Shown: in pieces, positions 1-32,000 of the stretch
Layout of the letters: the number at the start of each line of letters is the position of its first letter
Numbering within the stretch: the first letter of the stretch is position 1
Source of the DNA: an uncultured Chloroflexia bacterium
GTDB lineage: Bacteria > Chloroflexota > Anaerolineae > Anaerolineales > Anaerolineaceae
Assembly: GCA_963704755.1 (NCBI GenBank)
Contig: OY969938.1
Location: 4,380,001-4,412,000, forward strand
Reading direction: 5' to 3'
Length of the DNA stretch: 32,000 nt
Made by a program: the position numbers and the translations under genes
The notes under the pieces: model-generated
Told to the model about the DNA's origin: nothing
Databases searched by the model: none
What the model saw: only the letters and a program-made list of their open reading frames with translations

Positions 1-313
1 CGGGGTGGATTTGACCAGGATAGCCAGGGTCATGACCCCATCTTCGATGCCGGGGATGAGGATCAACAGGCAGGCCAGCAAGATCTCCGGCGGCCATTCC
101 AAAAATCAAGCCGGCCAGGGCCTCGCCCAGGGTGAACAGGGTCGCCTGGCTGAAATCGGACAGATTGGCAAACAGGGTGGCCAGAATGCGGGTCGGGGCC
201 GGCAGCAAATAGACCGGGATCGACCAGATCTGCACGGCAGCCTGCCAGCCGAGTAGAAATAACAGTACGATGACCCAGGCAACCCAGACGGAATTCCGCG
301 ATGAGGTTTTCAT
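1..313 (-). CDS. ABC transporter permease (NitT/TauT nitrate/sulfonate/taurine type), N-terminal part only, runs off window; apparent 1-nt frame disruption near 85-92
   Basis: The ATG at 313-311 overlaps the stop of the upstream ATPase gene (ATGA at 310-313). The minus-strand translation MKTSSRNSVWVAWVIVLLFLLGWQAAVQIWSIPVYLLPAPTRILATLFANLSDFSQATLFTLGEALAGLIFGMAAG is a typical N-terminus for this permease family. After about nt 90 the membrane-like reading (EILLACLLILIPGIEDGVMTLAILVKSTP) continues in another frame. Confidence 0.6.
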   Translation of the reverse strand, partial: MKTSSRNSVWVAWVIVLLFLLGWQAAVQIWSIPVYLLPAPTRILATLFANLSDFSQATLFTLGEALAGLIFGMAAGDLAGLPVDPHPRHRRWGHDPGYPGQIHP

Positions 314-1077
314 CCGGCGCTCCGCTGGACTCCGGCTGCCTGGGCGAGCGTCTGGCGCAATTCGGCCAGCAAGCGCTGGAAGGCCGGGTCGGATTCGTGG
401 CGGGGCCGCTCCAGGCGGACCGGCAGATCGGCGATGATTTTGCCAGGGGCAGCGCTCATCACCAGCACCCGGTCGGCCAGGCGCAGGGCTTCATAGACGT
501 TATGGGTTACCCATAAAACGGTGGGGTGCAGCGGACGCCAGAGGTCTAGCAATTCGACCGCCAACAATTCGCGCGTGATTTCGTCCAGAGCAGAAAAGGG
601 CTCATCCATCAACCACAGGCCGGCATCCTGGACCAGCAAGCGCGCCAGGGCCAAACGTTGCTGCATGCCGCCCGAGAGGGTAAAGGGGTATTCCCCATTG
701 AGGTTACCCAGGCCGACTCTGCTCAACGCTTCCTGCGGATCGAGCGGCGCAGCCGAGCCCGCGCGGGTAAAGCGGGCCGCCAGGGACACGTTTTGGCGGG
801 CGGTCAGCCAGGGCAGCAAGGCCGGGCTCTGGGCCATCCAGGCGACTTTTCGACTGGCTTTGACCTCGGCCGGGGATTGGCCGTCGATGCGAATACTCCC
901 GGCGGTCGGCTTGAGCAGGCCGGCCACCAGGCGCAGCAAGGTAGATTTGCCGCACCCGCTGGGTCCGACGATGGCGACAAATTCGCCGTTGTCCGCCTGG
1001 AATGACAGGCTGTCGATGGCCTTGACAGGCGGCCGGGCGGGATAGGCCAGGAATAATTGATCTACGGATAATTGCAT
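310..1077 (-). CDS. ABC transporter ATP-binding protein (NitT/TauT family, SsuB/TauB-like)
   Basis: 255-aa ORF with Walker A GPSGCGKST, ABC signature LSGGMQQRLALARLL and Walker B LWLMDEPFSALD. It is translationally coupled to the downstream permease. Confidence 0.92.
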   Translation of the reverse strand: MQLSVDQLFLAYPARPPVKAIDSLSFQADNGEFVAIVGPSGCGKSTLLRLVAGLLKPTAGSIRIDGQSPAEVKASRKVAWMAQSPALLPWLTARQNVSLAARFTRAGSAAPLDPQEALSRVGLGNLNGEYPFTLSGGMQQRLALARLLVQDAGLWLMDEPFSALDEITRELLAVELLDLWRPLHPTVLWVTHNVYEALRLADRVLVMSAAPGKIIADLPVRLERPRHESDPAFQRLLAELRQTLAQAAGVQRSAG

Positions 1078-1080
1078 GAC

Positions 1081-2223
1081 TCAGGCCTTACGATGCGGGG
1101 GTGTATTGCCGGGCAGCCCCTGCCAGCCGCGCAGAGTTTCGACTTCGACACGGAAGGCGTTTTGAACCCGCCCCGGCAGTTTGTCCTGGCCGGTTTCACC
1201 CAGGTAGCGGCGGGTCAGGCGCGCGGTCAGGCGGTTGAGCACGGCCGAGCCGGATTCATAAGGCAGCGCGCTGACCTTCCCGCGGGCGGCCAGGCGGCGT
1301 AAAGGCGGCCAGGGTTCGTCGATGGTCAACGAAACTTGCGGGTTGCCGCGCACAAATTCGGCCCAGGCGGAACCTTGCCAGGCGATCAAAGTAAAGGATT
1401 TGCCGTCCCACTCCTGCCAGACCGGGATGACGTGGGGCTGGCCATCCGGGCGGATGCAGGCCAGCCGGGCGGTCCAGGGGCCGCGCAGAAAGTCGTCGAT
1501 TTCTGCGGGTGACATTTCCAGCGCCGGGGTGATCTCTTGACGCAGCGCCGGTTGAAAAGGCTGGTAACTGAGCGCACCCAGCCGGTAGGAGAGATGAGCG
1601 GCCACCACACGCAGCTCGGGCAGCCAATTGTTGAGCGTCTCTTGCTCGTCCGCGCGGAAAGCCGGGATGCTCAACAGGACGGCCGCCTGGGGATGGCAGC
1701 CGTCCGGGCAGACCGGCACCGCCAGTTCGAGGGTATCCGGGCTGCGCACCAGGCTGTAGCCGTTGGCCAGCACTTTGCTGTCCGGGTTGTTGGTGATCAC
1801 CAGGCTGGCGGCCAGGTTGTTGTCGATGGCTTCGCCGACCCGGTACACGCTGCGCACCAGGGAATGGCCTTCGGTCTGGCCATAGACCAGGTGCCCTGCC
1901 GGCACCGGCACGACCAGGATGAGGGTCTCCGGCCAGGAAAGACGGGTGGTCTCCAGGTGGAAAGCGGCCAGGAGGTCCTGGCGGAAGTCGCCGGCGGATC
2001 CGCGCCAGGCCTGCAAGCGCGCCCCAGCGCGGTAACGGCCGCGCGTTTCGCTCTGGTCCAGGTAGCCCAGTTCTTTGAGCACCGCCAGGGTGGCGTAGAG
2101 CGAGCTGCGTGGGATGCCGGTCTCGGCCTGGATTTCGGGCGGGGCCACGCCTTCCGGCCGGGCCAGAAACAGTTCCAGCAGGGCGAGGATGCGTTCGGTT
2201 GAGGAAGCAAGGGTATCTTTCAT
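1081..2223 (-). CDS. Transcriptional regulator: IclR-type HTH plus effector domain fused to a C-terminal pyridoxamine-5-phosphate-oxidase-like (PPOX/split-barrel flavin or F420 binding) domain
   Basis: 380-aa ORF. The N-terminus ILALLELFLARPEGVAPPEIQAETGIPRSSLYATLAVLKELGYLDQ is a typical IclR winged helix. The C-terminal ~140 aa (MSPAEIDDFLRGPWTARLACIRPDGQPHVIPVWQEWDGKSFTLIAWQGSAWAEFVRGNPQVSLTIDEP...) match the PPOX-family pattern. Its stop lies 3 nt before the ATPase start. Confidence 0.8.
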   Translation of the reverse strand: MKDTLASSTERILALLELFLARPEGVAPPEIQAETGIPRSSLYATLAVLKELGYLDQSETRGRYRAGARLQAWRGSAGDFRQDLLAAFHLETTRLSWPETLILVVPVPAGHLVYGQTEGHSLVRSVYRVGEAIDNNLAASLVITNNPDSKVLANGYSLVRSPDTLELAVPVCPDGCHPQAAVLLSIPAFRADEQETLNNWLPELRVVAAHLSYRLGALSYQPFQPALRQEITPALEMSPAEIDDFLRGPWTARLACIRPDGQPHVIPVWQEWDGKSFTLIAWQGSAWAEFVRGNPQVSLTIDEPWPPLRRLAARGKVSALPYESGSAVLNRLTARLTRRYLGETGQDKLPGRVQNAFRVEVETLRGWQGLPGNTPPHRKA

Positions 2224-2255
2224 GGTTCTTAGTCTTGATTTATGGACTATCGTCC

Positions 2256-2284
2256 AATATACCAGACTGGGTGTGGAAGGTCAA
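2256..2284 (-). promoter_or_regulatory. Sigma70-like promoter for the regulator/ABC operon
   Basis: The minus strand reads TTGACC (2284-2279), a 17-nt spacer, then TATATT (2261-2256), about 30 nt upstream of the ATG at 2223. Confidence 0.5.
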
Positions 2285-2300
2285 GAGAGGAGGGAGGAGC

Positions 2301-2335
2301 GGTTAGCGATTAGCTTTTAGCGGTTAGCCGTAGGG
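2301..2335. repeat. Heptad tandem repeat NNTTAGC x4 (plus one degenerate unit); left bracket of the repeat array
   Basis: The units are ggttagc gattagc ttttagc ggttagc cgtaggg with an exact 7-nt period. This is an imperfect reverse complement of 3298-3346. Confidence 0.85.
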
Positions 2336-2394
2336 GGGTGGAGGGCTCGATTACGACATTGGTTAACCACCAACCGCACAATATTTTGAGATCT

Positions 2395-3294
2395 GCCCGT
2401 AACCCACCATCTACAACAGGAGCCAATTTTTGGGCTTTTGTCGAATTGTCGACCGATGCCGCGAAAGCACGAGGCATCGCCCTCACCCCAACCCCTCTCC
2501 CAGAAACGGGAGAGGGGCTTTTTGGCTTGCCTGACAATTTGGGTTATGCCCGGTGGGTTACGGGCAAGAGATTAGCTGGCCAAGCGCGATCATCAAACCC
2601 GGCGTTCTAAATGAGCCCTGCACCCACCATCCGTAAATGGCGCTGATTTTTTGTTTTTTGCCTGGTTGTTGACCAATGCCGCGAAAGCGCGGGGCATCGC
2701 CCTCACCCCAACCCCTCTCCCAGAAACGGGAGAGGGGCTTTTGGCTTGCCTGACAATTTGGGTTATGCCCGGTGGGTTACGGGCAAGAGACTGGCTGGCC
2801 AAGCGCGATCATCATTTCCCGGCGTTTTTAATGAGCCCTACACCCACCATCCGTAAATGGCGCTGATTTTTTGTTTTTTTTGCCTGGTTGTCGACCGATG
2901 CCGTGAAAGCACAGGGCATCGCCCCACCCCAACCCCTCTCCCAGAAACGGGAGAGGGGCTTTTTGTGGGCTGCCTGCGAATTAGCATTATGCCCGGTGGG
3001 TTACGGGCAAGAGACTGGCTGGTCAAGCGTGATCTTCAACCCCGGCGTTCTAAATGAGCCCTGCACCCACCATCCGTAAATGGCGCTGATTTTTTGTTTT
3101 TTGCCTGGTTGTTGACCAATGCCGCGAAAGCGCGGGGCATCGCCCTCACCCCAACCCCTCTCCCGTTTCTGGGAGAGGGGCTTTTTGGCTTGCCTGACAA
3201 TTTGGGTTATGCCCGGTGGGTTACGGGCAAGGTGCCTCCATGCCAAACGAGATCAACATTTCCCGGCGTTCTTTATGAGCCCTACACCCACCCT
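2395..3294. repeat. Tandem array of four ~221-bp non-coding units (plus the first 7-10 nt of a fifth), each with three conserved hairpins
   Basis: The landmark (A/C)ACCCACCAT recurs at 2401, 2621, 2841 and 3064, with a truncated CACCCACC at 3285, giving periods of 220, 220, 223 and 221 nt. Copies 2-4 are near-identical and copy 1 is diverged in its first ~50 nt. Indels between copies break every ORF frame. Confidence 0.95.
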
Positions 3295-3297
3295 ACA

Positions 3298-3346
3298 GCT
3301 AACTGCCAAAAGCTAAAAGCTAACAGCCAACCGCTAACAGCTATAA
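3298..3346. repeat. Heptad tandem repeat GCYAANN x7; right bracket of the repeat array, inverted relative to 2301-2335
   Basis: The units are gctaact gccaaaa gctaaaa gctaaca gccaacc gctaaca gctataa with an exact 7-nt period. Confidence 0.85.
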
Positions 3347-3377
3347 CATTTACAAAATCGGTAATGTAAACCTTAAA

Positions 3378-3406
3378 TTGACTCTCGTATACAGCTTTGC
3401 TATACT
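3378..3406 (+). promoter_or_regulatory. Near-consensus sigma70 promoter P1 (TTGACT-17-TATACT)
   Basis: TTGACT at 3378-3383, a 17-nt spacer containing the GTATAC palindrome, and TATACT at 3401-3406. This leaves a ~160-nt leader before the ATG at 3576. The -35 context ATTGACTCTC is identical to P2 at 4429-4438. Confidence 0.65.
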
Positions 3407-3575
3407 GATGGTGTGTTCCCCGGGTATTGTTTTTTGGTCAAGTGAGTTTTTCCCGTGAGTAACCCGCCGGTGGTGCGATCATGGCCGGGTTGGTTTATTT
3501 GTGGCAGATTAATGTTGCCCGATGAGGCGGTAAGCAGTTCATTCACATTCCATCATATCGGAACAGGAGTGTCCT

Positions 3576-4301
3576 ATGAAATTAAAGCCCCCAACATCTT
3601 TATCTGTCGATTCACTGACCCTGGACGCAGCCGAAATCGAAGGGCTTCTCCAGGGATACCCGTTGGATTTACCTCCCTGGCCGGACGCAACCATCCGCCT
3701 GAGAGACGGCCGTACCATGTACCTGCGCAGCATGCAGGAACAGGACATCCCCACCTTGCTCGGTTTTATGGAAAAGGTCATGAAGGTGGAGAAGGACTTC
3801 TATGATATCGTTGGAGTGCGAGTATACGGGGAGATTTTGGGGGTCTTGCGAAAACGCCTGAAGGATCCTTTTACCATTCTGGGGCTGGTGGATGGAGAGT
3901 TCACCGGGTTTGCTAACGGGCGGTTCTGGAGCCGCGACCTGGGGATCAGCCTGCATACCATGACTTTTGCCCGGCGGGGCCGGGTCGGCTGGGCGATGTA
4001 TTACGCGAAAACCTATTACGCGATGGAAATCTGCAAAGCCAAAGAATGGTGGACCACTTTCGAGAGCTACAATGGCTGGCGGATGGCCGGCCTGGCGATG
4101 GCTCAACCGACCAAACCCTGGCCGGAATACCAGCATGAACTGGGCGGGGCCAAAGTGTATTACATCAGCGCAGACCATTGGAACATCCAGTTGAAGAATT
4201 ACCTGGTCGAATCCATTGGCAGTGATTTGGATTTCAATGTGCCCGACGAAATCCTTAAAGCCAACGCCGTTCTACACGTTCCGGAAAAGCTCGAACTTTA
4301 A
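3576..4301 (+). CDS. Hypothetical protein with weak GNAT (N-acyltransferase)-like features
   Basis: 241-aa ORF preceded by the GGAG RBS (ggaacaggagtgtcctATG). IRLRDGRTMYLRSMQEQDIPTLLGFMEKV resembles a GNAT N-terminal strand and helix, and ARRGRVGWAMY resembles the R/Q-x-x-G-x-G/A acyl-CoA loop. The coding call is solid; the family call is tentative. Confidence 0.5.
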   Translation: MKLKPPTSLSVDSLTLDAAEIEGLLQGYPLDLPPWPDATIRLRDGRTMYLRSMQEQDIPTLLGFMEKVMKVEKDFYDIVGVRVYGEILGVLRKRLKDPFTILGLVDGEFTGFANGRFWSRDLGISLHTMTFARRGRVGWAMYYAKTYYAMEICKAKEWWTTFESYNGWRMAGLAMAQPTKPWPEYQHELGGAKVYYISADHWNIQLKNYLVESIGSDLDFNVPDEILKANAVLHVPEKLEL

Positions 4302-4430
4302 CATCCAACAGCGATCCGTTTGCCAGTAGCGTCATCAGTGAGCAGGGGACCCTGCCTGAAATTGGCCGGATCGTTATGCAGAATGGTTATCGCATCGCCC
4401 TGGGGAATGCCGGGCCGTGTTCCGGGATGA

Positions 4431-4460
4431 TTGACTCTCCTTTTTAAAGTTGCCTATACT
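4431..4460 (+). promoter_or_regulatory. Near-consensus sigma70 promoter P2 (TTGACT-18-TATACT) for the fdrA operon
   Basis: TTGACT at 4431-4436, an 18-nt spacer and TATACT at 4455-4460, followed by an AT-rich ~225-nt leader before the ATG at 4687. Confidence 0.6.
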
Positions 4461-4686
4461 TTAATCGGGTTGTCAAACAACTTTTAATATAACATTCTAG
4501 CCGATAACCATCTGATTATCGTTTTCCCCAGTTTCAAAAACAATTTATCTTAACTACCCATACCTGAGCGTACATTCAGTCTCAATTTGCTTTTAATTCA
4601 AATAAGCAAACTGAATATGTCTGTACAAATAAGCGCAAAGGCAATCTGGTAAGCTCTCACGCTTCTTTTTTCTTCAGGAGTAGATT

Positions 4687-6417
4687 ATGGCGGTAATTAA
4701 GGCGGAAGTTCGATCTGGGGTTTATTACGATTCGGCGATTTTGATGCAATTGCAGCGTTCCCTGGCCGGCCTGGCGGGTGTCCAGGACGCGGGGGTGATC
4801 ATGGGGACCGCGACCAACAAGGAACTGCTGGCGCGGATCGACCTGGTCTCGCCGGAAGTCGTCGCTGCCCGCGAAAACGATCTGGTGATCGTGGTGCGGG
4901 CCGAGGACGAGGAAACTGCGCTGGGGGCCATTGGCCAGGTGGACGCGCTGCTCAGCGCCAGAAAATCGGTCGTCGACCAGGATTACCGGCCGCGCAGCCT
5001 GGAAAGCGCCTGCCAGATGATGCCGGAGGCCAACTGGGTGCTTATTTCAGTGGCCGGCCGCTATGCGGCCGCGGTCGCCCGGGACGCTTTGCGGTTGGGA
5101 AAACACGTGTTCCTGTTCAGCGACAACGTGGGGGTCGAAGACGAAATTTCGCTGAAAACCGAGGCGGCCCGCAAGGGCCTGCTGGTGATGGGCCCAGACT
5201 GCGGTACGGCCATCGTCAATGGCATTGGCCTGGGATTTGCCAACCAGGTGCGTAAGGGGCCGATTGGCGTCGTCGCCGCGGCCGGGACCGGCTTACAGCA
5301 GGTGACCGCCCGGATCGACCAGTTGGGTGGGGGAGTCACTTTTGGGATCGGCACCGGCGGCCGGGACCTGTCCGAAAAAGTGGGCGGGACGACCTTCCTG
5401 CAAGGGCTGGATGTGCTTATTCGGGACGCGGACACGCACGTAATTGTGCTGGTCTCCAAACCGGCGGCAGCGGCGGTGGCGGATGAAGTGCTGGCAGCAG
5501 CCCGGCTGGCGGCCAAGCCGGTGGTCGTGTGCTTTATCGGCCGAACGCCCATCTCACGCAGAGACGATAACCTGTTTTTCGCTTCCGGCCTGGACGATGC
5601 CGCAGCGCTGGCGGTGGAACTGGCCGAACACCCGCCGGTGCTGGAAAAGCCGGTCGAGTTGAACCTGGCACGCTTCGCGGCCGGGCAGCGCTATTTCCGC
5701 GGGCTGTTCTCGGGTGGCACACTGGCTTATGAAGCCCAACACCTGCTGGGCGATTACCTGCCGCGGGTGTACGCCAACGCGCCGATCCATAAAGAAAATA
5801 AACTGGCCGATGCGCTGGTCAGCGTGGAGCACACCATTGTGGACCTGGGCGAGGATGAATTTACCGTGGGTCGCCTGCACCCGATGATGGATAACGAATT
5901 GCGCATCCGCCGGCTGATGGAAGAGGCTGTGGATCCGCAGGTCGCGGTGATCATGCTGGATGTGGTCATCGGCTACGGCTCGCACCCCGACCCGGCCGGC
6001 GAACTAGGCCCGGCGATTGCCGGGGCCAAGGCCCTGGCCGAAGCTGGCGGGCGTTACCTGGAGGTGGTGGCGGTTTGTACCGGCACCGAGGGCGACCCGC
6101 AGAAATTAAGCCGCCAGATCGAGCAGTTGCGCTCGGCCGGCGCCTGGGTGGATACCAGTAATGAAGTGGTGGTACGCTACGCCGGCAAGATTCTGCGGGC
6201 GCTCAATACACCGGCCCGGGCAAAGAATTCGATTGGCCAACCGGTGGATTTAGCGGTCCTGAAGGGGCCGCTCAAGGCAATCAACGTGGGGTTGGAATCC
6301 TTTACCGAAAACCTGCTGGCGCAGGAAACGTCCGCCATTCAGGTGGATTGGCGCCCACCGGCCGGCGGGAATGAAAAACTGAGCGGAATTCTGGAGCGGA
6401 TGAAGAAGCACGCCTGA
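4687..6417 (+). CDS. fdrA: FdrA-family protein (succinyl-CoA-synthetase-alpha-like / NDP-forming acyl-CoA synthetase-like)
   Basis: 576 aa. It is collinear by eye with my recollection of E. coli FdrA from end to end. Shared stretches include the N-terminus ...YYDSAILMQLQRSL...VIMGTATNKELL, then VMGPDCGTAIVNGIGLGFAN, GIGTGGRDLS, GGTLAYEA, VDLGEDEFTVGRLHPMMD and the C-terminal GGNEKLSGILERM. Confidence 0.9.
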   Translation: MAVIKAEVRSGVYYDSAILMQLQRSLAGLAGVQDAGVIMGTATNKELLARIDLVSPEVVAARENDLVIVVRAEDEETALGAIGQVDALLSARKSVVDQDYRPRSLESACQMMPEANWVLISVAGRYAAAVARDALRLGKHVFLFSDNVGVEDEISLKTEAARKGLLVMGPDCGTAIVNGIGLGFANQVRKGPIGVVAAAGTGLQQVTARIDQLGGGVTFGIGTGGRDLSEKVGGTTFLQGLDVLIRDADTHVIVLVSKPAAAAVADEVLAAARLAAKPVVVCFIGRTPISRRDDNLFFASGLDDAAALAVELAEHPPVLEKPVELNLARFAAGQRYFRGLFSGGTLAYEAQHLLGDYLPRVYANAPIHKENKLADALVSVEHTIVDLGEDEFTVGRLHPMMDNELRIRRLMEEAVDPQVAVIMLDVVIGYGSHPDPAGELGPAIAGAKALAEAGGRYLEVVAVCTGTEGDPQKLSRQIEQLRSAGAWVDTSNEVVVRYAGKILRALNTPARAKNSIGQPVDLAVLKGPLKAINVGLESFTENLLAQETSAIQVDWRPPAGGNEKLSGILERMKKHA

Positions 6418-6460
6418 TCGGTGCCGTTCTTTACGGCGAGCATCTCTCAAGAGGAAAAAG

Positions 6461-7702
6461 ATGAATATCGAAGAAGCCAACCAGAAAGTGACCGACGCGT
6501 TTATGGAAGCCCGACCGGTGGTAGTTGGAACGGCCACGGCAATCGACGTGATCCCCGGGCTGCACCAGGATATGCTGCTGCACGCCGGGCCGCCGATCTC
6601 CTGGGCGCGGATGGCCGGCCCGATGAAAGGGGCCATGATTGGGGCCTTGATTTTCGAGGGCCGGGCCAAAGACGAAAAAGTAGCGGCCGGTCTGCTTTCA
6701 GCCGGGAAAATCGAGTTTGCGCCCTGTCACGAGCACGCCTCCGTGGGACCGATGGCCGGGGTGATTTCGCCTTCGATGAAGGTGTATGTGGTGGAAAACC
6801 AGACCCACGGCAACAAGGCTTTTTCGGGGATGAACGAAGGCCGCGGGAAGGTGCTGCGCATGGGCGCCTTCAGCCCGGAAGTGATCGAGCGGATGCACTG
6901 GCTGAACGATGTGCTCAGCCCGACGGTGGATGCTGCCTTACGGGCCTGCGGCGGTGTGGACATCCGCGCCATGTTGGGCAAGGCCCTGCAAATGGGCGAC
7001 GATGGCCACAACCGTCTGGATGCGGCCTCGATCCTGTTTACCGTCCAACTGGCCCCCTACATCAGCAAAACTGCCAAAGATACCGCCACGGCGGCGGAAG
7101 TGCTGCGCTTTATGGGCGAGAACGCTCTGACCATCCTCAACCCGGTCATGGCGGGCTGTAAGACGATGACCGATGCCGGGCACAATGTGGAAGGCAGCAC
7201 GGTAGTGACGGCCATGGCGCGCAACGGCACCGATTTTGGCCTGCGCGTCAGCGGCCTGGGAGAGCGCTGGTTTACCGCCCCGGCGCCGCAGGTCAAGGCG
7301 CTCTACTTCCCCGGTTTCAGCGAAAAAGACGCCAACCCCGATATCGGCGACAGCACCATCACCGAAACGGCCGGGATCGGCGGGTTTGCCATGGCGGCTG
7401 CCCCGGCGATTGTGGCCTTCATCAGCGGCACGGCTCGCGACGCGATCAATGCCACCCTGGATATGTACGAGATCACCTACGCGGAGCACAAGTTTTTCAC
7501 CATCCCTTACCTGGATTTCCGCGGGACGCCAACCGGGGTAGATATCCGCAAAGTAGTCGAGAAAGGCCTGACGCCGCGGGTCAACACCGGGGTCGCCCAT
7601 AAAGACGCCGGAGTCGGCCAGGTCGGGGCCGGTGTGGTCAGTATGCCCATGGCGCCGTTCGAGGATGCGCTGGTCGCATTTGCAGAAAAATACGGCATCT
7701 AA
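6461..7702 (+). CDS. ylbE: DUF1116 protein, YlbE-like partner of FdrA
   Basis: 413 aa. It carries the motifs LLHAGPPISWARMAGPMKGAMIGALIFEG, VGPMAGVISPSMKVYVVEN, TAMARNGTDFGLRVSGLGERWFTAP, NPDIGDSTITETAGIGGFAMAAAP and NTGVAHKDAGVGQVGAG, which parallel E. coli YlbE as I recall it. Confidence 0.88.
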   Translation: MNIEEANQKVTDAFMEARPVVVGTATAIDVIPGLHQDMLLHAGPPISWARMAGPMKGAMIGALIFEGRAKDEKVAAGLLSAGKIEFAPCHEHASVGPMAGVISPSMKVYVVENQTHGNKAFSGMNEGRGKVLRMGAFSPEVIERMHWLNDVLSPTVDAALRACGGVDIRAMLGKALQMGDDGHNRLDAASILFTVQLAPYISKTAKDTATAAEVLRFMGENALTILNPVMAGCKTMTDAGHNVEGSTVVTAMARNGTDFGLRVSGLGERWFTAPAPQVKALYFPGFSEKDANPDIGDSTITETAGIGGFAMAAAPAIVAFISGTARDAINATLDMYEITYAEHKFFTIPYLDFRGTPTGVDIRKVVEKGLTPRVNTGVAHKDAGVGQVGAGVVSMPMAPFEDALVAFAEKYGI

Positions 7703-7730
7703 ACCTTTTCTTCGAGTATCGGAGGGATCG

Positions 7731-9401
7731 ATGGACCGAGAACGTTTTATTCAGATGATGGCGGAGGCGAAACTGTACGACCTGACCCAAGGTTGCAGTA
7801 TTTTCACGCCGCCTTTTCCGGGCGATAAGTCTTTGGAAGTCCATTTCTTCAAGCGTGTGACCGGGGCTTATGGCGGGGGCGCCGGCGCCAACGGCATGAT
7901 CCTGAACTGGTCGAACACGGTCGGCACGCACCTGGTCGGTGAAACCGCCTATCATTCCGGCGGGCGAGCCATCGCCGATATCCCGCTGAAAGAGCTGTGT
8001 GGACCGGGCGTGGTGGTAGATATTTCCGACGAGGTCTCGGATTACTCGCTGTATACGCCCGAAATGATCACCAAAAAAGCCGCGGTGAAAAAGGGTGACA
8101 TCCTGATCATTAACACCGGCTACCACAAATATTCCTGGGACCAGCCGGACGTGCGCAACCCGCATGCCCAGGGCGGGGTGGAATCCAAGGAGTTTGGCTT
8201 CCTGGTACGCCACCCCGGGCCTTCGCCTGAGTTCTACCAGTGGGTGATGGATATGGAGCTGAAACTGGTTGGCGTGGACTGCGGCAGCGCCGAACACCCG
8301 ATGAATACCCCCATCCGCCGGCTGCACGAGGCGGAGTTCAAGAAGGCCGAGGCCAAGCTGGTCCAGGATTACGGCAAGACCTGGGACGAAATGTACCCGC
8401 AGGACTGGTATTACGAGCTGACCCACCTGACCATGCCCAAGAAGCATGTCTTGTTTGTCGAATTGATCGTGGGCGATATCGATGAACTCAAGAACCAGCG
8501 CGCCTGGATCATGGTCATGCCAATCCCCTTCATGGAAGTGGAAACGGCCTGGTCACGGGTAGCAGCACTCCAGCCACCGGATGGTTTGGGCGAGGAGGAA
8601 TTCTTCGAGGAAATGGGTAAAGCCCGCATGTTCGATATGAGCGTGCCGTTCTCGGTCCGCTCGCCGCAGTGGGCCAATTACGAGCCGCTGACGGTGAAAT
8701 ATTTCAAGCGGACCGGCGGGGCCTACTTTGGCATGGCCCGTAACGGCTCGATTTGCAACGCTTCGATCCACCTGGCTACCCATATGGATGGGGAGAAACA
8801 CTTCTATCCGGCCGGCCGGACCATTGGGCAGGTGCCGCTGGAGGAATGGGTGGGGCCGGGTGTGGTGGCCGATATTTCCGATGTGGTCAGTAATTCTAGC
8901 GTGTATACCCCCCAGATGATCGAAAAGATAGTGGATATCCACGAGGGCGATATTTTGATCATCAAGACCGGTTGGTACAAACTGGGCTGGAACAGCCCCG
9001 ATTCCGACGAGTTCCGCTACATGATCAAACACCCCGGCCCATCGCCCGATTTTGCCGATTGGGCGGCTAAATTGAAGCTGAAATGGATCGGTGTGGACTG
9101 CGTGGCGGCCGACCACCCGATGAACACCATCCAGCGCATCTGGCACCCCAAGACCTTCGAGGAAGCCAACGCCAAGCTGATGCGTGACTTCGGCAAAGAT
9201 TGGGACGAGATGTACCCGCTGGACCAGTATTACCAGGACATGCACCTGAATCTGTTCCCCAAGAAGATCGTCCATGCCGAAAACCTGGGGAACCAGTTGG
9301 GGGATGTACCCAGCGGGCGCTACTACATCGGCTGCTTTGTCCAGAAGGCCATGGAAGTCGAATCGATGTGGGGCCGTTTTGTAGCTTTCGAAGAAGGCTA
9401 A
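7731..9401 (+). CDS. Fused tandem cyclase-family (kynurenine-formamidase-like, PF04199-type) protein with two homologous halves
   Basis: The start is moved to ATG 7731, which has the RBS GGAGGG at 7721-7726. The earlier ORF start overlaps ylbE. The two halves are internally homologous: LKELCGPGVVVDISDEVSDYSLYTPEMI...GDILIINTGYHK...HPGPSPEFYQWVMDMELKLVGVDCGSAEHPMN versus LEEWVGPGVVADISDVVSNSSVYTPQMI...GDILIIKTGWYK...HPGPSPDFADWAAKLKLKWIGVDCVAADHPMN. Confidence 0.8.
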   Translation: MDRERFIQMMAEAKLYDLTQGCSIFTPPFPGDKSLEVHFFKRVTGAYGGGAGANGMILNWSNTVGTHLVGETAYHSGGRAIADIPLKELCGPGVVVDISDEVSDYSLYTPEMITKKAAVKKGDILIINTGYHKYSWDQPDVRNPHAQGGVESKEFGFLVRHPGPSPEFYQWVMDMELKLVGVDCGSAEHPMNTPIRRLHEAEFKKAEAKLVQDYGKTWDEMYPQDWYYELTHLTMPKKHVLFVELIVGDIDELKNQRAWIMVMPIPFMEVETAWSRVAALQPPDGLGEEEFFEEMGKARMFDMSVPFSVRSPQWANYEPLTVKYFKRTGGAYFGMARNGSICNASIHLATHMDGEKHFYPAGRTIGQVPLEEWVGPGVVADISDVVSNSSVYTPQMIEKIVDIHEGDILIIKTGWYKLGWNSPDSDEFRYMIKHPGPSPDFADWAAKLKLKWIGVDCVAADHPMNTIQRIWHPKTFEEANAKLMRDFGKDWDEMYPLDQYYQDMHLNLFPKKIVHAENLGNQLGDVPSGRYYIGCFVQKAMEVESMWGRFVAFEEG

Positions 9402-9427
9402 ACGGCGACTTTTTTGGAGGAAAAGCA

Positions 9428-10300
9428 ATGAAGCCAGCTCCATTTGATTATTACGCCCCTACCAGCGTAGCGGAGGCCCTGGAGAACCTGCACAAGTTGG
9501 GCTACGATGGGAAAGTACTGGCTGGAGGCCAAAGCCTGATCCCGGCGATGAACTTTCGCATGGCCCGGCCTGCGGCGCTGGTTGACCTGAACAAAATCGG
9601 CGAACTGGCCTTTATCAAACCGGCCGAGGATGGCGGGGTGGTGATCGGCGCCATGACCCGTGACAGCAAGGTCGAAAAAGACCCGCAGGTGGCGGCCCGG
9701 TTCGGGATCATCCCGGAGGTGATGGGTTACATCGCTCACCCACAGATCCGCAACCGGGGTACTTTTGGAGGCGCCATCGCCCACGCCGACCCGGCCGCGC
9801 AGCTCCCGGCGCTGATGGTGGCGCTGAAAGCCAGGATCCACATCGTCAAAAAGGATTCGTGGCGCTGGGTGTCGATCGACGATTTCTTCCTGGGGCCTTT
9901 CATGACGGCCATCGAGCCGGACGAATTGCTCTACGAGGTGGCCATTCCCGGGCTGTCTCCCCATAGTGGGGCTTCTTACCAGCAAGTCGCCCGCCAGCGC
10001 GGCGGTTACGCCCAGGCGGCCGCGATCAGCGTGGTCAGCCTGGACGGAGGCGGGCGCTGCAAAGAGGTTCGCCTGGTACTGTTCAGCGTGGGCGAAACGC
10101 CGATTCTCTCGGCCATTGCGGCAGAAAGCCTGGAGGGCCAGGCCCCGGACCCGGCCTTGATCGCCGCTGTAGCCGTCAAGGTGGCCAGGCAGGAGGTTGA
10201 TCCGGGCTCCGATCTGCACGGTTCAACAGATTACCGGCGCCACCTTGTTGAAGTATTGGCCCGTCGTTCGTTGAGCCAGGCCTGCGAGCGTGCGCAGTAA
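9428..10300 (+). CDS. Molybdopterin-hydroxylase FAD-binding medium subunit (CoxM/CutM-like)
   Basis: ATG at 9428 after a GGAGGA RBS; the longer ORF start overlaps the preceding gene. The sequence MKPAPFDYYAPTSVAEALENL...AGGQSLIPAMNFRMARP...GTFGGAIAHADPAAQLP is typical of the family. Confidence 0.88.
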   Translation: MKPAPFDYYAPTSVAEALENLHKLGYDGKVLAGGQSLIPAMNFRMARPAALVDLNKIGELAFIKPAEDGGVVIGAMTRDSKVEKDPQVAARFGIIPEVMGYIAHPQIRNRGTFGGAIAHADPAAQLPALMVALKARIHIVKKDSWRWVSIDDFFLGPFMTAIEPDELLYEVAIPGLSPHSGASYQQVARQRGGYAQAAAISVVSLDGGGRCKEVRLVLFSVGETPILSAIAAESLEGQAPDPALIAAVAVKVARQEVDPGSDLHGSTDYRRHLVEVLARRSLSQACERAQ

Positions 10301-10312
10301 GGAGAGAAAGCC

Positions 10313-10792
10313 ATGACACAGAAAATGCGAATCGTTGTCACCGTAAATGGGACCCCTTATGAGCGCGAAGTCGAGCCGCGCCTGCTGTTGAGCGATTTCA
10401 TCCGCCACGACCTGGGCCTGACCGGTACCCACGTGGGCTGCGAGCATGGCCTGTGCGGCGCCTGTACCATCCTGTTCGATGGAGAGCCGGCCCGTTCCTG
10501 CATCATGTTCGCGGTTATGGCCGACGGTCACCAGGTGCAGACGGTCGAATCACTGGGCACACCCGAGGAACTACATCCCATCCAACAGGCCTTTCGAGAA
10601 AAACACGCGTTGCAGTGCGGTTTTTGCACGCCGGGCCTGTTGATGACACTGGTCGATTACCTGGGGCATAACCCCCATCCCAGCGACGAGCAGATCCGCG
10701 AGGCAATCGACGGGAACTTTTGCCGTTGCACCGGTTATGAGAACATTGTCGCAGCGGTCAAGCTGGCGGCAGCCAAATTGGCAGCGGATTAG
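10313..10792 (+). CDS. Molybdopterin-hydroxylase [2Fe-2S] small subunit (CoxS/CutS-like)
   Basis: 159 aa with both cluster motifs: CEHGLCGACT and CGFCTPG...CRCTGY. Confidence 0.92.
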   Translation: MTQKMRIVVTVNGTPYEREVEPRLLLSDFIRHDLGLTGTHVGCEHGLCGACTILFDGEPARSCIMFAVMADGHQVQTVESLGTPEELHPIQQAFREKHALQCGFCTPGLLMTLVDYLGHNPHPSDEQIREAIDGNFCRCTGYENIVAAVKLAAAKLAAD

Positions 10793-10818
10793 CCCGGCAG
10801 AATAGAGGAGGTGCAATC

Positions 10819-13167
10819 GTGACCAACAGAGTATTTCATAAATCCATCTTACGAAACGAAGACCCCCAAATTCTGACCGGCCGGGCCGAGTACCTGGATG
10901 ACGTGGAGCTGCCCAACATGCTCTATGCGGCCTTCAAGCGCAGCGATTACGCCCATGCCAGGATCAAGAGCCTGGAGGTTGGGGAAGCGCGTAAAATCCC
11001 GGGGGTCTATGGTGTGTACACCGCCGAGGACTTTGGCGATTACATCCAGCCGGGACCGCTGCAGGTACCTCCGCCGACTGCCATTGCGGGGTCAATCTTT
11101 ACCACGCGCACGACGATGCCGATCGCGGTGGGCAAGGTGCGCTATTCCGGCGAGCCGGTAGCGATCGTACTGGCCGAAAACCGCTATATCGCTGAAGATG
11201 CGCTGGACGCGATCTATCTGGATGTCGAGCCGCTGGAGGCGGTGATCGACCTGGAGAAGGCACTCGAACCCGGCTCACCGCTGGTGCATGAGGATACCGA
11301 ATCCAACCTGGCGGCCAACGTCAAACAGGAACACGGCAATTACGCCGAGGCGGCTGCCGGGGCTGACCTGATCGTCCGGCGCAAGATTTACGCCGACCGG
11401 CAGGCCGGGGCTGCGCTGGAAAACCGCGGCATCCTGGTGGATTGGAATGAACGATCCGGCCAGATGACCATTTGGGCCGGGACGCAGTCGCCGATCACAC
11501 TGCGCAATGCAACTGCTAGCCGGCTGGGTCTGTTCGAGAACCAGGTACGGGTCATCACGCCCTTCACCGGGGGCGGGTTTGGGCCCAAGATCAATACTTC
11601 TTTGCCGGACGACGTGCTGATCACGTACCTGGCCATGAAAGTAGGCCGGCCGGTCAAATGGCTGGAGGACCGTCGTGAGAACTTCCTGGCAACCACCTCC
11701 GAGCGCGACCAGGTCCATTACGCCGAGCTGGCCTTGACCAAAGAAGGCATTATCCTGGGTATGAAGGACGTGTTCTACCATAATTCAGGCGCCTACAACC
11801 CGTACATGATGACCGTGGCGCTGAACACCCAGACTTATACGGTGAGCAACTACCGGGTGCCAAACTTCTACACCGAAATCAAAATGGTGTTCACTAACGA
11901 AATGATCGTTACCCCCGTGCGCGGGGCCGGCCGGCCGCAGGGAGTGTTCGTGATGGAGCGTATGCTGGACGCAGCCGCGAAGGAACTGGGACTCGACCCG
12001 GCCGAGATCCGCCGGCGCAACCTGCTGCGGCCGGATGAGCTGCCTCTGCGCACCGGCATCATCGGCCAGGACTTTGTCGAGGGCGTGCTGGACAGCGGTG
12101 ATTTTCCCCAGGCGCTCGAAAAAGTGATGGACATGATCGGCTACGAGCGCTTCCGCAAAGAAATCCAGCCCAGGCTGCGGGCCGAAGGCAAACACGTGGG
12201 GTTAGGGATTTGCTGTTTTACCGAGGGAACCGCGGTAGGACCGTACGAAGGCGCCAAAGTGACCGTGGGCTCCAGCGGGAAGGTCAACGTGGCGACCGGG
12301 GTGGCTACCCAGGGCCAGGGGCATTACACCTCCTTTGCCCAGATCGTCGCCGAGCAGTTGGGGGTCGAGGTGCAGGACGTGAATGTCATCACCGGCGATA
12401 CGCACCACTTTGCCTGGGGGGCGGGTACTTTCGCCAGCCGGGGCGCGACCGTGGCGGGCACGGCGATCTACCTGGCCTCGCGGAAGGTCCGCGAAAAGAT
12501 CTTCAAAATGTCCAGCAAAATCCTGGATGCGCCCGAGGAGGAGTTGGAACTGGCGGACGGCGTCATTCGTATAGCCGATATCCCCTCGCAGTTCATCACC
12601 CTGGGCGACCTGGCCAACCGGGCCAACCCGATGCGCGGCACGATCGAGCCGGGAGTAGAGCCTGGGTTGGAAGCCGTGGCTTATTACGGCCCACCCTACG
12701 GCGCCACCGGCGCCGGCTGTATGGCCATGATCCTGGACGTGGATGCCGAGACCATGGCGGTGAAGATCGAGCGCCTGGCGATCGTACACGACTGCGGTAC
12801 GACGATCAACCCGATGATCGTGGAGGGGCAAATCCACGGCGGAATTCAAATGGGGATCGGAAATGCCTTTTTCGAAAAAATATTTTATGACGAAAACGGC
12901 CAGCTCTTGACCGCATCTTTTATGGATTATCTCTTCCCGCAGGCCACCGATATGCCGGCCAGGATCGAGATGGGTCACCTGGAGACACCGACGCCGTTGA
13001 ACCCCCTGGGCATCAAGGGCGTGGGGGAGGCTGGGGCAATCCCCGGTCCGGCAGCGTTCAACCAGGCTTTGGAGGATGCCCTTTACGATACCGGCATCGA
13101 GTTGATGGAAACCAACCTTAATCCCAGCAAAATTTTTGGCTATGTCCAAAAGGCCAGGGGCGGCTGA
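10819..13167 (+). CDS. Molybdopterin-hydroxylase large (Mo-cofactor) subunit, xanthine-dehydrogenase family; not a form-I CO dehydrogenase
   Basis: GTG start after a GAGGAGG RBS, 782 aa. Family motifs are RNEDPQILTGRAEYLDD, GGGFGPK, GQGHYTSFAQIVAEQLG and KGVGEAGAIPGPAA. The active-site loop reads TPVRGAGRPQG, not the VAYRCSFR of genuine CODH. Confidence 0.9.
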   Translation: MTNRVFHKSILRNEDPQILTGRAEYLDDVELPNMLYAAFKRSDYAHARIKSLEVGEARKIPGVYGVYTAEDFGDYIQPGPLQVPPPTAIAGSIFTTRTTMPIAVGKVRYSGEPVAIVLAENRYIAEDALDAIYLDVEPLEAVIDLEKALEPGSPLVHEDTESNLAANVKQEHGNYAEAAAGADLIVRRKIYADRQAGAALENRGILVDWNERSGQMTIWAGTQSPITLRNATASRLGLFENQVRVITPFTGGGFGPKINTSLPDDVLITYLAMKVGRPVKWLEDRRENFLATTSERDQVHYAELALTKEGIILGMKDVFYHNSGAYNPYMMTVALNTQTYTVSNYRVPNFYTEIKMVFTNEMIVTPVRGAGRPQGVFVMERMLDAAAKELGLDPAEIRRRNLLRPDELPLRTGIIGQDFVEGVLDSGDFPQALEKVMDMIGYERFRKEIQPRLRAEGKHVGLGICCFTEGTAVGPYEGAKVTVGSSGKVNVATGVATQGQGHYTSFAQIVAEQLGVEVQDVNVITGDTHHFAWGAGTFASRGATVAGTAIYLASRKVREKIFKMSSKILDAPEEELELADGVIRIADIPSQFITLGDLANRANPMRGTIEPGVEPGLEAVAYYGPPYGATGAGCMAMILDVDAETMAVKIERLAIVHDCGTTINPMIVEGQIHGGIQMGIGNAFFEKIFYDENGQLLTASFMDYLFPQATDMPARIEMGHLETPTPLNPLGIKGVGEAGAIPGPAAFNQALEDALYDTGIELMETNLNPSKIFGYVQKARGG

Positions 13168-13219
13168 CGCCCGGCCGAACCATAACTACCCACCCCTTTT
13201 ACACGGAGGAACCTGAAAA

Positions 13220-13856
13220 ATGAAAATCGAAGGTGAGCATCTGATTTAAAGGTCCGAGGGAAGCGGTATGGGAGATGTTCTACGATCCACAGGTGTTAGC
13301 CAGCGCCATCCCTGGAATGGACAAATTGGATCAATTGTCCGAGAACGAATTCCAGGGGATCATGAACCTGCGTATTGGCCCGGTCTCGGGACGGTTCGAG
13401 GGCAAATTAACCCTGGCGGACGTGCTGCCGCCCCAAAGCCTGACCCTGTCCGTGGATGGTCATGGGGCGCCCGGTTTTGCCAGAGGGGTTGGCAAAGTGC
13501 ATTTCAGTGAGACTGATAGTGGCGAGACCTTGATGAAATACGACGGCGACGTAAATATCGGCGGAGCGCTGGCCAGCGTCGGCCAGCGAATGATCGATTT
13601 GGTCAGTAAAAGTATGATCCGCCAGGCATTCGAAATTCTGGATAAGAATTTGGAAGCCCGCCTGACTGCTGAGGAGAGCGGCAGCCAGGTCGTCAACTTC
13701 GCCCCACCCAGCCAGTCTGAAGTTGCGGCTGGTATCGCCAAAGATGTGGTGGGGGATATAACCAAGATAGCCGAGGTCCGAATGCTGATCTACGTGGTTT
13801 CTCTGGTGGCCATTCTGCTGGCAGTGATGTTCATTGTAAAAAGTTGCAGTGGCTGA
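13220..13856 (+). CDS. coxG: CoxG-like SRPBCC protein with a C-terminal membrane anchor; the N-terminus is disrupted by a 1-nt frame change at 13244-13250
   Basis: ORF 13275-13856 reads MFYDPQVLASAIPGMD...GRFEGKL...GGALASVGQRMID, which is CoxG-like. ATG 13220, with RBS GGAGGA, encodes MKIEGEHLI and then a TAA stop. The next frame continues FKGPREAVWEMFYDP, so the canonical CoxG N-terminus is split across two frames. Confidence 0.75.
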
Positions 13857-14077
13857 TTGGCAGATGAGATCCATCCGTAGCGCTCTGGACACGGGAGGAA
13901 GGAGGTAACAGGAGGAGAGAAAATTTTTCCAATCTTCCCTAATGGCGACCGTTTTTTCACCGGTTTGAATTCATCGCTTTATTTTGCTGCCAAAGGAGTT
14001 TGGTGAGATTCCGGGAGCCAGAAACAACCCCAAAATTTCATACAATTTCATATCTTCTGCTAGGGAGGAAGACTTCA

Positions 14078-15505
14078 ATGGCTACCGCAGTTCAGAAAGC
14101 CAAAGTGCTGGGCTATCTGCCTAATGATGCCCCTCCATTTGGTCAAATGGTGTTACTTGGCCTGCAGCACGTGCTCACCATGTTTCCGGCGACGGTGCTG
14201 TGCGCCATTTTGATGAAATTCCCGGTCAGTACGGTGCTGACGGTCACCGGCTTTGGCACAATTGTCTCTCTGCTCGGCTCCAAGCTGGCCATGGGAAAAT
14301 TTATCCCGCTGTACTACGGCTCCAGTTTCAGCTATATCGCCGCTGTAGCGGGCGTTATGGCTAACCTGGGCGTGGCCAGTGATACGCCCGTAGCGCCCCC
14401 CGAAGTCATTTCGATTGTGACCGCCGGGTTCATTGCAACCGGGACGATCAACATCCTGGTGGGACTGATCATCCGCCTGTCAGGTGGGAAAGACGCGATC
14501 GATAAAGTGCTGCCGCCGATCATCACCGGCCCGGTGGCCTGTACCATCGGGGTAGGGCTGGGCTATTCGGCCCTTTCGATGGCTGCGGGTACTTGCTGCG
14601 GTGTGGATCCGGTGGCAACACCCAATGTGACCCTGACCTGGTGGGCACTCGCATTCGTCACCTTGCTGGCAGCCTTCATCCTGTCGGTCTACCTGCAAGG
14701 TAAAGGCTTCATCGGAATGCTGCCCATCCTGCTGGCCACAATCGTCGGGTATATCTTCGCGGCCGCGATTGGCATGGTCAACTGGGCGGCTTTCGGGCAG
14801 CAGGCGTTCTTGCGTGCGCCGCAGCTCACTTTTCCAACGTTCAACAGCGTCTGGACGGTGACGGTCATATTCAGCGTGGGCATTATGGCCATCGCTACCA
14901 TTCCTGAATCGACCGCACACCTGTACCAGATCAGCCTGTATGTGGATCACCTGGCCGAGGAGCAGGGCCGGGAAAAATATCACCTGGACCGTTTCATCGG
15001 GCTCAACCTGATGCTGGATGGCCTGGATGACCTGATCAACGGCCTCTTCGGCTCGACCGCCGGTACCAATTACGGTGAGAACAACTCGTTGATGGTGATC
15101 TCACGCAACTACTCCGGCCCATCCCTGCTGACCGCCGGTGTGATTGCCATGATGCTGGGGTTCTTTGGCCCACTGGAGGAGGCGGTCAACTCGATTCCCA
15201 CGGCAGTCATTGGCGGGCTGATGATTTACCTGTTCGGGGTCATCGGTATGCAAGGTATCGCCTTGATGATTGCCGAAAAGGTCAATTTGTACGACCCCAA
15301 ACAGTTGGCCATCGGCGCCTCGATCTTGATTATCGGGATTGGCGGAAACATTGGCTTCTCGGGCGGGTTTATCCCGGTGCCACTTCTGCAGGGCATCTTC
15401 CCGTCCGGATGGCCGGCCATTGCCACCGGCGCCGTGGTGGGTATTCTGCTCAATCTGATCACGGTTTTCTGGAAGCCACCTGTGGTGCGGGAAGAGGTTG
15501 GCTGA
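14078..15505 (+). CDS. Nucleobase:cation symporter-2 (NCS2, uracil/xanthine permease family) transporter
   Basis: ATG at 14078 after a GGGAGGAAG RBS. The sequence FGQMVLLGLQHVLTMFPATVL plus about 12 or more hydrophobic segments and ...GENNSLMVISRNYS... are typical of NCS2. Confidence 0.85.
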   Translation: MATAVQKAKVLGYLPNDAPPFGQMVLLGLQHVLTMFPATVLCAILMKFPVSTVLTVTGFGTIVSLLGSKLAMGKFIPLYYGSSFSYIAAVAGVMANLGVASDTPVAPPEVISIVTAGFIATGTINILVGLIIRLSGGKDAIDKVLPPIITGPVACTIGVGLGYSALSMAAGTCCGVDPVATPNVTLTWWALAFVTLLAAFILSVYLQGKGFIGMLPILLATIVGYIFAAAIGMVNWAAFGQQAFLRAPQLTFPTFNSVWTVTVIFSVGIMAIATIPESTAHLYQISLYVDHLAEEQGREKYHLDRFIGLNLMLDGLDDLINGLFGSTAGTNYGENNSLMVISRNYSGPSLLTAGVIAMMLGFFGPLEEAVNSIPTAVIGGLMIYLFGVIGMQGIALMIAEKVNLYDPKQLAIGASILIIGIGGNIGFSGGFIPVPLLQGIFPSGWPAIATGAVVGILLNLITVFWKPPVVREEVG

Positions 15506-15590
15506 CGTGTTTGGGCCTGAGAAAGCTTGATTTTCTGATTTATTCTCCCGTCCCAACCTCATGGATGAAATCTGGAATGTTCTTATTCAA

Positions 15591-15636
15591 GGCTCCCGAT
15601 GACCGAGGAGAAGTCGGGAGCCTGACCATCCTTTTG
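15591..15636 (+). terminator. Hairpin, possible terminator of the catabolic operon
   Basis: GGCTCCCGA (15591-15599) pairs with TCGGGAGCC (15614-15622) across a 14-nt loop. The T-run (CCTTTTG) only begins 10 nt after the stem, so it is non-canonical. Confidence 0.4.
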
Positions 15637-15655
15637 TCGATTTAAGGCAGGCAAA

Positions 15656-16521
15656 ATGATTCTCTTACCGGCGCAGCCGGGAAAACCGGGAAGGCAGTTC
15701 TTCAGGCCCTGCATGAAAAAAAGCAAGTTGTGCGGGCGCTCGTCCATCGCCCGGACCAGATCGAGCCCGTGCAGATGCTCGGCGCGCAGGAGGTTTTCTG
15801 GGGCGACCTGAGGGAATCACAGACTGCTCAGAAGGCGCTGGCAGATTGTTCGGCGATTTACCACATCTGTTCGAATATGAACCCGGATGAGCTGGTGATC
15901 GGCCGGATGGTTATCCAGGCCGCAGTCAACGCCGGCGTAAAGAAGTTTGTTTACCATTCGGTGCTGCATCCGCAGGTAGAGGATATGCCGCACCACTGGC
16001 ATAAAATGCAGGTCGAACAGTCTTTGTTCAGCTCGGGATTGACCTATGTGATCTTACAGCCGTCCGCGTACATGCAAAACATACAAGGCTATTGGAAAGA
16101 GATGGTCACGAAGGGACGGTATACCGTGCCGTACCAGGTCACTTCACGCCAGAGCCTGGTGGATTTGCAGGATGTGGCCCAGGCGGCGACCCTGGCGCTG
16201 ACCGGTGCGGACCACGACTTTGCGACCTATGAATTATGCGGCCGGCAGGCATTCTCCGCCCAGGAGATTGCCGGACTGGCTTCGGCGCATCTCGGCCGGG
16301 CGGTAACGGCTTACAGCCTGGGCCGGTCCAATTGGGAGGCAGAGGCGCGCCAGGCAGGTATGCCTGAATATACGCTTCAAACGTTGTTAAAGATGTTTGT
16401 TTACTACGAAGCCCATGATTTTGTGGGCAACGCAAACGTGCTGGAATGGCTGCTGGGTCGCCAGGCGGCTACCCTGGAGGATTACCTGGATCGATTGACC
16501 GCTACCGGATTTTCGGGGTGA
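15656..16521 (+). CDS. NmrA-like NAD(P)-binding protein; the Rossmann N-terminus is out of frame with the only start codon (apparent 1-nt deletion near 15664-15667)
   Basis: ORF 15730-16521 is NmrA/SDR-a-like. The same frame read upstream gives ...LTGAAGKTGKAVLQALHEKKQVV (a GxxGxxG loop) but has no start codon. ATG 15656 (MILL..) lies one base out of frame. Confidence 0.7.
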
Positions 16522-16530
16522 GGATGAGGA

Positions 16531-17031
16531 ATGTATAAAGAAAAAAGCCAGCTCTACAATTACACCCGTGAAGCCCTACCCACCCTTTTTCATTCACAGA
16601 CCGAAGGATTCATGCAATATGCGGAGAAGGACGGGACGAAATTCCTTAAATTCTGGTGGGACCACCTGGGTGAGCGCCTGGCCGATGAACTTTGCTCTCC
16701 TTTTATTGGGGTTCAAGTCGAAATCCGGGAGCTGCCCGAGCGTAAATCGCGAATGGTGATGGTCAAGCTGCCGCCGGTGACGGCCTATGAAGATTTTCAT
16801 TATATGGCGTTCATCGAGCTGCCTAAAAAGCGCTATCCGATGATGATGCGGATCCCGAACACGCGGATTGTCGCCCTGGCGCATGTGCCATTGGAAAAGA
16901 GCGACAGCGGGACATTATTATATGAAATCACACCACGAGGCAGGGTCCTGCCGGTAGCGAAAGGGCCCAAACCGGGCAAAGAAGCCTTTTATAAAGCCGT
17001 TTTGAGCTATATCTGGAAAGGAAAGAACTAA
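16531..17031 (+). CDS. Hypothetical protein (166 aa), no family recognised
   Basis: The ORF starts 10 nt after the preceding gene with a GAGGATGAGG RBS region. Composition is coding-like and there is no competing ORF. Confidence 0.6.
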   Translation: MYKEKSQLYNYTREALPTLFHSQTEGFMQYAEKDGTKFLKFWWDHLGERLADELCSPFIGVQVEIRELPERKSRMVMVKLPPVTAYEDFHYMAFIELPKKRYPMMMRIPNTRIVALAHVPLEKSDSGTLLYEITPRGRVLPVAKGPKPGKEAFYKAVLSYIWKGKN

Positions 17032-17056
17032 CCGAGAATTCCGATTTTTTCGCTGA

Positions 17057-17086
17057 CTTGCTGAATTTTATGATCAGTTCAGCAAG
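17057..17086 (+). other. Perfect 9-bp hairpin (CTTGCTGAA-N12-TTCAGCAAG) downstream of 16531-17031
   Basis: The arms lie at 17057-17065 and 17078-17086. No U-tract follows, so a terminator function is uncertain. Confidence 0.35.
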
Positions 17087-17130
17087 AACCCCGCAAAGCA
17101 CAATCCCCCTAAAAACACATAGGACCAAAA

Positions 17131-17472
17131 ATGCAACTTAAAGTTGACTACCAGATATTGATAGTAATCTTGTGCATGTTCCTGTTTTATTTACGCCTGG
17201 CGCTATTGAGGGGCCAAAAAAGACGTCAGGAGCGAGAAGCAATGCTCAAGGCCAAGAAATCCGGAAAGAAGGGGGCCAGGGCGAAAATCATCGATGACCC
17301 CCGAAAACTAAAATATCAGGTTACCAGTTGGGCGCTGGTGGGCATCGCCAGCGTGTTGATGCTGGTGGGGCTGGCTTCCAGGCAAACACCCGCTTTCCCC
17401 GACCTCATGAACCAATACTGGTATATCATCACGTCGGTTGGGGTGCTGTTGTTTATTTTTTGCTTTAAATGA
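17131..17472 (+). CDS. Small membrane protein (113 aa, about 3 TM segments, lysine-rich loop)
   Basis: Hydrophobic segments ILIVILCMFLFYLRLALL, WALVGIASVLMLVGLA and YIITSVGVLLFIFCF, with the basic loop RGQKRRQEREAMLKAKKSGKKGARAK. Confidence 0.55.
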   Translation: MQLKVDYQILIVILCMFLFYLRLALLRGQKRRQEREAMLKAKKSGKKGARAKIIDDPRKLKYQVTSWALVGIASVLMLVGLASRQTPAFPDLMNQYWYIITSVGVLLFIFCFK

Positions 17473-17477
17473 GCCTG

Positions 17478-17696
17478 TCAGCGCAGGAAGAAGGACAGGG
17501 CGATCAAGATGACAATGAAGGAGCCGGCCAGAGTACCAATCCGTTTTAGGTCTTTGACGACGTAAGAATAATCCGGGTTGAATTCTTCTGGTGTGGTTGC
17601 GCGTGTCACGGCTTGGACGGGTGCGACCCGAACGGCCTGGGCCTCTTTCACTTTGCCGCTGCTTGTGGTGCGTTTTCGTTTATTGTTGCTGCTCAT
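17478..17696 (-). CDS. Small tail-anchored membrane protein (72 aa) immediately downstream of the sortase gene
   Basis: The internal ATG at 17696 has an AGGAG RBS and lies 20 nt after the sortase stop. The protein is MSSNNKRKRTTSSGK...FNPDYSYVVKDLKRIGTLAGSFIVILIALSFFLR. The longer ORF start would overlap the sortase gene. Confidence 0.6.
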   Translation of the reverse strand: MSSNNKRKRTTSSGKVKEAQAVRVAPVQAVTRATTPEEFNPDYSYVVKDLKRIGTLAGSFIVILIALSFFLR

Positions 17697-17716
17697 TTTT
17701 AAGCTCCTGAGATTGG

Positions 17717-18628
17717 TTAACGCTGCTCGGTCAGAACAGCGGTCACTACAATACGCTGGTTGTCTACCAGGTAGGGATAACAAGAGATCAAAGTTGTGAC
17801 GGGCTCGAGAGTTGCCGCCATAACTTCAACGCGGGTTGGTTCAACCGTTTGCGTCTGCTGGACGGTATAGACGTACGCGCGTTGGCTGGTGTAAATGATT
17901 ACCTCGTCGCCGGTCTTGAGTTTGTCAAGGTCCTTGAAGATCTCACCGAACACATCGTTGTGGGCTGAAAGGACCAGGTTGCCTTTTTCGCCCGGGTTGG
18001 GCGATCCGACATGTTCTCCGACGCCTTTCTTAAGCTGTTCCCAGCCATCGCCTTGCACGACCGGGGCGTCGATGCCAATCGCCGGGATCTGGATCCGTAC
18101 GGCCTGCTCCGGGCTAGGGGTGGGGATGGGGATATCCGCCAGGGTCTGGACCAGGGGACGCAAATGCTCGGGTATTTCGGCGTCGTTGGGCTGGACCCCG
18201 CCGGGTGAATTGGGCGGTGTGTGGCCGGAAGGGAGCACCACGGCCTGGATCACGGGGGTCGGCGTAAAGGTGGGGAGAGATAAGGAGGGCGAGACCTCGT
18301 TTTTAAGGTTGGTGATCACCGAAAAGCCATTGAAGAGGACAAAAGCCAGGCCAAGGATCGCGGCAATCTCCACCACCAGCAAAAAACGGTCAAGAAAGGT
18401 GTGTTTCCTGGCTGGGCGCAAGGCCGGCATGTCACTGTCTTCTTCGAGCGCCTGGGTATTTGCGCTTTCGAATGTGGATGGCATGGCTTGTGGCTCAACC
18501 ACGACGATGCGACCGGAGCGCCTGAACCTTTCCAGACGCTGCTGGCGGTCCGCGCGCTGCTTCTCTACCAGTATGTGACGTAATTCTTCGACTGACAGGT
18601 CTTCAACTGAGCGCCGGCGAGCCACCAT
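17717..18628 (-). CDS. Sortase-family transpeptidase with an N-terminal membrane anchor
   Basis: 303 aa with a TM segment FLLVVEIAAILGLAFVLFNGF. The catalytic region has LVLSAHNDVFGEIFKDLDKLKTGDEVIIY (His), TLISCYPY (the TLxTC-type Cys motif) and a downstream Arg (NQRIVV). Confidence 0.85.
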   Translation of the reverse strand: MVARRRSVEDLSVEELRHILVEKQRADRQQRLERFRRSGRIVVVEPQAMPSTFESANTQALEEDSDMPALRPARKHTFLDRFLLVVEIAAILGLAFVLFNGFSVITNLKNEVSPSLSLPTFTPTPVIQAVVLPSGHTPPNSPGGVQPNDAEIPEHLRPLVQTLADIPIPTPSPEQAVRIQIPAIGIDAPVVQGDGWEQLKKGVGEHVGSPNPGEKGNLVLSAHNDVFGEIFKDLDKLKTGDEVIIYTSQRAYVYTVQQTQTVEPTRVEVMAATLEPVTTLISCYPYLVDNQRIVVTAVLTEQR

Positions 18629-18744
18629 CCAGGTCCTTTCCCATCCGGGCTGGGGGATGCATCCTGGATTATACCCGATTCCTGCATTCGTATTGAATTA
18701 AGGTGTCTACTCAGTTTCCGAAAAAAGGCGGAGAGTTTTTATTT

Positions 18745-18790
18745 TTTTTTGCGTGCTTCGCAGGCGAGAGTGATAAAAACTTCCTACTTT
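18745..18790. repeat. Degenerate copy of the palindromic element seen at 20665-20733
   Basis: GAGTTTTTATTTTTTTTTGCGTGCTTCGCAGGCGAGAGTGATAAAAACTTCC shares GTTTTTAT-T(n)-GCGTGC...ATAAAAC-TCC with the larger palindrome. Its internal inverted repeat is AGTTTTTAT / ATAAAAACT. Confidence 0.5.
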
Positions 18791-19057
18791 ACAAACTGGC
18801 CTGAGTGATTATGGATTAAGAATTTATCCGAAAACAACAAAGCCTTTTTCAGCGCGATAAGCGGGTGCGCCAGGATTCCTATCCCGGTTATCTCGGAAAA
18901 TAGAAATCCTTAACCAGCTCTAATTTTAGGGCCCCCAAACTGCTTGCCAGATATGGTAATATTTGATAGTTAATTTGGGCTCAATTGCCTGCATCACTTG
19001 GGTGAAGCGTCGAAGGCAATCAGATGCCTTTGGCCATCGAACACGTTGAGTCATTTT

Positions 19058-19966
19058 ATGAGATCATTTAAGGTATTTACGATCCTTGTTTTGGTGAGTT
19101 TTCTGGCGGCCAGGCCGGTTAAAGCCCAGTCGACAGTGGGCTACGATGCGATGCAAATCGATATCTGGCCCGAGTACGATCGCCCGGACGTTCTGGTGAT
19201 CTACCGGATGACACTTTCATCACAACTGACTTTGCCCACCCAGGTGAGCGTAGAAATCCCTCAGGGTATGGAACTGAACAGCCTGGCCTGGCAAGATGTA
19301 GATGGTTCACTTTACGTCCTCTCCTACACTACTGAGGTGGTGGGGGATTGGCAGAAAATTACTTTCAGCGCGCCTTCGGCAAAAATCCAGGTGGAATATT
19401 ATGACACACGGATGACCCGGGCACAGGGGCTGCGTTCTTTCGACTTTTCCTGGATCAGCCCGGCGGCCATCACCGACCTGGTTGTATCGGTTCAACAGCC
19501 GGTCAACGCAACCAATATGCAAATCACGCCAGATTTTGGAGCGGGACAATCCCAATCGGACGGGCTGGTCTACTACACCTACGATGTCGGCAAGGTTAGC
19601 AGTGGAACACCCTTAGACGTATCCTTAACGTACCAGAAAAACGATGACAGCCTGAGCGCCAACCAGCAGCCTGTGCAGGCCTCGTCGCCGATCTCCGGCA
19701 AGACCGACTTCGGTCGTTATTTGCCCTGGGCGCTCATTGGGTTAGCGGCGCTGCTGATCGTCGGGGGATTGGGCTGGTATTTCGGCTACCGCGATACATC
19801 TCGGCCAAAACAAAGAAGTCGCGGGCGCCGTTCCAGCGTGCTGGTCAAACGCGAAGCGGTGATTAACCACGACGCCCAGGAAGTTGTGCATTGCCATCGC
19901 TGCGGCCGTAAGGCTAACCCGGGGGACGTGTATTGCCGTACCTGCGGAACTCGCCTGCGCTCATAA
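19058..19966 (+). CDS. Type-I membrane protein: signal peptide, ~210-aa extracytoplasmic domain, one TM, and a cytoplasmic tail ending in a CxxC-x11-CxxC zinc ribbon
   Basis: The start is placed at ATG 19058 (MRSFKVFTILVLVSFLAARPVKAQ, a signal-peptide-like sequence). The TM segment is WALIGLAALLIVGGLGWYFGY and the tail is RSRGRRSS...VHCHRCGRKANPGDVYCRTCGTRL. Confidence 0.65.
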   Translation: MRSFKVFTILVLVSFLAARPVKAQSTVGYDAMQIDIWPEYDRPDVLVIYRMTLSSQLTLPTQVSVEIPQGMELNSLAWQDVDGSLYVLSYTTEVVGDWQKITFSAPSAKIQVEYYDTRMTRAQGLRSFDFSWISPAAITDLVVSVQQPVNATNMQITPDFGAGQSQSDGLVYYTYDVGKVSSGTPLDVSLTYQKNDDSLSANQQPVQASSPISGKTDFGRYLPWALIGLAALLIVGGLGWYFGYRDTSRPKQRSRGRRSSVLVKREAVINHDAQEVVHCHRCGRKANPGDVYCRTCGTRLRS

Positions 19967-20117
19967 ATGGTAATGCGCCGCTTTATTTTTGGGTTAAATT
20001 AATCTGCTGAAAATAGCCATCCCTTGCGTTGGGCTTGATTTTTAGTGGTATACTGACTCTTACTTTACAGGTAAAAATTGGATTATCTGGCGATAATTTT
20101 GCCTTGAATGTTTTATC

Positions 20118-20426
20118 ATGAAATTAGATACTCTCCGTAGCGACGTCCCAGAAAGAATCATCCCTTGCACTGAGTGCCAGGCGGGTCAGATGCACCGTCA
20201 ATTCGTGGTTTATTACACCTGGATTGGCGACGACTTAATCACCGTACCGGATTTTCCTGCCTGGGTGTGTGATGTGTGCGGCCGGCGCGATTATGATAAC
20301 CAGGCGCTCAACCGGCTTTCGCTGATTTTGAGCCCCAATGCCGGCAACGCGACTAGTCACCGGCGGCGTGTACGTAAACCCACTGACCAGAAGCCCAAAG
20401 GTCATCAGCCCAGCCAACCGGATTAG
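20118..20426 (+). CDS. YgiT-type (MqsA N-terminal-like) zinc-finger protein, without an HTH domain
   Basis: 102 aa with CTECQAG...VCDVCGRRDYDNQALNRL, the YgiT CxxC...CxxC pattern, followed by a basic low-complexity tail. Confidence 0.7.
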   Translation: MKLDTLRSDVPERIIPCTECQAGQMHRQFVVYYTWIGDDLITVPDFPAWVCDVCGRRDYDNQALNRLSLILSPNAGNATSHRRRVRKPTDQKPKGHQPSQPD

Positions 20427-20450
20427 TTTTTTAAAAACACCCCAAACGCG

Positions 20451-20479
20451 TTGACGATCCTGGGGAGTGATGATACAAT
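20451..20479 (+). promoter_or_regulatory. Sigma70-like promoter of tRNA-Lys (TTGACG-17-TACAAT)
   Basis: TTGACG at 20451-20456, a 17-nt spacer and TACAAT at 20474-20479, 12 nt upstream of the tRNA 5-prime end. Confidence 0.65.
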
Positions 20480-20491
20480 GTTGCTCGTTCT

Positions 20492-20563
20492 GGGCGCGTA
20501 GCTCAATGGTAGAGCAGTGGCCTTTTAAGCCATTGGTTAAGGGTTCGAGCCCCTTCGCGCTCA
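20492..20563 (+). tRNA. tRNA-Lys (anticodon UUU)
   Basis: Manual cloverleaf: acceptor GGGCGCG/CGCGCTC, D arm GCTC-AATGGTA-GAGC, anticodon arm GTGGC-CTTTTAA-GCCAT, T arm AAGGG-TTCGAGC-CCCTT, discriminator A. CCA is not encoded. Confidence 0.93.
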
Positions 20564-20569
20564 CAGAAT

Positions 20570-20590
20570 AATCCCCGCATGGGGATTTTT
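20570..20590 (+). terminator. Intrinsic terminator after tRNA-Lys
   Basis: AATCCCC-GCAT-GGGGATT followed directly by a T-run (GGGGATTTTTAA). Confidence 0.75.
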
Positions 20591-20664
20591 AATTTAAGGA
20601 TAAGGCCGGGTCGGCTGCCCGCTTCAATTTCAAACATTTTTTGTTACTACTCAGGCTAGTTCGG

Positions 20665-20733
20665 AAATTAGGGATGTTTTTATTGTTTTTCGCGTGCGCA
20701 GTACGCGAAAAAACATAAAACATCCCTAATTTT
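20665..20733. repeat. Long imperfect palindrome (about 31-nt arms, 7-nt loop)
   Basis: AAATTAGGGATGTTTTTATTGTTTTTCGCGT-gcgcagt-ACGCGAAAAAACATAAAACATCCCTAATTT. It is followed by TTTT on the plus strand and lies between the tRNA-Lys terminator and the STAND-LuxR gene. Confidence 0.85.
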
Positions 20734-20841
20734 TGCGATAGCTGAGAATTTACCATTTTTAGAGAAATTAGTTGATATAATAGATAGAAATTAGAAACGA
20801 CTACTCGCTTTCGATTTGGTTTCGTGAAACAGGTGGATTGT

Positions 20842-23304
20842 ATGTCGGGAGAAGAAACCAAATTACCTGTTCCTCTGGGTAGCTTCGTAGGACGTCAACC
20901 AGAAATTGACTCATTACAACAACTGATTAACTCGGGGGTACGCCTGATTACTCTCACCGGTTTTGGTGGGGTGGGTAAAACGCGCCTGGCTATAGAGATA
21001 ATTCGTCGAGTAGCGCCTAACTTTGCAGGGGGAACTGTGTTTATCCCGCTGGAGACCCTGGATGATTCTGAACAAGTGCTTTGGGCAATTGCTAGAGCAG
21101 TAGGCGTTAATGAAAGTGGCGTACACCAGATATTCGATGACTTGTGTGCTGTTTTGCAGGAAACCGATACCCTGATTTGTTTGGATAATTGCGAGCATGT
21201 CTTGGAAGTGGCGCCTAAGATTGCTGAATTATTGAGTGCTTGTCCCGATTTGCATATTCTGGCAACGAGCCGCGAAGCATTACGATTACGCGAGGAAAAG
21301 GAATTCCATGTTTCTACCCTCGATTTACCTCGTTGCAGCGATCAGCGAGACTCCGAATCGGTTTTGAAATCTCCGGCGGTGCTGCTCTTTGTCGATCGGG
21401 TCAGGTCGTTACGCCCAAATTTTGAAGTCAGCGAACATAATGCAGCTCCGGTCGCCGAAATTTGCTGCCTGTTAGATGGTCTGCCCTTAGCTCTGGAGCT
21501 AGGGGCAGCCATGTTAAGGTTATTCTCGCCGAACACTTTGCTGGCCAGGTTGAAAAGTGATCAGGCATTGGGAAAAGGGTCAGCCACTATGGATTTATTG
21601 TCCAACGGACCGGTTGACCTCCCCAGACGGCAGCAGACCTTGCGAGCGACCATCGATTGGAGCTATTACCTGCTCAAAACCAGTGAACAGATTGTCTTCA
21701 GCCGGTTAGGGGTATTTGCTGGGGGTGCAACCATAGATGGAATCGAAGCGGTATGTCTGGATCCAGACCTTACGCCGGCCGCCCTTCTCAGCATTCTGGT
21801 TTCGCTGGTGGATAAAAACCTGCTGCGGGCCGATCCGTCTGGCGCGGAGGAGCGTTTTTATTTGCTGAAAACCATCCAGGAATACGCCTTGGAGCAATTG
21901 GAAAATAAAGAAGAAACCCAAAGTATCCGCGAACGGCATGCGAATTATTACCTCGATTTTGCGGAAAAAGCCAGGAAGGAGCTGAAGGGGGCGGATCAGG
22001 CCAAATGGCTCGATCTGTTCGAGCTGGAGCACGATAATTGTATCGAAACGCTAAAATGGTCTTTGCAACAAGGCAAAAGCGAAATCACGTGCAAGATGGC
22101 CAATGTCATGTCGATGTACTGGACAAACCGCGGGTATTTCTCGGAAGGCAGGTTCTGGTTCGATAAAGCCCTGGCAGTCTCAAGTGATGTGCCTATTGAA
22201 TTGCAAATAAAGGTGTTCAATGGGCTCGCTATTATGGCCTGGTATCAGTGCGATTACGGGGTTTCGCGAAAATTCCATACCCAGTGCCTCGAATTACGTC
22301 GGCAAATAAACGACCGCCGTGGAATCGCAAATTCTTTGCACAACCTGGGGATCGATGCGCTCAGGAGAAGGGATAACGATGCAGCGCTGGCCTGTTTTCA
22401 AGAGGGTGAGGCGCTTTACCGTGAAGTAGGGGATCTATGGGGCGCTGCAGACGAATTAACCCAAATTGGAGTGGTATTACAAAAACAAAAAGATTTTGAC
22501 GGTGCGCGAAAGTATATTGAGCAAGGCTGGGCTATGCTACGGGAAATGGAAGATACCCAGGGAGTGGCCGGGTCATACCTTTTATTAGGATCAGTCGCAG
22601 AAGACCAGGCGCTTTATGATGAAGCCAGACGTCACTACAGCCAGGGCAAATCGTTGTTTGATGAGGTTGGTGACCTTTGGGGGAGCGCCATGGCTGTTTA
22701 CAACCTTGGCGTTATTGCCTTGAAACAGCAAGATCTACGAGAGGCAGAAATATGTTTTACGAATAGCTTGAAAACCAGATCTGAGTTAGGTGATAAGAAT
22801 GGAATTGCCTATTGCCTGGAAGGGGCGGGCTGCCTGGCAATCGCACAGTTAGCCCCCAAGAAAGCGTGCCAATTGTTAGGCGCAGCAGAAGCCTTGAGAG
22901 AGGCGCTTGGATCGCCCCTGGATGAAACAGAGGCTGCAGAACTTGGCCATTTTATTCACATGGCCGAGGCTCAAATAGGGGAAGAAGCTTTTAATCAGGC
23001 CTGGAACGCTGGGAAAAGGTTACGCCTGGACCAGGCTACACACTATGCGCTACAACCAACGAAAAGAGAAGATCGGGCTATTGATCGCAAAGGGAAAGGG
23101 CCGTCGTTCCCGGCCGGCTTGACCGAGCGTGAGGTAGAGGTCTTGAAATGGGTGGCCCTGGGGTTGAGCGACGCAGAAGTCTCACGGAAACTGGTGATCA
23201 GCCCCAGGACGGTCAATGCTCATCTGACCTCAATTTATAGCAAAATCGGGGTGAAGTCTCGGGCAGCCGCGACCCGTTTTGCGATTGAAAAGAGGCTGAT
23301 CTAG
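20842..23304 (+). CDS. Large STAND NTPase-TPR-LuxR family transcriptional regulator (LAL/AfsR-like architecture)
   Basis: ATG at 20842 with an AGGTGG RBS. P-loop GFGGVGKTRLA and Walker B LICLDNCEHV are present, followed by multiple TPR-like repeats (NSLHNLGI..., LGSVAEDQALYDEARRHY...). The C-terminal LuxR HTH is LTEREVEVLKWVALGLSDAEVSRKLVISPRTVNAHLTSIYSKIGV. Confidence 0.88.
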   Translation: MSGEETKLPVPLGSFVGRQPEIDSLQQLINSGVRLITLTGFGGVGKTRLAIEIIRRVAPNFAGGTVFIPLETLDDSEQVLWAIARAVGVNESGVHQIFDDLCAVLQETDTLICLDNCEHVLEVAPKIAELLSACPDLHILATSREALRLREEKEFHVSTLDLPRCSDQRDSESVLKSPAVLLFVDRVRSLRPNFEVSEHNAAPVAEICCLLDGLPLALELGAAMLRLFSPNTLLARLKSDQALGKGSATMDLLSNGPVDLPRRQQTLRATIDWSYYLLKTSEQIVFSRLGVFAGGATIDGIEAVCLDPDLTPAALLSILVSLVDKNLLRADPSGAEERFYLLKTIQEYALEQLENKEETQSIRERHANYYLDFAEKARKELKGADQAKWLDLFELEHDNCIETLKWSLQQGKSEITCKMANVMSMYWTNRGYFSEGRFWFDKALAVSSDVPIELQIKVFNGLAIMAWYQCDYGVSRKFHTQCLELRRQINDRRGIANSLHNLGIDALRRRDNDAALACFQEGEALYREVGDLWGAADELTQIGVVLQKQKDFDGARKYIEQGWAMLREMEDTQGVAGSYLLLGSVAEDQALYDEARRHYSQGKSLFDEVGDLWGSAMAVYNLGVIALKQQDLREAEICFTNSLKTRSELGDKNGIAYCLEGAGCLAIAQLAPKKACQLLGAAEALREALGSPLDETEAAELGHFIHMAEAQIGEEAFNQAWNAGKRLRLDQATHYALQPTKREDRAIDRKGKGPSFPAGLTEREVEVLKWVALGLSDAEVSRKLVISPRTVNAHLTSIYSKIGVKSRAAATRFAIEKRLI

Positions 23305-23431
23305 TTCTTCTGGAACTGCTCTGCCCAATAGGTCAGAACCCGGTTAATTCAGAAGCCCTTTAACGCGAGCATGAGAGGTTGCAAAGGATCTTGTCCGTTC
23401 CAAAAAATATATGCCTTGAAAAGGGGGCGAT

Positions 23432-24544
23432 ATGAAGTTTAATACTCCCAATAAGCATTCCGTTCGGTTTCGGCAAATAATATTTTTGGTAATTTTCCTG
23501 GGATGTACGATGTTCCTGGGTGAAGCGATGGCCGGAAATCCGCCAGTTTTAGGGGATCCGCCGGTATCTCCACCTGAAGAACAACAGCGATCCCTATCGA
23601 TCAATAACCATGCGGTTTTTGCCTGTAGCTCCCCGGATTGCCGGTTTGTCTATTTGCCTATCGTTACACGGCTTAATTTAAACCTTGATCGCCAGACGGC
23701 CTTGAATTTATATTTGCAAGAATATCTGCCAACCGAAAATGTTCCTGACGGATGGACCGGAAATCGAAGCAATTGCGAGCCTGGTACGACCAGTCAAACC
23801 TTTCGTGATGCGATTTTGCAACGGATAAATTATTTTCGGCAAATGGCCGGGGTGCCTAATTTACTTGGGCTTACCGACGAAAAAAATCGTCAAGCGCAGG
23901 CCGCGGCCCTGATGATGAGCGTCAACAACCAGCTTAACCATACCCCACCTTCAAGCTGGACCTGTTATACAGAAGATGGACGCCAGGGTGCGGGAAGTTC
24001 GGATCTCTTTCTGGGTGTTTATGGCCCTGATGCGATTACCGGGTATATTTTTGACTACGGAGATGGCAACACCGCTGCGGGGCACCGCCGTTGGATCCTT
24101 GACCCACCTACGGAATGGATGGGGACAGGCGACATCCCACCGGTGGGTGGAGCAGCCAGCAATGCGCTATTTGTCTTTGACGATTCGATGTGGAACGATC
24201 GCCCGATTACGCGCGAGGAATTTGTCGCCTGGCCCCCACCCGGGTATGTTCCCTACCTGGTCGTCAATTCGCGCTGGTCGTTTGCGTATCCGCAGGCTGA
24301 TTTTTCTCAAGCACACGTATCGATGACCCTGGCCAACAGCTCGCTTCCGGTTACGCAGTTTACCCCTGTCGCCGGGTTTGGTGAAAATACATTGGTCTGG
24401 CAGATAAACGGCGCGAGCGCCTATCAATCGCTGCCCCGTCCTGCCAATGATCAAACCTATACGGTTTCAATTACCCACATCTTGATTGGCGGAGTCTCAC
24501 AGGATTTTACCTATGCGGTGATCCTTTTTGACCCGGCAAATTAA
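23432..24544 (+). CDS. Secreted CAP/SCP (cysteine-rich secretory protein/PR-1-like) domain protein with a C-terminal extension
   Basis: Signal-like N-terminus IIFLVIFLGCTMFLGEAMAG. CAP-type motifs are FRDAILQRINYFRQMAGVPNL...AQAAALMMSVNNQLNH and GHRRWILDP. Confidence 0.75.
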   Translation: MKFNTPNKHSVRFRQIIFLVIFLGCTMFLGEAMAGNPPVLGDPPVSPPEEQQRSLSINNHAVFACSSPDCRFVYLPIVTRLNLNLDRQTALNLYLQEYLPTENVPDGWTGNRSNCEPGTTSQTFRDAILQRINYFRQMAGVPNLLGLTDEKNRQAQAAALMMSVNNQLNHTPPSSWTCYTEDGRQGAGSSDLFLGVYGPDAITGYIFDYGDGNTAAGHRRWILDPPTEWMGTGDIPPVGGAASNALFVFDDSMWNDRPITREEFVAWPPPGYVPYLVVNSRWSFAYPQADFSQAHVSMTLANSSLPVTQFTPVAGFGENTLVWQINGASAYQSLPRPANDQTYTVSITHILIGGVSQDFTYAVILFDPAN

Positions 24545-24787
24545 AGCCAGGCCTGGCTGGAGCAGAAAAAATTATTGCAGGGCTTTTGGGGCAGGTCGAT
24601 GGGCTTGCTTAGAAATTTTAATTAGCAAGATTCCTGACGATTAGAAAGGTTCGACAAAAAAACGTTGCTTATCGACCAATGGCAAACAAGATTTACTTTG
24701 ATAGAAACTCCCCCCCGGTTTTTAAATGATCATTTCTTATTAATGATTATAACTTTTTTATATTTCCGGAATTTTCGATCTAAAAAG

Positions 24788-24816
24788 TTGCTTGTTGCGT
24801 GGCGAGCAGGTATATT
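24788..24816 (+). promoter_or_regulatory. Candidate promoter (TTGCTT-17-TATATT) giving a ~265-nt leader for the epimerase gene
   Basis: TTGCTT at 24788-24793, a 17-nt spacer and TATATT at 24811-24816. Confidence 0.4.
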
Positions 24817-25087
24817 ATAGATTAAATATTGAAATTGTCATCAATCGCTTCTTGAAGATCGATGACAGTTCCGCCGGGTTGTTGGATGGGTGAAGATTGT
24901 CGGGAAAGAGTAGCCCAAAACAACGCGGCTTGAAAAATTCGATTGCATTGCGAGCAGATTTTCGCCGGGTGGAATGTCTCGTCTACCCGCCGGTGAGCTG
25001 TCGAACAGGGGAGCACGAGATCCCGCTAAGTTCGCGGTATGGCCAGAATAGTCCATCATATTATTCGTTCTTACTAAAGGATATACC

Positions 25088-26315
25088 ATGGCGCAAACGA
25101 AGGCATTAATCACTGGCATAGGGGGATTTGTAGGGCCTTATCTGGCGAAATCGCTCCTTGCGCATGGCTATCAGGTATTCGGGTTGATCAAAGAAGGTGA
25201 GGAGAACAAGGGCCTGTTTGGATTGGATTTGGAAGAATACCGTTCGATCCAACTCAGGCCGTTTGACTTAGCCCAGCAAGAATCGATCGATCTTGTTTTA
25301 AAAGATACTCAACCGGATATCATTTTTCATCTGGCGGGTTTTTCTTCGGTTCAAGGCAGTTTTCTAAATCCGTTTGAAGCCTACCAGGCTAACTGCCGGG
25401 GTATTGAAAATTTGCTCGAATTCGATCCGTGCAAACTGCCCCGAGGCAAAATTTGTGTTTGTTGGGTCATCTGAGGAGTTCGGCCTGCAAATTTCCTCGG
25501 AAGAACATTTCCAATGGGCATTGGAGAGATACAAATCGGTGTTCCCGCTCCCAAGTCATATCCCTGAACTGCCGGTTAACGAGAATAACCCATTGAGGCC
25601 TCTGAGCCCTTATGCGGCCAGCAAGGTATATGGCGATTTTCTGTCCCGAACTTACCACGCCTCTTTCCGCCTGAATACAATAGTTACCCGGGCTTTTAAT
25701 CACGATGGGGCCGGTCGAGGAGCAGGTTATGTGACCGCGTCGATAAACCAACAATGCATTCAATTGGCCGATGGTGTGCTGGACCAAATCACGTTGGGTA
25801 ACGTGTGCGCCTTTCGCGATTGGAGTCACGTGGAGGATATTGTCGAGGGGTACCGGTTACTGGCAGAAAAAGGATCGACTGGAGAGGTATATGTATTGGG
25901 ATCGCGCCGGATGAATTCGGTTCTGGCGTACCTGCTGCATAACCTCGAACTGGTCGGCTACCCGGTTTTGGCGTTGGAAACCTGGAAAGGTGAAAAGCGC
26001 ATCGAAGATCCGCTCAAAATCGATCCGCATCCGTTTATGGGGATGAATATCTGCTTACCGCAGGTGGACCGTTTGCTTCTTTCAGACGGCTTCACTTATT
26101 CATTGAAAGATGAAGGATTGCGATTATTTACTGAACGCGGGGAAATCCGGGTCGTCTTCGATCCGGGCCGGTATCGGCCGGCGGACATTCCGTATATGAT
26201 CAGCGATCCCGCCAAAGCAGAAGCGCTCGGTTTTCGCGTCACACATTCCTTGCAAGATATCATCCGCGATCAGGTGGGGTTTTACCGGCAAAAGTTCATG
26301 ACCAGGCCCGTGTAA
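25088..26315 (+). pseudogene. NAD-dependent sugar-nucleotide epimerase/dehydratase (GDP-mannose-4,6-dehydratase/reductase-like), split by a 1-nt frame change near 25416-25424
   Basis: ORF 25088-25474 has ITGIGGFVGPYL (a GxxGxxG loop) ...ANCRGIENLLE. ORF 25374-26315 continues in another frame with NSIRANCPEAKFVFVGSSEEFG...PLSPYAASKVYGD (YxxxK). The joined reading NLL(N/D)SIRAN is collinear with the family. Confidence 0.75.
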
Positions 26316-26324
26316 AATTGGGTC

Positions 26325-28310
26325 TCACCCCGCTGGCGGGGTCCAATCGCTGCAGGGGGTTTCTCTGGGCACCAGGAGCTGTACGTCTACAGGTGTGAGA
26401 TCGGTTTGGACCCGGTAGTAGCACAATAGCGGTGCGGCTACCCAGACCGTCCAGGCGTTGTTTTCTTCAGAAAAATAGCCGTAACTGAGCTTGTAGGAGG
26501 TATTAACCGGCTCGCTGATGATCAGGGCGTAGCGGTGGGCCTGCAGGTCTGCGTAGAAGGGTTTGAAATAGTCCCCATCCGAGGCCATGGCCATATCCAT
26601 GAGCACCTTTTTCTCGTATTCGGGGTGGAAGGGGATATTCTTGATGTAGCCAAAGGCCACCAGTTGGCGATCGTCCATGAAGAGGACGTCCTGACCGGCA
26701 GCAACGGTGCCGGCAACTTCGTCCTGGATGGTCTTCAGGGATGAATCGACTACGTTTTGGGCCGGCAAGCGCAGCGGGCGCGAATTTTGAACGGTGTAGG
26801 CCATCGGCGCTAACAGAGAAAGCGCAATCAAGAAATGCATCCCTTTGGAGAGTGTGATTTTATTTTTGAAGACCGTGGTCAAAGCCAGGGCCGAGATCAG
26901 CACCACAGAGCAAAGGAACATGTCCAGGTTGTGCAAATTGCTCCCGCCGCCTATTTTAGCGGAAATAATTGCGCCAACCCCGGCCGTCGCGGCTAATCCG
27001 CCGAATACGGCCAGGGCCTGAAGGCCGTCCAACTTCCACTTATGTGTCCGCCATAAGATAAAAAGCAGCAATACCGGTGCGCCGGCTGCCAGAAGAATGC
27101 TGGTGATAATCCCATATTGGTAAGTCGGGTTCGGCAGCAGGCGATACCATAAAAGCGGTTGGTTGAGGGGCAAATCCACCGTGGAGGAGTTGTCGAAAAA
27201 AGCCAGGTAAGCGCCAACACCCACCACGGCGCCGGTACCGGCGCTGATCAAAAAGGGGAGCAGCCGTTTGATCTGGCTCCCTACGCGCCGGGGATAATAT
27301 TCGAGCAGCTCGACCAGGGCGGCCCAATAGCCACCCATAAACATCCAGGTCCAGCGCGAGACACTGGCATACAGGCTGCCCAGGGCAATAGGTATCTCCC
27401 GTGGGCCAACCGAGGCGGTCTGGACGATCAGCACCAGAAAACCGGCGATGAGAATCATGGGGTAGGTGGGACCCTGCATGATGAACAGGCCACCCCATAA
27501 GATGAACAGCACGCGCAGCCAGCGTGGCCGCAGGCGCATGGAGGCGGCGAAACTGAACAGGAACGGGGTGAACGACCACAGAAACGCGTCCCAGGCGCGG
27601 TGAACGATGATGGGCAGGTTCGGGAACAGAAACAGGAATCCCCACAACCCATAGCGCCCTGGGGAGAAGTAAGGGGTATCCATCGACCCGGTGGGCTGGT
27701 AGATACTGCGGCCGAAGATTAGCGAATAATCGTAAAAACGATTGCCCTCCGACCAGGTCAGCAGGAAGGGATAATTGCTCACCTGGCTGAAGTGCAGAAA
27801 GACTGCAAAGGTTGTGCCGAAAATCAGGCCGGTCATTGCCAGGTTGATTAAGAAATTCTCTCCGGCGGTTGGCCGGCTGCCTTTCAGGGTGATCTTGGGG
27901 ATCCCCGGCAGCAGATAGGCGCACAACGCCAGCCAGGGCAGGAGGATCATCCAGCGCGTCCAGGGTTTGAGCAGGTGGACGCTGTAGCGGTGAACCAGCA
28001 GGATATATTCAAGAAACAGCGTGCCGGCCAGGAAAAGGACCCAGGGAGCAACTTTTCCCACCCTTGCCTTGACCCAATCGAGCAGCCTCATTGGATTCCA
28101 TTTGCCAGTGGCGATCAGGATCACCAGGATGATGATTCCCAGGGCCAGGAGTCCATACAGCCCAAAGATGATCTTCCAGGGTAGGGCGTATCCTCCGCCT
28201 GTGCCGCTGCCTTTCGCATAGACAAGTTCTTCGTGGAGGGAAAAACCGATGGTCACGAGGTAAAGGAGCCCGGCTCCAAGAACAGGGAAGGCTGCTTTGA
28301 TTTTATTCAT
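26325..28310 (-). CDS. Large polytopic membrane protein (661 aa, 12 or more TM) with a C-terminal soluble domain; putative GT-C-type glycosyltransferase
   Basis: Hydrophobicity pattern plus operon context: an ATGA overlap with the upstream flippase-like gene, downstream of a polyprenol-phosphate GT2. No specific family motif was recognised, so the function is inferred from context. Confidence 0.45.
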   Translation of the reverse strand: MNKIKAAFPVLGAGLLYLVTIGFSLHEELVYAKGSGTGGGYALPWKIIFGLYGLLALGIIILVILIATGKWNPMRLLDWVKARVGKVAPWVLFLAGTLFLEYILLVHRYSVHLLKPWTRWMILLPWLALCAYLLPGIPKITLKGSRPTAGENFLINLAMTGLIFGTTFAVFLHFSQVSNYPFLLTWSEGNRFYDYSLIFGRSIYQPTGSMDTPYFSPGRYGLWGFLFLFPNLPIIVHRAWDAFLWSFTPFLFSFAASMRLRPRWLRVLFILWGGLFIMQGPTYPMILIAGFLVLIVQTASVGPREIPIALGSLYASVSRWTWMFMGGYWAALVELLEYYPRRVGSQIKRLLPFLISAGTGAVVGVGAYLAFFDNSSTVDLPLNQPLLWYRLLPNPTYQYGIITSILLAAGAPVLLLFILWRTHKWKLDGLQALAVFGGLAATAGVGAIISAKIGGGSNLHNLDMFLCSVVLISALALTTVFKNKITLSKGMHFLIALSLLAPMAYTVQNSRPLRLPAQNVVDSSLKTIQDEVAGTVAAGQDVLFMDDRQLVAFGYIKNIPFHPEYEKKVLMDMAMASDGDYFKPFYADLQAHRYALIISEPVNTSYKLSYGYFSEENNAWTVWVAAPLLCYYRVQTDLTPVDVQLLVPRETPCSDWTPPAG

Positions 28311-29263
28311 CCGGTTGGGGAGGTTTCTTCTTGAATTTTAGGTTCTCTTTTAAGCAGGGAGGGCAGGAATAACGCTCCCGGAAGACTGGCGACCACCGTT
28401 AAGGTGCGTAAAATGAGCGCCACGGCCAGGCTGGTCTGGGGAGAAACGCCGGCCAACTGAGTGTACACAAAGGTCACCGACAACTCTTGCAAGCCGTAGC
28501 CGTTGATCGAGATGGGCAGCAAGGTAACAAAATACACCAGCACGTACAACCCGCCAACGGTCATGAAGGGCAGGGGTTCACCCATTTTGGATAAAGCCAG
28601 CCATTGGATCGCGAAAAAACAAACCGTGTGGACCAGGGTGAAAAACAGGGCGATGAAAAGCCCGGCGGGATGTTTTAGCCACCGGACCAACGAGGAAAGC
28701 GTGGATTTGGTGAAGGAGACTACTTTACTGAAGAGCTTGTTCCCCCAGGGGAGGGCAGCGGTAAAGGATTCCAAGGCCGGCTTGTTAGCTGCCTGAAAAA
28801 TGTAGGGGAAGCTCCACGGGAGGGCTAAAGCCATGCCGGTCATCCCGACCAGGCGATCGGCGATCAAAGAAGCCGTGCTGAGGCTGCTTTCGATGCCCAA
28901 TTGGATGGCGCCAAACAGGCGGACCACATCACCGCCAATGGTAGATGGTAGAAAATTGGATGCAAAAAGGCCGGCCAGGGTAATCCGGCTGGATTGGGCA
29001 ATAGTGATCTTTCCGCCGCCGCTCTTGACCAGGGCATGCCAGCGGCAAATCACGGCCAGGCGCGAAACGACCATCAGTAAGGCCATCTCGACCAGGCTGC
29101 TTATCGGAATACGGATAAATACCGCCCAGATTTCATCCAGCCTCTGTCCGGATACAAGCCAGACTAACAAACCAATCGAGATCAACGTCCCGGCCAGGCG
29201 CAGCCAGAATTTGCTGTCTTTTTTAGTTGAGGGAGGAATCGCCTGGGAAGTTGTTTTTGCCAT
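28307..29263 (-). CDS. UPF0104 / lysyl-phosphatidylglycerol-synthase-TM-region-like (flippase-like) membrane protein
   Basis: 318 aa with about 8 TM segments. The N-terminus KKDSKFWLRLAGTLISIGLLVWLV...RWHALV...FLPSTIGGDVVR is typical of the family. It commonly pairs with GT2 genes. Confidence 0.6.
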   Translation of the reverse strand: MAKTTSQAIPPSTKKDSKFWLRLAGTLISIGLLVWLVSGQRLDEIWAVFIRIPISSLVEMALLMVVSRLAVICRWHALVKSGGGKITIAQSSRITLAGLFASNFLPSTIGGDVVRLFGAIQLGIESSLSTASLIADRLVGMTGMALALPWSFPYIFQAANKPALESFTAALPWGNKLFSKVVSFTKSTLSSLVRWLKHPAGLFIALFFTLVHTVCFFAIQWLALSKMGEPLPFMTVGGLYVLVYFVTLLPISINGYGLQELSVTFVYTQLAGVSPQTSLAVALILRTLTVVASLPGALFLPSLLKREPKIQEETSPTG

Positions 29264-30227
29264 TTTTCTCGGGGTAAATTTCGTCCAGGTTGACTACTGT
29301 CCGAATAGTGTAGGTCGGTTTGTTCTGTGATTTGTGATAAGTACGCACCAGCAACTCGGCGATCAAACCCATTAGCACAGACTGGACTCCCAGGATGGCC
29401 AGCATCGTGCCCGTCTGGAAGAATGGCGATCCCAACACGCTGATTCCCCAGAAGACTCGCCGGATAATCAGGAACAGGAATAAAACCAGGCTTATAGCCA
29501 CCAGGATAAAACCCATCCCGCCAAACAGGTAAATGGGTTTATTGGCGTAGCTGGATAAAAATTTGGCCGTGACCAGGTCGAGCATAACCTTGATCGTGCG
29601 CTCGAGGCCGTATTTGGCTTTCCCGAATTTTCGCGGGTGGTGGTGAACCTCCACCTCCACGATCCGGGCGCCGACCAAATCGGCAAAGACCGGGATGAAG
29701 CGATGCATTTCACCATAGAGCTTGAACCCTTTGATGACTTCACATCGGTACGCCTTGAGCGTGCAGCCGTAATCGTGTAAATGGACACCGGTAATCCAGG
29801 AGATCAAACCATTGGCGATGTGTGAGGGTAAAGTGCGGGTCAAGTAGGTATCTTTACGGAGCCGGCGCCAACCCGAGACCACATCGTATCCCTCTTCGAT
29901 CTTTGCAATCATCATGGGGATGTCGGCCGGGTCGTTCTGCAAATCGGCGTCCATCAAAACGATGATTTCTCCAGCGGCGTGGTCGATCCCGGCTGCGATG
30001 GCGGCCGTCTGGCCAAAATTACGCCGGAAAACGATCACTCGTATGTGCAGGGGGTCCAGTTTGGCCAGGTCCATTAACGCCTGAGTAGAGCCATCCCGGC
30101 TGCCGTCATCGATGAGCAATAATTCCCAGGGTTTGCCCAGGTCTACCAGGCTTTTAACGATAGCTTGATAAAGCAGGGGAATATTTTCAACTTCGTTGTA
30201 GATAGGTGAAACGATTGAAAGATACAT
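29223..30227 (-). CDS. Family-2 glycosyltransferase, polyprenol-phosphate sugar synthase type (GtrB/ArnC/DPM1-like) with two C-terminal TM helices
   Basis: The start is moved to ATG 30227 (RBS GAGGTGA). Key stretches are MYLSIVSPIYNEVENIP...LLLIDDGSRDGS...VLMDADLQNDPADIP, and the C-terminal TM pair is IYLFGGMGFILVAISLVLFLFLII / MLAILGVQSVLMGLIAELLV. Confidence 0.85.
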   Translation of the reverse strand: MYLSIVSPIYNEVENIPLLYQAIVKSLVDLGKPWELLLIDDGSRDGSTQALMDLAKLDPLHIRVIVFRRNFGQTAAIAAGIDHAAGEIIVLMDADLQNDPADIPMMIAKIEEGYDVVSGWRRLRKDTYLTRTLPSHIANGLISWITGVHLHDYGCTLKAYRCEVIKGFKLYGEMHRFIPVFADLVGARIVEVEVHHHPRKFGKAKYGLERTIKVMLDLVTAKFLSSYANKPIYLFGGMGFILVAISLVLFLFLIIRRVFWGISVLGSPFFQTGTMLAILGVQSVLMGLIAELLVRTYHKSQNKPTYTIRTVVNLDEIYPEKNGKNNFPGDSSLN

Positions 30228-30315
30228 GCTCACCTCAAATTGATTTCCCCCCAATTTTACTTGTGTTTTGAGGATTTGAGGTGAGATGTCTTGTTTTCGA
30301 CGCTTGCAAAGATTG

Positions 30316-30366
30316 TTCTGGATGAGGACGAACACCTACTTTGCGTTCTTTTATTCTCATCCAGAA
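30316..30366. promoter_or_regulatory. Perfect 11-bp inverted repeat (TTCTGGATGAG-N29-CTCATCCAGAA) between the lapA-like gene and the GT2 gene
   Basis: The arms lie at 30316-30326 and 30356-30366, about 90-140 nt upstream of the GT2 start on the minus strand. This is a candidate operator or RNA hairpin. Confidence 0.4.
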
Positions 30367-30406
30367 TTCAGGCATCCGGATTAAGCAGGAAAAGACCGCG
30401 GCAAAA

Positions 30407-30784
30407 TTATTGCGGTGTGGATTGGTCCGGCGCCGGATCAGGTGCAGTTTCTACCGTTTCGACCACCGGAGCCGGCTTTCCCATATCGGCAATCAAGGCA
30501 GTCTGGGCTTCGATCTTTTGCCGGGCTTCTTGGAGGCTCTTTTCCAGCGAATCGATCTTCTTTTTACGAGACGAAAGCTGAATTTTGTTGCGGATGACGG
30601 AGGGTAATATGGTCAACAAACCGATAATGACCCCCGCGGCGATTGCGATTAACAGAATCAACGCCAGGGATTGATCCCATCTCCAGACCATGAATGCGAC
30701 CGAGATTGGAATAGTATTTTGCAACGCAAATATTACGGCCACCACGGCCACAATTAAGGCAAGTATAAGAAATACAGTGAGCAT
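30407..30784 (-). CDS. LapA-domain (DUF1049) membrane protein with a coiled-coil tail
   Basis: 125 aa. LILALIVAVVAVIFALQNTIPISVAFMVWRWDQSLALILLIAIAAGVIIGLL is the characteristic two-TM LapA-domain pattern. Confidence 0.75.
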   Translation of the reverse strand: MLTVFLILALIVAVVAVIFALQNTIPISVAFMVWRWDQSLALILLIAIAAGVIIGLLTILPSVIRNKIQLSSRKKKIDSLEKSLQEARQKIEAQTALIADMGKPAPVVETVETAPDPAPDQSTPQ

Positions 30785-31039
30785 AACTTTACCCTCCTGG
30801 AAAACCCCAAGAAGCCAGATCTGAAACGACTAGGATGATTGCGTTCAACGACATTATTAAAAATAATTATGCCACATTTTCGCGGAGTGCGCATAAACGG
30901 GCGGGTACGTTTTCTGGGTGATTGCGTGCTCCGGTTTTCAAAGAGATCGATCCGGGGTTTTGGAGCTGGCTGCCGGCCATTGATCAGTACGCAATAAATT
31001 GAGACTAGGCCTGCCCGGCGATGCGCCTGATGTTCGGAT

Positions 31040-31913
31040 TCATTGCTCGAAAGGAACGTCTGAATAAGTGAACGCCAGGCCGACTGAACCTGTGCCGATA
31101 TACGTCCCCAAAACCGGGCTGATGGTGGTGACGAATGCGTTGACCACCCGGTCGACGCCCAGATATTCGCGGGCGTTTTCGACTAGTTTTTCGGCCAGTT
31201 CGGGAATATCGGCATACAACCCGGCAATTTCAATGTATTTGCTGTCGCCCACTTCCTGCCCGACCAGTTCGATGACCCGCTGCATAGCGCGCCCAAAGGT
31301 GCGCACCTTTTCGGCCGCGTCGATGATCCCTTCGCGCGTTTTCAGAATGGGCTTGATCTGCAGGACAGACCCGAGGAACGTGGCTGCTCCGCCGATGCGC
31401 CCGCCGCGATAAAGAAATTCCAGGCTGCCTGGGACGAAATAAATGTTGGAGTGTTTGCGTACATTTTCAGCGATTTCGGTGCATTCAGTCAATGAAGCGC
31501 CATTTACGGCTGCCTGGGCGGCGTGCAGCACCATGAAAGCCATCGCGGCTGCGCCGGTCAGCGAGTTCGACCAGGTTAATTTTGTTCGAGGCCAACTCTT
31601 TGATCGCCTGGCAGGCAGCGTTGAACGTACCGGACAATTTGGAGGAGAAGTGAATGCTGAGGATTTCGTAACCCTGGTCCAGTAATTTCTTGTAAATATT
31701 GATAAATTCCTGGGTGGTAATTTGGGATGTTTTCGGCAGGTCTTTTTCAATTTTCAGCCGGCCGAAAAATTCGGCCGGTTGGATATTTACACTGTCGTCG
31801 TAATTTTGCCCATTCCAGGTGATGTGCATCGGCAGAATATGAATGGGCAGCCCGTTCATCAAATCTTGTGATACATACGCGGTACTGTCGGTGATTATGG
31901 CTACTTTACTCAA
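31040..31913 (-). pseudogene. DegV-family fatty-acid-binding protein, split by a 1-nt frame change near 31563-31570
   Basis: ORF 31485-31913 (TTG start) gives MSKVAIITDSTAYV...ILSIHFSSKLSGTFNAACQAIKELASNKINLV. ORF 31040-31750 continues in another frame with SLTGAAAMAFMVLHAAQAAVNGASL...FVPGSLEFLYRGGRIG.... The junction reads GTCGAACTCG where GTCGACTCG would give the family-typical NLVDSLTG. Confidence 0.8.
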
Positions 31914-32000
31914 TCTAATTCTCCCAAAAATAAATCTGTCCGGTACCTTTTCGGCGTCAGGGTCATGCTAGCTTACCAATGGCATAGGACCTGTTAATTA

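Follow-up and report, generated by a model that had tools for sequence, protein, structure and literature searches.

The DNA between two divergently transcribed operons of a Bellilinea-like Anaerolineaceae bacterium is probably a lineage-specific, non-coding cluster of structure-prone repeats resembling the BIME/REP clusters, most likely without a dedicated function. Judged by its sequence, each repeat has at its core a variant of the known BoxC/triplex-motif hairpin of Escherichia coli, and the block is an unusual member of a known repeat class, not a novel type of element. The core of each ~220-bp unit is a BoxC/PIT/TM-type motif containing a perfect 10-bp hairpin, with the hairpins H1 and H3 on its flanks. 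In the history that we infer, this unit and its flanking DNA would have multiplied in tandem through replication slippage or unequal recombination at short direct repeats (ACCCACC), and partial gene conversion and 'flip' inversions of hairpins would later have remodelled the copies. An inverted pair of heptanucleotide microsatellites encloses the array, which occupies an insertion-tolerant slot between divergent promoters, and any effect that it has would be architectural, for example spacing or the absorption of supercoils between the two promoters. Signatures at the level of DNA are the inverted loop of unit 4, the flipped H3 half at the left edge, the ACCCACC 7-mer at both ends, the mosaic identity of the copies and the lower variability of the stems. 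All coordinates (Table 1) refer to the window, the whole 32-kb stretch of DNA that was analysed.

Table 1. Features of the repeat block and its surroundings, in window coordinates.
Feature	Position	Strand	Description
ABC-transporter ATPase	310-1077		second in leftward operon, after the regulator
IclR-HTH + PNPOx-domain regulator	1081-2223	-	Pfam PF09339, PF01243; first gene of leftward operon
Palindrome TGGACTATCGTCCA	2243-2256	.	next to -10 of regulator promoter; candidate operator
Predicted sigma-70-type regulator promoter	2256-2284	-	TTGACC-17-TATATT; 10/12 matches, TG-extended
Left heptad array (NNTTAGC) x4-5	2298-2331	.	TRF period 7, 4.4 copies, 2298-2328
Flipped H3 half GCCCGTAACCCACC	2395-2408	.	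left edge of array
Unit 1	2402-2621	+	220 bp; most diverged copy
Unit 2	2622-2841	+	220 bp
Unit 3	2842-3064	+	223 bp; 1-nt deletion in triplex leader
Unit 4	3065-3285	+	221 bp; H2 loop inverted (GTTTCT)
Fifth unit start	3286-3292	+	ACCCACC only
H1 hairpin	2454-2479, 2674-2699, 2896-2921, 3117-3142	+	units 1-4
BoxC/TM-type motif CCCCTCTCCC-GTTTCT-GGGAGAGGGG-TT-GGGGTGAGGG	2480-2517	-	H2 + leader; relaxed TMECO pattern, G4 scan, literature motif
BoxC/TM-type motif, further copies	2700-2737, 2921-2958, 3143-3180	-	units 2-4
H2 hairpin CCCCTCTCCC-N6-GGGAGAGGGG, then CTTTT(T)G	2492-2517, 2712-2737, 2933-2958, 3155-3180		4/4 units
H3 hairpin GCCCG-GTGGGTTA-CGGGC	2548-2565, 2767-2784, 2991-3008, 3211-3228	+	units 1-4
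Right heptad array (GCYAANN) x7	3295-3346	.	TRF 7.0 copies, 3295-3343; period-21 superstructure
Predicted sigma-70-type catabolic-operon promoter	3378-3406	+	TTGACT-17-TATACT; conserved in L002, L018
Conserved 241-aa protein, no Pfam domain	3576-4301	+	first gene of AllF/FdrA-AllG-cyclase-molybdoenzyme operon

Four tandem units of ~220 bp and the 7-nt start of a fifth occupy 2402-3292. TRF detects an array of period 220 at 2446-3292 (3.8 copies, 87% matches), which confirms the ~221-bp tandem units of the original prediction; ACCCACC stands at 2402, 2622, 2842, 3065 and 3286, in each case one base to the right of the unit start proposed there (2401, 2621, 2841, 3064 and 3285). The truncated fifth unit that had been predicted is present at 3286 but consists of the ACCCACC alone, and the same 7-mer therefore bounds the array at both ends. 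Copies of the unit are 82-92% identical to each other, with the remaining 8-18% divergence distributed in a mosaic pattern, and the first 60 nt of unit 1 show just ~70% identity to the remaining units. Unit 3 carries a compensatory GTG/CAC change in H1, while the H2 loop of unit 4 is flipped from AGAAAC to GTTTCT. The 14-nt inverted repeat claimed for the left edge is real, 2395-2408 being the perfect reverse complement of 2552-2565.

The three hairpins recur in all four units. H1 had been given a consensus beginning GATGCC, but units 2 and 4 have A instead of G at its first base. The description of the other two holds: H2 is found in every unit and scores as terminator-like on the + strand only (H2 with CTTTT(T)G is present in four copies against 0.01 expected by chance), and the loop of H3 is complementary to the ACCCACC that opens each unit. 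When the H1/H2/H3 structure is laid over the units, 97% of cells pair, against 33-54% with the partners slid, and variable columns are scarcer in the stems (3/50) than among the other columns (65/182; p = 1.5e-5). Covariation in the stems is not above that of shuffles (240/500). H1 contains one compensatory pair (GCG/CGC to GTG/CAC), two one-sided stem changes lead to A-C mismatches on the + strand, and RNAalifold predicts a long-range helix in place of H1/H3, without compensatory pairs; the fold of the whole unit is unexceptional (z = -1.4 to -1.7). The conserved stems, together with the single compensatory pair in H1, could reflect selection for function, and to that extent they speak against a function-less reading.

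The first reading had found no described family to fit the block, and had overlooked the C-rich leader CCCTCACCCCAA, which is part of the H2 element. Taken with this leader, H2 carries the three blocks of the BoxC/PIT/TMECO family (PMC4666352), and the claim falls. The blocks CCCTCNCCC / GGGNGAGGG / GGGNGAGGG occur in order in three of the four units under a relaxed TMECO pattern, which matches the - strand at 2480-2516, 2700-2736 and 3143-3179 with 0 matches expected by chance; unit 3 fails this pattern because of the 1-nt deletion, which lies in its third block. The strict published pattern (loops of N3-6 and of exactly N3) gives 0 matches because the second loop is 4 (or 2) nt long where 3 are required. 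The first loop of the motif measures 6 nt and the second 4 nt (GTTG), the latter shrinking to 2 nt when the stems are taken as 10 nt long. On inspection, an antiparallel alignment of the two G blocks gives eight G·G triads, one A·A and one T·A over 10 positions, and the purine arm of H2 can in principle accept a third strand from the leader, as an intrastrand triplex, or fold into a G-quadruplex on the - strand. Each copy of the motif is also a canonical G-quadruplex motif on that strand; four of the seven such motifs in the window lie in the array, and relatives have 0.026 per kb. The four TM copies of the array are the only ones in the window, with none in the other 31 kb, and neither the TMECO pattern nor the unit was found in ~0.93 Mb of related Anaerolineaceae DNA. 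Copies of the TM motif that are 85-93% identical occur in Azospirillum, Xanthomonas, Cupriavidus, Enterobacter, Deinococcus and cyanobacteria.

The TMECO motif is described as an intergenic, multi-copy element that forms triplexes in vitro and is found in association with rearranged loci (Holder 2015, PMC4666352). The array shares with this family the blocks CCCTCTCCC, GGGAGAGGG and GGGTGAGGG, identical in sequence and order, as well as an intergenic position in a rearranged, variable locus, conserved stems with a variable loop, and near-identical copies across distant taxa. There are differences as well. The second loop is 3 nt in the family, whereas here it has the 4-nt or 2-nt form; the published census covers Proteobacteria, with related G/C-rich triplex motifs noted in cyanobacteria (PMC4666352), whereas the host here belongs to Chloroflexota; and the E. 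coli K-12 copies are singletons or inverted pairs, whereas the present copies are embedded in a 220-bp composite unit and stand four head-to-tail.

As outlined in PMC3733652 and PMC2817692, BIMEs are G+C-rich palindromes at regular spacing that are reiterated in tandem with flanking DNA. REP elements and BIMEs are built from short, imperfect palindromes of alternating orientation, and they reach high copy number in genomes that encode a cognate RAYT transposase. The array resembles them in part: its G+C-rich palindromes are regularly spaced and reiterated together with flanking DNA, and H3 and its flipped partial copy at each unit start alternate in orientation. Unlike BIMEs, it has all its TM hairpins in one orientation, a much longer unit (220 bp, with three different hairpins) and no RAYT gene in the window. 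Most REP super-families carry a GTAG or CGTC tetranucleotide tag at one end, whereas inspection of the flanks revealed no such tag adjoining H1, H2 or H3; and REP/BIME clusters usually lie at gene 3' ends, whereas this array lies between divergent promoters. An independent parallel is found on the chromid of Xanthomonas sacchari, in an array of 141 bp x4.3 (NZ_CP010410.1, 409118-409729; L009, 857-1468). Each of its units has the same TM hairpin with a GGGAGAGGGGCTTT(T)GGCT tail, in a single orientation, and this array also sits between divergently transcribed genes; outside the TM hairpin its units bear no relation to those described here, having different hairpins and an outer GTACCCTCA/TGAGGGTAC stem, heptad brackets are missing, and the phylum is different. 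A Chloroflexota MAG (L062) contains a 161-bp x2.3 cluster with a more diverged TM-like hairpin that gives no TMECO-pattern match. Elsewhere, TM-type hairpins are arranged as inverted doublets, in L008 and L011, and border genes for DUF559 endonucleases in other phyla.

The placement of the block between two divergent operons agrees with what had been predicted, with predicted promoters reading outwards on the - strand (2284-2256) and the + strand (3378-3406). The regulator promoter lies 14 nt from the left heptads, and the catabolic promoter 32 nt from the right heptads. Synteny of the regulator gene is conserved in relatives. The arms of the palindrome beside the regulator promoter are conserved in L002 as TGGACTTGCGTCCA, and we regard this palindrome as a candidate operator. 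The same intergenic region is variable: it measures ~365 bp in the shortest relatives, in Bellilinea it contains one DsbA-like gene and in L004 it contains three genes, and in 19 of the 19 relatives where it was measured the array is absent. The block fills a variable, insertion-tolerant slot between two promoters.

The inverted heptad brackets had also been described correctly, with four copies at 2301-2328 (GGTTAGC/GATTAGC/TTTTAGC/GGTTAGC) and seven GCYAANN at 3298-3346; the left array is inverted relative to 3302-3335, with 79% complementarity over 34 nt. Cyanobacterial STRR-type repeats are heptameric SSRs, and the bracketing arrays are of this type, comprising at least three tandem degenerate heptanucleotide copies in intergenic DNA; on this second point, too, the view that no described family fits was mistaken. 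Like the heptameric SSRs of filamentous bacteria, they are degenerate intergenic arrays close to promoters or start codons. Published examples include the TAACTGA repeats of Beggiatoaceae (PMC4679880) and heptamer repeats in Nostoc and Xanthomonas (PMC4692102). The identical TTAGCNN/NNGCTAA heptads occur in the same inverted arrangement on plasmid pPg_01 of Pseudanabaena galeata (L095), where the arms are 65-80 nt apart, whereas here ~970 nt separate them, with the 220-bp array in between. L062 has another heptad array, upstream of its orthologous gene, and the papers that we consulted contain no report of the TTAGCNN heptad from Chloroflexota.

As the original prediction had it, the block is non-coding, and it belongs neither to Rfam nor to the CRISPR or IS elements. 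Its ORFs of 63-91 aa shift frame between units, without a convincing Pfam family or a protein homologue, and a protein-coding repeat was rejected. Pfam returned one sub-threshold match for seven array ORFs (DUF6116, E 0.07, 13.5 against a 27-bit cut-off), and the translation of a unit ORF, used to detect spurious ORFs annotated on homologous repeats, had no match in a protein database of 5.8 billion clusters. Rfam at E <= 10 over 2000-3800 gave chance matches to Antizyme_FSE on H2 only. CRISPR arrays consist of short 24-48 bp repeats split by unique spacers, with cas genes nearby; here there are no unique spacers, because the whole 220-bp period is homologous between copies, and no cas domains occur in the window. 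Replicon iterons were likewise rejected, given the lack of a rep gene and the chromosomal, catabolic context. The window contains no transposase, RAYT or DUF559 gene, the ORFs scanned have no Y1-transposase domain, and DUF559 remnants are absent from the array, the window and the relatives.

Public collections were queried solely by exact pattern or by BLAST. An exact 20-mer of H3 had 0 matches in the GTDB species representatives, and its single match in JGI metagenomes (L001) turned out to be an ordinary terminator hairpin without relation to the unit; in IMG/VR, neither of two degenerate unit-specific patterns had a match. By BLASTN, the block had no match in phages, and in plasmids nothing beyond the TM part and the heptads was matched; megablast with 25 kb of the window likewise gave no plasmid match, and neither flanking protein had an exact match on record. 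A profile (nhmmer) and covariance-model search with the H1-H3 core over ~1 Mb of loci returned TM-type hairpins and no homologue of the unit, and H1, H3 and the 55-nt tail had no homologue anywhere searched. Literature searches with raw sequence strings retrieved eukaryotic G4 and primer papers only.

It is unlikely that the block acts in cis as an architectural or insulator module, in which four triplex-, G-quadruplex- or cruciform-forming units absorb the negative supercoils generated by transcription, or bind a nucleoid protein, and so uncouple or coordinate the regulator promoter and the catabolic promoter. The position of the block exactly between the two predicted -35 elements, at the short distances given above, would suit such a role, as would the preferential conservation of the hairpin stems, the concentration of G-quadruplex motifs in the block relative to relatives, and the similar placement of the X. 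sacchari array between divergent genes; moreover, in Nostoc the behaviour of promoters was changed by heptamer repeats in their vicinity (bioRxiv 10.1101/2022.06.06.494920). Against it, all 19 relatives measured do without such a block, and no general regulatory role has been found for TMECO/PIT elements in E. coli (PMC4666352).

A multicopy sRNA locus, one of the candidates put forward originally, would produce a + strand transcript from each unit, ending at the H2 terminator, and thus a set of near-identical structured sRNAs. We consider this distinctly unlikely. The + strand terminator-like hairpin in 4/4 units, the integrity of H1, H2 and H3 in all copies, the conserved stems and the compensatory H1 pair are consistent with it, but no promoter-like site on the + strand is conserved across units, even at a relaxed threshold, and the sole candidate is a weak TGGTCA-18-AAAAAT on the - strand, where there is no terminator. 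Nor do the stems covary significantly; the A-C mismatches fall on the + strand, unit 4 has its H2 loop inverted, the fold z-scores are unremarkable, Rfam provides no match, and searches of the GTDB species representatives, JGI metagenomes, IMG/VR, plasmids and phages yielded no homologous unit. Earlier work, as cited in PMC4666352, has PIT elements without terminator activity in E. coli, which weighs against H2 as the end of an sRNA and equally against the terminator array that had been proposed, for which there is also no incoming transcription to stop.

The third original candidate, a non-autonomous or REP-like element, comes closest of the three. As a mobile element of the MITE or REPIN kind, either the heptad-bracketed block as a whole or a ~171-bp element between 14-bp terminal inverted repeats (2395-2408 / 2552-2565) would have been inserted, the latter then being amplified. 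The perfect inverted repeat in unit 1 and the inverted heptad arrays provide the terminal repeats expected of a MITE, the block is missing at the orthologous site in relatives, and TM-type hairpins elsewhere occur in inverted doublets and beside DUF559 genes. Such an origin is nevertheless improbable. Inspection of the sequence revealed no target-site duplication at the block edges, the window encodes no transposase, RAYT or DUF559 protein, and no second copy was found in the window, related loci, GTDB representatives, JGI metagenomes, IMG/VR, plasmids or phages. In addition, the tails between the elements are homologous between units, and the array is therefore the product of tandem duplication rather than of successive insertions.

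It is a long shot that the array is a functional DNA-structure module or, in a related reading, an amplified non-autonomous derivative of a DUF559-driven system. If the former were true, the four units would switch among hairpin, intrastrand triplex and G-quadruplex, would sense or absorb the negative supercoiling of the divergent promoters and would couple or insulate the IclR-type regulator and the catabolic operon, and the inverted heptad arrays just upstream of each promoter would belong to the module. If the latter were true, BoxC/TM hairpins would be the cis-elements of a mobile system driven by DUF559 (Vsr-like) endonucleases, comparable to REP and RAYT. Finally, 220-bp tandem repeats are a known source of mis-assembly, but a copy number inflated or collapsed by the assembly is barely credible, since artefact copies would be near-identical and the mosaic divergence of 8-18% between units, with unit-specific substitutions, indels and an inverted loop, argues against it.

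Read as a BIME/REP-like cluster of structure-prone repeats, the block requires no new mechanism and indicates no function, and it is therefore of practical use mainly for annotating repeats and as a natural test case of duplication induced by DNA structure. The BoxC/triplex motif, a puzzle since the 1990s, is now placed in Chloroflexota, where its core sequence is near-identical, and the same inverted heptad microsatellite is common to an Anaerolineae bacterium and a filamentous cyanobacterium. Together with the Xanthomonas array and the diverged L062 cluster, the array shows such hairpins repeatedly nucleating tandem arrays of themselves and of flanking DNA, a recurrence in line with the proposed role of triplex motifs as a cause of local genomic instability.

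Tandem Repeats Finder returned one array of period 220 (2446-3292; 3.8 copies, 87% matches) and two of period 7 (2298-2328 and 3295-3343). The units start at ACCCACC as the original prediction had it, with the true starts lying one base further right than the coordinates it gave. The three hairpins proposed for each unit (H1, H2 and H3) were confirmed: 97% of alignment cells pair under the three-hairpin structure, sliding the partners by 1-3 columns lowers this to 33-54%, and the H2 pattern matches four times against 0.01 expected by chance. Also borne out were the terminator-like score of H2 with CTTTT(T)G on the + strand only, the exact 14-nt reverse complement between 2395-2408 and 2552-2565, and the mutual inversion of the heptad arrays (79% complementarity over 34 nt). 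Three features had been overlooked: unit 4 has an exact inversion of the H2 loop (AGAAAC to GTTTCT), the H2 element also includes the C-rich stretch CCCTCACCCCAA lying upstream of the hairpin, and the whole-unit fold has no unusual stability (z = -1.4 to -1.7, as RNA of either strand and as DNA). Stem columns are far less variable than the others (3/50 vs 65/182, Fisher p = 1.5e-5). The palindromes are thus maintained, for which selection and hairpin-templated correction are both possible causes.

Features of the repeat block, its surroundings and the corresponding slot in relatives
Feature	Position or length	Strand	Remarks
Unit starts (ACCCACC)	2402, 2622, 2842, 3065, 3286		
H1	2454-2479 (unit 1)		in all four units
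H2, perfect 10-bp G+C hairpin	2492-2517 (unit 1)		in all four units
H3	2548-2565 (unit 1)		in all four units
Triplex motifs doubling as short-loop G-quadruplex (GGGAGAGGGGTTGGGGTGAGGG)	2480-2501, 2700-2721, 2922-2942, 3143-3164	-	
IclR-HTH/PNPOx regulator	1081-2223	-	
Conserved 241-aa protein	3576-4301	+	
AllF/FdrA-like, AllG, cyclase, xanthine-dehydrogenase-family molybdoenzyme, permease			downstream of 241-aa gene
Predicted sigma-70-type promoter, TTGACC-17-TATATT	2284-2256	-	
Predicted sigma-70-type promoter, TTGACT-17-TATACT	3378-3406	+	kept in relatives
pPg_01 inverted heptad pairs (L095)	1342-1373 / 1438-1565; 2645-2705 / 2784-2830		intergenic, between cas genes
Slot, shortest relatives (L024, L030-L032, L092)	about 365 bp		no gene
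Slot, some Bellilinea-like MAGs	420-585 bp		no gene
Slot, Bellilinea caldifistulae and allies	about 1.06-1.11 kb		DsbA-like gene
Slot, L004 (L005-L007 by gene table)	about 2.0 kb		three genes
Slot, this window	1352 bp		repeat block

A BLASTN search of plasmids with the block matched two parts only, a ~45-nt segment formed by the leader and H2, and the right heptads. The leader and H2 segment is 85-93% identical to intergenic sequences of Azospirillum, Xanthomonas, Cupriavidus, Vitreoscilla, Enterobacter, Pantoea, Deinococcus and several cyanobacteria, and reads CCCCTCTCCC-GTTTCT-GGGAGAGGGG-TT-GGGGTGAGGG on the - strand. The original prediction had recognized no described family; this segment carries the three blocks of the BoxC/PIT/'TMECO' intrastrand triplex motif (TM), whose consensus is 5'-CCCTCNCCC N3-6 GGGNGAGGG N3 GGGNGAGGG (Holder et al. 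2015, PMC4666352). A relaxed TMECO pattern (second loop of 2-4 nt) matches three of the four units, unit 3 being missed through a 1-nt deletion, while the strict pattern (N3 second loop) matches none of the four; H2 with its leader is thus a variant of this motif that differs in loop length. By inspection, 10 consecutive purine-motif triads are possible with the two G blocks of the H2 element. The same stretch doubles as a canonical G-quadruplex (G4) motif, and four of the window's seven G4 motifs lie here (density in related loci, 0.026 per kb); the feature conserved across phyla may thus be a competition between hairpin, triplex and G4. In E. coli K-12 TMECO is always intergenic, with 23 copies, five as inverted pairs; 3610 were counted in 262 proteobacterial genomes, triplexes form in vitro, TMECO loci are more rearranged than control sites, and no regulatory role has been demonstrated (PMC4666352). 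Earlier work, as cited in PMC4666352, found neither promoter nor terminator activity in PIT elements.

The heptads likewise have a described family, being of a known heptameric SSR type found near promoters and start codons in cyanobacteria, Beggiatoaceae and Xanthomonas (PMC4679880, PMC4692102, bioRxiv 10.1101/2022.06.06.494920), with a counterpart in Pseudanabaena. On the Pseudanabaena galeata plasmid pPg_01 the window's heptads (TTAGCGA, TTAGCTT / AGCTAAA, AGCTAAC) recur twice between cas genes, in the same 5'-(TTAGCNN)n ... (NNGCTAA)n-3' arrangement as in the window and with arms 65-80 nt apart; 39 places in the record match the heptads. The window, of Anaerolineae origin, thus shares the TTAGCNN / NNGCTAA heptad family with a cyanobacterium. 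In a Chloroflexota MAG (L062 5685-5804), an array of another heptad (TCCGTTC x15.6; TCCGTTC/ATCTCCG, 15-copy) is found upstream of the 241-aa orthologue.

For the T-rich tract, H1, H3 and the 55-nt tail, no homologue could be detected in plasmids, phages, IMG/VR, GTDB representatives, JGI metagenomes or ~1 Mb of related loci. Xanthomonas sacchari (L009) shares the window's TM hairpin and its GGGAGAGGGGCTTT(T)GGCT tail, likewise in a tandem array of single orientation; this array (141-bp x4.3) is located between divergently transcribed genes. L062, in which a neighbour protein is 63% identical, holds a more diverged TM-like hairpin (CCTCCCCC...GGGGGAGG then GTTGGGTAGGGG) in a 161-bp x2.3 cluster of alternating orientation, with no match to the TMECO pattern. 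The Cupriavidus and Azospirillum hairpins are inverted doublets. Of such hairpin-built repeat clusters, the window's array is a version with a long period and three hairpins. In L062 the heptad array and the 241-aa orthologue are followed about 6 kb downstream by this BIME-like cluster (12361-12719), with a G4 motif per hairpin; its diverged hairpins and the TM copies of L008-L012 and L094 are likewise canonical short-loop G4 motifs.

With predicted promoters of canonical sigma-70 type on both sides, the block occupies exactly the gap between two -35 elements. This inter-promoter space is a variable slot, and in 19 of 19 relatives where it was measurable it lacks any array. The 241-aa protein has its homologues in Anaerolineae; identity to the best is only ~80%, and the nearest among GTDB representatives are from Bellilinea species. 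The protein is highly conserved in Anaerolineae (>1000 homologues, many invariant residues), where it heads the AllF/AllG/cyclase/molybdoenzyme operon; it has no Pfam domain and is labelled N-acetyltransferase by some sources. Directly beside the -10 of the regulator promoter is the palindrome TGGACTATCGTCCA (2243-2256), with arms that are kept in a relative (L002) as TGGACTTGCGTCCA; it probably serves the IclR-PNPOx regulator as autoregulatory operator. The ~165-nt leader (3407-3575) that separates the 241-aa ATG from the predicted -10 of the catabolic promoter is of similar length in relatives and has no Rfam match at E <= 10.

That the block has an architectural role between the two divergent promoters, or insulates against supercoiling there, is conceivable, if unlikely. 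Both promoters are predicted to fire away from the block, and therefore no transcription arrives at the H2 'terminators'. Evidence for RNA function is weak, and a multicopy sRNA locus is a doubtful proposition: even a relaxed threshold reveals no + strand promoter that is conserved, the sole promoter candidate is weak, on the - strand of units 2-4 and without a terminator, and Rfam gave no match. Furthermore, the lone compensatory pair in H1 is not above shuffles (240/500), and two one-sided stem changes produce A-C mismatches on the + strand. We also consider a MITE- or REPIN-like mobile element improbable. An assembly artefact is scarcely credible, since the four units share 82-92% identity, distributed as a mosaic, and are therefore distinct copies, with no duplication by the assembler.

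Three distant lineages have BoxC/TM-type hairpins beside a gene for DUF559 (Vsr-like endonuclease), an adjacency that by analogy resembles the REP-RAYT relationship. In Azospirillum the hairpin precedes the gene by 35 nt (L008 301-345; gene from 380), in Deinococcus aetherius an inverted hairpin pair exactly brackets it (L094 701-736, 1098-1131; gene 738-1082), and in E. coli K-12 (L096, NC_000913.3) TMECO no. 9 (1006-1040) is 168 nt downstream of ycjD (1208-1561). DUF559 was not detected at ten other inspected TM loci. The authors of PMC4666352 report no mobility genes in the vicinity of TMs, and DUF559 is not mentioned there.

The same 7-mer, ACCCACC, bounds the array at both ends. This is the footprint of slippage, or of illegitimate recombination, acting on short direct repeats, by which the tandem duplication would have arisen. 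Unit 1, the edge copy, is the most diverged, which together with the mosaic identity suggests conversion; this would then have reshaped the unit copies. Two palindromes have also flipped, one being the loop of H2 within unit 4 and the other the H3 half at the left edge. Such signatures are those of DNA-level dynamics. Because of them, the weak case for RNA function and the lack of transcription reaching the 'terminators', we favor as the likelier reading a BIME-like cluster of structure-prone repeats, amplified within a permissive slot and without dedicated function. The families of the core hairpin (here with a loop variant) and of the heptads are already described, and tandem amplification has precedents; new are the host phylum, the composite unit of 220 bp with its three hairpins, and the nesting of this unit within a pair of inverted heptad arrays in the exact space that separates two promoters.

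Follow-up and report, generated by a model that had tools for sequence, protein, structure and literature searches.

An Anaerolineae operon that joins AllF and AllG to a molybdenum hydroxylase, a double cyclase and a nucleobase permease

In Escherichia coli, the oxamate (oxamic) carbamoyltransferase AllFGH and the carbamate kinase AllK are encoded together in the allFGHK operon (PMC11326118, PMC9843812). A 32,000-nucleotide stretch from an uncultured Chloroflexia bacterium (the window) encodes AllF and AllG next to a molybdenum (Mo) hydroxylase, a cyclase-family amidohydrolase and a nucleobase permease. Is this arrangement peculiar to one genome, and what might the two proteins do in such company?

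Results

All nine genes named by a sequence-only reading of this DNA were found on the positive strand and in the order it gave: the GNAT-fold gene, allF (fdrA), allG (ylbE/DUF1116), the double cyclase, coxM-S-L, coxG, and the UraA-like NCS2 permease (Table 1). Gene starts were re-set from conserved RBS/start positions and homologue lengths, which moved the starts of the double cyclase from 7632 to 7731, of coxM from 9200 to 9428, and of the permease from 14000 to 14078, the last because 10 loci share its RBS and a MAT start. From the GNAT-like gene through the permease, successive intergenic gaps measure 385, 43, 28, 26, 12, 26, 52, and 221 nt, in agreement with the 12-44-nt and 221-nt gaps reported before. 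The tight spacing and the single conserved promoter favor an operon, and the locus does appear to be a coherent, co-transcribed catabolic unit, as had been proposed. The end of the island was moved to 16521 to take in an NmrA-like gene, which 41 of 83 related loci have as a cluster member, often placed between the cyclase gene and coxM. Here the frame of this gene is broken after codon 4, with the ATG at 15656 leading into MILL and the GAAGKTG motif lying in another frame.

Table 1. Features of the AllF/AllG locus in the window
Feature	Coordinates	Strand	Basis
IclR-HTH/PNPOx-like fusion protein, candidate operon regulator	1081..2223	- (divergent)	Pfam HTH_IclR + PNPOx_N
Promoter-like site, GNAT-like gene	3378..3406	+	TTGACT-N17-TATACT, TG ahead of -10
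GNAT-fold protein, unnamed family, 241 aa	3576..4301	+	AlphaFold2 model + Foldseek
Promoter-like site, allF operon	4431..4460	+	TTGACT-N18-TATACT
Palindrome GGTTGTCAAACAACT, candidate repressor operator	4468..4482	+	directly 3' of allF -10 element
AllF (FdrA) homologue, 576 aa	4687..6417	+	NCBIfam FdrA, 542 bits (cut-off 433)
AllG (YlbE/DUF1116) homologue, 413 aa	6461..7702	+	Pfam PF06545 AllG, E 1.4e-91
Fused double cyclase-family (PF04199) amidohydrolase, 556 aa	7731..9401	+	two PF04199 stretches (Pfam)
Mo-hydroxylase FAD subunit (CoxM-type)	9428..10300	+	Pfam FAD_binding_5 + CO_deh_flav_C
Mo-hydroxylase 2x[2Fe-2S] subunit (CoxS-type)	10313..10792	+	Pfam Fer2 + Fer2_2
Mo-hydroxylase molybdopterin subunit (CoxL/Qor branch), GTG start	10819..13167	+	Pfam Ald_Xan_dh_C, MoCoBD_1, MoCoBD_2
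CoxG-like protein, C-terminal membrane helix	13220..13856	+	Pfam COXG from profile position 15
NCS2 nucleobase:cation symporter, UraA-like	14078..15505	+	Pfam Xan_ur_permease
NmrA-like NAD(P)-binding protein	15656..16521	+	Pfam NmrA

The GNAT-like gene had been said to carry its own matching promoter, and the hexamers of its promoter-like site are indeed identical to those of the allF site. The scan alone is weak evidence for promoters, because it returned three sites where 1.8 were expected by chance. Alignment shows the allF site (TTGAC...TGCTATACT) to be conserved in 9 of 11 related loci, and the leader of about 225 nt that follows it has no match in Rfam. Of 11 related loci, about 7 have the palindrome at the position that it takes beside the allF site here; no palindrome follows the site of the GNAT-like gene. 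The one beside the allF site occurs once in the window, where 0.84 matches would be expected by chance at three mismatches, so the evidence lies in its conserved position and not in its occurrence. The divergent IclR/PNPOx-like gene is also found upstream in the closest relatives (L001; L088, L089, L091, and L159, 53-54% identity), but its tie to the operon is weak, since it is missing from more distant loci.

AllF and AllG match E. coli FdrA and YlbE end to end, with 40% and 48% identity, respectively. Pfam identified a Ligase_CoA and a weak CoA_binding domain in AllF and no ATP-grasp domain in either protein. The pair was thought to stand without AllH (YlbF) or a carbamate kinase, which is true of the window: neither AllH (PF11392) nor a carbamate kinase was found by Pfam among its open reading frames, a purpose-built AllH profile HMM gave no hit there, and neither did tblastn queried with the E. 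coli AllH and AllK sequences. Conservation of AllH among relatives is low (25-36% identity). In a fuller cluster, described below, the same HMM found AllH immediately before allF in 42 of 45 loci, versus none of 25 loci of the window's type; an AllH-like reading frame was found elsewhere in the locus in 1 of 83 loci of that type. Across 166 loci (2.16 Mb), tblastn with E. coli AllK detected no AllK-like carbamate kinase, and no AllA, AllC, AllD, or AllE gene was found. Given the missing ATP-grasp domain and kinase, the "energy-conserving cleavage" suggested earlier has no local support.

The 241-residue product of the first gene matched nothing in Pfam or NCBIfam. Its AlphaFold2 model (pLDDT 82) resembles GNAT structures (Foldseek E 1.6e-6, probability 1.00), a fold match that bears out the predicted GNAT-like identity. 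The protein belongs to a sizeable family, found in about 1,000 protein clusters, with 1,053 homologues nearly all 240-241 residues long and 62-80% identical; in other phyla, the fuller cluster opens with a gene for a member of the same family (30-37% identity). We considered whether it could substitute for AllH and rejected the idea, since 28 complete ten-gene loci of the fuller cluster have both and profile-profile comparison showed no relation between them. A resemblance to the domain pairing of Pat-type acyltransferases had also been noted. The GNAT domain of Streptomyces lividans PatA is the best PDB sequence match (E 0.08), with a good fold match, but the genes here are separate and, in the fuller cluster, translational coupling links the GNAT gene to a thiolase gene, so that the analogy holds as an echo only.

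As predicted, the protein encoded after AllG is a fused two-domain cyclase/formamidase-like enzyme, with kynurenine formamidases and metal-dependent hydrolases as its PDB relatives. Its halves align with each other. The C-terminal half keeps HxxTHxDxxxH and HAE, an intact metal site, whereas the N-terminal half is degenerate, with TxxTHxVxxxA and FVE instead, a pattern shared by P0257, the only other representative at 50% identity. This double cyclase was found in 329 metagenome loci. The PDB entries closest to the molybdopterin subunit are 8uem CoxL and 1t3q quinoline 2-oxidoreductase (Qor). Its VRGAGRPQG loop aligns with AYRGVGFTAG of the latter and with AYRCSFR of CO dehydrogenase but has no cysteine, so CO dehydrogenase was rejected, as the sequence-only reading had argued from this loop; the glutamate of GVGEAG aligns with GMGES of Qor. 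In coxG, the window sequence is frameshifted after codon 9 (MKIEGEHLI and a stop in one frame, FKGPRE... in the next), and Anaerolinea thermophila CoxG is intact at the same stretch (MQLEGEHVFKGPRE); the C terminus of the CoxG-like protein reads MLIYVVSLVAILLAVMFIV. The permease scores best with the NCBIfam uracil permease (197 bits, cut-off 477), followed by RutG (138) and PbuX (123). It shares 34% identity with E. coli UraA and keeps the TxYGENxxxMxIxR motif.

We next consider how widespread the arrangement is. The cluster order is kept in A. thermophila and in other Anaerolineae, where the flanking genes are unrelated, and 80 metagenome loci show it as well. Two cultured bacteria, A. thermophila UNI-1 and Bellilinea caldifistulae, carry the operon. 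What had been taken for a one-off island is instead a lineage-wide Anaerolineae operon. The fuller ten-gene cluster runs GNAT-like, thiolase-like, DUF35, AllH, AllF, AllG, single cyclase, and Mo-hydroxylase MSL. Its loci come from at least 15 further phyla, among them Ignavibacteriota, Verrucomicrobiota, Bacteroidota, Zixibacteria, Elusimicrobiota, and Eisenbacteria, with L016 (3903-14562) as one example. The gene arrangement is far from chance: 83 loci of the window's type conserve the order, as do, in the fuller form, 80 from other phyla. The two types share GNAT-like ... AllF-AllG-cyclase-M-S-L (35% identity for GNAT, 43% for AllF, 53% for AllG, and 52% for the cyclase). Where the fuller cluster has thiolase-like, DUF35, and AllH genes, the window has a 385-nt non-coding spacer; the fuller cluster also has a single-domain cyclase, lacks CoxG, and has a permease (NCS1) close by in L010 and L011 alone. 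Its Mo subunit is XdhA/4-hydroxybenzoyl-CoA-reductase-like rather than CoxL/Qor-like (29% identity). The window operon is a reduced derivative or sibling of this widespread AllH-containing cluster. Because the AllF-AllG-cyclase-Mo-hydroxylase core is kept despite the different Mo subfamilies, we argue that function, rather than history, links these genes; the substrates of the two subfamilies could differ.

Accessory genes vary among related loci. In 25 loci, allF and allG are separated by a gene for a CN-hydrolase whose relatives are formamidase, omega-amidase, and beta-ureidopropionase. Its presence points to ureide or amide chemistry. A family III (dicarboxylate-type) CoA-transferase lies directly upstream of allF in nine loci and the GNAT gene in seven, never both together. 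The best match of the CoA-transferase is succinate-glutarate/hydroxymethylglutarate CoA-transferase (422 bits; 391 bits in a second comparison), not Frc; it also scores well against oxalate CoA-transferases (283 and 264-272 bits) and, in the second comparison, against YfdE. A nucleobase-type substrate, proposed earlier, is supported by UraA-like permeases in 11 loci, parts of a Bmp/PnrA-type nucleoside ABC transporter in 16-22 loci, and, in one lineage (L010 and L011, 87-97% identical to each other), flanking genes for PreT/PreA dihydropyrimidine dehydrogenase, a dihydropyrimidinase-like amidohydrolase, and an NCS1 permease.

Discussion

From the gene content, order, conservation, and fold and motif assignments observed here, we infer a substrate and a series of reactions. 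Our leading reading, held tentatively and a little short of even confidence, is that the operon breaks down an imported nucleobase-like N-heterocycle by an anaerobic, water-dependent route; the likeliest substrate would be a pyrimidine such as uracil or thymine. The UraA-like permease would import the base, and the CoxMSL-type enzyme, tethered to the membrane by CoxG, would hydroxylate a ring carbon beside nitrogen, converting uracil to barbiturate. The metal-binding half of the double cyclase would then hydrolyze the ring amide to an open-chain N-acylurea, from barbiturate ureidomalonate (3-oxo-3-ureidopropanoate), an oxalurate analogue one carbon longer. The route from pyrimidine through barbiturate to 3-oxo-3-ureidopropanoate is established chemistry (PMC3758960). 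In E. coli, oxalurate yields carbamoyl phosphate and oxamate, and AllH is needed besides AllF and AllG (PMC11326118). By analogy, AllF and AllG would move the carbamoyl group to phosphate, giving carbamoyl phosphate together with malonamate, a dicarboxylate monoamide analogous to oxamate. The former would supply a carbamate kinase or biosynthesis encoded elsewhere. In sister clusters, the CN-hydrolase would hydrolyze the amide and the CoA-transferase would activate the acid; in the window, the presumably CoA-using GNAT-like protein sits where these clusters have the CoA-transferase.

Several observations argue against this scheme. AllH is missing here, no kinase that could take the carbamoyl phosphate was found in any of the 166 loci, and the permease score lies far under the uracil-permease cut-off. 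Pyrimidine genes flank the cluster only in the L010/L011 lineage, besides a lone dihydropyrimidinase-like gene in L022, and Bmp-type transporters carry purine nucleosides too. The locus encodes no barbiturase/AtzD-family protein, and we know of no cyclase-family enzyme that acts on barbiturate. Nothing in the scheme requires the NmrA-like, GNAT-like, thiolase-like, or DUF35 protein.

Alternatively, the Mo enzyme might hydroxylate a purine or imidazole-type ureide, the cyclase open an oxidized five-membered ring of the parabanate or hydantoin type to oxalurate, and AllF/AllG, as genuine subunits of an oxamate carbamoyltransferase, yield oxamate. The full-length similarity of AllF and AllG to the E. 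coli oxalurate enzyme would fit, as would the CoA-transferase scores against the oxalate enzymes (oxamate to oxalate to oxalyl-CoA), the adenosine deaminase and SurE genes about 9 kb upstream of the cluster in A. thermophila, and the Bmp/PnrA transporters, which are best known for purine nucleosides. We nevertheless consider this unlikely: AllA, AllC, AllD, and AllE are absent from the 166 loci, the permease is nearer UraA than the xanthine permeases, the CoA-transferase is not best matched by Frc, and the Mo subunit belongs to the CoxL/Qor branch and is distant from the known xanthine dehydrogenases (152 versus 488 bits).

Somewhat more doubtful still is a CoA-thioester route, in which AllF/AllG would catalyze CoA-dependent acyl activation or transfer, the Mo enzyme would act on a heteroaromatic acyl-CoA, the cyclase would open the ring, and thiolase/DUF35, GNAT, or CoA-transferase would process the esters. 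FdrA was formerly annotated as an "acyl-CoA synthetase," and 4-hydroxybenzoyl-CoA reductase and furoyl-CoA dehydrogenase act on acyl-CoA. Such a route would suit the CoA-binding and CoA-ligase domains of AllF, the CoA-using accessory proteins (GNAT and CoA-transferase III), and, in the fuller cluster, the thiolase-like protein with its DUF35 partner related to BbsAB and a Mo subunit whose best PDB match is 4-hydroxybenzoyl-CoA reductase. It is opposed by the lack of an ATP-grasp domain in AllF and AllG, by the absence of thiolase, DUF35, and CoA-transferase from the window version, by transporters that indicate nucleobases or nucleosides rather than aromatic acids, and by purified E. coli AllFGH, a carbamoyltransferase assayed without CoA (PMC11326118). 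An ordinary allantoin/oxalurate module with AllH and carbamate kinase genes just beyond the stretch examined is highly improbable despite the orthologue-level AllF and AllG matches and the ease of overlooking AllH, as neither gene, nor any allantoin gene, lies in the 3.5 kb of the window before the island or the 16 kb after it, and the HMM counts agree; the two genes may lie at a distant genomic site.

We found no published description of a GNAT/AllF/AllG/cyclase/Mo-hydroxylase cluster. The locus resembles E. coli allFGHK in the adjacency and order of AllF and AllG, an anaerobic host, and a ureide-catabolism setting. Unlike that operon, it lacks AllH, AllK, and allantoin genes and joins the pair to the Mo hydroxylase, cyclase-family hydrolase, CoxG, NCS2 permease, GNAT-like, and NmrA-like proteins, and its substrate need not be oxalurate. 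As far as the summary in PMC3758960 of Soong et al. 2001/2002 goes, Rhodococcus and other aerobes use uracil/thymine dehydrogenase, barbiturase, and ureidomalonase; the pyrimidine scheme proposed here would share the hydroxylation, the hydrolytic opening to 3-oxo-3-ureidopropanoate, and the splitting of the ureide. It would differ from the pathway so summarized in its ring opener, a cyclase/KynB-family enzyme in place of the barbiturase/AtzD family, in phosphorolysis by AllF/AllG to carbamoyl phosphate instead of hydrolysis to urea, and in its strictly anaerobic hosts. The Mo enzyme resembles quinoline 2-oxidoreductase, nicotine-pathway dehydrogenases, and "form II" CoxL in its M-S-L subunits, Cys-free AYRGxG-type loop, and conserved catalytic glutamate, but its genomic context is wholly different and includes a membrane-anchored CoxG. 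In nitrifiers, allFGHK clusters adjoin biuret/triuret hydrolase genes, sometimes with bmpA-nupABC nucleoside-type transporters; these clusters likewise set AllF and AllG in the scavenging of ureide nitrogen, but they retain AllH and AllK and include neither a Mo hydroxylase nor a cyclase (PMC12625717).

Gene content of the window

The gene content was derived from an ORF listing together with Pfam and NCBIfam scans, and gene starts were refined by ribosome-binding sites and homologue lengths. Nine genes, from that of a GNAT-like protein to that of an NCS2 permease, form a single co-directional run on the + strand, with successive intergenic gaps of 385, 43, 28, 26, 12, 26, 52, and 221 nt. These scans confirmed the succession of FdrA/YlbE, double cyclase, CoxMSL, CoxG, and NCS2 permease described in the sequence-only reading. 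An NmrA-like gene, small unknown ORFs, and a sortase lie on the 3' side of the permease. Three frames in the window are broken; since their homologues are intact, indel errors in the assembly seem likelier than pseudogenes.

Coordinates of genes and other features in the window
Feature	Coordinates	Strand	Remark
ABC ATPase + IclR-PNPOx fusion regulator	310-2223	-	upstream of the run; Pfam/ORF scans
Tandem repeat	2290-3340		unit ~220 nt, ~4.5 copies
GNAT-like protein	3576-4301	+	241 aa, no family match
allF (fdrA)	4687-6417	+	
allG (ylbE)	6461-7702	+	PF06545
Double cyclase	7731-9401	+	two PF04199 cyclase domains
coxM	9428-10300	+	
coxS	10313-10792	+	
coxL	10819-13167	+	
coxG	13220-13856	+	frame broken after codon 9
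Purine-rich motif	13890-13930		~150-190 nt upstream of permease start
NCS2 permease	14078-15505	+	
NmrA-like gene	15656-16521		frame broken after codon 4 (probably TT vs TTT)
Small ORF	16531-17031		166 aa, no family; starts 9 nt past nmrA
Small ORF	17131-17472		113 aa
Small ORF	20118-20426		102 aa, no Pfam match
tRNA gene	20492-20563		Rfam 73.9 bits
GDP-mannose-dehydratase-like gene	25088-26315		split into 128-aa and 313-aa ORFs

AllF and AllG without AllH or carbamate kinase

The AllF/AllG pair was readily recognized. AllF scored 542 bits against the NCBIfam FdrA model (cut-off, 433) and is 40% identical to E. coli FdrA over 576 aa, its full length, with CoA-binding and CoA-ligase domains and no ATP-grasp domain in Pfam. 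AllG matched the Pfam AllG family with an E value of 1.4e-91 and is 48% identical to E. coli YlbE, also over the full length. In E. coli, AllF, AllG, and AllH make up oxamic transcarbamylase. That enzyme turns oxalurate plus phosphate into carbamoyl phosphate plus oxamate, its activity depends on all three genes, and the operon also holds the carbamate kinase gene allK (PMC11326118). The window encodes counterparts of the AllF and AllG subunits, whereas the AllH subunit and the AllK and allantoin neighbors are absent from its cluster. Neither AllH/DUF2877 (Pfam, a custom AllH profile HMM, and tblastn) nor an ORF matching carbamate kinase was found anywhere in the 32 kb; their absence from the island had been noticed from the sequence alone. 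It was reportedly not until 2024 that the E. coli enzyme was pinned down as the long-sought oxamic transcarbamylase, and solely in the allantoin context.

The nine genes occur in identical order, with unrelated flanks, in Anaerolinea thermophila and in one metagenome-assembled genome. A metagenome scan with the double cyclase returned 329 relatives, of which the best 80 loci (75-85% identity) were surveyed; genes of the fetched loci were called with a simple ORF heuristic, and taxon labels are the depositors'. AllG was present in 61 of these best 80 loci, CoxM in 60, the NmrA-like protein in 41-42, CoxG in 29-32, and the NCS2 permease in 11, most absences being due to short contigs. The combination of FdrA/DUF1116, a PF04199 cyclase, and CoxL-like genes, for which a neighborhood survey had been proposed, thus recurs across the Anaerolineae. 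We refer to this AllH-less, double-cyclase cluster as type B.

Type B comes in two architectures. In B1, that of the window, the order is GNAT, allF, allG, double cyclase, (DinB), coxMSL, coxG, NCS2, and NmrA. In B2, it is CoA-transferase III, allF, CN-hydrolase, allG, double cyclase, NmrA, coxMSL, and coxG, flanked by a Bmp/PnrA-type ABC transporter. The slot directly upstream of allF is taken by the GNAT gene in 7 loci and by the CoA-transferase gene in 9, and no locus has both genes. A CN-hydrolase is present in 11 of 13 loci with the CoA-transferase and in 0 of 10 with the GNAT-like protein. The B2 CoA-transferase is nearest to the succinate-glutarate and hydroxymethylglutarate (dicarboxylate) CoA-transferases and then to the oxalate enzymes; the CN-hydrolase is nearest to formamidase, omega-amidase, and beta-ureidopropionase-like proteins. 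At four loci (L110, L119, L142, and L147), the double cyclase is found with an XdhA/HCR-like Mo-hydroxylase that is 27-30% identical to the CoxM and CoxL of the window.

A fuller, AllH-bearing cluster, type A, was found through P0259, the nearest of the single-domain cyclase relatives, which is 50% identical to the C-terminal half of the double cyclase. P0259 has 541 relatives among GTDB species representatives. The best 80 of these loci span at least 15 phylum-level labels, including Ignavibacteriota, Verrucomicrobiota, Bacteroidota, Zixibacteria, Elusimicrobiota, Eisenbacteria, Lentisphaerae, KSB1, Marinimicrobia, Acidobacteriota, and Gemmatimonadota. The dominant order is GNAT-like, thiolase-like, DUF35, AllH, AllF, AllG, cyclase, and Mo-hydroxylase M-S-L, often with overlapping genes (a ten-gene example occupies positions 3903-14562 of locus L016). 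There were 28 complete examples, and most of the remaining loci were broken off by contig ends. Type A proteins are 66-95% identical between phyla, which is unusually high; the exception is AllH, at 25-36%. A linked transporter or regulator is usually missing. In type A, the Mo subunit resembles XdhA/4-hydroxybenzoyl-CoA reductase and shares only 29% identity with the CoxL of the window, so two hydroxylase subfamilies are coupled to one AllF-AllG-cyclase core.

The presence of AllH follows the type of cyclase. Within the span inspected (some 10 kb to each side of a locus, to which the absences of AllH and carbamate kinase apply), an AllH profile HMM found AllH directly upstream of allF in 42 of the 45 type A loci with coverage and in none of 25 type B loci. 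Counted by cyclase, the double form occurs without AllH in 82 of 83 loci and the single-domain form with AllH in 42 of 45 loci with coverage. Locus L119 holds the sole AllH-like ORF among type B loci. Across 166 loci (2.16 Mb), tblastn found no homologue of AllK, AllA, AllC, AllD, or AllE, and an AllB-like gene in only three loci (L010, L011, and L022). Since no carbamate kinase is linked in any of the 166 loci, the energy-conserving cleavage suggested in the sequence-only reading finds no local support. The 385-nt spacer upstream of allF was also searched by tblastn for remnants of thiolase, DUF35, or AllH; none were found.

The double cyclase

The protein is indeed a fused two-domain cyclase, with two PF04199 domains whose halves are homologous to each other. 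In the C-terminal half, HLATHMDGEKH followed by HAE preserves the metal-binding signature of the kynurenine formamidase family (HxGTHxDxPxH type). The corresponding stretches of the N-terminal half read TVGTHLVGETA and FVE; three metal ligands and the later histidine are gone. The metal motif with its downstream His/Glu, characteristic of the PF04199 cyclase/kynurenine formamidase family, is therefore found only in the C-terminal half. In a library of 1.84 billion representatives, the fusion has many single-domain relatives and one other full-length representative at 50% clustering, P0257, which shows the same N-terminal losses. Because the metal-binding motif fails there, the N-terminal half is probably noncatalytic. 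With the signature intact in the C-terminal half and the N-terminal losses shared by P0257, the double cyclase appears to be a fused pseudo-dimer that has a single active site.

The GNAT-like protein

The GNAT-like protein has 1,053 homologues, nearly all of 240-241 aa and 62-80% identical; the few that are named are annotated "N-acetyltransferase" and come from Anaerolineae, and the window's protein shares a 90%-identity cluster with its Bellilinea counterparts. Checking it against GNAT and DUF2877 sequence models, as had been proposed, gave no match to either: Pfam and NCBIfam returned nothing even at an E value of 10, and the AllH profiles did not match. Structure was more informative. An AlphaFold2 model built from 36 homologues (pLDDT, 82; pTM, 0.80) had 104 PDB matches at E ≤ 1e-3 (best E, 1.6e-6), and the top 50 matches listed were GNAT-type acetyltransferases. 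The sole sequence-level PDB match of the family profile was the GNAT domain of Streptomyces lividans PatA (E, 0.08). Together with the fold, this match vindicates the original GNAT-like call. At the beta4-alpha3 junction, RRGRVG is near, though not identical, to the acyl-CoA pyrophosphate-binding motif Q/RxxGxG/A.

The protein was also considered as a divergent AllH. This was rejected: the hhalign probability was 0.3% with E. coli AllH and 0.1% with a profile of 47 AllH sequences, and the two proteins are present together in the type A cluster. Pat-type protein acetyltransferases, whose domain pairing had been seen echoed here, fuse an NDP-forming acyl-CoA-synthetase-like domain with ATP-grasp to a GNAT domain. 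The weak PatA match speaks for that echo, but in the window the GNAT-like and AllF genes are separate, each with its own promoter, and AllF lacks ATP-grasp.

The molybdenum enzyme, CoxG, and the permease

The Mo enzyme consists of three subunits with FAD-, 2×[2Fe-2S]-, and MoCo-binding domains (Pfam), as in the xanthine oxidase family. The closest relatives of its CoxL are mycobacterial CoxL and quinoline 2-oxidoreductase (Qor). The loop PVRGAGRPQG aligns with AYRGVGFTAG of Qor and AYRCSFRVTE of O. carboxidovorans and has no Cys, and the Glu of GVGEAG aligns with GMGES of Qor, so that the catalytic Glu is present. CO dehydrogenase (form I CoxL) was ruled out, in line with the earlier reading of the loop: the Cu-binding Cys of AYxCSFR is missing, and the NCBIfam CODH models scored below their cut-offs (809 versus 950 and 523 versus 991). 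Xanthine dehydrogenase was likewise ruled out by the active-site loop and scores. Judged by these motifs, CoxMSL is a hydroxylase.

The C terminus of CoxG is a hydrophobic helix, which suggests tethering to the membrane. The permease beyond the 221-nt gap, correctly placed in the uracil/xanthine family beforehand, has an NCS2 Pfam match and appears most like uracil permeases: it scored 197 bits with UraA (cut-off, 477) versus 123 with PbuX, all below cut-offs; its identity to E. coli UraA is 34%, and the GENxxxMxIxR stretch is kept. It has an ExxxH motif, but BLAST places ExxxH differently. Glu/His/Glu residues are reported to bind uracil in the UraA structure.

Proposed pathway and its context

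The linkage of AllF, AllG, cyclase, and Mo-hydroxylase argues for a functional rather than accidental association. The genes fit the catabolism of a cyclic ureide, given the nucleobase/nucleoside transporters, AllF/AllG (the known activity of such a pair being cleavage of an N-acylurea to carbamoyl phosphate and a dicarboxylate monoamide), the amidase wedged between allF and allG, the dicarboxylate CoA-transferase, the metal amidohydrolase, and the water-dependent hydroxylase. Ureidomalonate is oxalurate plus one CH2. In oxidative pyrimidine chemistry, a pyrimidine is converted to barbiturate and then to 3-oxo-3-ureidopropanoate (PMC3758960), and this route would be the simplest instantiation of the cluster's chemistry. 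It differs from the cluster in its barbiturase, as no cluster protein matches the barbiturase/AtzD family of ring-opening amidases in Pfam. If the oxidative route operates here, the ring would be opened by a cyclase-family enzyme instead of barbiturase. Phosphorolysis by AllF/AllG would then yield carbamoyl phosphate and malonamate, replacing hydrolysis to urea.

Two alternatives to the pyrimidine scheme were weighed. A purine/oxalurate version is less likely, and a route through CoA thioesters slightly less likely still. In L011 (25-6117 and 15697-20822), and likewise in L010, both type A loci, genes of reductive pyrimidine degradation surround the cluster: PreT/PreA dihydropyrimidine dehydrogenase, a dihydropyrimidinase-like amidohydrolase, aldehyde dehydrogenase, and an NCS1 permease, along with a DHDPS-family gene.

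In its fullest form, the pyrimidine scheme becomes rather unlikely. The AllF/AllG-cyclase-Mo-hydroxylase core would represent an unrecognized, very widespread anaerobic oxidation of pyrimidines with water-derived oxygen, in which the ureido group is released as carbamoyl phosphate (ATP-yielding) and not as urea. The Anaerolineae carbamoyltransferase would then be a two-subunit enzyme without AllH, in which AllH's structural role might have passed to the degenerate extra cyclase domain; this last element is supported by AllH tracking the single-domain cyclase and the double cyclase occurring without AllH.

The same gene order might have belonged to an already characterized pathway; a search of the full-text literature found no description of this cluster. 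The published contexts of AllFGH, namely the enterobacterial allantoin regulon (PMC11326118, PMC12535856) and allFGHK beside biuret/triuret genes in nitrifiers (PMC12625717), all include AllH and AllK. The window therefore holds a new AllH-less variant of an undescribed, very widespread cluster type, the enzyme families themselves being known. AllF and AllG are a fixed part of this cluster in hundreds of species of at least 15 phyla, mostly uncultured anaerobes, and the Anaerolineae, an abundant lineage, run the module without AllH. To our knowledge, the recycling of nucleobase nitrogen and carbon by strict anaerobes of sediments, digesters, and soils is poorly known. If the scheme is true, a route that hydroxylates with water and ends in carbamoyl phosphate would be a new pathway of catabolism and energy conservation; functions would be gained for several "domain of unknown function" families, and the oxidative pyrimidine route would gain gene candidates. 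The proposal is directly testable, since two cultured bacteria, Anaerolinea thermophila and Bellilinea caldifistulae, carry the cluster.

Regulatory signals and flanking features

The GNAT gene and allF each have a promoter-like TTGACT/TATACT site upstream, in agreement with the matching promoter first ascribed to the GNAT gene. The allF promoter is kept in 9 of 11 related loci and is followed immediately, in about 7 of the 11, by the palindrome GGTTGTCAAACAAC(C/T); an alignment of the 11 leaders upstream of allF showed the promoter and palindrome only. No such palindrome follows the GNAT-gene promoter. The window copy, GGTTGTCAAACAACT, is likely an operator. A riboswitch or known RNA in the 385-nt spacer or leader was dismissed, as there was no Rfam match at E ≤ 1 over 3300-4720. 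The tRNA gene is the only Rfam match in the window at the gathering threshold.

The 221-nt gap before the permease contains only a conserved RBS and a purine-rich, AAAGGAGGAAAGGAGG-like motif, which aligned in eight related loci (L003, L088, L089, L091, L113, L124, L148, and L159) and may be a regulatory element or serve as RBS for a short leader ORF. Over 13100-17600, scans for terminators and promoters gave nothing exceeding chance level.

Between the IclR-type regulator gene and the GNAT gene lies the tandem repeat. Each unit carries a perfect GC-rich hairpin, CCCCTCTCCC-AGAAAC-GGGAGAGGGG, beside T-rich sequence, with the hairpin of the fourth copy inverted in orientation. The hairpin occurs 4 times in the window versus 0 expected and is absent from all 167 fetched loci. 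The IclR-HTH/PNPOx-like fusion regulator adjoins an ABC transporter, both here and in the related locus L001 (5823-9531), and the pair is divergent and upstream of the cluster in the closest relatives. In relatives, the binding protein of this transporter is NMT1/THI5-like, and that family is linked to uptake of the pyrimidine moiety HMP.

The order of small ORFs after nmrA recurs in 4-7 close relatives (L088, L089, L124, L148, and L159). In the window, a sortase-containing segment sets the 102-aa ORF apart from the 166-aa and 113-aa ORFs; at the matching position, relatives have an ORF of about 102 aa that belongs to the ThiS/MoaD family.
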